Positions 1 through 64,000 of a stretch of 64,000 nt of DNA are shown here, piece after piece. A model generated the notes under the pieces. It searched no databases. It was not told the DNA's origin and saw nothing but the letters and a program-made list of their open reading frames with translations. Source of the DNA: an uncultured Vampirovibrionales bacterium. Its GTDB lineage: Bacteria; Cyanobacteriota; Vampirovibrionia; Vampirovibrionales; Vampirovibrionaceae. The translations under genes and the position numbers were made by a program. How positions within the stretch are numbered: position 1 is the first letter of the stretch; every line of letters begins with the position of its first letter. The stretch covers positions 69,439 through 133,438 of the forward strand of contig CAYMIG010000004.1 in the NCBI GenBank assembly GCA_964390635.1. The letters are read 5' to 3'.

Positions 1-192
1 CACGCTTTGCAGGCCCCCGGAGGGTTTCTGGCTGGGGTCGGGCACGGCGGCCTGCTCCCGCAAGGCGGCCCCGGCCTGCCGAAAGGGGTGCTTCTCCTCC
101 TCCGGGTCAAAGCCCGCCACCCCCTCCCGCGCCGGCTTGGCCTGGGTGCGGTTGTAGGGTTGAATCAACGGCGTATAGACACGCGTGACCAT
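1..192 (-). CDS. hypothetical protein, 5' fragment (gene runs off the left edge)
   Basis: Open-ended, so absent from the ORF track. ATG at 190-192 on the minus strand, with AAGGA about 13 nt upstream. Translation MVTRVYTPLIQPYNRTQAKPAREGVAGFDPEEEKHPFRQAGAALREQ... shows strong G/C third-position bias. Confidence 0.3.
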   Translation of the reverse strand, partial: MVTRVYTPLIQPYNRTQAKPAREGVAGFDPEEEKHPFRQAGAALREQAAVPDPSQKPSGGLQSV

Positions 193-355
193 AGGGGCTC
201 GGGTTTCCTTGGTTGGGGCAGTCTTCCACTTCAGCCATCGGCGGTTGGGGGTCGCCGCTACAGCAAGATCCTCCATCCGGAGGACGGAGGGGCCATTGAA
301 AGGATATGCACTTTCAGCCCTTTGGCAACCGGCTTACCGGGAGGGCGCCCGGCAG

Positions 356-1423
356 TCAGGTCTGGTAGCCCGGGGTGGGCTCCCCGGCATAGCCGGTTGC
401 CATATCGGGCCGGCTGCCAAAGGGCGGGGGCGGGGTGAAGCATTCTTTCAGCTGGGGCGGCAGCTTGTGGTAATACACCATCAGTCCGTGGTGGTAGGTA
501 TAGAACTTGAAAAAGTTGAAGGCCAGGTAGCAGGCCAGGGTCAGCACTTCCACGCCCAGAATGAGCCCCACGTTGGCCTCAAACCGGATGAACTGCTGAA
601 TGTCCACCTCGCCCAGCAGCCAGACGACCTCGGCAATGATCCCGCCCATCAGCAAAAAGAAGGCCGGAAACAGCCCGTAGATACAGGGCGAGGCAAAGGC
701 GATGCGTCCGCAGCGTTGCAGGATGATGGGATTGGGCAAATCGGGCTCGGTTACCGCGATAACGTCCCCAAACAGGGTGGTGACCGCCGTCCACAGGCTG
801 TTGACAAAGGCGATGAAGGTGAACAGGCCCAGCATCATCATGATGAACAGCTCGATGGTGATTTGCAGGGACAGCCCGATGAAGGACAGATCGCTGAAGG
901 TGTTGAACAAATACAGCTCAATGACCCCCACGATGAAGGTCAGGGCGGTCAGCACCAGCGGGGGCAGCACGATCATGGCCGCTTGATAAAGCTTCCACTG
1001 GATGAGGGCCACGATGCCCCGCTCGGGATCCCCTTCATAATCTACATGCAACGGGTGGGGGCGCGGAAAAGCCCGGGCCCAGGCGGTGTAATACAGGGAC
1101 TTGATGCGCAGCAGCAACTGGAACCCGCCCAGGAAGGACAGCACCATAAAAAAGGCCAGTTTAATGAAAAAATAGGCCGGCAGGTTGTCGAACCGGGTTT
1201 CCCCGCTGATGGCTAGGTGGCTTTTGGACCACTCGAACAGGGGCACAAACAGGCTTTCCGCCGTTAGCAGCACCACCGGGGTGATGATTAGCAGCAAAAG
1301 CAGCAGGGGCAGCACCTGGGGGGGCAGGATCATGTCGAACACGGTGACCCCGGACGGCAGCGACGGCGGAAGTTCGTAGGGCTCTGATGGCCCGGGGGCT
1401 CCCTGGAAACGGCGGTTGCTCAT
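356..1423 (-). CDS. polytopic integral membrane protein, unknown function
   Basis: 355-aa ORF with many long hydrophobic segments (LPLLLLLLIITPVVLL, FFMVLSFLGGFQLLL, IELFIMMMLGLFTFIAF). Same strand as clpC and starts 20 nt downstream of its stop. Confidence 0.6.
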   Translation of the reverse strand: MSNRRFQGAPGPSEPYELPPSLPSGVTVFDMILPPQVLPLLLLLLIITPVVLLTAESLFVPLFEWSKSHLAISGETRFDNLPAYFFIKLAFFMVLSFLGGFQLLLRIKSLYYTAWARAFPRPHPLHVDYEGDPERGIVALIQWKLYQAAMIVLPPLVLTALTFIVGVIELYLFNTFSDLSFIGLSLQITIELFIMMMLGLFTFIAFVNSLWTAVTTLFGDVIAVTEPDLPNPIILQRCGRIAFASPCIYGLFPAFFLLMGGIIAEVVWLLGEVDIQQFIRFEANVGLILGVEVLTLACYLAFNFFKFYTYHHGLMVYYHKLPPQLKECFTPPPPFGSRPDMATGYAGEPTPGYQT

Positions 1424-1443
1424 TGCGGGGGCCGATCCTCAGC

Positions 1444-3918
1444 TCAGGCCGTGACTTGGGACGAGGAGGATTTCTTGCCCGCCGGCTTTTCGGAGGCCTT
1501 CTCGAACACGATTTTGCCGTCTTTCAGCTTGGCCGTGATGTTGTCGCCTTCCTTGAAGCGGCCCATCAGAATCTCTTCGGAGAGCTCGTCCTCGATTTTC
1601 TTCTGGATGACCCGCCGCAGGGGACGCGCGCCGTAGGAGGGACTGTAGCCCTCTTTGGCCAGCTCGTCTTTCACCTCGTCGGGGATGATGAGCTCCATGC
1701 TCTGGGTGCCCAGGCGGGTGATGAGATCCTGCAGCATGATGTCCACGATCTCGCGGATCTCCTCCTTGGTCAGCTGGTGGAAGATGATGATGTCGTCCAG
1801 CCGGTTCAGGAATTCCGGGCGGAACATCTTTTTCATCTCGTCCATCACGGTTTCCTTCATCTTCTCGTAGCGGGCCTCTTCGTCGTTGTCGGCCACCGAG
1901 AACCCGAAGGGGGTGGGGTTTTCGATGCGCTGGGCCCCCACGTTGGAGGTGAGGATGATGATGGTGTTCTTGAAATCCACGTTGCGCCCCTTGGAATCGG
2001 TCAGGCGGCCATCATCCAGGATTTGCAGCAGCACGTTGAACACATCCGGGTGGGCTTTTTCGATCTCGTCGAACAGCACCACGCTGTAGGGCTTGCGGCG
2101 CACCTGCTCGGTCAGCTGGCCGCCCTCGTTGTAGCCCACGTAGCCCGGAGGGGAGCCGATCAGCTTGCTGACGGTGTGGCGCTCCATGAATTCCGACATG
2201 TCCACCCGGATGATGTTGTCCTGGGAGCCGAAGAAGTAGTCGGCCAGCGCCTTGGCCAGCTCGGTTTTGCCCACCCCGGTGGGGCCGGAGAAGATGAAGC
2301 TGCCGATGGGGCGGTTGGGGTTTTTGAGGCCCACCCGCGCCCGGCGGATGGCCTTGGAGATGGCCGTCACCGCGTCATGCTGGCCGATGACCCGCTCATG
2401 CAGCGTTTCTTCCATCTTCAGCAGCTTTTCGGACTCGGATTCGGTGAGCTTAGATACCGGCACACCGGTCCAGCTGGCCACGATCTGCGCGATATGCTCG
2501 GCGGTGACAGTAATCTTCTTGTCTTCCTGCTGCTTTTTCCATTCCTCTGCCATTTCCCGGATTTTTTCGCGCAGTTCGGCTTCCTTGTCGCGCAGATCCG
2601 AGGCGGTCTCGAATTCCTGGTTGCGGATGGCCTGTTCTTTTTCCCGGATGATGCCCTTGAGTTCCTTTTCCAGGGCCTTTCCTTCCGGGGGCAGGGCCGA
2701 AGACGACAGGCGCACCCGGGAGCTGGCCTCGTCAATCAGGTCGATGGCCTTGTCCGGCAGGAAGCGATCGGCGATATAGCGGGCCGACAGCTTGGCGGCG
2801 GCCTCCAGGGCATCGTCCCCAATCACCAGCTTGTGGTGGGACTCATACTTTTCCCGCAGCCCGCGCATAATCTCGATGGTTTCCTCCACGGAGGGCTCCT
2901 CTACCATGACGGGCTGGAAGCGCCGCTCCAGGGCGGCGTCTTTCTCAATGTGCTTGCGGTATTCGCTGATGGTGGTGGCCCCGATGCATTGCAGCTCGCC
3001 GCGAGAGAGGGCGGGCTTCAGGATGTTGGCGGCGTCGATGGCCCCTTCGGCGGCCCCCGCCCCAATCAGGGTATGCAATTCGTCGATGACCAGGATGATG
3101 TTGCCGGCTTGCCGGATTTCATCCATCACTTTTTTCAGGCGCTCCTCAAACTCGCCCCGGTACTTGGTGCCGGCCACCAGCAGGCCGATATCCAGTTGCA
3201 CGATTTTCTTCTCGGAGAGGATTTCCGGCACGTCGCCGTTGACGATGCGCTGGGCCAGGCCTTCGGCGATGGCGGTTTTCCCTACGCCCGGCTCGCCGAT
3301 GAGCACCGGGTTGTTCTTGGTGCGGCGGCCCAGAATCTGAATCACCCGCTCGATTTCCTTTTCGCGGCCCACCACCGGGTCCAGGCGTTGCTCCTGGGCG
3401 CTCTGGGTCAGGTTGGTGGAGAATTCGTCCAGAGTGGGGGTTTTGCTGCGGCCCGGGGTGGCGGTGCCGGCGGCGGCCCCACGGGTTTCGCCCAGCATGC
3501 GGATGACGTTGCTGCGCACCTTGGTCAGATCCACGCCCAGGTTTTCCAGCACCCGGGCGGCCACGCCTTCCCCTTCCCGGATCAGGCCCAGCAGCAGGTG
3601 CTCGGTGCCGATGTAGTTGTGGCCCAGCTGGCGGGCCTCATCCCAGGACAGCTCCAGCACCCGCTTGGCCCGGGGGGTAAAGGGGATTTCCACGGCCACA
3701 AAGCCGCTGCCCCGCCCGATGATTTTTTCCACTTCCGCCCGGGCTTCCTTCAGGTTGACGCCCATGCCTTTCAGGGTCTTGGCCGCAATGCCGGTCCCTT
3801 CGCCAATCAGGCCCAGCAGAATCTGCTCGGTGCCCACGAAGTTGTGACCCAGCCGGCGCGCTTCCTCCTGCGCCAGCATAATGACCTTGATCGCTTTCTC
3901 AGTAAATCTTTCGAACAT
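1444..3918 (-). CDS. clpC: ATP-dependent Clp protease ATP-binding subunit ClpC (class I AAA+, two nucleotide-binding domains)
   Basis: 824 aa. N-terminal repeat [43 protein letters not shown] matches cyanobacterial/plastid ClpC almost residue for residue. Two Walker A motifs ([16 protein letters not shown]) and a UVR-like middle region. Confidence 0.97.
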
Positions 3919-4107
3919 AGACGCCTCTTAACTGGATCCAAAAACTTTAAAAATGCCGGGAATGCCGGAGGGAGAAGCAGACTGCTACCCGTCAGGTCCC
4001 TCGTAACCACCCTCCAAGTGTACCCTATCGGGTAGGTGGGTTCAAGTGTTTTCAGCCGCTATCATGGAGATCTTAATGTTTTTATGCGGTTTCTGGAGGT
4101 GTCAGGC

Positions 4108-4377
4108 ATGGCTTGCCCACAATGCGGTTCACCCCTTCCGTCGCGGGCCAACTTCTGTCCCGCTTGCGGCGGCGATCTTTCCCGGATGGCGCCCGCCGAA
4201 TTAAGGCAGGGGCCTTTTCTCCCGCTGCCTGGGCTGGCGGGATGGGGCGCGTTTGGCTTTACCCTGCTGCTCAGTCTGGCCCTGACCCTGTTGCTTAGCG
4301 TGGTGCTGGGTTTTCCGGTCTTTATCCTGGGGGCCGTGCTGCCCTGGCTCTGGCTCGGGCGGGGTCGGGCCCGCTAG
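4108..4377 (+). CDS. zinc-ribbon membrane protein (small)
   Basis: Internal start MACPQCGSPLPSRANFCPACGG (CxxC-x11-CxxC zinc ribbon), followed by two hydrophobic helices. Its 3' half overlaps the tail of the convergent pseudouridine synthase ORF, so its extent is uncertain. Confidence 0.45.
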   Translation: MACPQCGSPLPSRANFCPACGGDLSRMAPAELRQGPFLPLPGLAGWGAFGFTLLLSLALTLLLSVVLGFPVFILGAVLPWLWLGRGRAR

Positions 4378-5082
4378 CAGCGCGGCGACCTCATCGGTGG
4401 TTAACGGGCGCCACCCGCCGTTTTTGAGCCCGTCCAGCCCTACCGGGCCAAAGGCAATGCGCTGCAAGGCTTTCACCTGGAAGCCCAAGGCCTCGAAGCT
4501 GCGGCGAATCTGGCGGTTGTAGCCGGTGATGAGGGTCACCTCGTAGGTGTTGGCTGGGGGCAATGGGCAAATCTCGGCCATGCGGGCCAGTTTGTTCTCC
4601 GGCATCAGTCGGATGCCCGCTTTCAAACGTTTTTTGTCGGCGGCCCCCAGGGTGCGGTTCAGTTGCACGGCGTAGCGCTTGGGCCAGTGGTAGCGGGGAT
4701 GACTGATGCGATGGATGAAGTCCCCGTCGTTGGAGAGAATCAGCAGGCCGCTGGTATCCTTGTCCAGCCGCCCCGCCGGATCCCCGCTGTGATATCGCTC
4801 GGGCAGCAGGGTATAAAAGGTTTTCTGGTTCTTTCCGGCGGTGCGGGCGGTGAGAAAGCCTACCGGCTTATGAAAGGCCAGGTAAAACCGCGCCGGGGCC
4901 GAAGCGATGGGCTGATCCGCCACCGTGACCCGATCCCGCTCCGGGTCGATACGGCTGCCCAGGGCCGTCACCACCACCCCGTTTACTTTCACCTGGCCGG
5001 CGGTAATCAGGGCATCGGCCTTGCGCCGGGCGCAATAGCCGCTGTCGGCAATGAACTTGTTCAGGCGCACCGGCTCAGGCAT
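4201..5082 (-). CDS. pseudouridine synthase, RsuA/RluB family (S4 domain + catalytic domain)
   Basis: From the internal start MPEPVRLNKFIADSGYCARRKADALI (S4 RNA-binding domain). Catalytic motif GRLDKDTSGLLILSNDG. Basic C-terminal tail. Start inferred from the family N-terminus. Confidence 0.85.
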   Translation of the reverse strand: MPEPVRLNKFIADSGYCARRKADALITAGQVKVNGVVVTALGSRIDPERDRVTVADQPIASAPARFYLAFHKPVGFLTARTAGKNQKTFYTLLPERYHSGDPAGRLDKDTSGLLILSNDGDFIHRISHPRYHWPKRYAVQLNRTLGAADKKRLKAGIRLMPENKLARMAEICPLPPANTYEVTLITGYNRQIRRSFEALGFQVKALQRIAFGPVGLDGLKNGGWRPLTTDEVAALLAGPTPPEPEPGQHGPQDKDRKTQHHAKQQGQGQTEQQGKAKRAPSRQPRQREKRPLP

Positions 5083-5506
5083 GCTCAAACAGGGGTAATT
5101 GCAGGGCCTCTTCGTGCACCACGTCGCATCCCAGCTCCAGGGCCAGTTGCAGGGCCGCCTCGTACTCTTGTTGGCTGGTGAGCGGCCAGGTGCCCCGCAG
5201 CTCCGGGCCAACCCGGATTTCTACCCGGTCGGCATACACGTGGAAGGCCCGGCGGCGATCCTGGCGGCGGCGGGCCAGGGCCCGCTCAAAGGCCGGCCCC
5301 GCTTGCAGGTTGAAGGTATGCATGGCCACCAGCACGTCGGCCAGAATGTTTTCCAGCTGTTGCTGGCTCAGCAGAACCTTGCCCTCCTCAAAGGCGCCCA
5401 GGCACAGCCGGATCCCCTCCTTTAGGCGACCCAAGGCTTCCCGGGAGGTTTCCGGGGGGGTGGGCTGCTGCAGCCAGGCCGACTGCTGGGCTTGGTTCAG
5501 ATCCAT
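5075..5506 (-). CDS. hypothetical protein
   Basis: 143-aa ORF on the same strand. Its stop overlaps the start of the pseudouridine synthase by 8 nt. No family recognised. Confidence 0.45.
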   Translation of the reverse strand: MDLNQAQQSAWLQQPTPPETSREALGRLKEGIRLCLGAFEEGKVLLSQQQLENILADVLVAMHTFNLQAGPAFERALARRRQDRRRAFHVYADRVEIRVGPELRGTWPLTSQQEYEAALQLALELGCDVVHEEALQLPLFEHA

Positions 5507-5607
5507 GTCAGATCCATGGGCATGGGGCTCCTTGCGGGGGCGGTTGCCATGGCAACCGCCGTTTCAGTCCCCATTGTAGCCCGAACCCGGATCTCCTTAA
5601 ACGGGGG

Positions 5608-6267
5608 TCAGGGGGTGGGCTTCAGGGTGGAGGCCCCGTCCAGGAACAGGCGCACCAGCTGGGCCGCCTTTTCCCGGTTGTCCAGGGGGCTGCTTTCATG
5701 AAAGGAATAGCGCAGGGTTAGCCAGTCCAGCAGGGTGAGGAAGAACTCGCCCAGCAGGGCGGGATCGTGGTGGGGATACAGGCGCCCGTCCCCGATGGCC
5801 GTGGCAAACAAATCCCGCACGGGCTCAAAGATGCGGGCTCGGTATAAATCCAGCACCTGCCTGGCCCGGGCTTCCCCCAGGTTCTGGGAAACATCCCGGA
5901 TGAGGCATGGCATGGAAACGGGGGCATGTTCAAAAAAGCCCTCGGCCAGGCGCAGCAGCCGTTCTTCCAGGGGGGCCTCGTCGTGGTTCAATGTGCCGAA
6001 AGCCAGCCCGGCGGTTTCAATCAGCTCCCCCAGCACCGCCGCGTAGAGCTGTTCCTTGTCCGGGAAGTAATAGTAAAGGGTCGGTTTGCTGATTTCCGCG
6101 GCGCTGACGATGTCGTGGATGGAGACGGCGGAAAATCCCTTGCGGGCAAACAAGCCGCGGGCGTGCTGCAGGATGTGGGCGGCGGTGTTGATTTTGGCCA
6201 TCTTGTCCCCGGGACGCGGTCTGCCTGGCGGACGCCCGGAAGATTTGGCGGTTTTTTTGGCGGTCAT
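5608..6267 (-). CDS. TetR/AcrR family transcriptional regulator
   Basis: N-terminal HTH signature FARKGFSAVSIHDIVSAAEISKPTLYYYFPDKEQLY, followed by a helical ligand-binding domain. Confidence 0.9.
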   Translation of the reverse strand: MTAKKTAKSSGRPPGRPRPGDKMAKINTAAHILQHARGLFARKGFSAVSIHDIVSAAEISKPTLYYYFPDKEQLYAAVLGELIETAGLAFGTLNHDEAPLEERLLRLAEGFFEHAPVSMPCLIRDVSQNLGEARARQVLDLYRARIFEPVRDLFATAIGDGRLYPHHDPALLGEFFLTLLDWLTLRYSFHESSPLDNREKAAQLVRLFLDGASTLKPTP

Positions 6268-6336
6268 CCGGTACCGAAAAACTCCTCACATTCCGTCATA
6301 CACGATTGATTGACAAGCCGTGGCTTCGCTATAAAC

Positions 6337-6371
6337 TGGATAATATATACTGCTAGGTAGATTATCATCCA
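6337..6371. promoter_or_regulatory. candidate operator: imperfect inverted repeat in the tetR / cbiX-like divergent intergenic region
   Basis: TGGATAAT-N16-ATTATC(AT)CCA in an AT-rich stretch immediately upstream of the TetR gene. A TTGACA hexamer lies about 30 nt away. Confidence 0.25.
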
Positions 6372-6535
6372 GGTTTTCGAACTAAGCCCAAAAGCCTGCG
6401 GCACAGCAGGCGGTGGGCACTTCTGTATGTTGCCATCCGTCTACTGACCTTGCCGTTGGCATTGTAACGGGACGGGACACCCGGGATCAAGGGCGGGCCT
6501 CACCCCCTGTCTTTGCCTTAGGGAGGAGGTGCCGG

Positions 6536-6937
6536 ATGGATTCGCACACCGAGACTCGCAAGCACAAATTATCCCGCCTGGTGCTGTTGGCCCCAGGAGA
6601 CGAGGGGCCGCGTGCCCGGCAAGCTTACCAGTGGCTGAACGACAAATTGCGTAAGGATCTGGGAGACGAGGGCGTGGCCCTGGCCTATCTGCAAGGCGAC
6701 TCCCCCAGTATGATGGCTGTGGCCGAGCAGGCGGCGGCCTCCGGCCGGGTGTCCGAGCTGGTTGTTCTGCCCTTGTTCCTGGCCATGGCCGGCCCCGTGG
6801 AGCAGGCCATCCCCCAGCAGGTGGCCGAGATTAAACAGCGGTTCCCTCAGCTGGGAGTGATTATCCTGCCCCCAGCGGGGGAGCAACCCGCCGTGATCCA
6901 AGCCGTCTGCCAGGTGGCCCGGGGGGCGATCCGCTAA
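6536..6937 (+). CDS. CbiX-like (class II chelatase fold) small protein, probably non-catalytic
   Basis: Start MDSHTE, preceded by GGGAGGAGG. Layout resembles short CbiX (LVLLAPGDEG..., VVLPLFLAMAGPVEQAIP), but the usual His residues (GHGS, and GxH after PLFL) are replaced. Confidence 0.45.
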   Translation: MDSHTETRKHKLSRLVLLAPGDEGPRARQAYQWLNDKLRKDLGDEGVALAYLQGDSPSMMAVAEQAAASGRVSELVVLPLFLAMAGPVEQAIPQQVAEIKQRFPQLGVIILPPAGEQPAVIQAVCQVARGAIR

Positions 6938-6957
6938 GGTTACAGTTTTGTTAGGGA

Positions 6958-9495
6958 ATGACACCATCTTCCCTGGATGGGTTTTCAATAAAGGCGGATC
7001 ATCATACAATAGGGTCCGCATCAGCTTTGTTGAGAAAAGGGGTCATTCTGCGCATGCGGGTCATCGAGCCTTTGCAGGCCGGGACGTCGCGGTTTGAGCA
7101 GCCGCGCTTTGCCCGTCAAAAAGCCATGGGGGTACCATCTGCCAGCCCGGTGCCGGCGGATCGCGCTCAGCCGGTTTCAGCCGCCCTTTGCCAAGCCTAT
7201 GTGGGGGTTAATCCCCTTTTTGGGCAGACTGCCCGCCATGTCAGATCGGTACGCACCTTGGTGCCGGGCCACCTGCCCCGCTTTGGGCAGGGAATTGCCA
7301 CCCCGGCCAAGGGGTTCCAACAGTATCAGTCCTATCCTATTACCCGGCCCGACGGCAGCCAGGGCACGTTGCGGTTTGCTCCCGGGGATCCCGCCTGCCT
7401 GGGTGCCACCTGGGTGAATCCTTCCGCCCGTACCCAGAGCGGGGTGAACTTTGCCTTCTTTTCCAAGCACGCCACCCAGGTTGATTTGTGCCTGTTTAAT
7501 GCCGAAAACGACACCCGGGAGGTGGCCCGTATCCCCCTGCAACGATCCGGCGACATCTGGCACGGCTTCTCCCCGGATCTCAAGCCCGGGCAGCTTTATG
7601 GCTTCCGGGTTAGCGGCCCCTACGATCCCGCCCAGGGCCACCGCTTTAACGAACACAAGCTGTTGCTGGATCCCTACGCCAAGGCCGTGGCCCGCCCCAT
7701 TACCCAGTGGGATGACAGCCAGCTGGGCTTTGAGGCCAAGAATCCTTACGACCCGGCCCGCAAAAGCACTCAGGACAGCGCCGCCACGGTGAACCTGGGT
7801 GTGGTGATGGACAACGACTTCGACTGGAAGGGCGATCGCCGCCCGGATGTTCCCTGGCAAAACACCCTCATCTACGAGGCGCACGTCAAGGGTATGACGG
7901 CCCTGCATCCCCTGGTGCCCAAGCACCTGCGGGGCACCTATGCGGGCATGGCCCATCCGGCGGTGATTAAGCACTTGAAGGAGCTGGGGGTGACGGCGGT
8001 GGAACTGCTGCCGGTGCACTATTCCCCGGATAACCATACCGCCCAGGGGCTTTCCAATTATTGGGGCTACAACACCCTGGGCTTTTTCGCCCCCCAGCCC
8101 GAGTACGCCGCCAACCGCAAAACCCCGGACGGGCCGGTGCGGGAGTTTAAGGAGATGGTGCGCACCTACCACCAGAACGGTCTGGAAGTCCTGCTGGATG
8201 TGGTATACAACCATACCGCCGAAGGCAATGAGATGGGGCCCACCCTGTCCCTGCGGGGGGCGGACAACCGCTCTTACTACCGCCTGGTGAACGGGCAAAA
8301 GCAATACTACATGGACTATACCGGCACCGGGAATACCCTGGATGCCACCAACCCCACGGTAATCAAGCTGATCGTCGATAGCCTGCGTTACTGGGTGGAA
8401 GAGATGCACGTGGACGGCTTCCGGTTCGACCTGATGTCCGCCCTGGCCCGGGCGCCTCACGGCCAGATGTACAGCGATATCAGCTACCATCCTCTCTTCA
8501 AGGCCATCCAGAGCGATCCGGTGCTTTCCAAGGTCAAGCTCATTGCTGAGCCATGGGACATCAGCATGGAAGGTTACAAGGTGGGGGCCTATCCCAACGG
8601 CTGGCGGGAATGGAACGGACGCTACCGGGATGATGTGCGCAAGTTCTGGAAGGGCGAGCCCGGTATGCTGGATGATTTCACCACCCGTTTGGCTGGCAAC
8701 AGCGATTATTATCCGCAGCGGGGCCCCCTGGCCAGCATCAATTTCGTGACCGCCCACGACGGCTTTACCATGCGCGATCTGGTCTCTTACGAGCGCAAGA
8801 ACAACTGGGCCAACCGGGAAAACAACCGGGACGGGGAAAACAACAACCACTCCAGCAATTTCGGGGTGGAGGGCGACACCACCGATCCGGCCGTCCTGGC
8901 CCGCCGTCAGCGACAGATCAAGAACTTCTGGGCCACCCTGCTGTTTTCACAAGGGGTGCCCATGGTGCTGCACGGCGATGAACTGGGCCGCACCCAGGGG
9001 GGCAACAACAACGCCTACTGCCAGGACAACCCCACCAGCTGGATCGACTGGGGCAAGGCCGATGCGGAAATCCTGGCCTTTGCCAAGAAAGTCTCCAACC
9101 TGCGAAAGCAGCACCCGGTGTTTCGCCGCACGCAATTCTTCAGCGAAAAGCAGTTTCAGCCGGGCCGCAAGGACGTAACCTGGTTCCGGGCGGACGGCCA
9201 GCCCATGCGGGATTCGGACTGGATGCTCACGTATGCCCAATCGGTGGGCGTGATGTACGACGGGGACGCCCCGGGCCTGGCCGGCAAGGACAATCACTTC
9301 CTGCTGCTGGTCAACGCTTCCAACATCAGCCTGCCCTTCACCCTGCCGGCCCATGCCGAAGGCCAGTCCTGGCGCCTGGAGCTGGATACCGCCGAGCCGG
9401 TGAACACTCCCCGGGCGGGCCAGGCCTACGCCGCGGGCAGCGTCTACACGATGGCTCCCGGCAGTCTGGTACTGCTCAAAATGCCCAACCCCTAA
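6958..9495 (+). CDS. glgX: glycogen debranching enzyme GlgX (GH13) with a roughly 90-140 aa N-terminal extension; start codon uncertain (6958, 7054 or 7126)
   Basis: GATWVNPSARTQSGVNFAFFSKHA, GFRVSGPYDPAQGHRFNEHKLLLDPYAKA, VDGFRFDL, EPWD and NFVTAHDGFTMRDLVSY are all canonical GlgX/isoamylase blocks. Confidence 0.92.
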   Translation: MTPSSLDGFSIKADHHTIGSASALLRKGVILRMRVIEPLQAGTSRFEQPRFARQKAMGVPSASPVPADRAQPVSAALCQAYVGVNPLFGQTARHVRSVRTLVPGHLPRFGQGIATPAKGFQQYQSYPITRPDGSQGTLRFAPGDPACLGATWVNPSARTQSGVNFAFFSKHATQVDLCLFNAENDTREVARIPLQRSGDIWHGFSPDLKPGQLYGFRVSGPYDPAQGHRFNEHKLLLDPYAKAVARPITQWDDSQLGFEAKNPYDPARKSTQDSAATVNLGVVMDNDFDWKGDRRPDVPWQNTLIYEAHVKGMTALHPLVPKHLRGTYAGMAHPAVIKHLKELGVTAVELLPVHYSPDNHTAQGLSNYWGYNTLGFFAPQPEYAANRKTPDGPVREFKEMVRTYHQNGLEVLLDVVYNHTAEGNEMGPTLSLRGADNRSYYRLVNGQKQYYMDYTGTGNTLDATNPTVIKLIVDSLRYWVEEMHVDGFRFDLMSALARAPHGQMYSDISYHPLFKAIQSDPVLSKVKLIAEPWDISMEGYKVGAYPNGWREWNGRYRDDVRKFWKGEPGMLDDFTTRLAGNSDYYPQRGPLASINFVTAHDGFTMRDLVSYERKNNWANRENNRDGENNNHSSNFGVEGDTTDPAVLARRQRQIKNFWATLLFSQGVPMVLHGDELGRTQGGNNNAYCQDNPTSWIDWGKADAEILAFAKKVSNLRKQHPVFRRTQFFSEKQFQPGRKDVTWFRADGQPMRDSDWMLTYAQSVGVMYDGDAPGLAGKDNHFLLLVNASNISLPFTLPAHAEGQSWRLELDTAEPVNTPRAGQAYAAGSVYTMAPGSLVLLKMPNP

Positions 9496-9503
9496 GTGGT
9501 TTG

Positions 9504-10610
9504 CTAGATTTTTTGCCGAAAGGCCTGGGCATAGCCGGTCATTTCCACGTAGGCCGACCCTGCCACCGGCTGGCCCCGGTGGGTGCCGCTCACCCGGCAG
9601 CTGCCCTCCCAGTAAACCACCCCGGTGGAGCGCTGGGTGGCCAGTTCCTGATCCTCCAGCGCCGGCGTGACGGTCAGTTCCAGTTGCTCGGCAGGGATGG
9701 CAATGCGCCAGCCCATGGGGTAGCGGGCCCCGCTGTGGGGGCTTTTCCACTGCCGTCCGGTGGGAGTGACCCGCAGATCAGCGAACTTCAGGTGGCGGCT
9801 TTGCCCCCCGGGCCCAATCAGGGTGCCGCTGGAGTGGGGATCCAGCGAGCCGTCCCGGCGGCGCAGCAGGTAAATCATGACTTCATGATTATCGTCCAGC
9901 TGCAGGCTGAACCAGTCCCAACCCACCTGATCGGCACTCAGCTGGTTGCTGCCGAACTCATGATCCATCCAGCTCAGCCCGCTAACCCGCTGGGCCTGCC
10001 CGTCCAGGATCAAAAACCCCTCGGTGGCCAGCCGGGTCAGGGAGTAGTAATGGGAGGCGCAGCCGGTGCAGCCGGCCTTCTGGCTAACCCCGTTTTCCCC
10101 GTGGATGGCCGGCGGCTTCTGGGGTGTGAGCAGCAGGTGCAGTTCCGGGGCCTGCTCGGTGCCCCGGAAGCCGGCCTCCAGCACGTGGCGGTCTCCCAGC
10201 AACTGGGCCGACCACAGCTCGTTCCACACGTAGTAGACATCCTGCCGGGCCCCGGCCACCGACCAGGCTCCCCGGTTCAGCTTTTCCTCGAACCGAAACG
10301 TGCGACCCGCTTCATCGGTCAGGGCCAGGTGGGCGGCATACCCCTGGGCGGGCGGCTCATGCCCTTCGGGGGGTTGCCCGATGCGGAAAAACGTCAGCTC
10401 ATACCCATAAGTCCGCCCGGCATCGGTTTTCAGGTGGCCAGTATAATACCACCACTCGGTCTTGTAATCCTGATGGGCGGCATGATCCCGGGGGAAGGTG
10501 TACTGGTAGCCGGGCAGGGCTTGCCGGAAGGGGGTTGCCAGCACCAGGGGAACCATCACTACCACCGCCAGGCCCGTCAGCCAGGGTTTCAGACGCGCAT
10601 GCATGGGCAT
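9504..10610 (-). CDS. AttH-like / hydroxyneurosporene-synthase-like lipocalin-fold secreted protein
   Basis: Signal-like N-terminus, then YQYTFPRDHAAHQDYKTEWWYYTGHL and SWMDHEF, typical of the AttH/CrtC-like family. Lies directly downstream of a MacB/FtsX ABC pair, as in att-type clusters. Confidence 0.8.
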   Translation of the reverse strand: MPMHARLKPWLTGLAVVVMVPLVLATPFRQALPGYQYTFPRDHAAHQDYKTEWWYYTGHLKTDAGRTYGYELTFFRIGQPPEGHEPPAQGYAAHLALTDEAGRTFRFEEKLNRGAWSVAGARQDVYYVWNELWSAQLLGDRHVLEAGFRGTEQAPELHLLLTPQKPPAIHGENGVSQKAGCTGCASHYYSLTRLATEGFLILDGQAQRVSGLSWMDHEFGSNQLSADQVGWDWFSLQLDDNHEVMIYLLRRRDGSLDPHSSGTLIGPGGQSRHLKFADLRVTPTGRQWKSPHSGARYPMGWRIAIPAEQLELTVTPALEDQELATQRSTGVVYWEGSCRVSGTHRGQPVAGSAYVEMTGYAQAFRQKI

Positions 10611-10617
10611 TCTCCTT

Positions 10618-13185
10618 TCATTCGGCCCGCACCACTTCGGGGGCCGGAGTGCGGGCGGCCAGCCGAGCCGGCACCAGCCCGGAGAGTACCGCGGTGCCCA
10701 TCACCAGCAGGAAGGACTGGAGCAGAAAGGCCACTGGCACCGAAAACTGGATGGTCCACCCGAAGGACTGCTTATTGATAACGAAAATGAGCAGGAACGA
10801 GAGCAAAAAGCCGATAATCAGCCCGCTGGCGTTGCCAAACAGCCCCAGCAGGGCGGCCTGGGTGAGCACGATGCGCCCGACCTGCCGGTTGCTGGCTCCC
10901 AGGTACTTCAGGATGCCGAAATCCCGGCGGGCTTCCAGCACCAGGGCAAAGAGCGAGTTCATGACCGCCAGCATGGCTACCGCGATGGCAATTACATGCA
11001 AGGCGTAGGTGATGGCAAAGGTGCGATCGAACACCCGCAGCACCTCGGCCCGCAATTCCCGGTTGCTGCGGATGAACAGCTGGCGGGGCGGCTGGCTGCG
11101 GGCCAGGGCGTCCACAATCGCCGCCCGCACGGTCTCGGTGTCCGCGTCCGGCTTCAGGAATACGGCCAGGTTGCTGACGGAGGCGTCGTGGTAGTATGCC
11201 CGGTACCAGGGACGGGGCATCACCACGTAACCCAGGTCGCTGGCGTAGTCATAGTATATGCCCTCCACGGTGAAGGCCCGGGGCCCGCTGGGGGTATCCA
11301 GGCGCATGGTGTCTCCCGCCCGGATGCGGTTGCGGTTGGCGAAGCTTTCGGTCACGATCACCCCGGGGCGGCGCAGGCAGCGTTGCAGGATGGGGGCCAT
11401 GGGCGCCCCGCCCACGAACTGCAGGTTGCCGTAGCGGGCCAGCACCGCAAAGTCGCCCACCCCCAGGCGGGCGGGGTTGCCCTGGTATTCAATGGGGAAT
11501 TCATAGAATCGGTCCAGGGCGGCAATGCCCGGCACGCTCCGAAGCAGGGCCACGGTCTCCGGGCTGATGCGGCCGGTCTGCTTGCTGTCCTGCCGGGCCA
11601 CCGGGTCAATCCACAGGTCGGCCTTCAGGGTCTGGTTCACCCACAGGTTCACGGTCTCCCGGAAGCTGCCGATCATCACCGCCAGGCTAATCATCATGGC
11701 AATGCCAATCATCAGGCTGGCCACCGCCACGGCGGTACGTCCCAGGGCGCCCCGCAAAAAGAGACCGGCCATGCGTCCTTCCACCCCGCCCAAGGCTTGC
11801 AGCCCAGGCAGCATAGCGCTTAGCAGGGCTTTTAGCGTCCGGGGCATCACAAACGCACCGGCCAGGATCAGCAGCAAGGCCGACACAAAGCCGAATACCG
11901 GCAGATCGCCCACCGGGGGCTGCAAGGCCGCCCAGCCCGCCAGCCCGGCACAGGCCAGTCCCGCCATGGCCAGCCGTCCCGAGTAGCGTTCGATGCGCGT
12001 TTCGTAGGAAGCCCGCCGGCTGGCTTCCGCGGGGGCCACGTGGGTGGCTTCCAAAATGGGGGCTAGCGCCCCGAGCAGGGTCATCAGCAACCCGAACACC
12101 CCCGCCTGCACCAGCAGCCATGGGTTCAGGGGAAAGCCGGACAGCACCTGCCCGGTGTACAGGGCGGCCACGGTGGCGGACACCGCCCGGGAAGCCCCAT
12201 GGGCCAGCATGACTCCCAGGCCCAGCCCCAGGGCCGTACCAGCCACGCCCATCAGCAGGGCCTCCCCCAGGAACAGGGTGAAAACCTGTCCTCGCGAAAA
12301 GCCGATGGCCCGTAAGGTACCAATTTCCGGGCGGCGGCGGATGATGGTGATGGACATGGTGTTGTAGATAAGGAACACCCCCACCAGCATGGCGATAAAA
12401 CTGAGCGTGGTCAGGTTGTAGCGGTAGGCCCGCAGCATCTTGTCCACCTGTTGGCTGCGGCGCTGGGAACGCTGGGCGCCCAGCCCGGCGGGAAGCTCCT
12501 GGGTCAGCTTGCGCAGGGCCGGTTCGGCCAGGGGTTCGGGCACTTGCAGGTTCACGGCGCTCAGCTGGCCGATCATGCCAAACAGGCCTTGGGCGTTGGG
12601 TAGGTCCATCAGCAGGACGTTGCCGCTGTAGGCCCCGCCCAGCCCCTTGTCCGAGAGCACCCCGGCCACGGTGAGGCGCACCGGGTGGTCGTTGACAAAC
12701 AGCTCGAACCGGTCGCCGGGGGCCAGGCGGTATCGGTGGGCCAGCCCGGAGCCCACCAAGGCATGCCCGGGTTTCAGGATGGCCAGGGGATCCGGCAGCC
12801 GGCGCTCAAAGTCCAGGGACTCCCAGCGCCCGCCAAAGTCGGAGAGCATGTTGAAACCCAGCACCTGCACCACCTCCCGGCTGGCTGGCCACAGGGCGGT
12901 CTGCTCAATGACCGGGGCAAATTGCCCCCCAATCCGCCAGACCCAGCGCATCTGCCGGATTGCCCCTTCCGGCATGGCGGCCCCTTGCATCGGGCGTACG
13001 GTTAGGTTGCTTTGCCCGGCCACCCGATCCAGGCTGTCCCGGAAATTGGCCAGCGCCATGTCGTTTGCCAGGGTGATGGCCAGCAGGATAGCCACCCCCA
13101 GGGCAATTCCCAGCACGGTGAGGGCGGTGCGCAGCCGGTTTTGGGTCAGGTTGCGCCAGGCAATGCGAAAGTCCCAGCCGGTCAT
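10618..13185 (-). CDS. ABC transporter permease, duplicated FtsX/MacB-type (855 aa)
   Basis: Two FtsX-like 4-TM modules, each preceded by a large extracytoplasmic domain. N-terminus FRIAWRNLTQNRLRTALTVLGIALGVA. 4-nt overlap with the upstream ATPase gene. Confidence 0.9.
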   Translation of the reverse strand: MTGWDFRIAWRNLTQNRLRTALTVLGIALGVAILLAITLANDMALANFRDSLDRVAGQSNLTVRPMQGAAMPEGAIRQMRWVWRIGGQFAPVIEQTALWPASREVVQVLGFNMLSDFGGRWESLDFERRLPDPLAILKPGHALVGSGLAHRYRLAPGDRFELFVNDHPVRLTVAGVLSDKGLGGAYSGNVLLMDLPNAQGLFGMIGQLSAVNLQVPEPLAEPALRKLTQELPAGLGAQRSQRRSQQVDKMLRAYRYNLTTLSFIAMLVGVFLIYNTMSITIIRRRPEIGTLRAIGFSRGQVFTLFLGEALLMGVAGTALGLGLGVMLAHGASRAVSATVAALYTGQVLSGFPLNPWLLVQAGVFGLLMTLLGALAPILEATHVAPAEASRRASYETRIERYSGRLAMAGLACAGLAGWAALQPPVGDLPVFGFVSALLLILAGAFVMPRTLKALLSAMLPGLQALGGVEGRMAGLFLRGALGRTAVAVASLMIGIAMMISLAVMIGSFRETVNLWVNQTLKADLWIDPVARQDSKQTGRISPETVALLRSVPGIAALDRFYEFPIEYQGNPARLGVGDFAVLARYGNLQFVGGAPMAPILQRCLRRPGVIVTESFANRNRIRAGDTMRLDTPSGPRAFTVEGIYYDYASDLGYVVMPRPWYRAYYHDASVSNLAVFLKPDADTETVRAAIVDALARSQPPRQLFIRSNRELRAEVLRVFDRTFAITYALHVIAIAVAMLAVMNSLFALVLEARRDFGILKYLGASNRQVGRIVLTQAALLGLFGNASGLIIGFLLSFLLIFVINKQSFGWTIQFSVPVAFLLQSFLLVMGTAVLSGLVPARLAARTPAPEVVRAE

Positions 13186-13868
13186 GGCAGACGGCTTTCC
13201 GCCAGCACCTTGCCATCCCGCATGCGGATGGTGCGATCCGCCGTGGCCGCGGCTTCTTGGCTATGGGTGGCCATTACCACCGTCTGCCCGTGGTTTCGGC
13301 AAAGCGCCGAGAGCAGGGCCAATACGCTGTGCCCGTTTTCGCTGTCCAGGTTGCCGGTGGGCTCGTCGGCCAGAATCAGGGCGGGTTGGTGCACCAGGGC
13401 CCGGGCGATGGCCACCCGCTGCATCTCTCCCCCGGACAGCTGGGCGGGGTAAAAATCGGCCCGGTGGCTCATGCCCACCTGGGCCAGCATGGCGGCCACC
13501 GCCTGATTTCGGGCATCTGGGGTGTATTGGGGGGACAGGGCCAGGGGCAGGGCCACGTTTTCGCTCACCGTCAGGGTATTGAGCAGGTTGAAAAACTGGA
13601 ACACAAAGCCTAGCCGGGTACGGCGCAGGCGGGTGCGTTCGGCCTCGCCGGCGGCAAAGGGATCCACCCCGTCCAGCAGCACCTGGCCTTCGGTGGGGGT
13701 GTCGATGGTGCCCAAAATGTTCAGCAAGGTGCTCTTGCCGCAGCCGGAAGGGCCCATCAGCGCCACGAACTCTCCGGCCCCGATATCCAGGGACACGTGA
13801 TCCAGGGCCAGCACCTGGTGCTCGCCGTAGCGTTTGCAAAGGTCGATGACTTGGATGCGGGAGGCCAT
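13182..13868 (-). CDS. ABC transporter ATP-binding protein (LolD/MacB class)
   Basis: Walker A GPSGCGKST, signature LSGGEMQRVAIARAL, Walker B LILADEPTGNLD. Confidence 0.95.
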   Translation of the reverse strand: MASRIQVIDLCKRYGEHQVLALDHVSLDIGAGEFVALMGPSGCGKSTLLNILGTIDTPTEGQVLLDGVDPFAAGEAERTRLRRTRLGFVFQFFNLLNTLTVSENVALPLALSPQYTPDARNQAVAAMLAQVGMSHRADFYPAQLSGGEMQRVAIARALVHQPALILADEPTGNLDSENGHSVLALLSALCRNHGQTVVMATHSQEAAATADRTIRMRDGKVLAESRLP

Positions 13869-13877
13869 GCCCCTACC

Positions 13878-14366
13878 TTAGCACGAGGGGGGCGCGGCGT
13901 CGTGCAGCAGGGCCAGCGCCTGCCGGATGTGGGCCTGGGCGTCCAGGGCCCCGGAAAATACCAGCCGGATGATGCCTTCCGGGTCGATGACGTAGGTGGT
14001 TCTTCCCGGCAGCCAAAACAGGAAGGGGGGCACCCCGAAGCACCGGCGGGCCTCATTGCCCGGATCGCTGTAGAGCGCAAACGGCAACTGGTGCTGGCTG
14101 GCGAAACGGCGGTGGGATTCGGGCGGATCCCCGCTGATGCCGATAACGTCCGCGCCGACGGCCTGGAAGGCGGTGTAATGATCCCGAAAGCCGCAGACTT
14201 CCTCTGTGCAAACCCGGGTATTGTCCCGGGGATAGAAAAAGACCACCAGCCAGCGTCCCGGTTGGCGCAGATCTGCCAGGCGGCAGGCCTGGCCGTCCCC
14301 GTCCCGCAGCATCACGTGTTCGGGCAGCCGATCGCCCACCTGCAGCGGGGGCATGCTAACCCCCAA
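13878..14366 (-). CDS. bcp: peroxiredoxin (Bcp / AhpC-TSA family)
   Basis: VVFFYPRDNTRVCTEEVCGFRD contains the peroxidatic Cys motif (PxxxTxxC). Length is typical for the family. Confidence 0.88.
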   Translation of the reverse strand: MGVSMPPLQVGDRLPEHVMLRDGDGQACRLADLRQPGRWLVVFFYPRDNTRVCTEEVCGFRDHYTAFQAVGADVIGISGDPPESHRRFASQHQLPFALYSDPGNEARRCFGVPPFLFWLPGRTTYVIDPEGIIRLVFSGALDAQAHIRQALALLHDAAPPSC

Positions 14367-14928
14367 AACGCTTTATGGTGCGCTTCAGCAGGATCCGCTT
14401 CAGGTCGTCCAGAAACCACAGATCCCAGGGCACCACCCGGCGGGCGGTTTCCTCCAGGTTGGCGTCCCATTCGGCTTCCACCTGGCGTTTGACCGCCTGC
14501 ATGCGGGCCTGGATTTCCGGGCTGAGTTCGGGCGGCTCGCTCATGAACTTGCGGATGTACTGGCTGTAGCCCTCCAGCTCCCCGGCATCCAGCCACAGCC
14601 CCTGGCAGTTCGGGCAGCTGTCAAATACAATCCCGGAGCCCAGGTTCCATTCGTAGCGGTGCAGCGGGGTCTGATCCACCGGGCAACAGCGAGGCGCCAC
14701 CGCTTGCAGGCTTTTTTTCACATCCGCCTTTTCAAAGGCCCCGGGAAAGGCGGCGTCAATCCGTTTCAGGCTGTCGCTGCTTTCGACCGCCTCCAGCTCC
14801 CCTTCATCCAGCCAGACCCCGCATCCCTTGCGGCACAAATCGGCTTCCACCCCGTTAAAATCCAGCGGGGATAAGGGGCTGAAACATACCGGGCAGATAC
14901 GGCTGCTGTGATGGTCGGGCTTGCTCAT
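14356..14928 (-). CDS. tandem TFIIB-type zinc-ribbon protein
   Basis: From the internal start MSKPDHHSS. Two repeats: CPVCFSPL...CRKGCGVWLDEGELE and CCPVDQTPL...CPNCQGLWLDAGELE. Confidence 0.6.
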   Translation of the reverse strand: MSKPDHHSSRICPVCFSPLSPLDFNGVEADLCRKGCGVWLDEGELEAVESSDSLKRIDAAFPGAFEKADVKKSLQAVAPRCCPVDQTPLHRYEWNLGSGIVFDSCPNCQGLWLDAGELEGYSQYIRKFMSEPPELSPEIQARMQAVKRQVEAEWDANLEETARRVVPWDLWFLDDLKRILLKRTIKRFGG

Positions 14929-15211
14929 GGCGATATTCCTTGCTTGGGCATAAAACGGTCTGGGCCAGTTGTCGGCTTGGGCGGGCCGATCTTTAAACCG
15001 GGCGCCCATGGCATCCGGTCCCTGTAATCCATTGTAAGGCTTCTAGCACAAGGTGGGGTTGAGGGGTTTTTGTGTTGGTGATTCAATCGGGGCGGGTCAT
15101 GGGATCCGCCGGATGGATCCCTGTGGGTGCCATGTTCCGTAGCCCGTTTTGCAAGCGACCGGATTCGCTTCGGTCTGATGGGGTTTAGCCCGAAAGGCGC
15201 AACAACGCTCA

Positions 15212-15757
15212 ATGAATGTTCCCGCCGTGAACCTTGCTGCCGATCAGCTGATGGCCAGACGCCTGGCTATCGTTTCCCGGCGTTTCAGTTTTTGGGCCCC
15301 GGTGGGCAACGCCGTGTTCGGCCCCTTGCTGCTCAACCAGGAGTACAAACAAAAGGGGCGTCCCGATCATGAGCGGCGCATGCTGGTGTTTCAGGAGGCG
15401 GCCAGCCAGGGGGTGAACCTGCTGGTGCACTGGGCCTCTTTCCTGTTTGGCAGCAAGCTGGCCGAAACCCTTATCAGGCGGCGCTGGCCGGGTGTGGGGC
15501 CTGCCTCGCTGGAGATGGGGGTCACCATTGCCGCCAATGTGGGCAGTTTCCTGGGCATGAGCCTGCTGCGCCCGGTGGTGAGCGCCAAGCTGCTGAACCG
15601 GTTCATGGGGGAAACGGGTCGTCCCTCGGCCCAGGCCGAGCGTCCGGCGTCCCGATTGCTCCCCCTGCCCGGGGAGCCTCCCCTGCGCCGAACCATCCTC
15701 CCCCCGCAAGAAGCTTCCCCAGCCACCCTACCCCCGGCCTTCCCCCCTGTTCGCTAG
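15212..15757 (+). CDS. hypothetical protein
   Basis: 181-aa ORF with one or two hydrophobic segments and a Pro-rich tail. No family recognised; the GC-rich context makes it uncertain. Confidence 0.35.
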   Translation: MNVPAVNLAADQLMARRLAIVSRRFSFWAPVGNAVFGPLLLNQEYKQKGRPDHERRMLVFQEAASQGVNLLVHWASFLFGSKLAETLIRRRWPGVGPASLEMGVTIAANVGSFLGMSLLRPVVSAKLLNRFMGETGRPSAQAERPASRLLPLPGEPPLRRTILPPQEASPATLPPAFPPVR

Positions 15758-15844
15758 CTGCCTGGGCAGGGCGCCCCTGGCCGATGGGGGAATGGTTTTC
15801 CCGTCCTCGGGAGGTTAGCATGGCAAAAACGGGAGGGGCCGCGC

Positions 15845-16258
15845 ATGGGGGCCAACGGGGTCTTGATTGCCATGATGGTGCTGGCCATGGTTTCGTTTGC
15901 CGGCTTGCTGGTGCAGGCTCGCACCCGGGCCGGACGGGCCTGGGCCTTTTTCATGCTGGTGTCGTTCCCACTGGGAGCCTGGCTGTGGCTTTGGCTGCCA
16001 ACGCCGGTGCCCCGGGCCCTTCTGGCGCTTCCCTTGGTGGCCCTGGCGTTGGGGGTGGGCATATGGCTGGCCTGGCAGGAGGGTCGATCTGGCCCCATGC
16101 CGTCCCAGGGCGGGCCGGAAGGGGAGGCCTGGACAACCCAGGAGGCGTTGCAGGGGCCGGCGGGAACCCGGCGGGTACTGGCCCTGTACTTTGGCCTGTT
16201 GCTGGTGGTGGCCCTGGGGATGCTGCTTTTGGCCCTGTGGGCGGGACGCGGGCCCTAG
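15845..16258 (+). CDS. hypothetical small membrane protein (4 predicted TM segments)
   Basis: MGANGVLIAMMVLAMVSFAGLLV..., FFMLVSFPLGAWLWLWL..., LLALPLVALALGVGIWLAW..., LALYFGLLLVVALGMLLLALW. Confidence 0.45.
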   Translation: MGANGVLIAMMVLAMVSFAGLLVQARTRAGRAWAFFMLVSFPLGAWLWLWLPTPVPRALLALPLVALALGVGIWLAWQEGRSGPMPSQGGPEGEAWTTQEALQGPAGTRRVLALYFGLLLVVALGMLLLALWAGRGP

Positions 16259-16264
16259 GGGGCA

Positions 16265-16672
16265 TCAGGGGCGGGTTCGGCCATGGTGTTTTTTCTCCAC
16301 CAGGTTGGCCTGGGCCGTTTTGGCTTCCAGGGCGGCCTCGTTTTCCTCCAGGCTGCCATAGTGGTGGGCGCCTTCCAGGCTGGGGGCGTGGGTGGCCTCC
16401 AGGGGTGGCCCGCCCCCGCTTTCAAAATCGCCCCCGGTGGGGCCGCCCATGCGCCGATCGATACCCGGCCCGGTGGCGTAGCCCGCTTCGGCTGCCCGGT
16501 AGCTGTCGGCCCTTTCCAGGATAGCGGCCAGCTCCTCCGGTGGCAGCAGGGCGGTCTGGGCATCCTGAACCAGGGGGTCACCGTCTTCGGTGCGCTCGGT
16601 TCCGGCGGGGAGCTCGGCCAGATCGGCCCTTTCCAGGCTGTCTTGCACCTTTTTCCTGAGATCGTCCGGCAT
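16265..16672 (-). CDS. hypothetical acidic protein
   Basis: From the internal start MPDDLRKKVQDSLERADLAEL. Acidic, Gly/Pro-rich, no family recognised. Confidence 0.35.
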   Translation of the reverse strand: MPDDLRKKVQDSLERADLAELPAGTERTEDGDPLVQDAQTALLPPEELAAILERADSYRAAEAGYATGPGIDRRMGGPTGGDFESGGGPPLEATHAPSLEGAHHYGSLEENEAALEAKTAQANLVEKKHHGRTRP

Positions 16673-16912
16673 GGCAGGCCCTCCCCGTGGCTGGTGCCAT
16701 TGTGCGCCCTTTTCCGGCGACATGCCATTGGCAGGCTGGGGGATGCCCCCTCCCCGCCTGGCCGGGGCAAACCGCCCGGCCAGGTGCCCCGGCCTGGATA
16801 GGGCCGCCCATGGGCCGGAGCCGTTTCCACGCGTCCTGCCCGGGTGGGGAATATCGCATTTGCCGGGGCGCGGCTACACTGAAACCAGGGATACGCTCAG
16901 GGGAGGGCTTCA

Positions 16913-17125
16913 ATGAGAACCACACTGGTGTTGACGCTGGACGATGAGCTGGCCGCTTTCCTGTACAACCGACCGGGCATGGTGGATCCCAGCGCCATGG
17001 TGAACCGGCTGGTGCGCCAGGCCATGGCCCGGCATCCCGAACAGGCCGCTTCCGGGACGGTGTCGGATGGGGTCTCCGTGGCCATGGAGGCCATGCTGGA
17101 TGAAGACACCCCGGCGGCGGGGTAG
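16913..17125 (+). CDS. small ribbon-helix-helix (CopG/Arc-like) protein
   Basis: MRTTLVLTLDDELAAFLYNRPG...VNRLVRQAMARH fits a beta-strand/helix/helix RHH pattern. Acidic tail. Confidence 0.5.
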   Translation: MRTTLVLTLDDELAAFLYNRPGMVDPSAMVNRLVRQAMARHPEQAASGTVSDGVSVAMEAMLDEDTPAAG

Positions 17126-17157
17126 CGGGCCGCAGGTAAATTGAAAGGACCGGAGCG

Positions 17158-17373
17158 ATGGACCATACCGTTGTCATCATCCTGGACAAAGAGGCGGCAG
17201 ACTTTGTGGCCGGGCAAGCGGAATCGCCCAACGATTACATCTGCCGATTGCTGCGGGAGGAAATGCGCCGGGAGAAAGGCCTGCCGGCCAGCCAGCCTTC
17301 TGCGGCGGAGCTGCTGGAAAGCACCCCCGATACATCCGGCTATCCCGAGATGCAGGGCTCCTGGGGAGAGTAG
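17158..17373 (+). CDS. small ribbon-helix-helix (CopG/Arc-like) protein, paralog of the preceding gene
   Basis: MDHTVVIILDKEAADFVAGQAESPNDYICRLLREEMRRE shows the same RHH pattern. Acidic tail. Confidence 0.5.
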   Translation: MDHTVVIILDKEAADFVAGQAESPNDYICRLLREEMRREKGLPASQPSAAELLESTPDTSGYPEMQGSWGE

Positions 17374-17538
17374 CGCCGGGCGGCCATGCCGGCCCGCCCC
17401 CAGGGCGTTTGGGGCTATCGTTATTTTCAATCGCTGGGGTTTTGGGACGTGAGGTGCCATAATGCCCAGTATCGCCCGCTTCGGCGAAACCCTGCCGCCC
17501 GGGTGGCGGTCAGGCCACCTTGACCAGCATAAAGGAAC

Positions 17539-18285
17539 ATGACGATGTCCATAGGACGCAAAAAAACCAAGGTTTCCGAACCCAAAATCGCCGCCCCTCC
17601 CGCGATTACCCAGGGGGAATACACCCTGCCCACCGGGGATCGTTACCTCAGCCGGCAGCAGGGGCACCGGGAAATTACCGAGGCCCTGCTCTCCCCCTTG
17701 ACCCGCCAGACCGTGGATCGGGGCCAGCAAGCCATGGTGCAACTGGCCGACGAGTTGGCCCGCCCCGATGCCCGGCGCATGGCCGATATCCAGGAGCGCA
17801 GCCAGACCTTCTTCGAGCGCCAGGCCCGAGGCATCCATGAGGAGGCCGACGATCAGGTCATGCGGGCTGCCTCTGACCTGGGAAAGCGGTTTGGAGGCAC
17901 TTATAACGCCACCTTTGGTACCGATCTGCTGGCCCGCTTGGAGCAGAACCGCCTGGAACAACTGGCCGCCGCCCGCCTGGATGCCAGCCTGTACGGGGAA
18001 GACCTGGCTCGGGCCGACGAGGAAAGCCGCATCCAGCGCTTCCAGTTGTTCCAGAACTACCTGGGTGATCTCAACAACCAGGCCCAGAACTATGCCGCCC
18101 TGGGCAGCAACCTGCTGCAGGACGAGCGCAACCGGGCCCAGGACCTGGCCGTGATGCGGGCCCAGCTGGCCCAGAACGCCCAGCGCTACAACCAGGAGGC
18201 GGAGTTGACCCGTCGCCAGCAGCGCGCCGACCTGCTGCGGACGGCCATGGCCAACCTGCTGAGCCCCAAACTGCTGGGTATTTAA
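17539..18285 (+). CDS. hypothetical coiled-coil (Gln/Arg/Ala-rich) protein
   Basis: 248-aa ORF with good G/C third-position bias, predicted largely helical. No family recognised. Confidence 0.5.
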   Translation: MTMSIGRKKTKVSEPKIAAPPAITQGEYTLPTGDRYLSRQQGHREITEALLSPLTRQTVDRGQQAMVQLADELARPDARRMADIQERSQTFFERQARGIHEEADDQVMRAASDLGKRFGGTYNATFGTDLLARLEQNRLEQLAAARLDASLYGEDLARADEESRIQRFQLFQNYLGDLNNQAQNYAALGSNLLQDERNRAQDLAVMRAQLAQNAQRYNQEAELTRRQQRADLLRTAMANLLSPKLLGI

Positions 18286-18292
18286 CCGAAAC

Positions 18293-18337
18293 CACCGGCA
18301 ACGGCCGCCCGAAACCCCTGGGTGGCTTTTGCCGGTG
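18293..18337. terminator. long hairpin between convergent genes (putative bidirectional terminator)
   Basis: CACCGGCAA...TTGCCGGTG 9-bp outer stem with an inner GCCGCCC/GGGTGGC stem, lying between the stops at 18285 (+) and 18343 (-). Confidence 0.4.
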
Positions 18338-18342
18338 CCGGA

Positions 18343-19050
18343 TCAGACCAGCCCGTCGCGCAGGGCCTTGACCGCCACCTGGGTGCGGTCGTCCACGGCC
18401 AGCTTGTGGATGATGTTGGCCACATGGGCCTTGGCGGTGTGGTCGGACACGTTCAGGAGCTGGGCGATTTCCTTGTTGCTCTTGCCGTCCACGATGAGAT
18501 TCAGCACTTCTAGCTCCCGGCTGGTCAGCTCGGTGTTGTAGCGTACCCGGGCCTGGGCCGACTTGTCGGGGCTGTCGGAGGCAAGGGGTTCCGGGGCCGG
18601 CATGCTGCCCAGGGGCAGGTTCTGCATGACCATGCGGGCAATGGCCGGATCCAGCCAGATGGCCCCCTCCATGACCATTTCCAGCACCTGGAACAGGCGG
18701 TCAATCTTGATCTCCTTCATGCAATAGGCGTCGGCCCCGGCGGCCATGGCGGCCAGAACCTCCTCGTGGTTGTGGATGGAGGTCAGCATCACCACCTTGG
18801 CGTGGGGCAGGGCTTTCTTGATTTCGCCGGTGGCCTCGATACCGTTCATGACCGGCATGCCGATATCCATCAGCACGATATCCGGCTTCTCGGCCATGGC
18901 CAGCTCCACCCCCTGCCGTCCGTTTTCGGCCTCCCCCACCACCTGGATGCGATCCTGCTGGGAGAGGGCCATGCTGAGCCCGAAGCGGGTCAGCTCGTGG
19001 TCTTCCACAATCAGAATGCGCAGGGTGCCGGTCTGGGCGGGTTGGGTCAT
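18343..19050 (-). CDS. response regulator, NarL/FixJ (LuxR-type HTH) family
   Basis: Receiver domain LRILIVEDHELTRFGL...DIVLMDIGMPVMNG. C-terminal LTSRELEVLNLIVDGKSNKEIAQLLNVSDHTAKAHVANI. Confidence 0.95.
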   Translation of the reverse strand: MTQPAQTGTLRILIVEDHELTRFGLSMALSQQDRIQVVGEAENGRQGVELAMAEKPDIVLMDIGMPVMNGIEATGEIKKALPHAKVVMLTSIHNHEEVLAAMAAGADAYCMKEIKIDRLFQVLEMVMEGAIWLDPAIARMVMQNLPLGSMPAPEPLASDSPDKSAQARVRYNTELTSRELEVLNLIVDGKSNKEIAQLLNVSDHTAKAHVANIIHKLAVDDRTQVAVKALRDGLV

Positions 19051-19054
19051 GGGG

Positions 19055-20302
19055 CTATTCCTTCTGGTTGGCTTGCCGCTTGGGCAGGGTCACGTAAAAG
19101 CAGGCGCCTTGCCCAACCTGGCTTTCCACCCGGATGGCCCCCCCGTGCATGCGGGCGATCATCTTGCAGATGGACAACCCCAGGCCGGCGCCGATTTTTT
19201 TGCGGGTCTGCTGGGCAAAGTAACGGTCAAAAAGATAGGGCTGGATATCGGCAGGAATGCCCGGCCCGTTGTCGCAGACGCCCAGCTCCACCGTTTCGCC
19301 CTGGTCCAGGGCCTGTACGGTAATGGTGCAGCCTTCCCCGATGTGCTCGATGGCGTTGCCCACCAGGTTGGTGAGCACCCGGCGCAGCTGGTGGGCATCC
19401 CCCTCCACCGGGGGGAGATCCGCGGGAATGGCGTTGATCAGCCGGATGCGTTTGCCCTCGGCCAGGGGGGCCAGGTGATCCAGGCAATGGCCGGCTAGGC
19501 GGGAAAGATCCACCGCCTCCAGAATCAGGCGAATGCGCCCGGCCTCGTACTGGTAGGTTTCCAGCAACTTGTTGACCATCTCCAGCAGGTCGTCGTTGTT
19601 CTGGATCAGCCGTTCCGACAGCTGGGCCAGCTTGGGGGGGAGGGCGTCCCTTTGCATCTGGAACAGCTCCAGGGCCCGCCGGGCCGCCACCAGGGGGGTG
19701 CGCAGGTCGTGGGTGAGCGCCGAAACGAAGGTTTCCCGGATGCGTTCGTTTTCCTGCAACTGTTCGATGGCTGCCACCAGCTCCCGGTTGGCGGTTTCCA
19801 GTTCCTGGGTGCGGGCATGCACCCGCTTTTCCAGCTCCTCGTTCAGCAGTCGCAGCTCGGCTTCCACCCGCTTCAGGTAGCTGATGTCCTTGCGGATGGC
19901 GATGTACTGGTAGGGTTTCCCGGTGGTTTCGTCCAGAAAGGGCACGATGGTGGTATCCACCCAATAGAAGGTGCCGTCCTTGGCCCGGTTCTTGATTTCC
20001 CCCTTCCATACCTTGCCCTGGCCGATGGTTTGCCACATGGCCTGGAAAAAGGCCTTGGGATGGTGGCCGGAGTTGACAATGCGGTGATCCTGCCCCAGCA
20101 GCTCCGGCCGGGAGTACTTGGAGATTTCGCAGAAGGTGTCGTTGACATAAATAATCCGTCCCTGGGCGTCGGTGATGGCCACAATGGCCGCCGCGTCCAG
20201 GGCGGATTTGATGTCGGAGAGCTCTTTGAGCAGCGCGTGCAGGGCCGTTTCCTCACCGCCCGGGGAGGACGTCTGGGCTTGGGCGTCGGTAGGGGATGTC
20301 AC
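19055..20302 (-). CDS. PAS-domain sensor histidine kinase
   Basis: PAS block ITDAQGRIIYVNDTFCEISKYSRPELLGQDHRIV. H-box FVSALTHDLRTPL. N/G boxes NLVGNAIEH, DNGPGIP, GAGLGLSICK. Four nt upstream of the response regulator gene. Confidence 0.95.
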   Translation of the reverse strand: MTSPTDAQAQTSSPGGEETALHALLKELSDIKSALDAAAIVAITDAQGRIIYVNDTFCEISKYSRPELLGQDHRIVNSGHHPKAFFQAMWQTIGQGKVWKGEIKNRAKDGTFYWVDTTIVPFLDETTGKPYQYIAIRKDISYLKRVEAELRLLNEELEKRVHARTQELETANRELVAAIEQLQENERIRETFVSALTHDLRTPLVAARRALELFQMQRDALPPKLAQLSERLIQNNDDLLEMVNKLLETYQYEAGRIRLILEAVDLSRLAGHCLDHLAPLAEGKRIRLINAIPADLPPVEGDAHQLRRVLTNLVGNAIEHIGEGCTITVQALDQGETVELGVCDNGPGIPADIQPYLFDRYFAQQTRKKIGAGLGLSICKMIARMHGGAIRVESQVGQGACFYVTLPKRQANQKE

Positions 20303-20318
20303 GCGTGCTAGAGTCCCT

Positions 20319-20795
20319 CTAAGCCGTTGGCCTGGCAGGAATTTTACCGGTAAAGGCCTTCAGCAGGTCGAAGGTGGTGACGATGCCACAGAGTTGCTGG
20401 TTCCTGGCGTCCACAATCACCACCCGGTGAATACGATTCTTATACATGATTTCGGCCAGGGCTTCAATGGCGGTTTCGGGGGTGGCGGTGATCACCCGGC
20501 GGGTCATGAAGTCCGAGACAAAGCCTTCGGTAATGCTTTCCAGGTGGAAGCCTTCCGACTCCAGGGCCCGGTCCAGGGCGTCCGACTCCTGGAAGCTGGG
20601 CGAAAAGGCCAGGTTCAGCCCGGTGTTGAGGATGTCCGACATGCTGATGAGCCCCACCAGGCAGCCGGTCTCATCCACCACCGGGGCGCCGCTGATGCGG
20701 TTGGCCACCAGCAACTCCTGCACTTCCTCGCAGGTCATGTCCGGGCGGGCGGTAATGACATGGCGGTTCATCATCGATTGGGCGGTCAGGGTCAT
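20319..20795 (-). CDS. CBS-pair domain protein
   Basis: Two CBS motifs (MNRHVITARPDMTCEEVQELLVANRISGAPVVDE...; FMTRRVITATPETAIEALAEIMYKNRIHRVVIVD). First gene of the CBS/HK/RR string. Confidence 0.9.
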   Translation of the reverse strand: MTLTAQSMMNRHVITARPDMTCEEVQELLVANRISGAPVVDETGCLVGLISMSDILNTGLNLAFSPSFQESDALDRALESEGFHLESITEGFVSDFMTRRVITATPETAIEALAEIMYKNRIHRVVIVDARNQQLCGIVTTFDLLKAFTGKIPARPTA

Positions 20796-20823
20796 GGCGG
20801 GTCTCCTCCATCAGCGTGCTTGT

Positions 20824-20859
20824 AAAGAAAAAGCCCGGCACGGCATGGCGCTGTGCCGG
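20824..20859 (-). terminator. intrinsic terminator-like hairpin plus U-run, about 30 nt upstream of the CBS gene start
   Basis: Minus strand reads CCGGCAC-loop-GTGCCGG (extendable to about 10 bp), followed by GCTTTTTCTTT. The GGAGGAG Shine-Dalgarno and ATG of the CBS gene follow directly. Confidence 0.5.
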
Positions 20860-21130
20860 AACAGACCAGAAATTAGGGATTTAAATTGTGGTTTGTGGTG
20901 TTAGCGTGGGTTGTATTCCGGTTGGGATGCCAGTGGCCCTGGCAGAAACGCGGGGCGCTTCCGTCGTCTTGGCGAGCTAGCAGGCAGCCGGCCACCGACA
21001 TCCGTTGACCGGGCGACTCCCGATGGGAGACGACATCCGGGTAAAGCCGTCGGTTCCGTGCGGGGGGCGATGCCCCCCTTGCGGATGACCCCATCATGGC
21101 AAAATTCACCCCCGCTTAAATTCAGCATGT
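20824..21130 (-). ncRNA. candidate structured leader/riboswitch-like element or sRNA (class not identified; 5' end not defined)
   Basis: 450-nt gap with no credible ORF. Strong hairpins GGGGGGC-GAT-GCCCCCC (21062-21078) and CTCCC-GAT-GGGAG (21017-21029). 9-nt direct repeat CGACATCCG at 20996 and 21031. Ends in the terminator above. Confidence 0.3.
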
Positions 21131-21248
21131 GGCTATTACCCTAATGGCTAACCTCGCCATTCCAACAATGGCGGATTTATGCCCGTCGGCAAACGCCTAC
21201 CATTAGGACAGGTTCCAAACGCATTCATCCCGGACAGGAGGTTCGCCC

Positions 21249-21647
21249 ATGGCCCTTTCGCGATTACCCGACCAGCCTGACATCGCCTATGTGACCCTGG
21301 GCGCCCTCAATCCCTGCCGGTTGAAAGAGGACTTGCCGTGTGCCGTCCAGATTGCCGAACACCTGATTGGCCTGCTGGAAACCTACGGGGTGGGCGAGCC
21401 GCCTTCCCTGAAGATTCCGTCGCCCATGGCCCTGGCCGGGTTTTATCGCCGCGGGGTGCTGGACGTGCTGGACGCCCTGTACGAAATGAAACTGCGCCGC
21501 TACGAATACGTCACCGGCGGGCTGGATCATGAGGTCATCTTACATGACCCCCTGAACCGCAAGGCCCATCCCCATGTCTCGTGGCCCATGTTTACCGACG
21601 GCTGGCATTCCCCCTGGCAAGCCCGGCCGCGAACCCTTTACCCATAA
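21249..21647 (+). CDS. small stand-alone winged-HTH protein (GntR-N-terminal-like)
   Basis: IAEHLIGLLETYGVGEPPSLKIPSPMALAGFYRRGVLDVLDALYEMKLRRYEYVTGGLDHEVIL follows the GntR wHTH pattern. No effector domain. Confidence 0.5.
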   Translation: MALSRLPDQPDIAYVTLGALNPCRLKEDLPCAVQIAEHLIGLLETYGVGEPPSLKIPSPMALAGFYRRGVLDVLDALYEMKLRRYEYVTGGLDHEVILHDPLNRKAHPHVSWPMFTDGWHSPWQARPRTLYP

Positions 21648-21662
21648 CGGGAGCGTTTTACC

Positions 21663-21968
21663 ATGGAAAACCCCATCAACCGGGCTACCGAAATTGCCCT
21701 GGACCAGTTGCCCCCCTTCCTGAAACCCGCCGCCGGCCCCCCGCCGGAAGTCAGTCACATTGCCGGCTGCCTGTGCCAGGTGCTGGACGGCCATGGGGAC
21801 GAGGGGGCGGTGGTGCTGCCCTCCCTGGCCCAACTGAAGGAGCACTTCCATTGTTCGCACCTGGACATCTACGATGTGCTGCGTGCCCTGCGCCACCGTG
21901 GATTCGACTACAGCTTCGGGGGCCTGGACGCCCCCCTGCGCCTGTGGCGGGTCATGCCGCCCGATTAA
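21663..21968 (+). CDS. small stand-alone winged-HTH protein, paralog of the preceding gene
   Basis: IAGCLCQVLDGHGDEGAVVLPSLAQLKEHFHCSHLDIYDVLRALRHRGFDYSFGGLDAPLRLW aligns by eye with the upstream gene product. Confidence 0.5.
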   Translation: MENPINRATEIALDQLPPFLKPAAGPPPEVSHIAGCLCQVLDGHGDEGAVVLPSLAQLKEHFHCSHLDIYDVLRALRHRGFDYSFGGLDAPLRLWRVMPPD

Positions 21969-22022
21969 TGCCAACCCAGCTGTTTTGTACGGAATTGTAA
22001 ACCAGAACGAAGGAGACCCGAC

Positions 22023-22481
22023 ATGAAAATTCTGTTACCGACCGATGGCTCGGATTGCGCCCGCCAAACCTTGCAGTGGGCGGCGGAAACCTTTGACAAG
22101 CAGGCTACCGAATATTACCTGCTGCATGTCATCCGGGTGTTCCCGGAAAACTACAGCGTGGAATTCGACATTGCCGACACCACGCGCATGCTCAACGAGC
22201 TGAAGCAGGAAATGGAAGCCCGGGGCTGCCGGGTGGTCAAGGCTGAGTATGTCCTGGGCGAGCCGCTGACCAGCATTTGCGCCTATGCCGACGACATGCA
22301 GGTGGATCAGGTGGTGATTGGCTCCCATGGCCGCACCGGGCTGAAGAAGATGCTGCTGGGCAGCACCAGCGAAGCCCTGCTGGAGCACTGCAAGCGGCCC
22401 GTGCTGATCCACCGCAACCTGCAACCGGAGCGCCTGCACGTGGAGCCCCCGCACCTGGTGCCCCAGAATACCATTTTTTAA
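22023..22481 (+). CDS. universal stress protein (UspA family)
   Basis: MKILLPTDGSDCA...VVIGSHGRTGLKKMLLGSTSEALLEHCKRPVLI (ATP-binding G-x2-G-x9-G[ST] motif). Confidence 0.9.
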   Translation: MKILLPTDGSDCARQTLQWAAETFDKQATEYYLLHVIRVFPENYSVEFDIADTTRMLNELKQEMEARGCRVVKAEYVLGEPLTSICAYADDMQVDQVVIGSHGRTGLKKMLLGSTSEALLEHCKRPVLIHRNLQPERLHVEPPHLVPQNTIF

Positions 22482-22493
22482 GGAGCCAAGCCC

Positions 22494-23492
22494 ATGAAAA
22501 TTGCCGTGTTCAGCGCCCGGCCCTACGACCGAGAGTTTTTTGACCAGGCCAACCGGGACTATGGCCATACGCTTACCTACTTTGAGCCCCATCTGGACAG
22601 CCACACCGCGCAGCTGGCCAAGGGCTTCCAGGCGGTGTGCGTGTTTCCCAACGACCAGCTGGATCGGGCCACCCTCAAGGAGCTCTCCAATCTGGGAATT
22701 CGCCTGGTGGCCCTGCGCTGCGCCGGATTCAACAACGTCGATCTGGACGCCGCCCGGGATTTCAGCATCCAGGTGGTGCGGGTGCCAGCCTATTCCCCTT
22801 ATGCGGTGGCGGAGCATACCGTGGCCCTTATGCTAACCTTGAACCGTAAAATTCACCGGGCCTACAACCGGGTGCGGGAAGGCAACTTCAAGCTGGATGG
22901 CTTGCTGGGCTTCGATATGCACGGCAAGACCGTGGGAATTGTCGGTACCGGACGGATTGGGGCCGTGCTGGCCGAAATCCTGCATGGCTTCGGCTGCCGG
23001 CTGCTGGCCTTCGACCCCTCGCCCAGCCTGATGTACGAGGAGCGGGGCGTGCATTACGTTACGTGGCCGGAACTGTTGCGGCAATCGGACATTATTTCCC
23101 TGCATTGCCCGCTGACCCCGCAAACCCGGCACCTGATCGATGCCAACGCCCTGGCCCAGATGAAGGACGGGGTGATGATCATCAACACCAGCCGGGGAGC
23201 GGTGGTGGATACCCGGGCCCTCATCCAGGGGCTGAAATCCGGCAAGGTCGGGGCCCTGGGCCTGGATGTCTACGAGGAGGAAGGGGACATCTTCTTCGAG
23301 GATCTCTCCGACCGGCCCGTGCAGGATGACGTGTTTGCCCGCCTGCTGACCTTTCCCAACGTGCTGATTACCGGACATCAGGCCTTCTTCACCCGGGAGG
23401 CCCTGGAAAACATCGCCCGCACTACCCTGGCCAACATCCAGGATGTGGAAAAGGGCCAGACCTGCCCCAACCAGGTGCCGGTCTCCGTCTAG
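22494..23492 (+). CDS. ldhA: D-lactate dehydrogenase (D-isomer 2-hydroxyacid dehydrogenase)
   Basis: Collinear with E. coli LdhA by eye: [68 protein letters not shown]. Confidence 0.93.
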
Positions 23493-23516
23493 TCGTTTAA
23501 GCAAAGGAGAACCCCC

Positions 23517-24047
23517 ATGACCCTGCAAGCCGAACTGCTGAAGTTAACCCTGGAGCGTGCCCGGCGTGAAAACGGGGGCCTGCGCACGCTGGGCCTGCGT
23601 TTTTACCAGCGGCTGTTTGACAAGTATCCCCAGGTGCGGCCCCTCTTTCACACCGAGCCCGAGGAACAGCACGTCAAGCTGATGGCCTCCCTGGGCGCCA
23701 TTGTGGCGGCGGTGCAGTCGCCCGATCGCCTGATGCCCTACCTGCATGCCATGGGCATCCGGCATGTGGCATACGGCACCGAAGAAGGCCATTATGCGGC
23801 AGTCGCCGAAAACCTGATGGCCGTGCTGGAAGAGCACCTGCGGGTGGAGGGGGACTGGACCGACGCCATGCGGGCGGCCTGGCAGGAAGCCTTGCAGGCG
23901 GTCTCCGCCATCATGATTGATGCGGCCCGCCGGCCCGAGGAGTACGCTCCCGAGCTGCTGGCCGCGGGCTACGGGCTGGACGGCTTCCGGGTGGATACCG
24001 ACAAGCCCTGGGAACTGTCCGTACCGGCCCCGCCCCTGGAGGTGTAG
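23517..24047 (+). CDS. single-domain bacterial globin
   Basis: RFYQRLFDKYPQVRPLF (B/C helices), HVKLMASLGAIV (E helix), LHAMGIRHVAYG (proximal His), HYAAVAENLMAVLEEHL (G helix). Confidence 0.85.
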   Translation: MTLQAELLKLTLERARRENGGLRTLGLRFYQRLFDKYPQVRPLFHTEPEEQHVKLMASLGAIVAAVQSPDRLMPYLHAMGIRHVAYGTEEGHYAAVAENLMAVLEEHLRVEGDWTDAMRAAWQEALQAVSAIMIDAARRPEEYAPELLAAGYGLDGFRVDTDKPWELSVPAPPLEV

Positions 24048-24051
24048 CGCC

Positions 24052-24873
24052 ATGAGCGGCCAGGAAAGCAAACCAGTCCAGCTGCAAGGGGTGGGTGACT
24101 ATCCTTTCCTGCTGGACTGGGTTCCTGCCCAGGCTTCCCTGGCGGCCAGCGCCCCGGTCAGTCCGCCTGCCGACAACCAGGCGGCCATGACCGGCTTGTT
24201 GTACCGGGCCCGCCGCTATTTCTGGCAGGCATCCTGGTCGGCGGCGGAAAACATGTATCGCCTGCTGTTTTCCTATTACAAGCGTTTTGGGGCGTGGTCG
24301 GGCGAATTGCGGGATACCTATTTCGCGGCTTTGCTGGAGTACGGCTGGGTGCTGGTGCTGCAAGGCCGGGAGCAGGAGGCTGAACGGCTATTCAGCGAGC
24401 AGCTGGCCGCCCGGCTCAAAACCCTGGCTCCCGACCCGAAGACCCGGCCGGCGGATCGCCGTGTGGCCGAGGTGGTGGCTTCCCTGCAGCACCAGGGGAA
24501 ACTCCCCCACGCCCATGCGCCGGAAGTCCGCCCCGATCCCGAGACACTCACCTGGCTTGGCAAGCGGCTGGCCGCGGAAAACCATGGCCGGCTGGCCGGG
24601 GACATGCTGCGCTTTGCCCAGGTGGCCTACGGCTTGCGCCAAATGGAAACGGCCCAGCTGGCCTGGCGCATCGAGCATGGCAACGCCCCCATGGCATCGC
24701 CGACTCCCCAGCAGATCATCCGCACCATTCCCGCCCTGCAATGGCTGCATTATGCCCCCACCCAGGGACCCTTCCCCTATGACTACCAGCGGGCGGCGGC
24801 CCACTACGAGCAGCCGCCCGATGAATGGGTGCCCCCGGTTAACCCGGCGGCCAACCCGCGGTTCCGGCCTTAG
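24052..24873 (+). CDS. hypothetical protein (helical/TPR-like?)
   Basis: Internal start MSGQESKPVQL, 4 nt after the globin stop. No family recognised. Confidence 0.45.
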   Translation: MSGQESKPVQLQGVGDYPFLLDWVPAQASLAASAPVSPPADNQAAMTGLLYRARRYFWQASWSAAENMYRLLFSYYKRFGAWSGELRDTYFAALLEYGWVLVLQGREQEAERLFSEQLAARLKTLAPDPKTRPADRRVAEVVASLQHQGKLPHAHAPEVRPDPETLTWLGKRLAAENHGRLAGDMLRFAQVAYGLRQMETAQLAWRIEHGNAPMASPTPQQIIRTIPALQWLHYAPTQGPFPYDYQRAAAHYEQPPDEWVPPVNPAANPRFRP

Positions 24874-25064
24874 CGGCAGCAGAGTTCCGGCGGCCAGGGC
24901 GTAGGCGGGGCGGCCGGGACATACAAGAAGTTGAAGTAGCAATACAGCCCGAACAGAAGCAGGATGACGGCCACCATCATCCAGAAGGCCCCACGGCTCA
25001 TGGGGTGATCGTCGGCAGGCCGGCTCAGGGCGGCTCTCAGTCGGGGAATACGGGTGCTGGACAT
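24870..25064 (-). CDS. hypothetical small membrane protein
   Basis: 64-aa ORF with one TM segment (AFWMMVAVILLLFGLYCYFNFL). Directly downstream of the next gene on the same strand. Confidence 0.3.
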   Translation of the reverse strand: MSSTRIPRLRAALSRPADDHPMSRGAFWMMVAVILLLFGLYCYFNFLYVPAAPPTPWPPELCCR

Positions 25065-25067
25065 GGC

Positions 25068-25382
25068 TTACCTCCCTTCGGGGGTGGTGTCTTGGTAAAG
25101 CAAGGTATCCGGGCACTCCTCCTGCTTCTGGGGCGGGGCTTGCAGTCGGATGCGCGGGTTCAGGAATTCGTCAAAGGCGTCCTTGATGTTGTAAAACTCC
25201 GTGCGGCAGTCGGCGTCGGCCTCCTGCTCACTGAGGCATTCTTCCAGGCGTTTCATATACTGCTGCATGCGGGCCTTTTCCGCATCGGCATTCACCGGTT
25301 CGCAACCGGTCTGCGGGTAGCCGGCGGGGGTCAGCACGGTGAGGGCGAGCACCAGGGCCGGCAGAATAAGCGAACGTTTCAT
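25068..25382 (-). CDS. small secreted Cys-containing protein
   Basis: Internal start MKRSLILPALVLALTVLTPAG (signal peptide), then a charged helical region with four Cys. Confidence 0.5.
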   Translation of the reverse strand: MKRSLILPALVLALTVLTPAGYPQTGCEPVNADAEKARMQQYMKRLEECLSEQEADADCRTEFYNIKDAFDEFLNPRIRLQAPPQKQEECPDTLLYQDTTPEGR

Positions 25383-26013
25383 GGCGGAACCTTTCAAAGC
25401 GATGGATGTTCTCTGTAGCTTCAGCTTAACCTGTCCAGGGCCGGCCTGCCTTCCCAAAACGAATATTAGCCAAAAGGGGAAGCGGCGCCTGCTCGCCATG
25501 CGGGCATGGGTATGCGTTACGGAATTTTGCCGGTTTCGGAATTGGCGCTTGCGTCCGGGGCGCTCTTGGGCTATCCTGCCTCAACAACGGTTCGTTCCAC
25601 CGGTTTGGGGTATGACGGTGGGATATACGGACGGGGAAACTGGGTTTCTGCATGCCTCGCCATTTTCTAGGGGGTTCGCAATTCCTCCACCTATGGAAAG
25701 GCCTGCCGCTCCGGGTTTTACCGGTGCCTTGCCGGCTCCAAGCCTCTGAAGCCTGACCCAATGCCTGTTGGAAAATCGTTTGTAACAATGCACTTAACAA
25801 ATTAGCAACAAGACAATTTTAGGAGGCTTATAAAAACGTCCTGGTAGAAGTAGAAGATGTGGGTTCCGTCCTGTATCGCCCTTCCTCCGGATATCCAGAC
25901 TTACGAATGTGATGTGAGCCAAAAAGCATCTGGGGAAACCTGTAGTGTTTTTGCAGGCGGTTTAACCAAAGTTTTAGGGAAAAGTTTAAGGGAAGAATGG
26001 AGATAACATTACG

Positions 26014-28359
26014 ATGAGACTGATGGACCAGCAGGTTGGCGTAGTGAAGCCGTTTGCCAAGCCGCAGGGCAAGGAAGTGGGTTTCGGCACCAGCCCGATT
26101 TCAGCCAACCATGCCAAGTCGGTACAATTCGGCGCGTCCACCCGGCCCAAGGCGGGCGGGGTGGATGAGGAGGCCACCGATCTCGGCGCGCTCCTGAGAA
26201 GCCAGTTCAACGCGGCCCAGGCCGTCCAGACTTCCGAAGTCATTACCCTCAACGAGCTTTATCGCAAGTTGCTGCGTGATCCGGCCCCGGCCCTTTCCGC
26301 CCACCAGCGGCTGTACCGGGCCATCATGCATGAAGGCGAGGATGAGCCGGTCAACATCCTGGGGCGCAAGGTGCGCCGCTACAAGGCGTTCACCGGCGGC
26401 GGCAGTGTGACGCTGACCGCCCTGCGCGGGGTGGAAGAAGCCCATGAGCAATTCATGAACCTGTTGCGGGACGGCCTGGACGGCAACGAAAAAGGCCGCC
26501 GCGCCATTCTGCTTCTGGGTGGCCCCGGGAGCGGCAAGACCGAAACCGTGAACATCTGCAAACGCCTGCTGGCGGAATCCACCAAGACCTTCAACCCGGT
26601 CTACTCGCTGAAGTGGGTGGATCTGCCGCCCGAAATCCTGAAGCTGGGCAACGAGGAAGGCGAAGAGGATACCGATCCCAAGCTGAGCAACCCGCTGCTG
26701 CTCTTCCCCCGGGAAGTGCGCCAGGCCATCCAGACCCAGCTGAACGAGGCCTACCAGCAGGAACTGGGCTTCCCGGTCTTCACCCTGACCGAGGACGAGC
26801 TCTCCGGGCGTTCCGCCAAGATTCGCGACCTGCTGGTGAAAAAGTACCTGGAGGAGCTGAAAGAGAGCGAGCCGGATCTGAAGCCGGAAGAAGCCCTGCT
26901 GAAGGCTACCGAGATGGTCATCAACAAGCATGCCCGGGCCCAGCGCGTGGTTTTCCGGGAGGATCAAGGCATCGGCTACGTGGAAGGGAAAGACCCCAAC
27001 CACTTCGACGCCACGGTCATCAGCGGCGACGTGCACCCGGCGGGCGAAGCCCGTTATGGCACCGCCCAGGATCCCCGCGCCTTCGACTACGGTCGCAGCG
27101 ACGTGCTGAAAGGCAACGGCGGTTTGGTGCACTTTGACGAGATGCTGAAAACCAAGGATACCCACCTGCAGTCCCTCTTGCAGATTGCCCAGGAAGGCCG
27201 CGCCAAGGGGGTGGCTGGTATCCGGGAAAAAGTAAACACCGTGCTGCTGGGCACCAGCAACCTGGCTGAGTATCTCAAGCTGCGGCGCAAGGGAGAAAAC
27301 AGCCCGCTGTTTGAACGGATTTCCGTGGTCAAGTTCCGCTACCCGCGCAACTACAAAGAGGAAATCGCCATCTACAAGGATGGGTTCGAAAAGCAGGCCC
27401 GGACGCACAACATCTATATTGCCCCCCATGCCCTGGAAACTGCGGCCCTGTTTGCGGTGATGACCCGTCTGACCATTCCTTCCGGGGAAAGCCGGGGCAT
27501 CCTGCCGGTGAAGGCCGATCTCTACGCCGGAGAGTTCTCCAAGTATCCCAAGGTGCCCCAGGCCACCGTGGCCAAGTGGAAGGCCGAGGGTGAGACCAAC
27601 TACGAGGACGAATCCAAAGAGGAAGGCTTCACCGGGATCAGTACCCGTTTGATGCGGGACTTCCTGACCGCCATGAAGAACAGCCAGTTTATCGGCGATC
27701 CCACCGGCGAGCGCACCCTGGACGGCTTTGCCATGATCAAGGCCCTGCGCTACGAGCTGGAAAACAATGGCCTGTTCAAGCTGCCCAACGTGAAGCTGCG
27801 CCAGGAGTACGAGCAGGTGCTGAACCTGGCCCAGGCCCGTCTGGATGAAGCGGTTTCCGAGGATGTCAAGGCGGTGATCGAGTCCGATGACGAGCAACTG
27901 CAGGCGGCCTTCGAAAACTACACCCGCCGGGTCATCGCCTGGTCCAACCATGCCAACAACGGCATGCCGTTTGACAATACCGATGAGCGCGGCCTGAAGG
28001 AAAACCTGGAGCGCGCCGAGCGCAACATGACCGTGGTCGAGGAGCAGATGGGCCTGAGAACCAAGGAGGCCCGGGAGGCTCACCGTCACCAGTTGGCTTC
28101 CAAGCTGGCCCTGAACCAGATCCAAGGCAAGACCAACGACCTCGACAGCAACCCCAGCCTGAAGAAGGCGTTGCTGGCGGTGCTGACCCGCAGCATGCAG
28201 GTGGGCATCCCCTACGAGGCGCTCAAGACCACCAACCCGGATGCCAAGCAGAAAGAGCACCAGGAGCGGTTCTACACCAAGATGGCCCAGAAAGGCTACA
28301 ACCGGACCGCCGCCCTCAATGCGCTTGAATGCTACCAGCGCGTCTACAACCGGCAGTAA
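26014..28359 (+). CDS. prkA: PrkA/YeaG-family AAA+ protein (paralog 1) with a roughly 70-aa N-terminal extension
   Basis: GGAG sits 11 nt before the ATG. Walker A LLLGGPGSGKTE. GNGGLVHFDEMLKTKDTHLQSLLQIAQEG parallels YeaG ANGGLMEFVEMFK...LLTATQEG. Confidence 0.9.
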   Translation: MRLMDQQVGVVKPFAKPQGKEVGFGTSPISANHAKSVQFGASTRPKAGGVDEEATDLGALLRSQFNAAQAVQTSEVITLNELYRKLLRDPAPALSAHQRLYRAIMHEGEDEPVNILGRKVRRYKAFTGGGSVTLTALRGVEEAHEQFMNLLRDGLDGNEKGRRAILLLGGPGSGKTETVNICKRLLAESTKTFNPVYSLKWVDLPPEILKLGNEEGEEDTDPKLSNPLLLFPREVRQAIQTQLNEAYQQELGFPVFTLTEDELSGRSAKIRDLLVKKYLEELKESEPDLKPEEALLKATEMVINKHARAQRVVFREDQGIGYVEGKDPNHFDATVISGDVHPAGEARYGTAQDPRAFDYGRSDVLKGNGGLVHFDEMLKTKDTHLQSLLQIAQEGRAKGVAGIREKVNTVLLGTSNLAEYLKLRRKGENSPLFERISVVKFRYPRNYKEEIAIYKDGFEKQARTHNIYIAPHALETAALFAVMTRLTIPSGESRGILPVKADLYAGEFSKYPKVPQATVAKWKAEGETNYEDESKEEGFTGISTRLMRDFLTAMKNSQFIGDPTGERTLDGFAMIKALRYELENNGLFKLPNVKLRQEYEQVLNLAQARLDEAVSEDVKAVIESDDEQLQAAFENYTRRVIAWSNHANNGMPFDNTDERGLKENLERAERNMTVVEEQMGLRTKEAREAHRHQLASKLALNQIQGKTNDLDSNPSLKKALLAVLTRSMQVGIPYEALKTTNPDAKQKEHQERFYTKMAQKGYNRTAALNALECYQRVYNRQ

Positions 28360-28384
28360 GCGACTTGTATAAGGAATCCTCCCT

Positions 28385-30394
28385 GTGATGAATGTCCTTC
28401 ATCCGGCAGCCCGTCAGTTAACTGCCGTCACGCCCGTCCCCCGGTTCCGGGGCAACCCTGCCCAGCCGCTCCAGCCCGGAGCGGTCTCCCAGGCAGCCGC
28501 CGCCCCCGAACGGGTTCTGGCAACCCTCGGCGCCCACCAGGCCTATGCCGCCCCGCAAATCCAGTTTGCAAGCCGCATGCCCCGGTTCGGCAACCAGCAG
28601 GACGCGCAGTTTGACTACGGCGACGATGAGATGCGGGACTTCTACCTGAACAACGATCCGCGTCATTCCCCGCGCTGGCTGGCGGCCAACGCGGATGCGG
28701 ATCGCCTGCTGGCCGCCATGCAGGCCAAGGGCATCACCCCGGAGGATACCGTGTTCATGATTGCCAGCCCGGCCAAGCTGTTGCAGGTGGCCGCCCGTGG
28801 CCTGCCCAACATGCCCCCGGACTGGATCCATGGCATGAGCCTGTATGACCTGATGCAGAACGAGACCCATGGCCTGGGCCATATCTACGAACTGGTGCTC
28901 TCCACCAAGCCGTCGGTGGCCTACCTGCTGAACACCAACACCCCGCTTGAAACCCGGTTGGTGATTGCCCACGTATACGGCCATACCAGCTTTTCCCGCA
29001 TGAACAAGCTGTTCCGGGATACCCGCCCGGATGAAATCCTGCACATCGTGGGTGAGCAGCGCAACGTGACCCGGGATCTGCTGGGGGACATGACCATTCC
29101 CCGCGACCCCGACAGCCAGCGCAACCCGGTGAAGGAGTTCATGAACAAGGTGCACTCCATCGACATGCTGATTGACCTGGGGGCAGAACGCCATCCCATC
29201 CAGGACTTCGGCATTACCGAATACGTGCCGGCCTTGCACCAGGAAAAAGCCGGGGATCGCAAGGACGCGCCCCCGCCGCGCACCCTGGATCCCAAGGATC
29301 GTTACCTCTACTCCGACGAGGAGTGGACCGAGATGGAAAAACAATTGCGCCGGGAAAACACCCCCCGCCGCAAGAAGTTCCCCACCGGCATCGATCGCGA
29401 CATCCTGGGCTTCCTGGCCAAGCACTCCCCGGTGCTGGCCCCCTGGCAGCGGCAGATTCTGCAAATGCAGCGGGAACGCAGCTACTTCTTCTCGCCCATT
29501 ATGCGCACCAAGATTATGAACGAGGGCTGGGCCTCCTTCTGGCACACCAAGCTGCTGCAGGAAGATCCGGAAACCAACCTGGACGACGCCTCGGAACTGG
29601 CGGCGGTTAATGCCGGGGTGATTGCCCCCTCGCGGCAAAGCCTCAACCCCTACTGGCTGGGCTTCAACATCTGGCAAGACCTCTACATCAAGGCGGGTTT
29701 GGGACTGCCCCTGGACGAGGACACCCCGCCGCAATTCATCCACGAAACCATGACCAGCATCCGTACCAAGCCGGGCTTCGACGAGGCCCGGGCCATCCAG
29801 ACCCTGGCCAAGGTGGTGGAGAACGAGGAAGACTTCACCTTTATCGAGAAGTACCTCACCCCGGATCTGTGCGAGAAGCTCAAGCTCTACACCATCGAAA
29901 CCCAGGAAAACCCCTATGCCCACTATTATGGCGGGCCTCGGGAATACCAGTACATCAAGTCCAAGCAGGCCGAGGAAGTCCGCGGCGCCATCCTGGAAGG
30001 GTTGCGTTACGGCGGGCGTCCCCAGCTGGAAGTGGTGGACGGCAACTTCGAGGACAACGGGGAGTTGCTCATCAACCACAGCTACTCCTCCGACGCCCTG
30101 AACGTGGCCCACACCAAGAAGACCTTGCAGATCCTGGCCTCGATGTGGGGACGTCCGGTGCATATCGATACCTATATCCCGGAAGAGGACGAAGAAGACG
30201 ATTACGACCCCTACCGGGGCCGCTTTGGCATCCCGCCCACGCAGCCTCCGGAGCCAAAGCCCAAGAAGGAGCCGGAACTGGTGGCGGTGCGCTATACCGC
30301 CGATCCCAAGACCGGCGAGGTACGGACCTTCTTGCGGGAAGATCGCAAGGCCACCCGTCGCATTACCGTCAATGAAGACGGCACCATCAGTTAG
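28385..30394 (+). CDS. spoVR: SpoVR/YcgB-family protein with an N-terminal extension
   Basis: IYELVLSTKPSVAYLLNTNTPLETRLVIAHVYGHTSF, MNEGWASFWHTKLL and NPYWLGFNIWQD are family hallmarks. 25-nt gap after prkA. Confidence 0.9.
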   Translation: MMNVLHPAARQLTAVTPVPRFRGNPAQPLQPGAVSQAAAAPERVLATLGAHQAYAAPQIQFASRMPRFGNQQDAQFDYGDDEMRDFYLNNDPRHSPRWLAANADADRLLAAMQAKGITPEDTVFMIASPAKLLQVAARGLPNMPPDWIHGMSLYDLMQNETHGLGHIYELVLSTKPSVAYLLNTNTPLETRLVIAHVYGHTSFSRMNKLFRDTRPDEILHIVGEQRNVTRDLLGDMTIPRDPDSQRNPVKEFMNKVHSIDMLIDLGAERHPIQDFGITEYVPALHQEKAGDRKDAPPPRTLDPKDRYLYSDEEWTEMEKQLRRENTPRRKKFPTGIDRDILGFLAKHSPVLAPWQRQILQMQRERSYFFSPIMRTKIMNEGWASFWHTKLLQEDPETNLDDASELAAVNAGVIAPSRQSLNPYWLGFNIWQDLYIKAGLGLPLDEDTPPQFIHETMTSIRTKPGFDEARAIQTLAKVVENEEDFTFIEKYLTPDLCEKLKLYTIETQENPYAHYYGGPREYQYIKSKQAEEVRGAILEGLRYGGRPQLEVVDGNFEDNGELLINHSYSSDALNVAHTKKTLQILASMWGRPVHIDTYIPEEDEEDDYDPYRGRFGIPPTQPPEPKPKKEPELVAVRYTADPKTGEVRTFLREDRKATRRITVNEDGTIS

Positions 30395-30416
30395 TAGGTT
30401 GGAGCCAGGGAAGAAG

Positions 30417-31916
30417 ATGACAGAAATCAAGCACAATCCAGCGCAAGCCCTGTTGGGACGGCTCCCGGTGGCCGGTATCCGCCAGAGCCAGCAACCCCTG
30501 TTCGCCGGGGTGCGCTTTAATGCCGGCCCGACCGCCGATACCTTGCAGTTGTCCCGTCCGGCCCGCCCGCCCCAGTTTGGCGGCCTGCCCTGGATGACCC
30601 GCAATCCCATGTTTTCGCCCTCGCACCTGCAGGCCACCGAGGCTGACTTTGGCGACCTGCGCCGGCATGATCCCGATCTCGACGAGTGGATGGACATGCT
30701 GGACGGCAAGACCACCGAGGATTACCTGCTGGATCAGATTGTCAACGACAACATCCAGGTGGATTCCGACGGCAGCATTGTCATTAACAAGCCCCGCATC
30801 GATATCCCCATCATCCACCACGGCAACAAGTCCGGTGGCGGCGGTGGTGGCGTCGGCGCCGGGGAAGGGGAGGAAGGCGATCCGGTCAATGGCCAGCCGG
30901 GTGAAGAGCCCGGGGAAGGCAGCGAGGCCGGTAAAGACAAAGGGAACCCACCTTTGAAGCCCTGGCAGCAAAGATTCTCGCCCTCCGAAATTGCCCGCCT
31001 GGTGGGCAGCCAGTTTGGCCTGCCCTTTATGCGCCCCTCCGACGGGGAGTCCAACCGGGTGCGGGTGACCAAGGACGCCACCAAGGAAGTGCCGCCCGGC
31101 GACCTGCACCGCAAGAAAACCTTCCGTAACGCCGTGCGCCGGGTGGTGGGCGGCGCCATCGCCCAGGGCGAGCAGCCCGACTTCAGCGAGGTCTTCCCGA
31201 TCCGTCCCGACCGGGTGTACAAGGCCATCGAGCATGAGCCCCAGCCCAACCTGAAGGTGGCGGTCATCTACGTGGCCGACGTGTCCGGCTCCGTGGACGA
31301 GAACCTGCGAACCTTCACCCGCAACGCCAACCGCTTTGTGTCCTACCCGCTGAAGTACAAGTACGGCCAGCTGGCCGCCGAGCTGGCGGGCGAGGACTAC
31401 TCCGACGCCGAATTCTTTGGCAAAGACGGTACCGAGGAAGGTGGCCTGAAAGAGCGCTTCATCGTCTACACCACCGAGGCCAACGAAACCACCGAGGAGG
31501 ACTTCTACAAAACCACCCAGAGCGGCGGCACGCAGTGTTCCTCCGGCTTCAAGAAGGCCCAGGAGATTATCGAGGAAGAATACCCGCCCTCCGATGGCTG
31601 GAACGTGTATGTGTACCATTTCTCCGATGGCGACAACTGGGGCGACGACAACGCCCAGTCCGTGAAGATCATGAAAGAGATGATCAGCAGCGGCGTGCGC
31701 TACATCGGCAGCGTGGATCTGGGGAAACCCAACAACCGGCCCAGCAACTTCCGCAGCGGCATCGATGGCGCCTTCAAGGGCGATCCGCATGTGGGCACCA
31801 TCGGCGTGCCGCGCAAGGGCCAATACAGCCTGGATGACTATAAGGGCGTAATCTCTACGTTCCTGCCCCCGCAAAAAGAGGAACCCGAATGGTATGATAC
31901 CGACGTCGCTGCCTAA
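30417..31916 (+). CDS. yeaH: YeaH/YhbH-family (DUF444, vWA-like) protein with an N-terminal extension
   Basis: Start chosen at the ATG with GGAG 12 nt upstream. HHGNKSGGGGGGVGAGEGEEG, VIYVADVSGSVDE (MIDAS-like), VYVYHFSDGDNWGDDN. Confidence 0.88.
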   Translation: MTEIKHNPAQALLGRLPVAGIRQSQQPLFAGVRFNAGPTADTLQLSRPARPPQFGGLPWMTRNPMFSPSHLQATEADFGDLRRHDPDLDEWMDMLDGKTTEDYLLDQIVNDNIQVDSDGSIVINKPRIDIPIIHHGNKSGGGGGGVGAGEGEEGDPVNGQPGEEPGEGSEAGKDKGNPPLKPWQQRFSPSEIARLVGSQFGLPFMRPSDGESNRVRVTKDATKEVPPGDLHRKKTFRNAVRRVVGGAIAQGEQPDFSEVFPIRPDRVYKAIEHEPQPNLKVAVIYVADVSGSVDENLRTFTRNANRFVSYPLKYKYGQLAAELAGEDYSDAEFFGKDGTEEGGLKERFIVYTTEANETTEEDFYKTTQSGGTQCSSGFKKAQEIIEEEYPPSDGWNVYVYHFSDGDNWGDDNAQSVKIMKEMISSGVRYIGSVDLGKPNNRPSNFRSGIDGAFKGDPHVGTIGVPRKGQYSLDDYKGVISTFLPPQKEEPEWYDTDVAA

Positions 31917-34446
31917 ATTCCAAAGCCTCGCTCCCGCCGCCAAGCATTTGCCAATGGCCCTGCCGGCGCCTTCCGCCCAGCAGCTTCCAGTGTTCGGTGC
32001 CTCGGACTCCGCCCAGGCACCCTCCAGCAAGCTGCTGCAGGCCTATGCCGGGGTGCGCTTTGCCGGCACCGAGAGCGCCCTGCCGCCGGATCGCATGACC
32101 TTCGACGAGTTCATGGCCATGGTCAAGGAGGACCCCAAGAAATACATTCCCACCGCCCGCCAGTACTTTGTCAGCGGCCTGCAGTCCTGGGGCACCCACA
32201 AGGAAGAGGTGCTGGGCGAAGAGGTGAACGTGTACGACTTCCCCACCCGGCCCTGGACGCCGCCCAGCGTGCAGGACAAGGATGAATTCTACGGCCAGGA
32301 GCTGGTCATCAACCAGATCGTGGAAACCCTGAACAAGCTCTCCAAGAGCCGCACCCCGTATCTCATCCAGCTGGTGGGCCCCAACGGGGTGGGCAAGAGC
32401 CAGCTGCTCAGCGTGATGCAGGAAGCCATGGAAGTGTTCTCCAGGCAGCCCGGTGGCGAGCGCTACACGTTCAGCGTGATTGTGGCCGACCGCAAGAAAG
32501 GCACCCCGGTGGCCTTCCCCACCATGGCTTCGGCTGGGGCCAAGAAGAAATCCTCCCTGCCCAAGGAATCCGAAATCAGCTTCCGCCTGCCTTCGCCGCT
32601 GGCCGTCAACCCGCTGTTCCTGCTGACCGAGCACGAGCGCAGCGCCCTCATCCAGGAGCTCAAGGCTAAGGGCAAGCTGGACAAGGACGAAAACTTCGAC
32701 TTCTTCATCAAGGGCGGCGCCCTGGACAAGCGTTCCCAGAAAGCCATCGATGCCTTGCGCCGGGCTTATGACGGGGACATGGACAAGGTCTTCCGGGAGC
32801 ACATCCAGGTGGAGCGCTACGACTTCCCCCGGGTGATTATTCCGGCTGGCGAAAACCCGCATGCCCAGGTGCAGCACCTGGGTGGTGAAGTCACCTGGCG
32901 TAGCGCCCCGCAATCCATTGTCAACTCGGGCGCCTTGTTCGAGTACATGGGGTACCTGCCCCGGGCCAACGGCGGCATGATCAACATCGACGACATGGGC
33001 CGGGATCGCCGGGCCGATTATGCCTACCTGCTGGAAACCGCCCAGACCGGTAAGCTGATGCTGCATTCGCCGGTGGACGGCAGTATCGAGGAGCCGGTGG
33101 ATATCATCTTCTTCTCTACCGCCAACCCCGATGGCCTGAACATGCTGGCCCAGCAAGGTAACTTCCGGGCCCTGAAGGAGCGCATCATCACCATTGCCAT
33201 GCCGCATGAGCGGCGCTTCCAGAACGAGGCCAAGGTACACGCCTCCCTGTTCCGGCAGGCCGAGCAAAATGGCCGCAAGATTGCCCCGCATGTGCAGGAC
33301 ATTTACGCCCTGTGGGCCACCATGACCCGCCTGCTGCCCGCGGATCCGGCCTCCCCGGACTACCGCAACCTGCAGGACTCCGACAAGTTCAAGCGGGCCC
33401 TGGTCAAGCTGGATCCCCTGAAAAAGGCCCTGCTGTACCAGGGGGTGGAAGACCTGAATGCCGCGGAAACCAACCCCGACGCCGCCGGTTACCTCACCCC
33501 CTCCGAACAGTCCCTGTTGCGCCGCAACCTGCGGGTGATTGCCAGCGAGCACCAGCAGAGCGTGGGTGAAACCAACTATACCCATTACGAAGGCGGGCTG
33601 GGGGTTTCCGCCCGTGACGGCGACAAAATCCTGGTGCCCCAGATTATTGATGCTCACAAAGGCCAGCCCCTGACCGTGCTGGACGTGTTCGAGACCCTGG
33701 CCAAGTACATCAAGTCCGAGCCCCTGTGGATGTCCGAGCGCCACAAGTTCCTGGGCGACTACTTCAAGGATGCCAAGGGCCAGGTGGATCAGACGCTCAT
33801 GAAGCGCGCGATGCCGTCCGAGGTGGAACTGCTGAAGCTGGCCGAAGACTACGCCCGCCGCCAGTTCAAGCAGGAAGTGCGCGAGGCGGTGGAAGTGTAC
33901 CAGACCGAGGACGCCCATATCCGCACCATCCAGAAATACCTGGAGCACGTGCGGGCGGCGACCGCCACCGAGGCGGAAGAAAAAGAGGTGAGCCCGGAAT
34001 TCCGCGACGATCCCAACAAGAAAGAGCCCAACCAGAAGTTCATGCGCGACATCGAGGACGTGTTCGGCATTTCCCACACCCCCGAGGACCGTACCCGCAT
34101 CCGGGCACGCCTGACCGGCTGGAACCGCGCCGAGAACCCGGCCCAGAACATCAAGCGGCTGTTTGAAAACGAGCTGAACAAGATGCGCAAGTACGACGAA
34201 ATCACATACAACGAGCGCATCCTGCAATTCCTGCGCGACACGGCCATGCTGCAAACCAACCCAGGCATCCTGGAGCGGGAAGCCGCCGAAGTGACCGAGC
34301 GCAAAGAGCAGATCGATCGCATGCACACTGCGGTGGCCCGCCTGGGGGCCATCGGCTACCCCGCCGAATCGCTGCCCAAGCTGCTGGGTTGGGCCTTTGG
34401 CAAGGGTTACATTTCCGATGAAAGCCTGGAGGTATACGGTTCATGA
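31894..34446 (+). CDS. PrkA/YeaG-family AAA+ protein (divergent paralog 2) with an N-terminal extension
   Basis: Walker A LVGPNGVGKSQL. ANGGMINIDDMGRDRRADYAYLLETAQTGK. Its start overlaps the yeaH-like stop by 23 nt (an alternative ATG lies about 60 nt downstream). Confidence 0.88.
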   Translation: MIPTSLPKFQSLAPAAKHLPMALPAPSAQQLPVFGASDSAQAPSSKLLQAYAGVRFAGTESALPPDRMTFDEFMAMVKEDPKKYIPTARQYFVSGLQSWGTHKEEVLGEEVNVYDFPTRPWTPPSVQDKDEFYGQELVINQIVETLNKLSKSRTPYLIQLVGPNGVGKSQLLSVMQEAMEVFSRQPGGERYTFSVIVADRKKGTPVAFPTMASAGAKKKSSLPKESEISFRLPSPLAVNPLFLLTEHERSALIQELKAKGKLDKDENFDFFIKGGALDKRSQKAIDALRRAYDGDMDKVFREHIQVERYDFPRVIIPAGENPHAQVQHLGGEVTWRSAPQSIVNSGALFEYMGYLPRANGGMINIDDMGRDRRADYAYLLETAQTGKLMLHSPVDGSIEEPVDIIFFSTANPDGLNMLAQQGNFRALKERIITIAMPHERRFQNEAKVHASLFRQAEQNGRKIAPHVQDIYALWATMTRLLPADPASPDYRNLQDSDKFKRALVKLDPLKKALLYQGVEDLNAAETNPDAAGYLTPSEQSLLRRNLRVIASEHQQSVGETNYTHYEGGLGVSARDGDKILVPQIIDAHKGQPLTVLDVFETLAKYIKSEPLWMSERHKFLGDYFKDAKGQVDQTLMKRAMPSEVELLKLAEDYARRQFKQEVREAVEVYQTEDAHIRTIQKYLEHVRAATATEAEEKEVSPEFRDDPNKKEPNQKFMRDIEDVFGISHTPEDRTRIRARLTGWNRAENPAQNIKRLFENELNKMRKYDEITYNERILQFLRDTAMLQTNPGILEREAAEVTERKEQIDRMHTAVARLGAIGYPAESLPKLLGWAFGKGYISDESLEVYGS

Positions 34447-35504
34447 CATCCATTACCCGCTTCGGGCAGCTTCCCTCGCTTCGTCAACCTGCCGTAAAGT
34501 TCGCCCAGGCTTTGCCTGTGGCCGCTGCCCCTGCCGAGGGCACCCCGGCAGCGACCCCGGCGCCGGTGGGATCCGCCGAACTGACCGCGGCGCTGAAGGC
34601 CCGCAACAATATCGTCCATCTGCCTACCTTTGCCGGTCAGGCGGTGCGCTTTGGTGCCGAACGCCTGCATATCAGCCAGCGGGCCGGTCACCCGGTCTTC
34701 ATCGCCCCCGGCTACGAGGACCAGTACATGGCTGCCCTGGAGCAGGAGATTGCCGGCAAGCGCCAGGCGCCCCAGATGGCCGGGGTAGTGGAGGAGATCG
34801 ACGGCCAGAAAATGATGGTGGATCTCGATACCCACTTCTTCAACCAGGGCATCGTGTCGGTGGAAGGCCCGGTGACCGATGGCATGGCCGCGATGCTCAC
34901 CCGCCAGATCCGTTACCTGGTCAGCAAACGCCAGGCCGAGTCCAGCAACGAGCCCATCCTGATGACCATCAACAGCCCGGGGGGATCCATGTTCGCCATG
35001 AACGCCATTACGGACGCCATGGAAAACGCCCGCCGCACCGAGGTTAACGGTGAGCCGCTCAAAATCATCGCCACCATCACCGGCATGGCGGCCAGCGCGG
35101 GTTCCATCATCGCCGCCACCGCATCAGAAGTGTACATGACCCCCAACGCCATGTATATGCTGCATGCCCCCATTTCCGGTACCCAGGGCGAGTACCACGG
35201 CATGGTGCAGTCCATGAAGCTGACCCAGCGCCTGTGGCAAAAGGCCCTGGACATCTACCGCAAGAAGATGGGCTACAAGCAGTCCGATCTGGCCAAGTGG
35301 ACCCAGATCGGGGAGCGCTGGCTGGATCCCTACCAGGCCATGAAAGTGGGCCTGTGTGAGGGCATTATGGATTCCTACGACCATATTATCCCGCGGGAAG
35401 AGGCCCTGGGCCTTTCCAAGCCCTTCGAAAAGGGCAAGACCGACCTGTTCGAAGTGGATCCTGCCCACAAGGACGATCTGGTGGCCGAGGACCGGGACGT
35501 TTAG
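34443..35504 (+). CDS. Clp/S49-fold serine protease-like protein with N- and C-terminal extensions
   Basis: ATGA overlap with the preceding stop. ILMTINSPGGSMFAMNAI, TGMAASAGSIIAA (nucleophile Ser), AMYMLHAPISG (His). By-eye alignment to ClpP places Glu (GERW) where the Asp normally sits. Confidence 0.8.
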   Translation: MTSITRFGQLPSLRQPAVKFAQALPVAAAPAEGTPAATPAPVGSAELTAALKARNNIVHLPTFAGQAVRFGAERLHISQRAGHPVFIAPGYEDQYMAALEQEIAGKRQAPQMAGVVEEIDGQKMMVDLDTHFFNQGIVSVEGPVTDGMAAMLTRQIRYLVSKRQAESSNEPILMTINSPGGSMFAMNAITDAMENARRTEVNGEPLKIIATITGMAASAGSIIAATASEVYMTPNAMYMLHAPISGTQGEYHGMVQSMKLTQRLWQKALDIYRKKMGYKQSDLAKWTQIGERWLDPYQAMKVGLCEGIMDSYDHIIPREEALGLSKPFEKGKTDLFEVDPAHKDDLVAEDRDV

Positions 35505-35583
35505 CCCCCTCTCCAAAAAGCCTGAAATATGCAAAATGCGCCTGCCCACCGGCAGGCGCATTGCGTTTGGGGGGCGGCCCCGC

Positions 35584-36018
35584 CTACTTGCGCATCATCT
35601 TGCGCACTTCGCCAATGTGCATCTCTTCCTCAGCCACCATGCGCCGGGCGTATTCCTCGATCATCACCGATTTGTCCTTGACCAGATCCAGTAATTGCTG
35701 GTACAGGTGCAGCTGCTGGGTTTCGTGCTCCAGGGACTCTTCCAGGATGCTGAAGATGTCGTGCTTGTGGGTTTCCAGCAGTTGCCCAATGCCCAGCGAG
35801 GGGTGCTCGCCAAGATGCGTGATGAGCTCCCCGGCTTCCTGGGCATGGGTCAGGGACTCGGTGCCCTGTCCCCGCAGCCAGGAGGTGATGGGGATGCGGT
35901 TGGGGCCGAAAACCATAAACGAGTAATGGGTGTAGCGTACCACCCCGGCCAGTTCCATTTCCAGAATCCGGTTCAGTACGTCCAAGACTTTCGCGGTGTC
36001 CAATTTGGCGTCGCTCAT
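35584..36018 (-). CDS. ferritin-like / bacterioferritin-family protein
   Basis: VLDVLNRILEMELAGVVRYTHYSF, ESLTHAQEAGELITHLGE, EESLEHETQQLHLYQQLL, MVAEEEMHIGEVRK are four-helix-bundle di-iron ligand patterns (E, ExxH). Confidence 0.85.
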   Translation of the reverse strand: MSDAKLDTAKVLDVLNRILEMELAGVVRYTHYSFMVFGPNRIPITSWLRGQGTESLTHAQEAGELITHLGEHPSLGIGQLLETHKHDIFSILEESLEHETQQLHLYQQLLDLVKDKSVMIEEYARRMVAEEEMHIGEVRKMMRK

Positions 36019-36201
36019 CCGATATGCCCCTCCGTGGCTCGATTGGTTATGGATACGCGCCTATTATGGCACAAGCCGGGGGGTTCATCCAAAACCCCAG
36101 CCAGAACGCCATGGGGAGCCGCATGGCAATTCCTGTTGATTGCTTGTTTTTATTTTAATAGTTCTGAGTATTGCGTCAGCAAGTTAGGGTATGAGGTGGG
36201 A

Positions 36202-37074
36202 ATGGTTTCACCAAGCGGTTTTGGCATGTCCCCGTTCCAGATGATGCCCATGATGGGTGCATCGCCCATGGGCTTTTCCGGCAGTCCCATGGCAAGCCCG
36301 GGGATGGGAATGGCGTCTCCCTTTGGCTTTGGCCAGAATATGGCCCAGCCGGGCGGTGGCATGGGGCAGGGGGATCCTGCCCAGATGATGTTTCAGATGA
36401 TGGGCATGATGATGATGATGATGATGTCCTTCATGATGATGCTGATGTCTATGTTGCAGCAGTCGGGGCAATCCCCGGGTAGCCCGGGCGGCCTGGCGGA
36501 CATGAACGTCCCGGGTGAGCGCCTTGGCAACGGCGGTGGCGGAGGCGGTGAAGGCGGCGGAGGCGGTAACTTTGCGGCCCTTAGCGATCGCGCGGTGCCC
36601 ACCACCCTGGAAAGCATGAATGTCGGCAACAACGCCGACCTGCGTAACAGCCTGGCGGCCATCGCCGAGGATCCTGACGGGGCCCGCTTGCTGGAGGCGG
36701 TACAGGCCAAGGGCATCCGTATTCGGGTGGGCGATCCGGGCGGCCCCGAGGTGCAAGGCCTCTTTACCGGTAACGAGATTATCGTGCGGGATCCCCGCAA
36801 CGTCAAAACCCTGGTGCACGAGATGGTGCATGCCGCCACCAATGGGGATGGCAACTCCAAAAGTGAGGAAGGTCGCGCCGACGTGATTGGTACCCGGGTG
36901 GCCCGCCGCATTGCCCAGAAGGAAGGCCTCGATCCGGGCAGCATTGGCGCCCGGGAGGGATCGGACCAGCACATCTTCGAAACCAAGAAGCAGGTGGACG
37001 GCTACCGTGGCCTTTCTGAGGAGAATGGCTCCCGGCAGACCCTGGCCCACCTGGGGGTGCAGGTGAACGTTTAG
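36202..37074 (+). CDS. Met/Gly-rich (harpin-like) N-terminal module fused to an HExxH zincin-like domain
   Basis: GAGGTGGG immediately precedes the ATG. N-terminus SPFQMMPMMGASPMGFSGSPM...MMFQMMGMMMMMMMSFMMMLMSMLQQ, then GNGGGGGGEGGGGGN. C-terminal VKTLVHEMVHAATNGDG. No signal peptide. Confidence 0.7.
   Translation: MVSPSGFGMSPFQMMPMMGASPMGFSGSPMASPGMGMASPFGFGQNMAQPGGGMGQGDPAQMMFQMMGMMMMMMMSFMMMLMSMLQQSGQSPGSPGGLADMNVPGERLGNGGGGGGEGGGGGNFAALSDRAVPTTLESMNVGNNADLRNSLAAIAEDPDGARLLEAVQAKGIRIRVGDPGGPEVQGLFTGNEIIVRDPRNVKTLVHEMVHAATNGDGNSKSEEGRADVIGTRVARRIAQKEGLDPGSIGAREGSDQHIFETKKQVDGYRGLSEENGSRQTLAHLGVQVNV
36406..36426 (+). repeat. (ATG)7 trinucleotide microsatellite encoding Met7
   Basis: catgatgatgatgatgatgatgtcc read directly; more ATG-rich sequence follows (ttcatgatgatgctgatg). 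Confidence 0.95.
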
Positions 37075-37122
37075 ACGCCCCCAACCGCCCCCGATGGGCG
37101 GGCCGAGGGCCGTTTTGGTTCA

Positions 37123-45475: not shown

Positions 45476-46327
45476 TCAAGGGGTCAGGGCCGAGGGCAGG
45501 GGCTCGCCGCTGTAGGCAAACACCTCGTTGACCCGTTCCACCTTGCGGCAGACGCCGGATTTGACCTCAACCGTAAAGCGCACGGCGTTTACCTGCAGCA
45601 CATCGCCCGGGCCCACATCCATGCGCACCGGCATCAGCGATTTGAGCCGTTGCAGGGAGGCGGACGGATCCATGCCAATCACGCTGTTGTAGGCGCCGTT
45701 GAAGCCGGCATCGGTAATGTAGCCCGTGCGGTTGTTCAGGATCTTGGCATCGGCGGTCTGCACATGGGTGTGGGTGCCCACCATGGCGCTGACCCCCAGG
45801 GTGGAGGCATGCCAGGCCATGCAAACCTTTTCGGCGGTGGCCTCGGCATGGAAATCCATGAAGATGATGGGGGTGACGGCCAGCATCTCGTAGACCAGCT
45901 CGTCGATGCTGTCCCAGGGCGAGTTGTAGTTGCCCATGAACACCTGCCCGATCATGTTGATGACCCCCACCGCGTAGCCGCCTTCCATGGAGAAGACCCG
46001 GGCCCCGACCCCCGGGGCGTCGGCGGGGAAGTTGTAGGGGCGCAGCAGGTTGGCCCCGTCAATGTAGTTGAAGATCTCTTTCTGATCCCAGATGTGGTTG
46101 CCGCTGGTGAAGATGTGCACCCCGGCGTCCCGCATCTCGTCGTAGTGCTTGCGGAGCATGCCAAACCCGTGGGAGGTGTTCTCGGCATTGGCAATCACCA
46201 CGTCGGCAGGGTTGTCGAGCGTGGCCAGATAGTGCTTTACGGCCTGGCGCCCCGGTTTTCCGACCATATCGCCGAAAAACAGGATATCAATCACGTCTTT
46301 GCCGCTGCTGGAAGGAGTGCTGCTCAT
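45476..46327 (-). CDS. ymdB: YmdB-like metallophosphoesterase (TIGR00282-type 2',3'-cyclic-nucleotide phosphodiesterase)
   Basis: Internal start MSSTPSS. ILFFGDMVGKPGRQAV, VIANAENTSHGFG, FTSGNHIWD, DFHAEATAEK, GTHTHVQTAD. Confidence 0.9.
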   Translation of the reverse strand: MSSTPSSSGKDVIDILFFGDMVGKPGRQAVKHYLATLDNPADVVIANAENTSHGFGMLRKHYDEMRDAGVHIFTSGNHIWDQKEIFNYIDGANLLRPYNFPADAPGVGARVFSMEGGYAVGVINMIGQVFMGNYNSPWDSIDELVYEMLAVTPIIFMDFHAEATAEKVCMAWHASTLGVSAMVGTHTHVQTADAKILNNRTGYITDAGFNGAYNSVIGMDPSASLQRLKSLMPVRMDVGPGDVLQVNAVRFTVEVKSGVCRKVERVNEVFAYSGEPLPSALTP

Positions 46328-46455
46328 TGAAGCCCTTGCTATGCCATCTTGTTTGCCCATTGTACCCGATGGGCGGGGGCACAAACAAGGCCGCAAAAAT
46401 CCACCCACCTGCCCGCCGGGGGCAAAGCGGGCGGATGGGTTCCAATGAAAGGCGT

Positions 46456-47568
46456 TTAACCCTCCTCGGGATCCGGGCTGGGGGTGGCCCCGTTGCCGTT
46501 GGAGGCGACTGCCCGGGCACTGGCCCGGATGGCGGCAATCTTTTGGCGTACTTCGGTTTCGATGGTCTTCAGCAAGTCGGGGTTTTCCTTCAGGAAGTCC
46601 CGGGCCTTCTCGCGGCCCTGGCCCAGTTTCTCGTCGTTGTAGCTGTACCAGGTGCCGGATTTCTTCACGATGTCGAGTTCCGCGGCCACATCCAGCACGC
46701 CGCCCTCCACCGAGATGCCTTCCCCGAACAGGATATCGAACTCGGCCACCTTGAAGGGCGGGGCCACCTTGTTTTTGACCACCCGAACCTTCACCCGGTT
46801 GCCGTACTCCTCGCCGTCCCGCTTCAGGGTCTCGATGCGCCGGATGTCCATGCGCACGCTGGCGTAAAACTTCAGGGCGTTGCCGCCGGTGGTGGTTTCC
46901 GGGTTGCCATACATCACCCCGATCTTCTGGCGCAGCTGGTTGATGAAGATGACCGAGGTGCGGGTCTTGCCGATGACCGCGGTCAGCTTGCGTAGGGCCT
47001 GGGACATCAGGCGGGCTTGCAAGCCCATGTGCGAGTCGCCCATTTCGCCCTCAATCTCCGCCTTGGGTACCAGGGCGGCCACGGAGTCGATGACCACCAC
47101 GTCCACCGCGCCGGAGCGCACCAGTTGCTCGGCAATTTCCAGGGCCTGCTCCCCGGTGTCCGGCTGGCTGACCAGCAGTTCATCAATTTTGACCCCAATC
47201 TTGGCCGCGTACTCCGGATCCAGGGCATGCTCGGCGTCGATGAACGCGGCAATACCCCCGGCCTTCTGGGCCTGGGCAATCAGGCTGAGGGTCAACGTGG
47301 TCTTCCCGCTGGATTCCGGGCCGTAGATTTCCACCACCCGGCCCCGGGGAATGCCGCCCACCCCCAGGCACAGATCCAGGGCCAGGGAGCCGGTGGGGAT
47401 GGCATCCAGGCTGACCACCTGGCGATCGCCCAGCTTCATGATGGCGCCTTTGCCGAAATCCTTTTCAATCTTGTCGATGGCGTAGCTCAGCACCTTGCGG
47501 CGCTCTTCCAGCGTGGCGTCCTCGACTTTGGCGGTTTCTTTCTCTTTTTCCTTTTCCTTGACTGCCAT
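46456..47568 (-). CDS. recA: recombinase RecA
   Basis: [24 protein letters not shown] (Walker A), [64 protein letters not shown]. Start at MAVKEK is likely (an alternative lies 27 nt upstream). Confidence 0.97.
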
Positions 47569-47748
47569 GGATGGCTCCTTTTGCTCTCTATTCAATGCTG
47601 TCCTGCCTGGCAGGCCTGACCCTGCCTATGACGTCGAATGTTCATGCGAGTTCAGGGATCCCCTGGGCCCATCGTACGCGATTTCAGGCCGGTTTGCCTA
47701 CGGATGGACGGCAATAATTTACAAAAGGCCGCTCGCTCGAACATCCTT

Positions 47749-47769
47749 TCGAATAGAAATTATATTCGA
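47749..47769 (-). promoter_or_regulatory. perfect palindrome overlapping a TATAAT hexamer upstream of recA (candidate SOS/LexA-type operator)
   Basis: TCGAATA-N7-TATTCGA. Minus-strand TATAAT at 47759-47764. A third TCGAAC half-site sits at 47737-47742, forming GAAC-N4-TTTC (near the GAAC-N4-GTTC Cheo-box shape). Confidence 0.3.
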
Positions 47770-47876
47770 GCCATGGCGGAAAGGGAAGGGGGGGGCAGGA
47801 AATTTACAGTCGGGATCGCCCATCGGCCATCCCGGCCCGGAGGGTGGCCCGGGCCCGGTGTTGCGGCGGCCTTGGA

Positions 47877-49610
47877 TCAGGGGGCGACCCGGCTGGCGGC
47901 GGTGGCGGCTTCCTCTGCGGCGACCTGGGGGGCCGGGGGCAGGTTAGCCAGCTCGAACCAGCGGTAATCCACTTGGGGGAAGGGATTGTCGATGTCTTCC
48001 ACCGCATGCAGGCGCTTTTCGTCAATGCTGCCGGCCTCCAGCATATCCAGCAGCAGGTGGAAGCGTTCCACGTGCGACTCGAACCGTTCCACGGCGTAAT
48101 CCTTGGCCTGGAAGGTGGTCACCAGGAAGGGCCAATCGCTGCTTTGCAGCAGCAGCAGCTCCCGCAGGGCCTGGTTCAGCAGGCGGATTGTCAGGGGGTC
48201 GCTTTCCTGGCGGTAAGCCGCCACCACGGCCCGCATGCGGGCTTCCGCCTTATGGATGATGGGCCACATCCAGTCGGTATGCTGGTTATGCCACACCCAG
48301 TAGTGCCCGCCCTGGCCCCAGGTGCTTTCCGGCAGCTGGATGGCTTCCTTGGGGGTGTGGTTGGCCAGGTACTCCCCGGCGCTTTCTACCGCCACGCTGT
48401 CGCTTTGGTGCAGGCTGCGGATGACATGCTTCAGCCAGGCAATGCCTTCAAACCACCAGTGCCCGTAAAGCTCGGTGTCGAAGGAGACCATGACCAGGCA
48501 ATGCTCGCCCATGCGCGCCGATTCGGTCTTGACCAGATCCTGCACCAGGGAGACGAAGTGGTCGGCATGCATCTTGGTTTGGTTGAAGGCCAGGATGGGG
48601 TCGTAGAGCATCTTGTCGCCCAGCTCGCAGTCCTTGCCGGTGAGCCGCCAATACTTGACCCCGGACTGGTCGTCCCGCTTGTGGAATTCGCGGTACAGCC
48701 CGTCGCCCGGGTAGCCGTGCGCCGCCGACCACACCTGGAAGCTTGCCCGGTTGTTGCGGCCCACCACCGCCACCGGGTAGTTCTTCAGCCAGTAGGCCTG
48801 ATGCGTGGTCAGCCCGGTGGGGCCCCGGTTGGGCAGGGGAATGTACTGGATGTCCCGGTATACCCCGAAATCCCGGCGCACTTCCGAGGTGGTGCTGCCC
48901 TCGATGGCGTGGAACTCGGTAAAGAAGTACTGGATGCCGTTCTCGTACAGGAAGGCCTCGATGGCCGGGCGCAGGCGGGGTTCGCCGCTGTCCACGTCCG
49001 GCATGTCCTTGGCCGGGCGATAGGCGCATTCCGGCAGCCAGATGCCCTTGGGCGCCCGCCCGAAGTGTTTTTTATAGGCCTCCACCCCGGTCTTAATCTG
49101 GGCCTGGATGCTTTCATCGGTGCCCAGCAGGGGTAAAAAGCCGTGGGTGGCCGCCGAGGTGGTAATCTCCACGCAGCCTTCGTCTTGCAGAACCTTAAAG
49201 GCCTGCACCAGGTTCTTGTCGTACTTGTGCAGGAAGTGATCCAAGATCTTGCTGTAGTGCTCCTCGTACCAGTCCGCCAGGAAGGCCAGATGCTCGGAAT
49301 GGGGAACCTTGGGGTTGGGGTAGCGGGCCACGTCCTCTTCCACGGAGGCCAGCCGGGTTTGCATATACTGGATGAACCCGTTTTGCAGGTGCTCATCAGC
49401 CAGCTGCTCGGCCAGGATGGGCGTGATGCCAACGGTCACATGAGCCTTCACCCCTTCTTCCCGCAGCTCGTACAAGGCATCCAGCAGCGGGATGTAGGTT
49501 TCCATCATGCAGTCGTAAAGGTTTTCCTCCCCAAAGGGCCACATGCCGGCCTTGCGGTAGAAGGGCAGGTGGCTGTGGAGCATTAAAACGAAAGATCCGG
49601 CTTGGCTCAT
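47877..49610 (-). CDS. GH57-family 1,4-alpha-glucan branching enzyme
   Basis: FVLMLHSHLPFYRKAGMWPFGEENLYDCMMETYIPLL, TSAATHGFLPLL, WLPECAY and FDTELYGHWWFEG are GH57 branching-enzyme blocks. Confidence 0.9.
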   Translation of the reverse strand: MSQAGSFVLMLHSHLPFYRKAGMWPFGEENLYDCMMETYIPLLDALYELREEGVKAHVTVGITPILAEQLADEHLQNGFIQYMQTRLASVEEDVARYPNPKVPHSEHLAFLADWYEEHYSKILDHFLHKYDKNLVQAFKVLQDEGCVEITTSAATHGFLPLLGTDESIQAQIKTGVEAYKKHFGRAPKGIWLPECAYRPAKDMPDVDSGEPRLRPAIEAFLYENGIQYFFTEFHAIEGSTTSEVRRDFGVYRDIQYIPLPNRGPTGLTTHQAYWLKNYPVAVVGRNNRASFQVWSAAHGYPGDGLYREFHKRDDQSGVKYWRLTGKDCELGDKMLYDPILAFNQTKMHADHFVSLVQDLVKTESARMGEHCLVMVSFDTELYGHWWFEGIAWLKHVIRSLHQSDSVAVESAGEYLANHTPKEAIQLPESTWGQGGHYWVWHNQHTDWMWPIIHKAEARMRAVVAAYRQESDPLTIRLLNQALRELLLLQSSDWPFLVTTFQAKDYAVERFESHVERFHLLLDMLEAGSIDEKRLHAVEDIDNPFPQVDYRWFELANLPPAPQVAAEEAATAASRVAP

Positions 49611-49686
49611 GGCTTATTGTAAGTTCCACATTAACTTGCGGAAATCTTACACAAGATACGGCCATTTGAAAAGCCTGATCTGAAAA

Positions 49687-51993
49687 TTAGTTGGGTTGCC
49701 GGGCTAAATTGCCGTACAGGCGATGATAGTTCCAGTAGCTTCCGTAGACTTTCTTGATGTAGTCCCGGGTTTGGGCATACGGGATCCGTTCCACGAACAT
49801 GTCCGGGTCGCTGCCCAGGTAGGGCGAGGTGGCCGCCCAGCGTTTCATGGCCCCCGGCCCCCCGTTGTACGACCCCACCGCCAGCATGCCGTTGCGGTTG
49901 AAGATCTGGTGCAAGTGCCCCAGGTAGCGGGTTCCCAGGCGCACGTTTACCGCCGGCACAAACAGGTCGGTGGGCTTGAAGCCGGCCATGCCTTCCCAGC
50001 CCGCCACTTCCCGCGCTGTGCTGGGTAAAAGCTGCATCAGCCCGTAGGCGTTAGAGCTGCTGACGGCCAGTTCGTTAAAATAGCTCTCTTCTCGCATCAG
50101 CGATTGCACCAGATAGGGATCCAACCCTTGCCGACTGGCCTGGCGGGCAATTTCCCCTTCAAAATAAACCGGGTAGAGCAAGCGCAGGGCGGCAGCCCGT
50201 TCCGGGGGCTTGCCCTGGGGATCCTGCTTGCGGCGTTCCCGATCCTGCTTCTCCAGGGCGTCCCGGATGGTGCGGATGCCCTGGGCCCGATCGCCAGCCA
50301 GCTGCTGTTGCCAGCTTTTCACCGCGGGGGGTACCTCCCCGGCCAGGCCGATCAGCCCATCCGCCACATCCTGGGGGGCCCCGATGGCCACCAGCTCGGC
50401 CAGGCGGGCCCGCTGCCCGTCCCCTCCCAAGGTGTCCGCGGGCGGCAGGATGCCGGCAGTCATTTCCTCGTCCACGCGCGGCGGATAGGCGGTTTGCGCA
50501 TCCAGCCGCCAGCCGGGGTCGGCCTGGCCCCGGGCCAGCACGTTCAGCCGCCCGCTGGCCCGGAAGGCGTAGTAGCTTTCCGGATAATGGCTCAGCACAT
50601 GCTCGTAGGCCCGGGTGGCTTCCGCCGGGTTGCCGGCCTCCAGGCACTTGGCCATCCAGAACAGGGCCTTGGGGGCGGCCTTGCCATAAGGATAGCGGGA
50701 AAGATACAGCTGGGCCTCCCGCAGGTAGGCCGTGCGCTCCCCTTTTTCGAGTAGGGGCCATAGCCGCAGCCAGCCGCTTTCCGGGGCGTAATCCCCGTCC
50801 GGGTAGCTGTTCAGGATGGCCTGGTAGTAGGCCTGGGCCTGTCCGGGGTTCAGCTGGGAGAGTTTCCACAGCACGTAGTCTCCACCCACCGGCAAATGGC
50901 GATCTTTCAGCGCGTTCAGTTTTGCCATACGCTGGTTGGCCGGGGCGTAGCGGGCAATCCAGTCCACCGCCTGCTGCACGTCCTCGGTGGTTTTGGCATA
51001 GCCGATCCCGTCCATCAAGGTTTGCACCCCAGCCGGGACTTGCCCGTTGCGCAGCTCAAGCTGTCCACGCAGCAGCCAGCTTTCGGAAAGCGGCGCCTGG
51101 CGCAGGTAGCTGATGGCCTTGGCGCTGTTCAGCCCGGCATGGCCGTAGCCCAGGCCAATCCGCAGGTGCCCCCGGGCATCCGGGTGGGGTTGCAGTTGAT
51201 CCAGCTCGTGGGCAGCCTCGCCGCTGAAGCGGCAATCCGGGCAGCGATCCAGATAGGCGCCAAAGGCTTCCGCTGCCCCGGCGGGGTCGCGGGGGGTGCC
51301 GGCCAGCTTCAGCTTGCCCAGGTAGTACAGACTACCGATGGCTTCCTCGCTCCGGGGGAAATCAGCACGGGTTTTCTCGAACGCGGCGGCGGCTTTTTCC
51401 CGCTCGGTGGCCCGGTAATGGGACTGGGCCAGCCGGTACTGGGCCAGGGCCCGCAGGGGGCTTTGCGCAAATCCGGCAAGCAGCTCGGCAAGCTTTTTTT
51501 GGACGGCCCATTCGTTGCCTTGCCCGGCGTAGGCTTCCGCCTGATGCAGCAGCAGGTAGTCCCGCAGCCCGGGATAGGCCGGCTCAAGGGCCTTGAAATC
51601 GCTTAGGGCGGTGTCGAAATCGTTTTCCTGCAGGGCAGCCAGGCCTTTTGCGTAGCGTTTTCGGGCTTCCTGCCTCTCCATGCCCCCCGCCGGCGAGAAG
51701 ATTTCCCCATCCCCCATCTGCAAAAATACCAAGGCCGGCATGAACCGGGGGAGGCCATGTCCCAGGCGGGCAAACAGGAAGGTGCCGCACAGGGCACCCA
51801 CCAGCGCCGCCGCCACCAGCCAGCCAATCAACCCCGCATGCCAGGCTTTCAGCTTACCGGCAGGCTTGCCCGCGAGGGGCGAGTGGGTTTTGCGGAAGGG
51901 GTTGGCGCTGGCGTTGGTCAAATTGGGCGGCATTTTGCTTTTATTGTGCTTAGCAACAAGATTCTTTATTATACTGAAACGCCCAGACGGCAA
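49687..51993 (-). CDS. slt: soluble lytic murein transglycosylase (Slt70-like: helical superhelix + SLT domain); start uncertain
   Basis: C-terminal LVQSLMREESYFNELAVSSSNAYGLMQLLPSTA...YNGGPGAMKRW (catalytic E-S and GLMQ motifs). Long TPR-like N-terminal region and one N-terminal TM/signal segment. Confidence 0.85.
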   Translation of the reverse strand: MPSGRFSIIKNLVAKHNKSKMPPNLTNASANPFRKTHSPLAGKPAGKLKAWHAGLIGWLVAAALVGALCGTFLFARLGHGLPRFMPALVFLQMGDGEIFSPAGGMERQEARKRYAKGLAALQENDFDTALSDFKALEPAYPGLRDYLLLHQAEAYAGQGNEWAVQKKLAELLAGFAQSPLRALAQYRLAQSHYRATEREKAAAAFEKTRADFPRSEEAIGSLYYLGKLKLAGTPRDPAGAAEAFGAYLDRCPDCRFSGEAAHELDQLQPHPDARGHLRIGLGYGHAGLNSAKAISYLRQAPLSESWLLRGQLELRNGQVPAGVQTLMDGIGYAKTTEDVQQAVDWIARYAPANQRMAKLNALKDRHLPVGGDYVLWKLSQLNPGQAQAYYQAILNSYPDGDYAPESGWLRLWPLLEKGERTAYLREAQLYLSRYPYGKAAPKALFWMAKCLEAGNPAEATRAYEHVLSHYPESYYAFRASGRLNVLARGQADPGWRLDAQTAYPPRVDEEMTAGILPPADTLGGDGQRARLAELVAIGAPQDVADGLIGLAGEVPPAVKSWQQQLAGDRAQGIRTIRDALEKQDRERRKQDPQGKPPERAAALRLLYPVYFEGEIARQASRQGLDPYLVQSLMREESYFNELAVSSSNAYGLMQLLPSTAREVAGWEGMAGFKPTDLFVPAVNVRLGTRYLGHLHQIFNRNGMLAVGSYNGGPGAMKRWAATSPYLGSDPDMFVERIPYAQTRDYIKKVYGSYWNYHRLYGNLARQPN

Positions 51994-52011
51994 ACAGTAG
52001 GAGGACCCCGC

Positions 52012-52611
52012 GTGCAGTCAGGACCCGTCCGGTTGAAAACCCTGGTCAGTTTTGGAATGGTGGCCATGCTTTGGCTGGCTGCCGGGGTGGTGGCCCGCGC
52101 CGAAGACCCGGCGGACTGGGCCAAGCTGTCCCAGGGCCTGGTCATCGTGCGGGAGCAGGTGGCCAAGAACGCCATTCCCGCCGTGGAGGCCAAGATTCTG
52201 GTTTCCAAGCCCCCCGAGAAAGTCTGGCGGGTGGTTTCCGATCCGGTCAAACTGATGCAGGAGGAGCGCAAGGTCAAGCGGGTCAAGGTGCTGTCGCAGG
52301 CCGGCAACAAGCAGCAGGTGCAGTTCAGCGTGCTGATGACCCGGCTGCTGCCCTCCTTTGATTACGTGCTGTTGCAAGAGCTGTTTCCCCCGTCCCTGCT
52401 GACGTTTCGGCGCCTGAGCGGCAGTTTCAAGGAAATCCAGGGCTCCTGGCGCTTGACCCCGGTGGAAGAAGGCCAGAAGACCATCCTGACCTACACCCTG
52501 AAGCTGGATCCCGGCCCCCTGGTGCCCAAATCCATGATGCTGAACGCGGTGAAGTCGGATCTGCCTACCATGATGCGCAATGCCCGGGCGGCCATCGACA
52601 AAAACAGCTAG
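52012..52611 (+). CDS. secreted SRPBCC (polyketide cyclase/dehydrase-like) protein
   Basis: GTG start 9 nt after AGGAGG. Signal peptide MVAMLWLAAGVVARA. VWRVVSDPVKLM...GSFKEIQGSWRLTPVEEGQKTILTYTL. Confidence 0.75.
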   Translation: MQSGPVRLKTLVSFGMVAMLWLAAGVVARAEDPADWAKLSQGLVIVREQVAKNAIPAVEAKILVSKPPEKVWRVVSDPVKLMQEERKVKRVKVLSQAGNKQQVQFSVLMTRLLPSFDYVLLQELFPPSLLTFRRLSGSFKEIQGSWRLTPVEEGQKTILTYTLKLDPGPLVPKSMMLNAVKSDLPTMMRNARAAIDKNS

Positions 52612-52660
52612 CCCCCTTTTCGGATACAATCATGCCTGTCCGTCGGTGAAGGAACCTGCC

Positions 52661-53344
52661 ATGCGCGGCGCCAACGTCCTGCCCTTTCCCTCCGCCAGTC
52701 CCCAAGGGGGCTTTGTGCTGAAAGCCTATGCCATCCTGTTCTATCTCACCCTGGGGGTGGCGCTGGGCTGGTACCTGCCAGTCTCGGAACGCTTGCCCCT
52801 GGGCGCTTTCGGGCGCATGTCCGCGGTTAGCTACTGGGAACCTGCCTCTTCGGGCCTGTTCGTGCTGTTTTTGCTGATGATGCTGTACCATTTTTTCATT
52901 CGCCAGCGGGGGCACCAGTCTGTTTATTTCCGTAAAAACAGGGTGCTGATTACCGTGCTGGCGGTGGTGGTGCTGGTGTTGTCCCTGCCGCTCACCGTGG
53001 TGGTGCTGCCCCTGTCCCTGCTGTACTGGGCGCTGGTGGCCCGCCGGGGACGGGAAGCCCCCTATTTTTTGCGCTTTCACATGCTGACCGCCCTCATCCT
53101 CAATTGCTTTTTGCTGTTGCCGGCCCTGATCCTGCAATCTCTGCTGGGGCTAACGATTGCCCTGGTGGTGCTGGCCGGGTTGCAGCAGGCGGCGGTTCCC
53201 GTGCTGGCCTGGTACCATGTCATCCTGCCATGGGCGGTGCTGGGGCTATTTCTGGTGCCTGCCGTCCTGCTGTCCATTAGCGTGTTGATGGGACGCACGC
53301 CCTACATTCGCATGGTGACCGCCGGGGTGCGCCAATTGGCATGA
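52661..53344 (+). CDS. integral membrane protein (possibly Tic20/DUF4870-like)
   Basis: Internal start MRGANV. Five to six TM segments. C-terminal MGRTPYIRMVTAGVRQ is reminiscent of Tic20-like tails; a weak call. Confidence 0.45.
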   Translation: MRGANVLPFPSASPQGGFVLKAYAILFYLTLGVALGWYLPVSERLPLGAFGRMSAVSYWEPASSGLFVLFLLMMLYHFFIRQRGHQSVYFRKNRVLITVLAVVVLVLSLPLTVVVLPLSLLYWALVARRGREAPYFLRFHMLTALILNCFLLLPALILQSLLGLTIALVVLAGLQQAAVPVLAWYHVILPWAVLGLFLVPAVLLSISVLMGRTPYIRMVTAGVRQLA

Positions 53345-53529
53345 GCCCGGGGGACCCGCAATCTCATTCGTTTGGTGGGTGTGGAATCGACATGTCTGGC
53401 GGGATGATAGGGAAGGATGGGATGTTAGAGCCCGGCTGAGCTTGCCGGCATCCGCCTTTTAATCCGATCTGTAATACACTGGGATGGATGATCCGTTGAG
53501 TTCCCCCGATTCCCCTTGCAGTCAAAGGA

Positions 53530-56385
53530 ATGGTTGTACCCATGAGCAGCCTCTTGCGTAAAGGCCTTGGCGTCATCTTTCTGCTGGTTTTGTTTGCCGG
53601 CGTTTACTGGATTTTTGCCACCACCCCCACCACCGATGTGACGGCCTCCACCTTTACGTCGGAATCGACCATCAGCGATTACGCCAGCAGCTATTCCGGG
53701 GTGCTGTCGCGGCCCCTGTTCCCGGAAATCTCCCTGTTCCTGCCCTTGCAGGCGCAAGTAATCATTTCCTGCCTGCTGATCCTGGCCATGGTCTTTGTGA
53801 CCACCTTTGTGCCCCGGGCCCGCCGGCTGGTCATGTTTCTTACCATTGCCACCACCGTGCGCCACCTGTTGTGGCGGGGGGTGGATACCCTGGACTTCAG
53901 CTCCCCCTTGTCGGGCATTATTTCCCTGACCATTTACGTGGCGGAGATCATGGCCTTTTTTGCCATGGTCATCGGTTACTTCCAGGTGTGGGGGCAAACC
54001 GACCACAAGCCTATCAGCCTGTCCCGCTTTACCCCGGAGCAGTTGCCTACGGTGGATATCATGGTGTGTACCTATGGCGAGCCGGTCAGCGTGCTGTACC
54101 GTTCCCTGGTGGGCTGCCAGGGCATCGACTACCCTAAGAAGGAAGTTTACCTGTGCGATGATGGCAACCGCCCGGAAATGAAGGCCCTGGCCGAACGGTT
54201 GGGCGTGCATTACATCAGCCGGGAGCAGAACATCCATGCCAAGGCCGGCAACCTGAACAACGCCCTGAAATACAGCAAGGGTGAGCTGGTGTTGGTCTTC
54301 GATGCCGATCATGTGCCGGCCAAGTCCTTCCTGAACGAGACCGTGGGCTTTTTCATCGATGAGCGCCTGGGCTTTGTGCAAACCCCCCAGCACTTCTTCA
54401 CCGAGGATCCCTTCCAGCGCAACCTGCTTTCCACCCGGGCCATCAACAACGAGCAGGATTTGTTCTTCCACGTCATCCAGCCGGGCAACGATTACTGGGG
54501 CGCGGCCTTCTTTGCCGGCTCCGGGGCGCTGTTCCGTCGCCGGGCCCTGGAATCGGTGGGCGGCTTTGCGGTGGAAACCATTACCGAGGACGTGCATACC
54601 GGCATGCGCATTCATGCGGCGGGCTGGAAGTCCATTTACTACAACCGCGATCTGGCCGCCGGGATGGCCCAGGAAAGCTTTGCCGATTTCATCAAGCAGC
54701 GCCTGCGCTGGGCCCGTGGCATGACCCAGATTTTCTGCCTGGAAAACCCCATGTTCAAGGGCGGTCTCAGCCTGTCCCAGCGGCTGTGCTACTTTACCGG
54801 CATCTGGTACTTCTTCCACGGGTTGCCCCGGGTGGTCTTTATGGTTGCCCCGCTGTTTTTCCTGCTGTTCGGGCTCAAAACCATCAACTCCGGCTTTGTG
54901 GAGGTGCTGGTGTATTACCTGCCCAGCTTCCTGCTGGCCACCATGGGCTACACCCACATTTCCCGCGGGGTGCGGCACAGTTTCTGGTCGGAGGTGTACG
55001 AAACCGCCTTTTGTATTTACCTCACCCTGACCACCAGCCTTACCTTCCTTTCCCCCCGGCGGGCCAAGTTTCGGGTGACCCCCAAGGGCGGCCTCACCGA
55101 GCGGTTGAACTTCAACTGGCGGATCGTCTTTCCCCAGGTCATGATTGCGGCCCTCACCATCGTGGGTATCGGCATGGCCGTGGTGCGTGGGGTGTACACC
55201 CCCGATTACGCCGGTGGCATCTACACCAACTTTTTCTGGTCCTTGTACAACCTGGTCTTGCTGCTGGGTGCCATTTACGTGGCCCAGGAGCGTCCCCAGT
55301 ACCGCTTGGCCCCCCGCATTTTCCGCCGCATCCGTTGCGAGCTGAAGCTGCTGGATGGCTCCATTGCCGTGGGCTATACCACCAACATCAGCGAAAGCGG
55401 CGTGGCCCTGGTTTTCGATGAGCCCATTCCCATTTCCGGCACGGTGGCGCTTAAAATCATGGACTGGGAAATCAACGAGACCACCATTGTACAGGTGCAG
55501 GTGGTGCGCAGCATCGTGGACGATCAGAACCGGCACTTTGTGGGCTTCCAGGTGGTGAACCGCACCGAGGAGCAACACCAAAAGCTGGTGCGCCACATGT
55601 TTGGCTCCGCCGAAATCTGGACCGAGGATTACGTGTTCGAGGATACCGCCAAATCCTTCTGGACCCTGATGACCACGCCCCTGCGCCTGGCCGGCGCCAC
55701 CGAGGCCCCCCTCAAGCGGGGGGCGCCCCGTTTCCGGGCCACCCTGTCCTGCGTGTTGAACGTGGACGGGCAGTACATTATGGGCCACTCCAACGAGGTG
55801 TCCGAAAGCGGCATGTCGCTGTTTATCAAGCGGGGCCAGCGGGTTGATGTGGGCCAGCAGGTCGGCATCCGTATCCAGTGGCACTCGGGCCAGATTACCG
55901 AGGTGGCCGCCGAGGTGAAGCGGGCCGAGGACGTGGGCGGCGGGCAGATCAAGATTGGCCTGGCCTTCAGCAACCTGAACCACGACCAGCGCCTCGAGCT
56001 GATCCGCCAGATTTATCGTCCCAAGGAGCGCCTGGTACGGGTGGCCCCCTCCGTGCCCAAGCTGGTGACCTGTACCGTGGTGCCGCTGGATGGCAGCCCC
56101 GCCGGTCGCGGGGTGACCCAGGAAATCAGCGAGCTGGGCGTGATTGCCCAACTGAGCGACCGCATCAACCTGCAGGCCGGCCAGAAAGTGTGGATGCAAC
56201 TCTCCTGGGATGGCCGGGAGGAGGAGCGCTACCCCGGCGAGGTCATCGACGTTTCCCAGCATTACGGCAACCCCATTGCCCTCATCTACTTTGACGCCCT
56301 CGATATGCGGGCCCTCGATCGCTTGAGCCAACGCCTGTATGAGCCCCAGGAAAGCAAAGCCTTCCGAACACTGATTGGCGAATAG
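53530..56385 (+). CDS. bcsA: cellulose-synthase-like GT2 processive glycosyltransferase (BcsA-like) with three C-terminal PilZ-like segments
   Basis: VCTYGEP, LCDDGNR, VFDADH, VQTPQHFF, ITEDVHTGMRIH, QRLRWARG (QxxRW). PilZ-1 RIFRR...NISESG. PilZ-2 RGAPR...EVSESG. PilZ-3 degenerate (...EISELG). Confidence 0.9.
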   Translation: MVVPMSSLLRKGLGVIFLLVLFAGVYWIFATTPTTDVTASTFTSESTISDYASSYSGVLSRPLFPEISLFLPLQAQVIISCLLILAMVFVTTFVPRARRLVMFLTIATTVRHLLWRGVDTLDFSSPLSGIISLTIYVAEIMAFFAMVIGYFQVWGQTDHKPISLSRFTPEQLPTVDIMVCTYGEPVSVLYRSLVGCQGIDYPKKEVYLCDDGNRPEMKALAERLGVHYISREQNIHAKAGNLNNALKYSKGELVLVFDADHVPAKSFLNETVGFFIDERLGFVQTPQHFFTEDPFQRNLLSTRAINNEQDLFFHVIQPGNDYWGAAFFAGSGALFRRRALESVGGFAVETITEDVHTGMRIHAAGWKSIYYNRDLAAGMAQESFADFIKQRLRWARGMTQIFCLENPMFKGGLSLSQRLCYFTGIWYFFHGLPRVVFMVAPLFFLLFGLKTINSGFVEVLVYYLPSFLLATMGYTHISRGVRHSFWSEVYETAFCIYLTLTTSLTFLSPRRAKFRVTPKGGLTERLNFNWRIVFPQVMIAALTIVGIGMAVVRGVYTPDYAGGIYTNFFWSLYNLVLLLGAIYVAQERPQYRLAPRIFRRIRCELKLLDGSIAVGYTTNISESGVALVFDEPIPISGTVALKIMDWEINETTIVQVQVVRSIVDDQNRHFVGFQVVNRTEEQHQKLVRHMFGSAEIWTEDYVFEDTAKSFWTLMTTPLRLAGATEAPLKRGAPRFRATLSCVLNVDGQYIMGHSNEVSESGMSLFIKRGQRVDVGQQVGIRIQWHSGQITEVAAEVKRAEDVGGGQIKIGLAFSNLNHDQRLELIRQIYRPKERLVRVAPSVPKLVTCTVVPLDGSPAGRGVTQEISELGVIAQLSDRINLQAGQKVWMQLSWDGREEERYPGEVIDVSQHYGNPIALIYFDALDMRALDRLSQRLYEPQESKAFRTLIGE

Positions 56386-56451
56386 GGTTTATAATGGTTT
56401 CAAACCCTTGAGTTGGGAACGCGAATAGAGAGGCACGCAAACCAGTCAGCT

Positions 56452-59400
56452 ATGGGGCGTTTTATGAACCGCAATGAACTTGTCGGGCTGAGCTTGGCCC
56501 TGTGCATCAGCTTGCAAAGCGTGGCCATGGCGGTGGATCCGCCTTCCCTGCGCCAGGGCATCGCCAACTACAACCGGGGCTATATTGCCAAGGCCCTGCC
56601 CCTCTTCCAAAAAGCCGCCCAGCAGGCTCCTGGCAACCCCATGGCCCACCTGTGGCTGGCCCGGGCCTACCAAAAGCAAGGCGGCCAGGCCAACATGGAA
56701 CACGCCCAGCGGGCCTACCAGCAGGTACTCAGCCTGCAGCCGGACAATGTGGAGGCCTTGTCCAACCTGGGTGAGATGTGGAGCTGGAACCCCTCCCGCC
56801 GGGCCGAGGCCATTATCCTTTTACAGCGGGCCCACGACCTGAAGCCCTCCGATGCGGGCATTGCCCGCAAGTTGGCCGACGCTCTGTTCTGGGACGGGCG
56901 GGCATCCGAGGCCCTGCAGGTGGCGGCGCCCATTGCCGGCCTGTACCAGAAGGACAAGAAATGGCTCTCCAGCTATGCCCAGATGCTCACCCGCTCGGGC
57001 CATGCCGATGAGGCCCTGGACATTTACCAGGGGGCCCTGGCCACGGACATTGAAACCAACCTGGGCATGCGCCTGTATTATGCCGATGCCCTGATGAAGG
57101 CTGGCCAAAGCCAAAAGGCCCAGGCCGTCTTTGAGGATCTCTCCGCCCGGGTGGAGGGCTCTCCGCTGGGCCAGCAGCCGGATTTCATGATGAGCATGGC
57201 CGGCATCGCCTTCGATCTGGGCTTGTATGCCGAATCCGTGAAGTGGGACCAGATGCTGCCGGACGCCATGCAGCGGCAAAAGGACGTGCAGTTGCGTACC
57301 GCCCGGGCGCTGACCCGGGTGTTCCGGGTGCCGGAAGCCATTGAGCGTTTCCAGCGCCTGTACGAGGCCGGCCTGCTGTCGGCGGATGAAAAGCTGGAGT
57401 ATGCTGATTACCTGCGCCAGGTGAACGTGGAAGAGGCGGCCCTGCCCATGCCCGGCCTGGTGGAAAAGCTCTACAAGGAAGCCCTGGAGGACGCGCCCGG
57501 CAACGGGGATGTGGCCCTGCGTCTGGCCCGCTTGTATGGCGAGGACGAGTCCCGCTTTGAGGAGGCGGTGGTCGCTTACCGGCACGCCCTCACCCTGCCC
57601 CTGCCGGATGAGTTCGGCGCCCAAAAAGAGTTTCTGGACTTTGTGAAGTCCAATAAAGCCGATCCGGCCCGGGTGGAGCAGATCTTGCAGGAAGCGGTGG
57701 CGGCTAGCCCGGATGCCGTGCTGCCCAAGGCCGCCTATGCCGAGTTTTTGTCCTGGCAAGGAGATCGGCGGGCGGAAGCCATGCGCATGTACGTGGAAAT
57801 CGCCCAGACCGACCGGGCCAATGCCGAGCTGTGGGAAAGCAAGCTGGAAGAGGTGCTGAAGTGGCATAAGCCCACCACCGACCTCATTCCCGTCTATCAG
57901 GAGGTGGTCAACCTATACCCCGACAACAAGACCCTGTGGCTGACCGTGGCCCGGGCCTATCGGGACAACCCGGACTACTTCAAGGAAGCCGTGGAAACCT
58001 ATGGCACCCTGGTGCAGCGCTACCCGGACGACGGCACCATCAAGAAGGAATGGCTGGGGGTGCTGCTGGCCAACGAGCGCAAGCGGGCCGAAATCATCAG
58101 GATGCTGGAGAAGATGACCCGCGAGAATCCCGCCGATCTGGATATCGCGGCTACCTACGGCAAACTGCTGTCTTACGATGCCCGCTACGGCCAGGCCATG
58201 GATGTGTTCAACAACGTGCTTTCCCAAAACCCGGAGCACCGGGAGGCGCTCATTGGCAAGGGCTATACCCTGCTGTGGCGGGGCCTGAAATACGAAGCCC
58301 GAGATTATCTGCAAACCTTGCGGGCCAAGTATCCTGACGATGTGGACATCGCCATCGCTCTGGCCCAGGCCGAAAAGCTGATTGGCCGCTATGACGAGGC
58401 CCTGAAAATCATCCAGCAGATCAAACCCCTGATGAACCCCGCCGTTTCGCCGGATGAGGCCGGGGCGCTGTATGACCCGCACCCCGATTTCATTCCTGTG
58501 GACTACCGGGTGGCCGAAGCCCCCATGGGCCGTCGGGGCATCTATGATTTCTCCATCCTGCCCTACTCCCAGCCGGATCCTCCCCAGGCGCCCGCCGTGA
58601 CCACCCCGCCTCCCGAGCCCCCGGCAACCCAGGCCGCCCTGCCCCCCATGGGCGTGCAGGCCGGGCCGGCTTCTCCCCGTGTGGAGGCAGCCCCCGGGCA
58701 GCGTCCCGCCTTGCAGTTCAATTGGTCTTTGGGCCAGAATGCCCGATCCAACCCGCCGGCCCCGGTTTCCCAGCAGTCTGCAGCCAGTCCGGCGGAGCCT
58801 GTCTACAACACCCTGGCGGTGCAAGCGACCCCGAGTTCCCAGCCAGCTTCCGCCGACAGCCAGGAACTGGCCCGTCTGCGCCGGGAGATCCAGGCCCTCA
58901 CCGAGGCCGCCAACTCGGTCAAGGCCCTCCAGCAAAGCTCCCGTTCCCAATTGGATAAGATGCACCAGCGCTTGCAAAGCTCTCGGGACATTGTGCCCGG
59001 CGAACTGGACCTGCAGCCCGAACTGACCGTGGCTACCGGTAGCCCGACGGGGGCTGGAACCGCCCCGGGGCGCATGACCGTGGGCACCGAGGACAACTAT
59101 CCGGTGATGGGCACCTATGCGGCCATCGACTACGACACCAACCCTCTGCTGTCCGGTCTGGGCCGGTTCCGTAACGACGAGTTGGGCGACCTGGAACGCA
59201 ACATCACCCATGACCTGCGCCCCATCATCCGGGCTGGCTACCTGTACTCCATCCAGGATGGGGAGCCCAGCACCAGCCGCTTTGCCAACTACGGCTTTCC
59301 CAACCAGCTGAGCTTTTCCCTGACGCCCCAGGTGCGGGTGCGGGGCGGGGTGCGTCCCACCCGCTACTACATTCCCAGTGGCCGGGCCCCTGATCCGACC

Positions 59401-60480
59401 AGCAACTGGGGCACGGAATACGGCATCGGGGCCACCGTGAAGTACTGGGATCGCCTGACCCTGGATGGGGACATCGCCGTCACACACTTTACCCAGACCC
59501 GCAACTCCAACCTGACCTTTCAGGCCCAAGCCGAATATGCCTTCAACGACTATATTCGGGCCAAGCTGGGGGCCCGCCGCCTGCCTCCCTTCAACTCCCT
59601 GCTCTCGGTGGCCGGGCAAAAGCCGGAAAACGGTGCTTACGCCGGCGACGTGGTGGGCCAGGCCCGGGAGAACACCTTCTATGCCGAGCTGGATACCAAC
59701 CCCTTCCATCCCAACCTGGACCTGAACCTGGGCTACGAGTGGGGCTTTGTTACCGGCCACAAGCTGCCCACCAACTTCAAGAACCAGGCCTTCCTGTCGG
59801 CGGGCTACACCTGGAAGTACCATCCCAACCACTCCGTGCGGCTGGGCTATGAGTTCCTATACTTTGGCTACAGCAAGAACGCCACCAACGGCTACTTCGA
59901 TCTGACCGAGGCCGGGGTGGTGAGGCCCCTGGCGACTACCAATCCCGTGGTGCTGGCCCATCCCGGCTACGATTTCGGCGGCTACTTCAGCCCCCGCTGG
60001 TTTATCCTGAACGCCGGGCGGCTGGACTTCCGGGGCAGCCTGTTCAACAAGTTCCTGGAATACAAGTTTGGCGGCAGTCTGGGCGGTCAGGCCTTCGGGC
60101 TGGGCCATGGCATCGATCGGGACGAACCCAGCGACACCTCCCTGGCCAGCGCCTTCGATGCCAACATCATCCTGAACTTTACCGACTGGTTGTCGGGCTA
60201 CGGCAATGTGGACTTTCTGGATGCCGGTGGGCAGTTCAACCGCTGGCGCTTCGGCGGCGGGCTGATTTTGCGCCCCCGCATCGATGCCTTGAGCCCCATG
60301 TTCGGCAGGCATGCCCTGTCAGACACCGGCAGCCATGGGGATGCTGCCGCGGGCGGTTCCCCGGAGGCCACCACGGAGACCACCCCCATGCAAACGATCC
60401 CGGACGCCCCCGCCCCGGATGCGCCTGTAACCCCCACCGAGGGCGGCTGGGATGAAGATGGCGAGATGATCCAACCCTGA
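56452..60480 (+). CDS. TPR-repeat protein with a Pro-rich linker, coiled coil and C-terminal beta-barrel-like domain (BcsC-like export component)
   Basis: Signal peptide LVGLSLALCISLQSVAMA. More than 10 TPR-like repeats. Alternating-hydrophobic, aromatic-rich C-terminal roughly 450 aa ending ...NRWRFGGGLILRP, then a roughly 65-aa acidic tail. Confidence 0.8.
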   Translation: MGRFMNRNELVGLSLALCISLQSVAMAVDPPSLRQGIANYNRGYIAKALPLFQKAAQQAPGNPMAHLWLARAYQKQGGQANMEHAQRAYQQVLSLQPDNVEALSNLGEMWSWNPSRRAEAIILLQRAHDLKPSDAGIARKLADALFWDGRASEALQVAAPIAGLYQKDKKWLSSYAQMLTRSGHADEALDIYQGALATDIETNLGMRLYYADALMKAGQSQKAQAVFEDLSARVEGSPLGQQPDFMMSMAGIAFDLGLYAESVKWDQMLPDAMQRQKDVQLRTARALTRVFRVPEAIERFQRLYEAGLLSADEKLEYADYLRQVNVEEAALPMPGLVEKLYKEALEDAPGNGDVALRLARLYGEDESRFEEAVVAYRHALTLPLPDEFGAQKEFLDFVKSNKADPARVEQILQEAVAASPDAVLPKAAYAEFLSWQGDRRAEAMRMYVEIAQTDRANAELWESKLEEVLKWHKPTTDLIPVYQEVVNLYPDNKTLWLTVARAYRDNPDYFKEAVETYGTLVQRYPDDGTIKKEWLGVLLANERKRAEIIRMLEKMTRENPADLDIAATYGKLLSYDARYGQAMDVFNNVLSQNPEHREALIGKGYTLLWRGLKYEARDYLQTLRAKYPDDVDIAIALAQAEKLIGRYDEALKIIQQIKPLMNPAVSPDEAGALYDPHPDFIPVDYRVAEAPMGRRGIYDFSILPYSQPDPPQAPAVTTPPPEPPATQAALPPMGVQAGPASPRVEAAPGQRPALQFNWSLGQNARSNPPAPVSQQSAASPAEPVYNTLAVQATPSSQPASADSQELARLRREIQALTEAANSVKALQQSSRSQLDKMHQRLQSSRDIVPGELDLQPELTVATGSPTGAGTAPGRMTVGTEDNYPVMGTYAAIDYDTNPLLSGLGRFRNDELGDLERNITHDLRPIIRAGYLYSIQDGEPSTSRFANYGFPNQLSFSLTPQVRVRGGVRPTRYYIPSGRAPDPTSNWGTEYGIGATVKYWDRLTLDGDIAVTHFTQTRNSNLTFQAQAEYAFNDYIRAKLGARRLPPFNSLLSVAGQKPENGAYAGDVVGQARENTFYAELDTNPFHPNLDLNLGYEWGFVTGHKLPTNFKNQAFLSAGYTWKYHPNHSVRLGYEFLYFGYSKNATNGYFDLTEAGVVRPLATTNPVVLAHPGYDFGGYFSPRWFILNAGRLDFRGSLFNKFLEYKFGGSLGGQAFGLGHGIDRDEPSDTSLASAFDANIILNFTDWLSGYGNVDFLDAGGQFNRWRFGGGLILRPRIDALSPMFGRHALSDTGSHGDAAAGGSPEATTETTPMQTIPDAPAPDAPVTPTEGGWDEDGEMIQP

Positions 60481-60797
60481 TGACCCTGCAGCCGTTTGAG
60501 ATTACCCGCTGGGACGCCCCCCGCACCCCGGATTTGCCCTTCCTGACGCGTTTGATGAGCCGGGAAGGCTTGCATCCCGAGCAGATGGAGCTGGCCGCGG
60601 ATGCGCGCACCCCGGAGCTGAAGACCGAGCGGGAGACGGTGTTTATGGTGGCCGCCGGGCACCTGCAGTTTGCCCTGCCCGGCTACGGGGTTTACGAGCT
60701 GATGCCCGGGGATATGCTGGTGCTGCATGCCCACATTATTTATGACATTACCGTTTTAGGGGGGCGTCCCGCCCAGTATCTTTGCGCGGTGCGCTGA
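60480..60797 (+). CDS. cupin-domain small protein
   Basis: 105 aa. GHLQFALPGYGVYELMPGDMLVLHAHIIYDITV is cupin-like beta-strand content. Its ATG shares one nt with the upstream TGA. Confidence 0.55.
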   Translation: MTLQPFEITRWDAPRTPDLPFLTRLMSREGLHPEQMELAADARTPELKTERETVFMVAAGHLQFALPGYGVYELMPGDMLVLHAHIIYDITVLGGRPAQYLCAVR

Positions 60798-60828
60798 AAA
60801 ACCAAAGACGGAGCTTGCGGCTCCGTCT
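60797..60828 (-). terminator. intrinsic terminator downstream of glnA
   Basis: Minus strand reads AGACGGAGC-loop-GCTCCGTCT followed by TTGGTTTTT, about 25 nt after the glnA stop. Confidence 0.55.
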
Positions 60829-60852
60829 AGGTGAGGGGGGTTGGTCAGGATG

Positions 60853-62220
60853 CTAGTAGCGGGCCAGGTACCGTTCGTGTTCCCAGGGGGTCACATCGGT
60901 GCGGTAAGCGTCCCACTCCGCGGTTTTGGCCTTGATGAACTCGTTGAAAATATGCTCGCCCAGGGCTTCCTTGGCCACCGCGCTGCCGGAGAGCTCCTGC
61001 ACCGCTTCCCACAGGCTGCCGGGCAGCGCGGGGATGTTTTGCAGCTTGCGCTCGTCCTCGTTCAGTTTGTAGATGTTGGCGGTCACCGCGGCGGGCGGGT
61101 CAATCTTGTTTTTCACGCCGTCCAGGCCGGCCAGCAGCATCACCGCAAAGGCCAGGTAGGGGTTGGCCGCCGGATCGGGGGAGCGCAGCTCCACCCGGGT
61201 GGCGTTGCCGCGCTTGGCCGGCACCCGCAGTAGGGCGCTGCGGTTGGCGGCAGACCAGGCCACGTACACCGGGGCTTCGTAACCGGGCACCAGGCGCTTG
61301 TAGCTGTTCACCAGGGGGTTGGTCACCGCAGTGATGCCCCGGATGTTTTTCAGCAGGCCGCCGATGAACCAGTGGGCTTCCTGGGACAGCTGGTAGTCGC
61401 CTTTTTCGTCGTAGAAGGCGTTGCCGCCGCCGATTTTGGCCAGCGACTGGTTGCAGTGCATGCCGGAGCCGTTCACTCCGAAGACGGGCTTGGGCATAAA
61501 CGAGGCATGCAGGCCGTGCTTGGCCGCAATCTGGCGGGTGATGATCTTCACCGTGGTCACGTTGTCGGCCTGGGTCAGGGCATCGGAGTATTTGAAGTCG
61601 ATTTCGTGCTGGCCGGCGGCCACTTCGTGGTGATCGGCCTCCATTTCAAAGCCCAGGCGTTCCAAGGTGTCCACAATCTCCCCGCGCACGATCTCGCCGA
61701 GGTCGTCCGGGCCGATGTCGTAGTAGCCGGCGGCGTCATGGGTCTGGGTGGAGATGGAGCCGTCCGGGTTGCGCTTGAACAGGAAGAATTCCAGCTCTGG
61801 GCCCACGTTGTAGGTATAACCCAGCTTCTGGGCTTCCAGTATGACCCGTTTCAGGTTGTTGCGGGGGCAGCCGTCAAAGGGGGTGCCGTCCGGGTTGTAG
61901 ATGTCGCAGATTACCCGGGCCACGGCGCGGTCGCCTTCGGTCCAGGGCATGACCGAGAAGGTGGACAAATCCGGGTAGAAGTACATGTCGGAGGTCTCGA
62001 TGGTGCGGAAACCGGCAATCGAGGAGCCATCCAGCATGATTTCGTTGTTCAGGGCCTTTTCCAGCTGGTCCACGTGGATGCCCATGCTTTTGGGCATGCC
62101 GTGCATATCCACAAACTGCAGGCGAACCAGTTTTACTTTCTTGTCCTTGGCCTCTTTTAGCACGTCCTGGACTGAACGGGCCGGGCGGCTTCCCAGGGTG
62201 GGAACGTCGACGTTGGGCAT
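60853..62220 (-). CDS. glnA: glutamine synthetase type I
   Basis: VKLVRLQFVDMHGMPK, DGSSIAGF, GPELEFFLF, HHEVAAGQHEIDF, KPVFGVNGSGMHCNQSL, NSYKRLVPGYEAP, NRSALLRVP, RVELRSPDPAANPYLAFA. Confidence 0.96.
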   Translation of the reverse strand: MPNVDVPTLGSRPARSVQDVLKEAKDKKVKLVRLQFVDMHGMPKSMGIHVDQLEKALNNEIMLDGSSIAGFRTIETSDMYFYPDLSTFSVMPWTEGDRAVARVICDIYNPDGTPFDGCPRNNLKRVILEAQKLGYTYNVGPELEFFLFKRNPDGSISTQTHDAAGYYDIGPDDLGEIVRGEIVDTLERLGFEMEADHHEVAAGQHEIDFKYSDALTQADNVTTVKIITRQIAAKHGLHASFMPKPVFGVNGSGMHCNQSLAKIGGGNAFYDEKGDYQLSQEAHWFIGGLLKNIRGITAVTNPLVNSYKRLVPGYEAPVYVAWSAANRSALLRVPAKRGNATRVELRSPDPAANPYLAFAVMLLAGLDGVKNKIDPPAAVTANIYKLNEDERKLQNIPALPGSLWEAVQELSGSAVAKEALGEHIFNEFIKAKTAEWDAYRTDVTPWEHERYLARY

Positions 62221-62307
62221 AAGTCGGGATCCTTCCAATCAAAAAAGCTAACAGCAGGGAGTCAACCCGCTTATTGTACAGAAAACACTACGCTTTGAAC
62301 AGCCGAA

Positions 62308-62958
62308 TCAATAAGATATCACTGGCCTTTGATCGATGAGGGTGGGAATGGGATCGCTTAAGAAGCGGGTTTCCCCTTCCTTCAGCACGATGGTGACGGT
62401 GCGGAAATCCGGGCTGGCCTGGGCTTCCAGGCTGACCGGCACCGGCTTTTTGGGATCCTGGGTAATGGGGCTGTTGGCGGCGGGCGCATCGCTTGGGGCC
62501 TGTCGTACCACCAGGCTATGCACCGCCCGGCTTTTCTGGGTCAGCACCAGCTCCCGGCTGCTGCCCTGGTCGGCGCTCTGGCGCACCATGTAAATGCCCG
62601 GCTGGATGATGAGCCCCTCGGCGGTTTGTAGCTTGACCGGAATGCGCAGCAGGGGGTCGCTGTAGGCGGGCGGGTTGCGGGGGCCCACCCGGGTAATCTG
62701 CTCCTCGGTCAGCACCGGGGCCTTGTCCTTTTTCTTGCCGAAGAACAAAAAGCGCTTTTTCTCCTTGGAGGCCGCCTGGCTTTGTTTCTGGGCCTGCTGG
62801 GCCTGCTGAACGATGGGCGGATCCGCCTTCCAAGCCGGGTTTGGCGGATAATCGATGGCGTCCGGCCAGTCCCCGCTCTCCTCCTCGGCCTGCCCGGCCA
62901 GGGGGGCCGACAGCCCCACCACCAGCAAAAGCCCGATTAAAGAAACCGCCCGCCCCAT
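62308..62958 (-). CDS. secreted hypothetical protein
   Basis: Internal start MGRAVSLIGLLLVVGLSAPLAGQA (signal peptide). No family recognised. Confidence 0.5.
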   Translation of the reverse strand: MGRAVSLIGLLLVVGLSAPLAGQAEEESGDWPDAIDYPPNPAWKADPPIVQQAQQAQKQSQAASKEKKRFLFFGKKKDKAPVLTEEQITRVGPRNPPAYSDPLLRIPVKLQTAEGLIIQPGIYMVRQSADQGSSRELVLTQKSRAVHSLVVRQAPSDAPAANSPITQDPKKPVPVSLEAQASPDFRTVTIVLKEGETRFLSDPIPTLIDQRPVISY

Positions 62959-63022
62959 CCGATACAGGCCATGGTAAGACCATCCGGCCCTGGGCCGGCA
63001 TGCCGACAGATTGGGAAGCGCC

Positions 63023-63160
63023 ATGTTCAAAATCGATCGCAAGCAAGTCATTATTACCCTCAGCAAGTATACGTCCTATGCCATCAACATCGTGATTGTC
63101 GCGTCCATTCTGGGGATTGTCTGGTTCTTTATCTGGGGCCTGATGATTGCGGCCAAGTAA
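63023..63160 (+). CDS. candidate 45-aa single-TM micro-protein
   Basis: Below the ORF-track size cutoff. MFKIDRKQVIITLSKYTSYAINIVIVASILGIVWFFIWGLMIAAK. GGGAAG lies upstream. Noticeably AT-richer than its surroundings. Confidence 0.35.
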   Translation: MFKIDRKQVIITLSKYTSYAINIVIVASILGIVWFFIWGLMIAAK

Positions 63161-63260
63161 TTTCATCTTAAGCGCCTTGCGGGGTTTTGCCATCCTTTGG
63201 CTGCCGTAGGGTTCCTGTATAATGGTGATCAACGTCTGCGTGGAGCACTCCCGAAAACCC

Positions 63261-64000: not shown

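Follow-up and report, generated by a model that had tools for sequence, protein, structure and literature searches.

PrkA/YeaG, YeaH and SpoVR/YcgB are encoded by some of the most widespread conserved stress genes of bacteria. What PrkA does is disputed in the literature, where it appears as a kinase, as a Lon-like protease or as an ATPase only (PMC13001217). B. subtilis PrkA has been put forward as a Lon-like AAA+ protease (Zhang et al. 2022, as cited in PMC13001217), whereas the purified B. anthracis protein was reported in 2026 to be an AAA+ ATPase with neither a protease active site nor protease activity, in conflict with the earlier claim (PMC13001217). The two reports would be compatible if the peptidase were a partner with a gene of its own.

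Here we describe a 64,000-nt stretch of DNA from an uncultured Vampirovibrionales bacterium (the window), in which a PrkA module is joined to the gene of a ClpP-fold protein. A preliminary description had not recognised this architecture as described, and the literature we searched (PrkA/SpoVR/DUF444 with ClpP or Vampirovibrio) indeed holds no account of a PrkA module linked to its own ClpP-like peptidase. The "PrkA" of the Listeria literature is a PASTA kinase and is unrelated.

The module and its conservation

Five genes, all on the + strand, span positions 26014-35504 and encode a PrkA (g1), a SpoVR (g2), a DUF444/YeaH (g3), a second, divergent PrkA (g4) and a ClpP-fold protein (g5). The features of the locus are:

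25500..26013, + strand: non-coding region ahead of g1 (leader/promoter), richer in AT than the flanking DNA
26014-28359, + strand: g1, canonical-type PrkA AAA+ protein, 781 aa (Pfam AAA_PrkA 1e-35, PrkA_C 2e-25)
26518-26541, + strand: g1 Walker A, GGPGSGKT
27124-27141, + strand: g1 Walker B, LVHFDE
28385-30394, + strand: g2, SpoVR-family protein, 669 aa (Pfam SpoVR 2e-72, SpoVR_C 3e-6)
30417-31916, + strand: g3, DUF444/YeaH-type vWA protein, 499 aa from the ATG (Pfam DUF444 2e-41); the open frame begins upstream, at TTG 30225
within 31263-31292, + strand: g3 MIDAS-like DVSGS (in VIYVADVSGS; DxSxS)
31894-34446, + strand: g4, second divergent PrkA-like AAA+ protein, 850 aa (AAA_PrkA 2e-16, PrkA_C 2e-11)
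32377-32400, + strand: g4 Walker A, GPNGVGKS
32977-32994, + strand: g4 Walker B, MINIDD
34443-35504, + strand: g5, divergent ClpP-fold serine peptidase, 353 aa (Pfam CLP_protease 9e-28)
35082-35102, + strand: g5 Ser218 in GMAASAG, identified by aligning g5 with the human and E. coli ClpPs
35157-35171, + strand: g5 His241 in MLHAP, from alignment to ClpP
35310-35324, + strand: g5 Glu291 (Asp171 position) in GERWL, from alignment to ClpP
35584-36018, - strand: ferritin-like gene, convergent with the module (Pfam 4.5e-17)

Along the module, g1 and g2 are separated by 25 nt and g2 and g3 by 22 nt; g3 overlaps g4 by 23 nt, and g4 overlaps g5 by 4 nt (ATGA). These spacings, given in the preliminary description, were reproduced from the ORF coordinates and uphold its tight, operon-like packing. 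Every motif it quoted was located at its coordinates, the Pfam matches behind its five family assignments all exceed the gathering scores, and the convergent ferritin-like gene that it placed after the block is present. The AT-richer stretch that it saw ahead of the block is also real, with a GC content of 0.556 over 25001-26000 against ~0.62 elsewhere, and a GGAG lies ~12 nt ahead of the g1 ATG. The Rfam search found no family in the leader, its sole match being one tRNA. A consensus promoter scan of the leader gave nothing above chance, and across the locus the consensus promoter and terminator scans did not exceed shuffled sequence and placed no terminator on the + strand inside the module. 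Stress-type genes lie near the module (Usp, globin, ferritin-like). The PADLOC anti-phage defence models did not match g1, g2, g3 or g5, and g4 reached only generic AAA models at ~19 bits.

The two ATPases both have intact Walker A and B motifs. g1 matches AAA_PrkA (PF08298) with 123.6 bits and the PrkA C-terminal domain (PF06798) with 90.6 bits (gathering cut-off 25), aligns to the solved PrkA 9xip over residues 82-733 (2e-35) and groups with the PrkAs of canonical triads, whose best HMM score is to the g1 HMM. Its score against the NCBIfam equivalog NF011999 is 100.4 bits for a cut-off of 576; by these profiles, g1 is a divergent member of the PrkA family rather than an E. coli YeaG equivalog. 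The PrkA domains of g4 score 60.2 and 44.4 bits (gathering 25), and its family profile matches 9xip at 2e-36. All eight aligned g4 orthologs keep the Walker A (GP[NK]GxGKS) and Walker B ([DE]D) motifs. g4 is a member of a distinct PrkA-like subfamily, PrkA2, which comprises ~970 representative clusters at E<=1e-3 and is solitary in several other phyla. The preliminary description had called the ATPase duplicated, but g1 and g4 share 29% identity over 255 aa and fall into different groups; sequence comparison makes them anciently diverged PrkA-type ATPases. An alignment of 50 g4-type sequences was too diverse for pattern extraction, and sub-clade alignments were used. The AF2 model of g4 (7 sequences) had a pLDDT of 56 overall and of less than 50 in the AAA half, too poor for a reading of its surface; Foldseek with this model returned no match at E<=0.001, and 9xip may post-date the library.

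g2 matches PF04293 with 244.4 bits (gathering 27) and does not reach its NCBIfam equivalog cut-off (142 against 679). g3 matches PF04285 with 143 bits (gathering 27), and its match to the PRK05325-type NCBIfam model (4e-53) is likewise under the equivalog cut-off.

A gene-neighbourhood survey recovered the same order in diverged genomes. The four-gene core PrkA-SpoVR-DUF444-PrkA2 was found only in Melainabacteria/Vampirovibrionales, and in ~10 diverged lineages (the window, L001, L002, L089, L085-87, L093, L098, L178, L180 and L095) a ClpP-like gene lies directly 3' of PrkA2 on the same strand. These g5-bearing lineages range from 33 to 62% GC, differ in their flanks and have PrkA2 identities down to ~27-30%. 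The 4-nt g4/g5 overlap of the window is found in L001, L089, L090 and L093, and L085 has a 14-nt overlap. The core stands without an adjacent g5 in ~6 further lineages (L094, L099, L177, L088, L184 and L183), so that g5 is a facultative fifth gene, and the core either functions on its own or has its partner in trans. No ClpP-like gene was present within 10 kb of any of 24 canonical triad loci, a few of them interrupted by a contig end, or of 50 solitary g4-like loci from other phyla. A scan of metagenome contigs with the g4 profile and a scan of reference genomes with the single g5 protein gave no match.

Chance adjacency or an annotation artefact might be suspected in high-GC genomes, with their many spurious long ORFs, and among relatives that are all metagenome-assembled. 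However, order and junctions recur over the whole GC range, which effectively refutes this explanation. The synteny check set by the preliminary description is passed: the five-gene arrangement is not due to chance.

The ClpP-fold protein and its candidate roles

g5 matches CLP_protease with 97.8 bits (gathering 20.2). The 50 best Foldseek matches of its AF2 model are all ClpP, with target-normalised TM scores of 0.85-0.90, and the handle is present; the model indicates a true ClpP fold. With respect to a ClpP length of about 200 aa, g5 is extended by ~100 aa at the N-terminus and ~40 aa at the C-terminus. Ser and His are invariant among active members of the family. The Glu that the preliminary description saw at the Asp position is borne out by the ClpP alignment, but is not general: the third position is Glu in the window and L002 and Ala in L001, which form one sub-clade, and Asp in L085, L093, L178 and L180.

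Taken together, the locus is a Melainabacteria-specific and probably co-transcribed form of the PrkA/SpoVR/YeaH stress genes, to which many lineages add a dedicated ClpP-fold peptidase whose gene is translationally coupled to the end of g4. We propose that a ring of PrkA-type ATPase, chiefly g4 and possibly with g1, would act as an ATP-driven unfoldase or remodeller, that g5 would form a ClpP-like chamber supplying the peptidase activity absent from PrkA proteins, and that the two would constitute a two-component ATP-dependent protease that is active when cells starve or lie dormant. DUF444 (vWA) and SpoVR would be its adaptor or regulator subunits. We give this split-protease reading a probability of about 0.45. 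The earlier suggestion of a "proteolytic or remodelling machine" is plausible; physical partnership, direction of action and physiology are what we infer. Several observations count against the split protease: ~6 lineages have the core with no g5 next to it, inspection identified no IGF-type loop inside g1 or g4, the sub-clade of the window has Glu or Ala as third triad residue, and g5 has a slight preference in profile score for the head-maturation proteases of phages, enzymes that work without an unfoldase, over cellular ClpP models.

This last observation bears on a second explanation, which we consider unlikely: g5 may be a processing protease that, in the manner of ClpP-related phage prohead proteases, trims the N-terminal extensions of the module proteins, its own included, and possibly those of other tagged proteins, thereby activating or assembling the module proteins without an unfoldase. 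Its best profile is the head maturation protease phrog_94 (112 bits, 1e-31), ahead of Pfam CLP_protease (98), NCBIfam Clp_rel_HeadMat NF045542 (91.4), an NCBIfam ClpP subfamily (79) and the PHROG ClpP type (48), and its ~100-aa extension takes the place of the short propeptide that ClpP removes from itself. The head-maturation scores are, however, under curated cut-offs (120 for NF045542), their margin over the ClpP models is small, and the closest structures by fold are cellular ClpPs. Neither phage morphogenesis genes nor a capsid-like or scaffold gene were found at the locus, where the neighbours of g5 are PrkA-module and cellular genes.

We also considered that g5 might be an extra ClpP isoform for the housekeeping ClpC, encoded in the window at 1444-3918, or for ClpX, presumably encoded elsewhere, and would sit in the operon for starvation co-regulation only. 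Several ClpP/ClpR paralogs are typical of Cyanobacteria and their relatives, the active and catalytically dead g5 pair of L085 resembles ClpP/ClpR, and both the presence of the ClpC gene and the facultative nature of g5 would fit. Yet g5 shares only 22-27% identity with ClpPs and is, as the preliminary description had left to be decided, neither a housekeeping ClpP (TIGR00493, 49.5 bits for a cut-off of 308.6) nor an SppA (peptidase S49, PF01343, 16.6 bits, below the gathering score of 24.9). Moreover, the family occurs only after g4, with position and overlap conserved. The IGF/LGF-receiving pocket of E. coli ClpP, which we take to consist of Y60, Y62, F82, I90, M92, F112, L114 and L189, holds unlike residues at most positions in the g5 family. 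As a lead, this argues against pairing with the housekeeping ClpX/ClpC, and an unconserved unfoldase-docking pocket would suit a processing protease. On all these grounds we consider the isoform explanation improbable. The ClpC of the window contains no [LIVM]GF tripeptide, so no lineage-specific docking motif can be derived from it.

N-terminal extensions and a shared tag

In Vampirovibrionales-type genomes, all module proteins bear a disordered N-terminal extension with a conserved φ-x-F-[G/A/S] tag, where the preliminary description had left the extensions uninterpreted and overlooked the tag. The tags found in the window are:

26074-26088, + strand: g1 second tag variant, EVGFG
26122-26136, + strand: g1 tag VQFGA (aa 37-41)
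28559-28573 and 28580-28594, + strand: g2 tags IQFAS and PRFGN
30510-30524 and 30570-30584, + strand: g3 tags VRFNA and PQFGG
32053-32067, + strand: g4 tag VRFAG
34455-34469, 34494-34508 and 34644-34658, + strand: g5 tags TRFGQ, VKFAQ and VRFGA
7054-9495, + strand: GlgX glycogen debranching enzyme, outside the module (Pfam CBM_48, Alpha-amylase)
7102-7116, 7213-7227, 7276-7290 and 7369-7383, + strand: GlgX tags PRFAR, PLFGQ, PRFGQ and LRFAP, in a ~110-aa N-terminal extension

Besides GlgX, FtsH and ankyrin proteins are also tagged. The GlgX tag is present in all eight extended orthologs and absent from ordinary GlgX, and a stringent form of the tag occurred in 0 of 118 control proteins. That the extensions are untranslated leaders carrying a nucleotide motif is again effectively refuted: their GC3 is 0.70-0.76 against an intergenic GC of ~0.55, the tag codons show synonymous variation, and conserved residues lie upstream of every alternative start codon.

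The module extensions, of 30-100 aa, stop 10-20 aa short of the folded domain, an arrangement that would suit trimming by g5. In three low-GC modules without g5, none of the 12 proteins is tagged, and this had at first favoured the tag as a g5 cleavage or docking site. The idea was weakened, together with that of a processing protease, by L180, which carries g5 and almost no tags, and by L177 and L088, which retain extensions and tags without an adjacent g5. On the sequences compared, the tag tracks lineage, not g5. An export signal is disfavoured, as FtsH bears the tag at its cytoplasmic N-terminus and the tag comes without a hydrophobic region or twin arginines. Of the 12 proteins of the low-GC modules, 4 share an alternative, hydrophobic-Pro motif; it was found post hoc, is reached by ~3% of shuffles and is unconvincing.

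The tag resembles the ClpX docking loop G-I-G-F-G-A. A speculative and rather doubtful reading is that it might be a Vampirovibrionales-wide cytoplasmic docking peptide or degron that the PrkA2/ClpP-like machine recognises, with the subunits tagged as well as GlgX, FtsH and ankyrin clients. If true, a PrkA-ClpP two-component protease would be the basis of a new system of substrate selection or assembly.

Comparison with described systems

The coupling of g4 and g5 yields the testable hypothesis of a split protease in which PrkA proteins provide the unfoldase, and the operon supplies a defined set of proteins for its reconstitution. The analysis also sets a distinct PrkA2 subfamily apart from canonical PrkA and uncovers a lineage-wide N-terminal tag on cytoplasmic proteins of these predatory, non-photosynthetic relatives of cyanobacteria.

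The closest described system is the PrkA(YeaG)-YhbH(YeaH)-SpoVR(YcgB) triad, with which the module shares three families, one strand, tight packing and stress-type neighbours. The order differs: all Melainabacteria modules read PrkA-SpoVR-DUF444-PrkA2, whereas most of the 24 canonical loci have the canonical PrkA-DUF444-SpoVR. The module also adds the PrkA2 ATPase and the ClpP-fold peptidase, its proteins score far under the NCBIfam equivalog cut-offs, and in Vampirovibrionales-type genomes they carry the tagged extensions. The Lon-like model of B. subtilis PrkA, in the form in which it is cited, similarly ties PrkA to ATP-dependent proteolysis, but the peptidase would here be a separate ClpP-fold subunit and not an intrinsic domain.

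MoxR/RavA-type AAA+ proteins paired with vWA proteins (RavA-ViaA, CbbQ-CbbO) follow a remodeller-plus-adaptor logic, and the module likewise encodes AAA+ proteins together with a vWA/MIDAS protein (g3). Its AAA+ clade is PrkA, with no match to the MoxR family, and SpoVR and a peptidase are added. The phage ClpP-related prohead proteases resemble g5 in its best profile scores and in the N-terminal segments that precede the domains of potential substrates; the g5 locus, however, lies on the chromosome and is conserved as part of a cellular stress operon. Finally, as in ClpXP, ClpAP and ClpCP, an AAA+ gene adjoins that of a ClpP-fold Ser-His(-Asp) peptidase, and the L085 pair recalls ClpP/ClpR, but the ATPase of the module is of PrkA and not of Clp/Hsp100 type, the g5 pocket is replaced, and the partnership is a predicted one.

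The five-gene module and its surroundings

The five genes of the module lie on the forward strand of the window, where the preliminary description had placed them, and a profile search assigned each to the family proposed for it.

Genes of the module, with Pfam families (all above gathering score)
26014-28359, + strand: g1, PrkA AAA and C-terminal domains
28385-30394, + strand: g2, SpoVR
30417-31916, + strand: g3, DUF444 (ATG start; frame open from a TTG at 30225)
31894-34446, + strand: g4, PrkA AAA and C-terminal domains, weaker than in g1
34443-35504, + strand: g5, CLP_protease

The junctions likewise agree with the earlier claims: 25 nt separate g1 from g2 and 22 nt separate g2 from g3, g3 and g4 overlap by 23 nt, and g4 and g5 by 4 nt (ATGA). 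Each of the quoted sequence motifs was found in the window, the 500 bp upstream of g1 are AT-richer, and a convergent ferritin-like gene follows g5. The scores of g1-g5 are far under the NCBIfam equivalog cut-offs, and the proteins are therefore divergent. RecA assigns the window to a Vampirovibrionales-like, non-photosynthetic relative of cyanobacteria. As previously supposed, the five-gene architecture appears undescribed: the literature searched yielded no link between PrkA/SpoVR/DUF444 and a ClpP-like gene and no description of a second PrkA, and the module genes go unmentioned in the V. chlorellavorus genome paper.

Stress-type neighbours in the window encode a universal stress protein (22023-22481), a globin (23517-24047) and the ferritin-like protein (35584-36018); a Usp gene also lies near the module in the related locus L085. 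Just past the ferritin-like gene, two adjacent + strand genes encode a Met/Gly-rich protein (36145-37074) with SGFGMS, MGFSGS and PFGFGQN repeats, a poly-Met stretch and an HExxH motif (VHEMVHA), and a protein with a GH19 chitinase-like C-terminal domain (37123-38220), whose Met/Thr/Val-rich stretch resembles that of its neighbour. Both may be predation effectors.

Conservation of the gene order

The g5 family is tiny as judged by a word-indexed protein search, which returned six orthologs before falling to generic ClpP matches at ~1e-12. Two orthologs, at 44-47% identity, lie on contigs with the identical five-gene order and other flanking genes. Searching with the g4 family led to additional loci of the module, among them L085-L087 (g4 34% identical), which carry the five genes and a second ClpP-like gene, L089 and L090, which keep the window's gene order up to the contig ends, and L088, where an ArsC-like gene follows g4.

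Using g4 profiles, we scanned 185,579 species-representative genomes and annotated the loci with a local HMM for each of the five families; three classes of loci emerged. Class A, with g1-g2-g3-g4 and with or without g5, was confined to Melainabacteria/Vampirovibrionales. Class B comprises 50 loci (L100-L149) with solitary g4-like proteins of ~740 aa, a subfamily nearer to g4 than to canonical PrkA, in Planctomycetota, Myxococcota, Oligoflexia, Bdellovibrionota and Bradymonadia; none of these 50 neighbourhoods has an adjoining SpoVR, DUF444 or ClpP-like gene. A predatory lifestyle is common among these host lineages. Finally, class C, with 24 loci, is the canonical triad, arranged PrkA-DUF444-SpoVR, and the highest score of its PrkA is with the g1 model.

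In class A, ~10 lineages (the window, L001, L002, L089, L085, L093, L098, L178, L180 and L095) have g5 directly 3' of g4 and on its strand; they span GC contents of 33-62% and g4 identities down to ~27-30%. The two genes overlap by 4 nt in five g5-bearing loci and by 14 nt in one more. In ~6 lineages (L094, L099, L177, L088, L184 and L183) g5 is missing though the sequence runs past g4. The neighbourhood survey thus bears out the conserved synteny; chance adjacency of g4 and g5 is excluded, chance or artefact is an extremely improbable account of the module, and g5 is a recurrent yet facultative fifth gene.

At L181 (3753-12415), in one Melainabacteria MAG, g1, g2, g3 and g4 are each split into several ORFs, which could be pseudogenisation or assembly frameshifts. 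In L093, a Vampirovibrionaceae MAG, an M17 leucyl aminopeptidase gene (13792-15351) lies ~100 nt after g5 on the same strand, an arrangement not seen at the other loci. L091 (DATNPJ010000026.1), which also carries the module, is a representative in GTDB under the label 'Coleofasciculaceae cyanobacterium' and may be a mis-binned or mislabelled Melainabacteria contig.

An N-terminal tag shared by the module proteins

At its N-terminus each module protein has a low-complexity extension, 30-100 residues long, whose end lies 10-20 residues before the folded domain. Within this extension we found a tag, a feature absent from the preliminary description, with the core [RQHK]-F-[GSA], generalised as φ-x-F-[G/A/S]. 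It occurs in 15/15 proteins of the three genomes that defined it, and its core in 21/23 proteins of five loci examined later (shuffles: mean 4.1, maximum 13). Within the same proteins, the motif is ~10x denser over residues 1-110 than elsewhere. A stringent version was present in 10/23 test proteins and 0/118 PrkA-family or triad proteins of other phyla, and the loose core in 36/38 module proteins against 47/118 controls (Fisher 4e-10). The extensions are translated: GC3 is elevated, tag codons vary synonymously, every alternative start lies downstream of conserved residues, and the overlapping junctions fix the starts.

Proteins outside the PrkA module also carry the tag. GlgX of the window (7054-9495, + strand) has a ~110-residue N-terminal extension with four copies; extensions in this lineage measure ~100 aa, while ordinary GlgX has none. 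One copy lies ~35-40 residues before the catalytic body in 7/7 closest orthologs, and φ-[RQK]-F-[GA] is kept in 8/8 extended orthologs (window; P0184-P0190; L174 10001-12484) and missing from ordinary GlgX. Several small neighbouring proteins also start with the tag. In L174, from a related genome, FtsH (20182-22467) carries QPRFSGNQ in its cytoplasmic N-terminal extension, before the first TM helix, one of two ankyrin proteins (12538-13827, 8222-9709) has an N-terminal MSVRFGSN and the second the variant PAFGGH, and an AAA protein (5327-6808) has the variant VHFEGR, which suggests a lineage-wide, cytoplasmic tag.

The tag resembles the docking loop of E. coli ClpX (checked as ...GSGIGFGATVK...), a likeness that gave rise to the idea that tags dock onto g5. 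In its simple form this idea is unsupported: L180 has g5 and is almost untagged, and L177 and L088 are tagged without an adjacent g5. Its distribution follows the Vampirovibrionales lineage and not the presence of g5, and cytoplasmic recognition or docking is a more likely role than export. The tag represents a separate lead, possibly more novel than the module.

Two PrkA-type ATPases and a ClpP-fold protein

The preliminary description had termed the second ATPase a duplicate. A second PrkA-type ATPase is indeed present, but g1 and g4 share just 29% identity over 255 residues (E 6e-13), and g4 is therefore not a recent duplicate. Exhaustive HMMER searching with the g4 profile across 1.84 billion representative proteins gave 972 relatives at E<=1e-3 and 213 at E<=1e-30, including ~60 long g4-type clusters (850-1000 aa) and many ~750-aa forms. 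Walker A and B are kept in both families, and the recently solved PrkA 9xip is matched by g1 (2e-35) and by the g4 profile (2e-36); a g4 structure predicted from seven sequences was of too low a quality for use. The long g4-type proteins P0047, P0048, P0055 and P0069 end in a similar G-[SQ]-G-I tail (…QGSGI, …VGQGI, …VGSGI, …FGSGI), possibly a docking motif.

The AlphaFold model of g5 has a core pLDDT of 80-93, with residues 1-91 disordered, and its best 50 PDB matches are all ClpP (target-normalised TM 0.85-0.90, 22-27% identity). In the alignment, Ser218 and His241 correspond to the nucleophile and base of ClpP. The position of ClpP Asp171 is Glu in the window, as previously noted, and in L002, Ala in L001, and Asp in L085, L093, L178 and L180. 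The C-terminus of window-clade g5 proteins (window aa ~310-353; L001, L002) is extended and includes the conserved element [DR]-L-[FWH]-x-[VI]-x-P-A-[PH]; the L085/L093 clade lacks this extension and has long insertions after the handle helix instead. No defence-system model matched.

Profiles of ClpP-related phage head-maturation proteases give g5 slightly higher scores (112 bits for phrog_94; 91 bits for NCBIfam, whose cut-off is 120) than models of cellular ClpP do (98 bits for Pfam, 79 for the NCBIfam subfamily and 49.5 for TIGR00493, whose cut-off is 308.6). By its fold matches and profile scores, g5 is thus a ClpP-fold enzyme and neither housekeeping ClpP nor SppA; of the earlier Clp/S49 assignment, Pfam and the model uphold the Clp part. 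That g5 is an unfoldase-independent processing protease acting on the N-terminal extensions is unlikely. It is less probable still that g5 is an additional ClpP isoform with ClpC or ClpX as its unfoldase. The residues that we take to form the ClpP pocket for unfoldase IGF loops are mostly replaced.

The reading we favour, at a probability of roughly 0.45, is that a PrkA-type AAA+ machine has gained its own ClpP-fold peptidase, g5, the two forming a split ATP-dependent protease that would act in starvation or dormancy. A 2026 study (PMC13001217) found purified PrkA to be an ATPase lacking protease activity, in conflict with an earlier claim, and such a split would fit this result. With the module, the PrkA question can be tested directly.

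In L085 (12801-13913 and 13943-14842; also L086 and L087), g4 is followed by two ClpP-like genes in tandem, of which the second has lost both the catalytic Ser and His (GMVGEEA, ELNQP). This active/inactive pair recalls cyanobacterial ClpP/ClpR, the loss of Ser and His being as in ClpR.

Follow-up and report, generated by a model that had tools for sequence, protein, structure and literature searches.

Short motifs repeated on disordered stretches can serve as a ticket into a multivalent assembly: proteins of the Chlamydomonas pyrenoid share a common Rubisco-binding motif, carboxysomal CsoS2 is a sticker-spacer scaffold, and the receptors in these systems (Rubisco or shell proteins) are known. 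The cargo-loading domains of Family 2 encapsulins are N-terminal, ~30-200 aa long, disordered and Pro/Gly/Ala-rich, poorly conserved apart from short, sometimes repeated motifs, and are carried by cargo such as 2-methylisoborneol synthase and cysteine desulfurase (PMC11550324). Judged by form, such a domain appears to be the closest known analogue of the N-terminal extensions (heads) described here; both extend enzymes that are otherwise ordinary, and the heads, too, may act as a shared address for a set of proteins.

The window, meaning the whole stretch of DNA that was analysed, comprises 64,000 nt from an uncultured Vampirovibrionales bacterium (GCA_964390635.1 CAYMIG010000004.1:69439-133438), and all positions follow its numbering. 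The source organism is related to Vampirovibrio, a predatory cyanobacterium. Within the window lies a five-gene stress-response operon, all on the plus strand:

26014-28359, +: PrkA1, AAA+ protein of the PrkA/YeaG family (781 aa; Pfam AAA_PrkA and PrkA C-terminal domain)
28385-30394, +: SpoVR/YcgB-like protein (669 aa; Pfam SpoVR, NCBIfam SpoVR family)
30417-31916, +: YeaH/YhbH-like DUF444 protein (499 aa; Pfam DUF444)
31894-34446, +: PrkA2, a divergent second PrkA-family AAA+ protein (850 aa; Pfam AAA_PrkA and PrkA)
34443-35504, +: ClpP-fold serine protease, the Clp-like protein (353 aa; Pfam CLP_protease at residues 124-310)

Three of the five genes are in the same families and the same order as the canonical module of PrkA/YeaG, YhbH/YeaH and SpoVR/YcgB, and they are adjacent and in the same orientation; unlike that module, the operon adds the second PrkA, the ClpP-fold protease and the shared heads. 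The families named in the sequence-only reading were recovered by Pfam (AAA_PrkA with PrkA twice, SpoVR, DUF444 and CLP_protease), with the module domains above gathering score at 123.6/90.6 (AAA_PrkA and PrkA), 143 (DUF444) and 244.4 bits (SpoVR, residues 123-531 on profile positions 29-401). NCBIfam equivalog cutoffs are not reached (YeaG 100 against 576, YcgB 142 against 679, YeaH type 181 against 388 bits), so these proteins are divergent members of their families rather than equivalogs. PrkA2 has only 7 homologs among 5.8 billion proteins. The Clp-like protein, whose ClpP core begins at about aa 112, has the ClpP fold (Foldseek against ClpP structures, target-normalised TM-score 0.90-0.93; AF2 core pLDDT >90) and, from the ortholog alignment, the catalytic triad, with Ser and His kept in all orthologs except a second, inactive ClpR-like paralog in lineage L002, and with E/A/E/D/D at the Asp position of the five catalytically intact orthologs and A in that paralog. 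Its best NCBIfam match is a ClpP-related head maturation protease (91 bits, under the cutoff of 120).

Spacing along the operon is +25, +22, -23 and -4 nt, the PrkA2 and DUF444 genes overlapping by 23 nt, and this tight coupling implies that the products are made together. A Shine-Dalgarno-like sequence precedes every start, including ggag 11 nt 5' of the PrkA1 ATG and ggag..gggaag 5' of the DUF444 ATG at 30417, which is the start of that gene rather than the over-extended TTG 30225 of a mechanical ORF list. As the sequence-only reading had claimed, all five products carry an N-terminal extension, bounded here by ortholog anchors:

26014-26232, +: PrkA1 head (aa 1-73, 73 aa)
28385-28621, +: SpoVR-like head (aa 1-79, 79 aa)
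30417-30668, +: DUF444 head (aa 1-84, 84 aa)
31894-32091, +: PrkA2 head (aa 1-66, 66 aa)
34443-34697, +: Clp-like head (aa 1-85, 85 aa)

Canonical relatives lack such heads, again in line with the earlier claim. Residue 8 of E. coli YeaG aligns to PrkA1 residue 62, and E. coli ClpP begins opposite about residue 108 of the Clp-like protein. For the SpoVR and DUF444 families, profile coordinates rather than direct alignment put the start ~80-95 aa in, and position 38 of the NCBIfam PRK05325 profile corresponds to residue 117 of the DUF444 protein. The heads are translated, as follows from the Shine-Dalgarno sequence at each start, a dN/dS within the extension of 0.26 between a pair of close strains and an in-frame 3-codon indel in the Clp-like linker of the same pair. 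They are under purifying selection. Their coding-type codon bias also holds up (GC3 0.69-0.79 against 0.83-0.85 across the remainder of the genes), and since the genes abut or overlap, untranslated leaders have no space. Shine-Dalgarno sequences stand 5' of the upstream starts in every lineage, and those before internal Met codons are not consistent.

In composition the heads are Ala/Pro/Ser/Gln-rich, acid-poor and mildly basic (A 16%, P 11%, Q 9%, G 8%). Residues 1-91 of the Clp-like protein have AF2 pLDDT <50 and the core >90, as would be expected of a disordered, Pro/Gly/Ala-rich N-terminal extension of the Family 2 kind; the model holds a lone predicted helix of 9 residues (aa 44-52, low confidence) and shows no docking or contact of the head in cis. 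The PrkA2 model (mean pLDDT 56) is too poor for judging cis docking. Six heads compared with Pfam and NCBIfam at E <= 10 gave no Pfam match and one meaningless NCBIfam match (E = 0.15), which accords with the earlier statement that no known motif family could be named for them.

What the heads share is a core motif h-[RQHK]-F-[GSA], where h is hydrophobic, frequently with L-x-x-A-Y upstream. All 19 of the motif strings quoted by the sequence-only reading occur in the genes to which it assigned them. In the 408 extension residues, 15 of 21 Phe are followed by G, A or S, against 18 of 96 elsewhere in the same proteins, and [RKQH]F[GAS] occurs 8 times where 1.27 are expected, a count reached in 0 of 20,000 composition-preserving shuffles. 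As an independent test, the window was scanned at a threshold of 8 bits with a 5-column PSSM whose training set consisted solely of orthologs from other genomes; this PSSM hits the operon N-termini 8 times in 600 aa, the remainder of those proteins once in 2552 aa and the other 48 window proteins 9 times in 15,733 aa, a ~23-fold enrichment of the N-termini over the latter. The motif is thus far more frequent in these N-termini than in shuffled sequence or elsewhere in the window. Its copies in the operon, with PSSM scores, are:

26122-26136, +: PrkA1 principal motif VQFGA (F39), 10.7 bits, PSSM independent of the window
26047-26061, 26077-26091 and 26200-26214, +: PrkA1 weaker copies KPFAK, VGFGT and SQFNA
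28538-28573, +: SpoVR composite motif QAYAAPQIQFAS, 9.6 bits
28580-28594, +: SpoVR motif PRFGN, after the composite, 13.2 bits
30495-30524, +: DUF444 motif PLFAGVRFNA
30570-30584, +: DUF444 motif PQFGG, 12.6 bits
32032-32067, +: PrkA2 composite motif LLQAYAGVRFAG (aa 47-58), 10.5 bits (5-column PSSM)
31987-32001, +: PrkA2 weaker copy PVFGA
34455-34469, +: Clp-like motif TRFGQ, 11.4 bits
34494-34508, +: Clp-like motif VKFAQ, 8.8 bits
34623-34658, +: Clp-like motif PTFAGQAVRFGA, 11.6 bits

The feature is not confined to positions 26014-34760, the range given for it earlier. A sixth carrier, the glycogen-debranching enzyme GlgX, is encoded ~16.5 kb upstream of the operon and unlinked to it, which fits the suggestion that there would be other clients:

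7054-9495, +: GlgX (813 aa), TIGR02100 glgX position 2 aligning to residue 111
7054-7383, +: GlgX head of the same type, ~110 aa, with CBM48 beginning downstream of it
7195-7227, +: GlgX motif AYVGVNPLFGQ
7276-7290, +: GlgX motif PRFGQ, 12.7 bits, the top non-operon match in the window
7087-7116 and 7369-7383, +: GlgX further copies SRFEQPRFAR and LRFAP

The public gene call for GlgX likewise begins at 7054. In ~18,900 aa of window protein, AY[AV][GA][VP] occurs only in GlgX (aa 48), the SpoVR-like protein (aa 53) and PrkA2 (aa 50), each time preceded by Gln, and in a profile-profile comparison the PrkA2 head aligns with the SpoVR head at their RF[GA] cores (P = 0.009). Among the 150 best GlgX relatives, 140 are headless, their alignments beginning within their own first 35 residues and at query residues 91-137 (~20 of these relatives are truncated or partial and were left uninspected). 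No GlgX ortholog with a head was found, so that this head is seen in the window genome only.

Among the collections searched, the operon was found only in Vampirovibrionales, where it occurs in five other lineages at 27-69% identity and 47-63% GC, a span that leaves base composition as no explanation of motif conservation. Each of the 30 extensions in the six lineages has at least one motif, against 3.2 expected by shuffling (maximum 10 in 5000). The place of the PrkA1 motif is taken in its orthologs by LRFG, VHFG, LRFA, LHFS and VRFG, DUF444 orthologs retain IKFG, PRFG, LQFG, LQFG and VRFS, and an A-Y-[AVS]-x-[PL]...[RK]FG pattern is retained in 6 of 6 SpoVR orthologs. In PrkA2, L48, Y51, G53 and F56 are invariant across 7 orthologs with 35-58% identity to the window protein, as is a Met at the domain border; the motif lies 11 residues from that border in the window and 11-55 residues from it across orthologs. 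In an 88%-identical strain all Clp-like motifs are identical, while linkers differ and carry the 3-codon indel. Motifs that are kept while linkers drift, as in both of these cases, are what is usually seen where a linear motif lies within a disordered stretch, as the sequences suggest for the heads. The motif stands 6 to 95 aa from the domain, and the principal copy is usually 30-70 residues from the N-terminus; many orthologs have a single strong copy per chain. No flanking gene is conserved across all six loci, nor does a conserved receptor or shell gene stand beside the operon at any of them; shared neighbours are limited to a pair of ribbon-helix-helix-like small ORFs (two lineages) and an aldehyde dehydrogenase gene (two others).

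Set against the described systems, the heads differ in motif and in setting. The encapsulin motifs GPxGLGT and LPGPP are absent from all heads, and the carriers make up an entire five-gene module, large AAA+ proteins among them. No HK97-fold shell family of Pfam is found among the called genes of the six loci; eight window ORFs, seven of them previously unassigned, were also scanned and show no HK97-fold, five returning no family. An N-terminal position had been put forward as what sets the heads apart from known encapsulation peptides, which fails because Family 2 cargo-loading domains are N-terminal too (PMC11550324); the difference lies instead in the motif and the absent shell gene. The encapsulation peptides of bacterial microcompartments (BMC) need a terminal amphipathic helix of ~18 residues, against the short, low-confidence helix of the Clp-like head, and no BMC domain is found in the six loci. 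Sec, Tat and lipoprotein signal peptides need a basic N-region followed by a hydrophobic core of at least 7-10 residues; hydrophobic runs do not exceed 5 residues in any of the 31 heads, and the twin-arginine consensus (RRxFLK for Tat) is absent from them. The pyrenoid motif and CsoS2 are alike to the heads in placing one short motif on linked but unrelated proteins; the motif of the heads is unrelated to theirs and strictly N-terminal, and its receptor is putative. The IGF/LGF loops of ClpX, ClpA and ClpC offer another likeness, being hydrophobic-x-Phe-Gly in a flexible part of an AAA+ partner, and here a ClpP-fold protease gene is adjacent: the E. coli ClpX loop reads GIGFGAT, and the PrkA1 head has VGFGTS and VQFGAS. 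However, the [LIV]-G-[FL] type occurs once, as VGFG in PrkA1, and the middle residue of the motif is otherwise Arg, Gln, His or Lys instead of Gly; moreover, the heads are N-terminal rather than internal loops, and their motif is carried by non-ATPases and by the protease itself as well. The E. coli pocket for these loops, which we take to be Y60, Y62, F82, M92 and L114, is replaced in the Clp-like protein and variable among orthologs, so docking of the motif on the Clp-like barrel in the IGF manner is unsupported.

Several readings compete for these data. A degron, delivery tag or propeptide function for a putative AAA+ protease, formed by PrkA1/PrkA2 unfoldase rings on the ClpP-fold barrel or by housekeeping Clp, accounts for the same data as co-assembly: the module would undergo turnover jointly with GlgX, or loss of the head would activate these proteins, much as with the starvation protein Dps, which has an N-terminal ClpXP degron, or with E. 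coli ClpP and its autoprocessed propeptide. In favour of this reading, YeaG/YeaH/YcgB and glycogen catabolism are starvation-type functions. The heads co-occur with the two distinguishing additions of the operon, PrkA2 and a ClpP-fold protease with Ser and His intact, and inactive ClpR-like paralogs such as that of L002 are typical of ring-forming Clp barrels. PrkA has been described as a classical-clade AAA+ protein that has pore loops but lacks protease activity of its own (PMC13001217), which makes a partner protease plausible. AAA+ unfoldases require a disordered start, as the heads are predicted to be, and the Clp-like head lies ahead of the point where mature E. coli ClpP begins, in the place of the propeptide; yet that propeptide has 14 aa against ~110 aa here, and the motif of this head is common to four or five other proteins. 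Profiles of phage head-maturation proteases, which process N-terminal domains and are the nearest outside ClpP, score the Clp-like protein as well as ClpP profiles do, although no capsid or scaffold gene is nearby. Weighing against a degron, the principal motif mostly sits well inside the chain rather than at its end, several copies with long linkers of conserved length would be unusual, the pocket positions as we list them are not conserved, and in lineage L005, where PrkA2 is not followed by a Clp-like gene, all four heads still bear the motif. The reading is possible but doubtful.

Clearly less probable is a cargo-loading or translocation address to a compartment encoded elsewhere (an encapsulin shell or organelle-like body) or for prey-directed export. 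The heads resemble Family 2 cargo-loading domains in form (PMC11550324), the unlinked GlgX bears one, their composition is acid-poor, mildly basic and Ala/Pro/Ser/Gln-rich, and for the type species of the order, delivery of hydrolytic enzymes into Chlorella has been proposed, among them enzymes that break down starch and glycogen (PMC4451040). Against this, shell (encapsulin/BMC) and secretion genes are absent in or beside the six loci, and the heads lack both GPxGLGT and a Sec/Tat-type hydrophobic core. Type IV secretion signals are normally C-terminal, and the C-termini here are not consistently basic; export of two 780-850-aa AAA+ ATPases with a conserved cytoplasmic stress module is hard to rationalise. 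It is improbable, too, and markedly so, that each head is a cis regulatory tail that folds back onto its own catalytic domain and inhibits or stabilises it, with a convergent or copied motif and no common partner: the invariant PrkA2 motif near an invariant border Met would fit, but five or six unrelated folds would require as many distinct binding sites, the AF2 model of the Clp-like protein has no cis contact, and the motif-to-domain spacing varies widely. Finally, DNA of 62% GC readily yields Pro/Ala-rich ORF extensions, and the ORF list did over-extend the DUF444 gene; an artefact of untranslated leaders, mis-called starts or chance low-complexity sequence is nevertheless already contradicted by the placing of the Shine-Dalgarno sequences, the dN/dS with its in-frame indel, the lack of room for leaders and motif conservation at the amino-acid level across 47-63% GC, with which the shuffle tests agree, and its chances are practically nil.

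The reading we prefer, at a probability of roughly 40%, is that the heads are multivalent docking tags that co-assemble the operon module, with GlgX as a client. Each head would be an intrinsically disordered tether bearing between one and four h-[RQHK]-F-[GSA]-[small] motifs, often after a short helix-prone L-x-x-A-[YL] element, and one common partner, either a folded receptor or the tails themselves, would read the motif. Through the tails the expanded PrkA-SpoVR-YeaH module would be kept together in a single higher-order body, to which GlgX would be recruited. The same motif on five unrelated folds and on GlgX favours a common reader acting in trans over a fold-specific element, and the variable motif-to-domain distance fits what is expected of a tether. 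The carriers probably oligomerise, as two AAA+ rings and a ClpP-type barrel, and through their tails would thereby give a multivalent assembly; given the single strong copy per chain in many orthologs, multivalency rests on this assumed oligomerisation. Of the shared targeting or docking peptide that had been proposed, then, the translated, predicted-disordered head, the one conserved motif and a carrier outside the operon have stood; that the motif docks, that one partner serves all carriers and that they would meet in a common assembly, compartment or condensate is what we infer.

A broader and rather unlikely proposal is that the heads constitute a lineage-specific address code of Vampirovibrionales, "A-Y ... 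h-R-F-G", with one destination for starvation and glycogen proteins. If so, the cargo would comprise all of the expanded PrkA module together with GlgX and additional clients encoded elsewhere in the genome. The extreme version, drawing on the transit-peptide-like composition of the heads and on the predatory way of life proposed for the order, would have these proteins sent to the algal prey, an outcome to which we give only the slightest of chances; the destination could otherwise be a proteinaceous compartment or condensate within the bacterium. The motif has the look of an address or docking tag, not described before, that is common to the whole set.

The five genes of the operon share one orientation, with a spacing of +25, +22, -23 and -4 nt, and in all five products the Pfam family domain starts well inside the protein, preceded by an N-terminal extension (head) that is also found on a glycogen-debranching enzyme encoded outside the operon.

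Genes whose products carry the head (window coordinates, strand, product and basis)
26014-28359, +, PrkA1 (Pfam family assignment)
28385-30394, +, SpoVR/YcgB-like protein (Pfam family assignment)
ATG 30417 to 31916, +, YeaH/DUF444 protein (Pfam; start by Shine-Dalgarno sequence and orthologs)
31894-34446, +, PrkA2, a second, divergent PrkA (Pfam family assignment)
34443-35504, +, ClpP-fold protease, "Clp-like" (Pfam family assignment)
7054-9495, +, GlgX (head of about 110 residues ahead of the glgX/CBM48 domains)

Anchored on orthologs, the operon heads measure 73 (PrkA1), 79 (SpoVR), 84 (DUF444), 66 (PrkA2) and 85 (Clp-like) residues. Relative to the PrkA, YeaH and SpoVR families and the ClpP fold to which they belong, the domain parts are divergent: they reach Pfam thresholds and fall short of the NCBIfam equivalog cutoffs. 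A TTG start at 30225 for the DUF444 gene, taken from a mechanical ORF list and implying a 170-nt overlap with the end of the SpoVR gene, was rejected on the Shine-Dalgarno sequence and orthologs in favour of ATG 30417. In alignments, residue 62 of PrkA1 pairs with residue 8 of E. coli YeaG, and residue ~108 of the Clp-like protein with the E. coli ClpP N-terminus, in agreement with the claim of a previous, sequence-only reading that canonical YeaG and ClpP lack such heads. That reading could name no known motif family, and likewise no Pfam or NCBIfam model matched any head, even at E = 10. In PrkA2, the head meets the domain precisely at a Met (M68, window 32095-32097) that is invariant among the orthologs and has no consistent Shine-Dalgarno sequence before it. 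Conservation of a C-terminal PrkA2 peptide, LLGWAFGKGYISD (window 34386-34424), is strong in the three nearest lineages and looser in the rest.

Good Shine-Dalgarno sequences (GGAG, AGGA, GAGGA or GGAGG) precede all annotated starts in this genome and at the orthologous loci. Met codons further inside, where the domains begin, have no consistent Shine-Dalgarno sequence in the window and orthologous loci, which speaks against translation from them. The GC3 of the heads is 0.69-0.79. Comparison of the Clp-like protein with its 88%-identical relative P0159 (locus L012) gives a dN/dS of 0.26 in the head and 0.12 in the domain; all four motif segments of the head are identical, while the linkers between them have diverged and contain an in-frame three-codon indel. 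Taken together, these sequence signals indicate that the heads are made, as had been proposed, under selection concentrated on the motifs, and the idea that they are an artefact can be given negligible weight.

Every motif string originally quoted is present at the operon N-termini, and the core motif of the heads is h-[RQHK]-F-[GSA], where h is hydrophobic; SSKLLQAYAGVRFAGTE and AVRFGAE are examples of motif peptides. Phe is followed by Gly, Ala or Ser in 15 of 21 cases in 408 head residues versus 18 of 96 in the remainder of the same proteins. The pattern [RKQH]F[GAS] was observed 8 times in the window heads against 1.27 expected, a count reached by none of 20,000 composition-preserving shuffles, so that the excess over shuffled sequence of the same composition, proposed earlier as a check, holds in the window. 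As a 12-column position-specific scoring matrix lost true sites by penalising their flanks too heavily, a 5-column core matrix trained on other genomes alone was applied to the window instead at a threshold of 8 bits, and gave 8 matches per 600 aa at the operon N-termini, 1 per 2552 aa over the other parts of the operon proteins and 9 per 15,733 aa in the other window proteins. A GRFG at the SpoVR C-terminus is not conserved in orthologs and was taken as chance. The motif core carries about 11-14 bits versus the ~39 bits needed for a search of 2.4e11 residues, and FG-repeat proteins would swamp the matches of any global motif-only profile search.

Only seven PrkA2 homologs were found in a collection of 5.8 billion proteins, and the contigs of all seven carry the same five-gene operon, with exceptions at the Clp-like gene in two loci: L002 has a second copy and L005 has none adjacent. 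A genome-collection scan gave no match with PrkA2 alone as query and three loci with taxonomy when the PrkA2 alignment was used; a metagenome scan with this alignment gave no match. Lineage labels from the genome scan were 'uncultured Vampirovibrionales bacterium', 'Vampirovibrionaceae bacterium' and, for one MAG, 'Coleofasciculaceae cyanobacterium'. This last contig (L009, DATNPJ010000026.1; 42.5 kb) and the JGI contig of L007 are essentially one and the same, and the label probably reflects mis-binning or mislabelling, the other relatives being labelled Vampirovibrionales. Related loci range from 27% to 69% in identity to the window proteins and from 47% to 63% in GC, and at least one h-[RQHK]-F-[GSA] occurs in 30 of 30 heads from six lineages (shuffles: 3.2 heads matched, maximum 10 in 5000). 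In the PrkA2 composite L-L-x-x-Y-x-G-h-[RHY]-F-[GAS], L48, Y51, G53 and F56 are invariant, and profile-profile comparison of PrkA2 and SpoVR heads aligned their RF[GA] cores at P = 0.009, a modest value because the element is so short. Some 64 kb of this genome were read, and 13-23 kb at each orthologous locus. Within the collections searched, the head motif and operon are confined to Vampirovibrionales.

The two Clp-like genes of L002 lie in tandem (12801-13913 and 13943-14842) downstream of PrkA2, the second encoding an inactive ClpR-like paralog in which Glu and Asn replace the catalytic Ser and His and the N-terminal motif PKFSG is kept. Some C-termini of Clp-like orthologs (L006 and L007; P0161 and P0162) are Arg/Lys/Pro-rich (e.g. 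...KAPSRRRAPKAKTPTALPDPPQTESKK), whereas the window protein has an acidic tail.

The GlgX head contains SRFEQPRFARQ, ALCQAYVGVNPLFGQT, LPRFGQG and TLRFAPG. There are exactly three copies of the string AY[AV][GA][VP] among the roughly 18,900 protein residues of the window, at GlgX aa 48, SpoVR aa 53 and PrkA2 aa 50, each time about 50 residues into a head, with Gln before it and F-[GA] within a few residues after. For 140 of the 150 best GlgX relatives (~20 of the 150 being truncated or partial and left uninspected), the alignment begins no more than 35 residues into the relative and at residues 91-137 of the query, so that a normal GlgX lacks the head. Used as a protein query, the GlgX head gave 14 short-word candidates, none at E <= 10, and a representative search with full GlgX gave relatives all <=59% identical, nearly all without a head, and no close ortholog. 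A single LPRFAG in the relative P0078 was judged uninformative. None of ~55 other neighbouring genes has such a head, and extending the window by ~9 kb revealed no further carrier. The neighbourhood (47877-49610, -; 7054-9495, +; 53530-60480, +) also includes a second glycogen-related enzyme with an N-terminus GH57-like by eye, a BcsA-like cellulose synthase with PilZ and a TPR/BcsC-like protein; among these glycogen- and cellulose-related neighbours the head is on GlgX alone.

Two ORFs of ~70 aa each (16913-17125 and 17158-17373, both +), ribbon-helix-helix-like by eye (TLTLDDELAAFL...), lie ~9 kb upstream of the operon, and a homologous pair in L007 (3193-3441 and 3451-3696) lies directly upstream of PrkA1; possibly they act as a linked regulator or form an antitoxin-like pair. 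At 36208-37074 (+) and 37123-38220 (+), two adjacent proteins contain low-complexity regions that are extremely rich in Met, Gly and Pro (e.g. MMFQMMGMMMMMMMSFMMMLMSML, MMATVVTTMMMVVTTMMQM) and matched no known family; the second also has a weak GH19 (chitinase/lysozyme-like) domain.

The heads are enriched in Ala, Pro and Gln and depleted in Asp, Glu, Lys, Ile, Asn, Tyr and Trp, with a net charge of +1 to +8 in most. Their longest hydrophobic run is <=5 residues, and hence they are not Sec or Tat signals. The AlphaFold2 model of the Clp-like protein has a core pLDDT >90 and target-normalised Foldseek TM-scores of 0.90-0.93 to ClpP. Residues 1-91, with pLDDT <50, are predicted disordered and make no cis contact, and the sole predicted helix of this head is short (44-52, the L-x-x-A-L element). 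The PrkA2 model, built from 7 sequences, was unusable (mean pLDDT 56, N-terminal half <50). Motif-to-domain distance varies from 6 to 95 residues among orthologs. The presence of the motif on five or six unrelated folds, its variable distance to the domain, the conservation of motifs in diverging linkers and the predicted disorder speak for a short linear motif that acts in trans and is carried on a flexible tether; a role of the heads as cis-regulatory tails is very improbable.

What this motif addresses can be read in several ways. A degron, delivery or propeptide signal, which we consider rather unlikely, would fit the co-occurrence of the heads with precisely those two additions that could form an AAA+ protease (PrkA2 and the ClpP-fold enzyme), the phage head-maturation proteases that are the nearest non-ClpP profiles of the Clp-like protein, and the alignment of its head at the place of the E. 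coli ClpP propeptide, which is autoprocessed. However, the motif mostly lies inside the head, and it is kept in L005, where no Clp gene is adjacent. GIGFGAT, the E. coli ClpX loop, loosely resembles VGFGTS and VQFGAS of PrkA1, but IGF-loop mimicry is unsupported because the pocket positions that we take to be canonical are not conserved in the Clp-like protein; the ClpC encoded in this genome carries a PFGFS loop itself. Segments ALKARNNIVHLPTFAG and RDALVAQQPRFGG, in Clp-like aa 45-66 (window 34575-34640) and the L002 Clp heads, resemble cyanobacterial ssrA tags, presumably ANNIVKFARKDALVAA, a likeness that serves as a lead only, and no tmRNA gene was found within the window or related loci.

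A cargo-loading or translocation address is less likely still. In form the heads match the N-terminal cargo-loading domain of Family 2 encapsulins, their closest known analogue (PMC11550324), but they miss two defining features of that system, the encapsulin motif and an adjacent shell gene, and neither a shell nor a secretion gene is present at any locus, in the window or the related loci. 

By analogy, the heads would act as a shared address. Recruitment by a shared motif on disordered extensions is already known in kind; the motif and the set of carriers are new.

We tentatively favour, at a probability of roughly 0.4, a docking or sticker tag that would co-assemble the module, with GlgX as a client. 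Of the shared docking or 'sticker' peptide proposed earlier, the conserved motif on disordered, translated heads stands and extends to GlgX outside the operon, while co-assembly is the step that we infer. The motif would contact either a folded receptor, for which the flanks of six loci contain no conserved candidate, or other tails, in which case Arg/aromatic stickers with small residues after them would be embedded in Pro/Ala/Gln spacers. Inactive ClpR-like paralogs such as that of L002 are typical of ring assemblies. Since, in addition, PrkA belongs to the classical clade of AAA+ proteins and has pore loops (PMC13001217), and the Clp-like protein shows the whole ClpP fold, its catalytic Ser and His included, the head carriers are probably oligomers, whose tails would be multivalent.

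Found widely across bacteria and archaea, the PrkA/YeaG-YeaH-SpoVR/YcgB module has been linked to starvation survival and sporulation, although its mechanism is unsettled and PrkA activity disputed (PMC13001217). The same conserved tag on every component of the module in one lineage, which also gains a second PrkA and a ClpP-fold protease, offers natural evidence that these components act jointly and physically. A peptide of 5-12 residues would provide a handle for fishing for partners, mapping the assembly and testing PrkA rings with the protease. If the tag marks more clients such as GlgX, the non-photosynthetic sister group of cyanobacteria would have a targeting signal that is new for bacteria.
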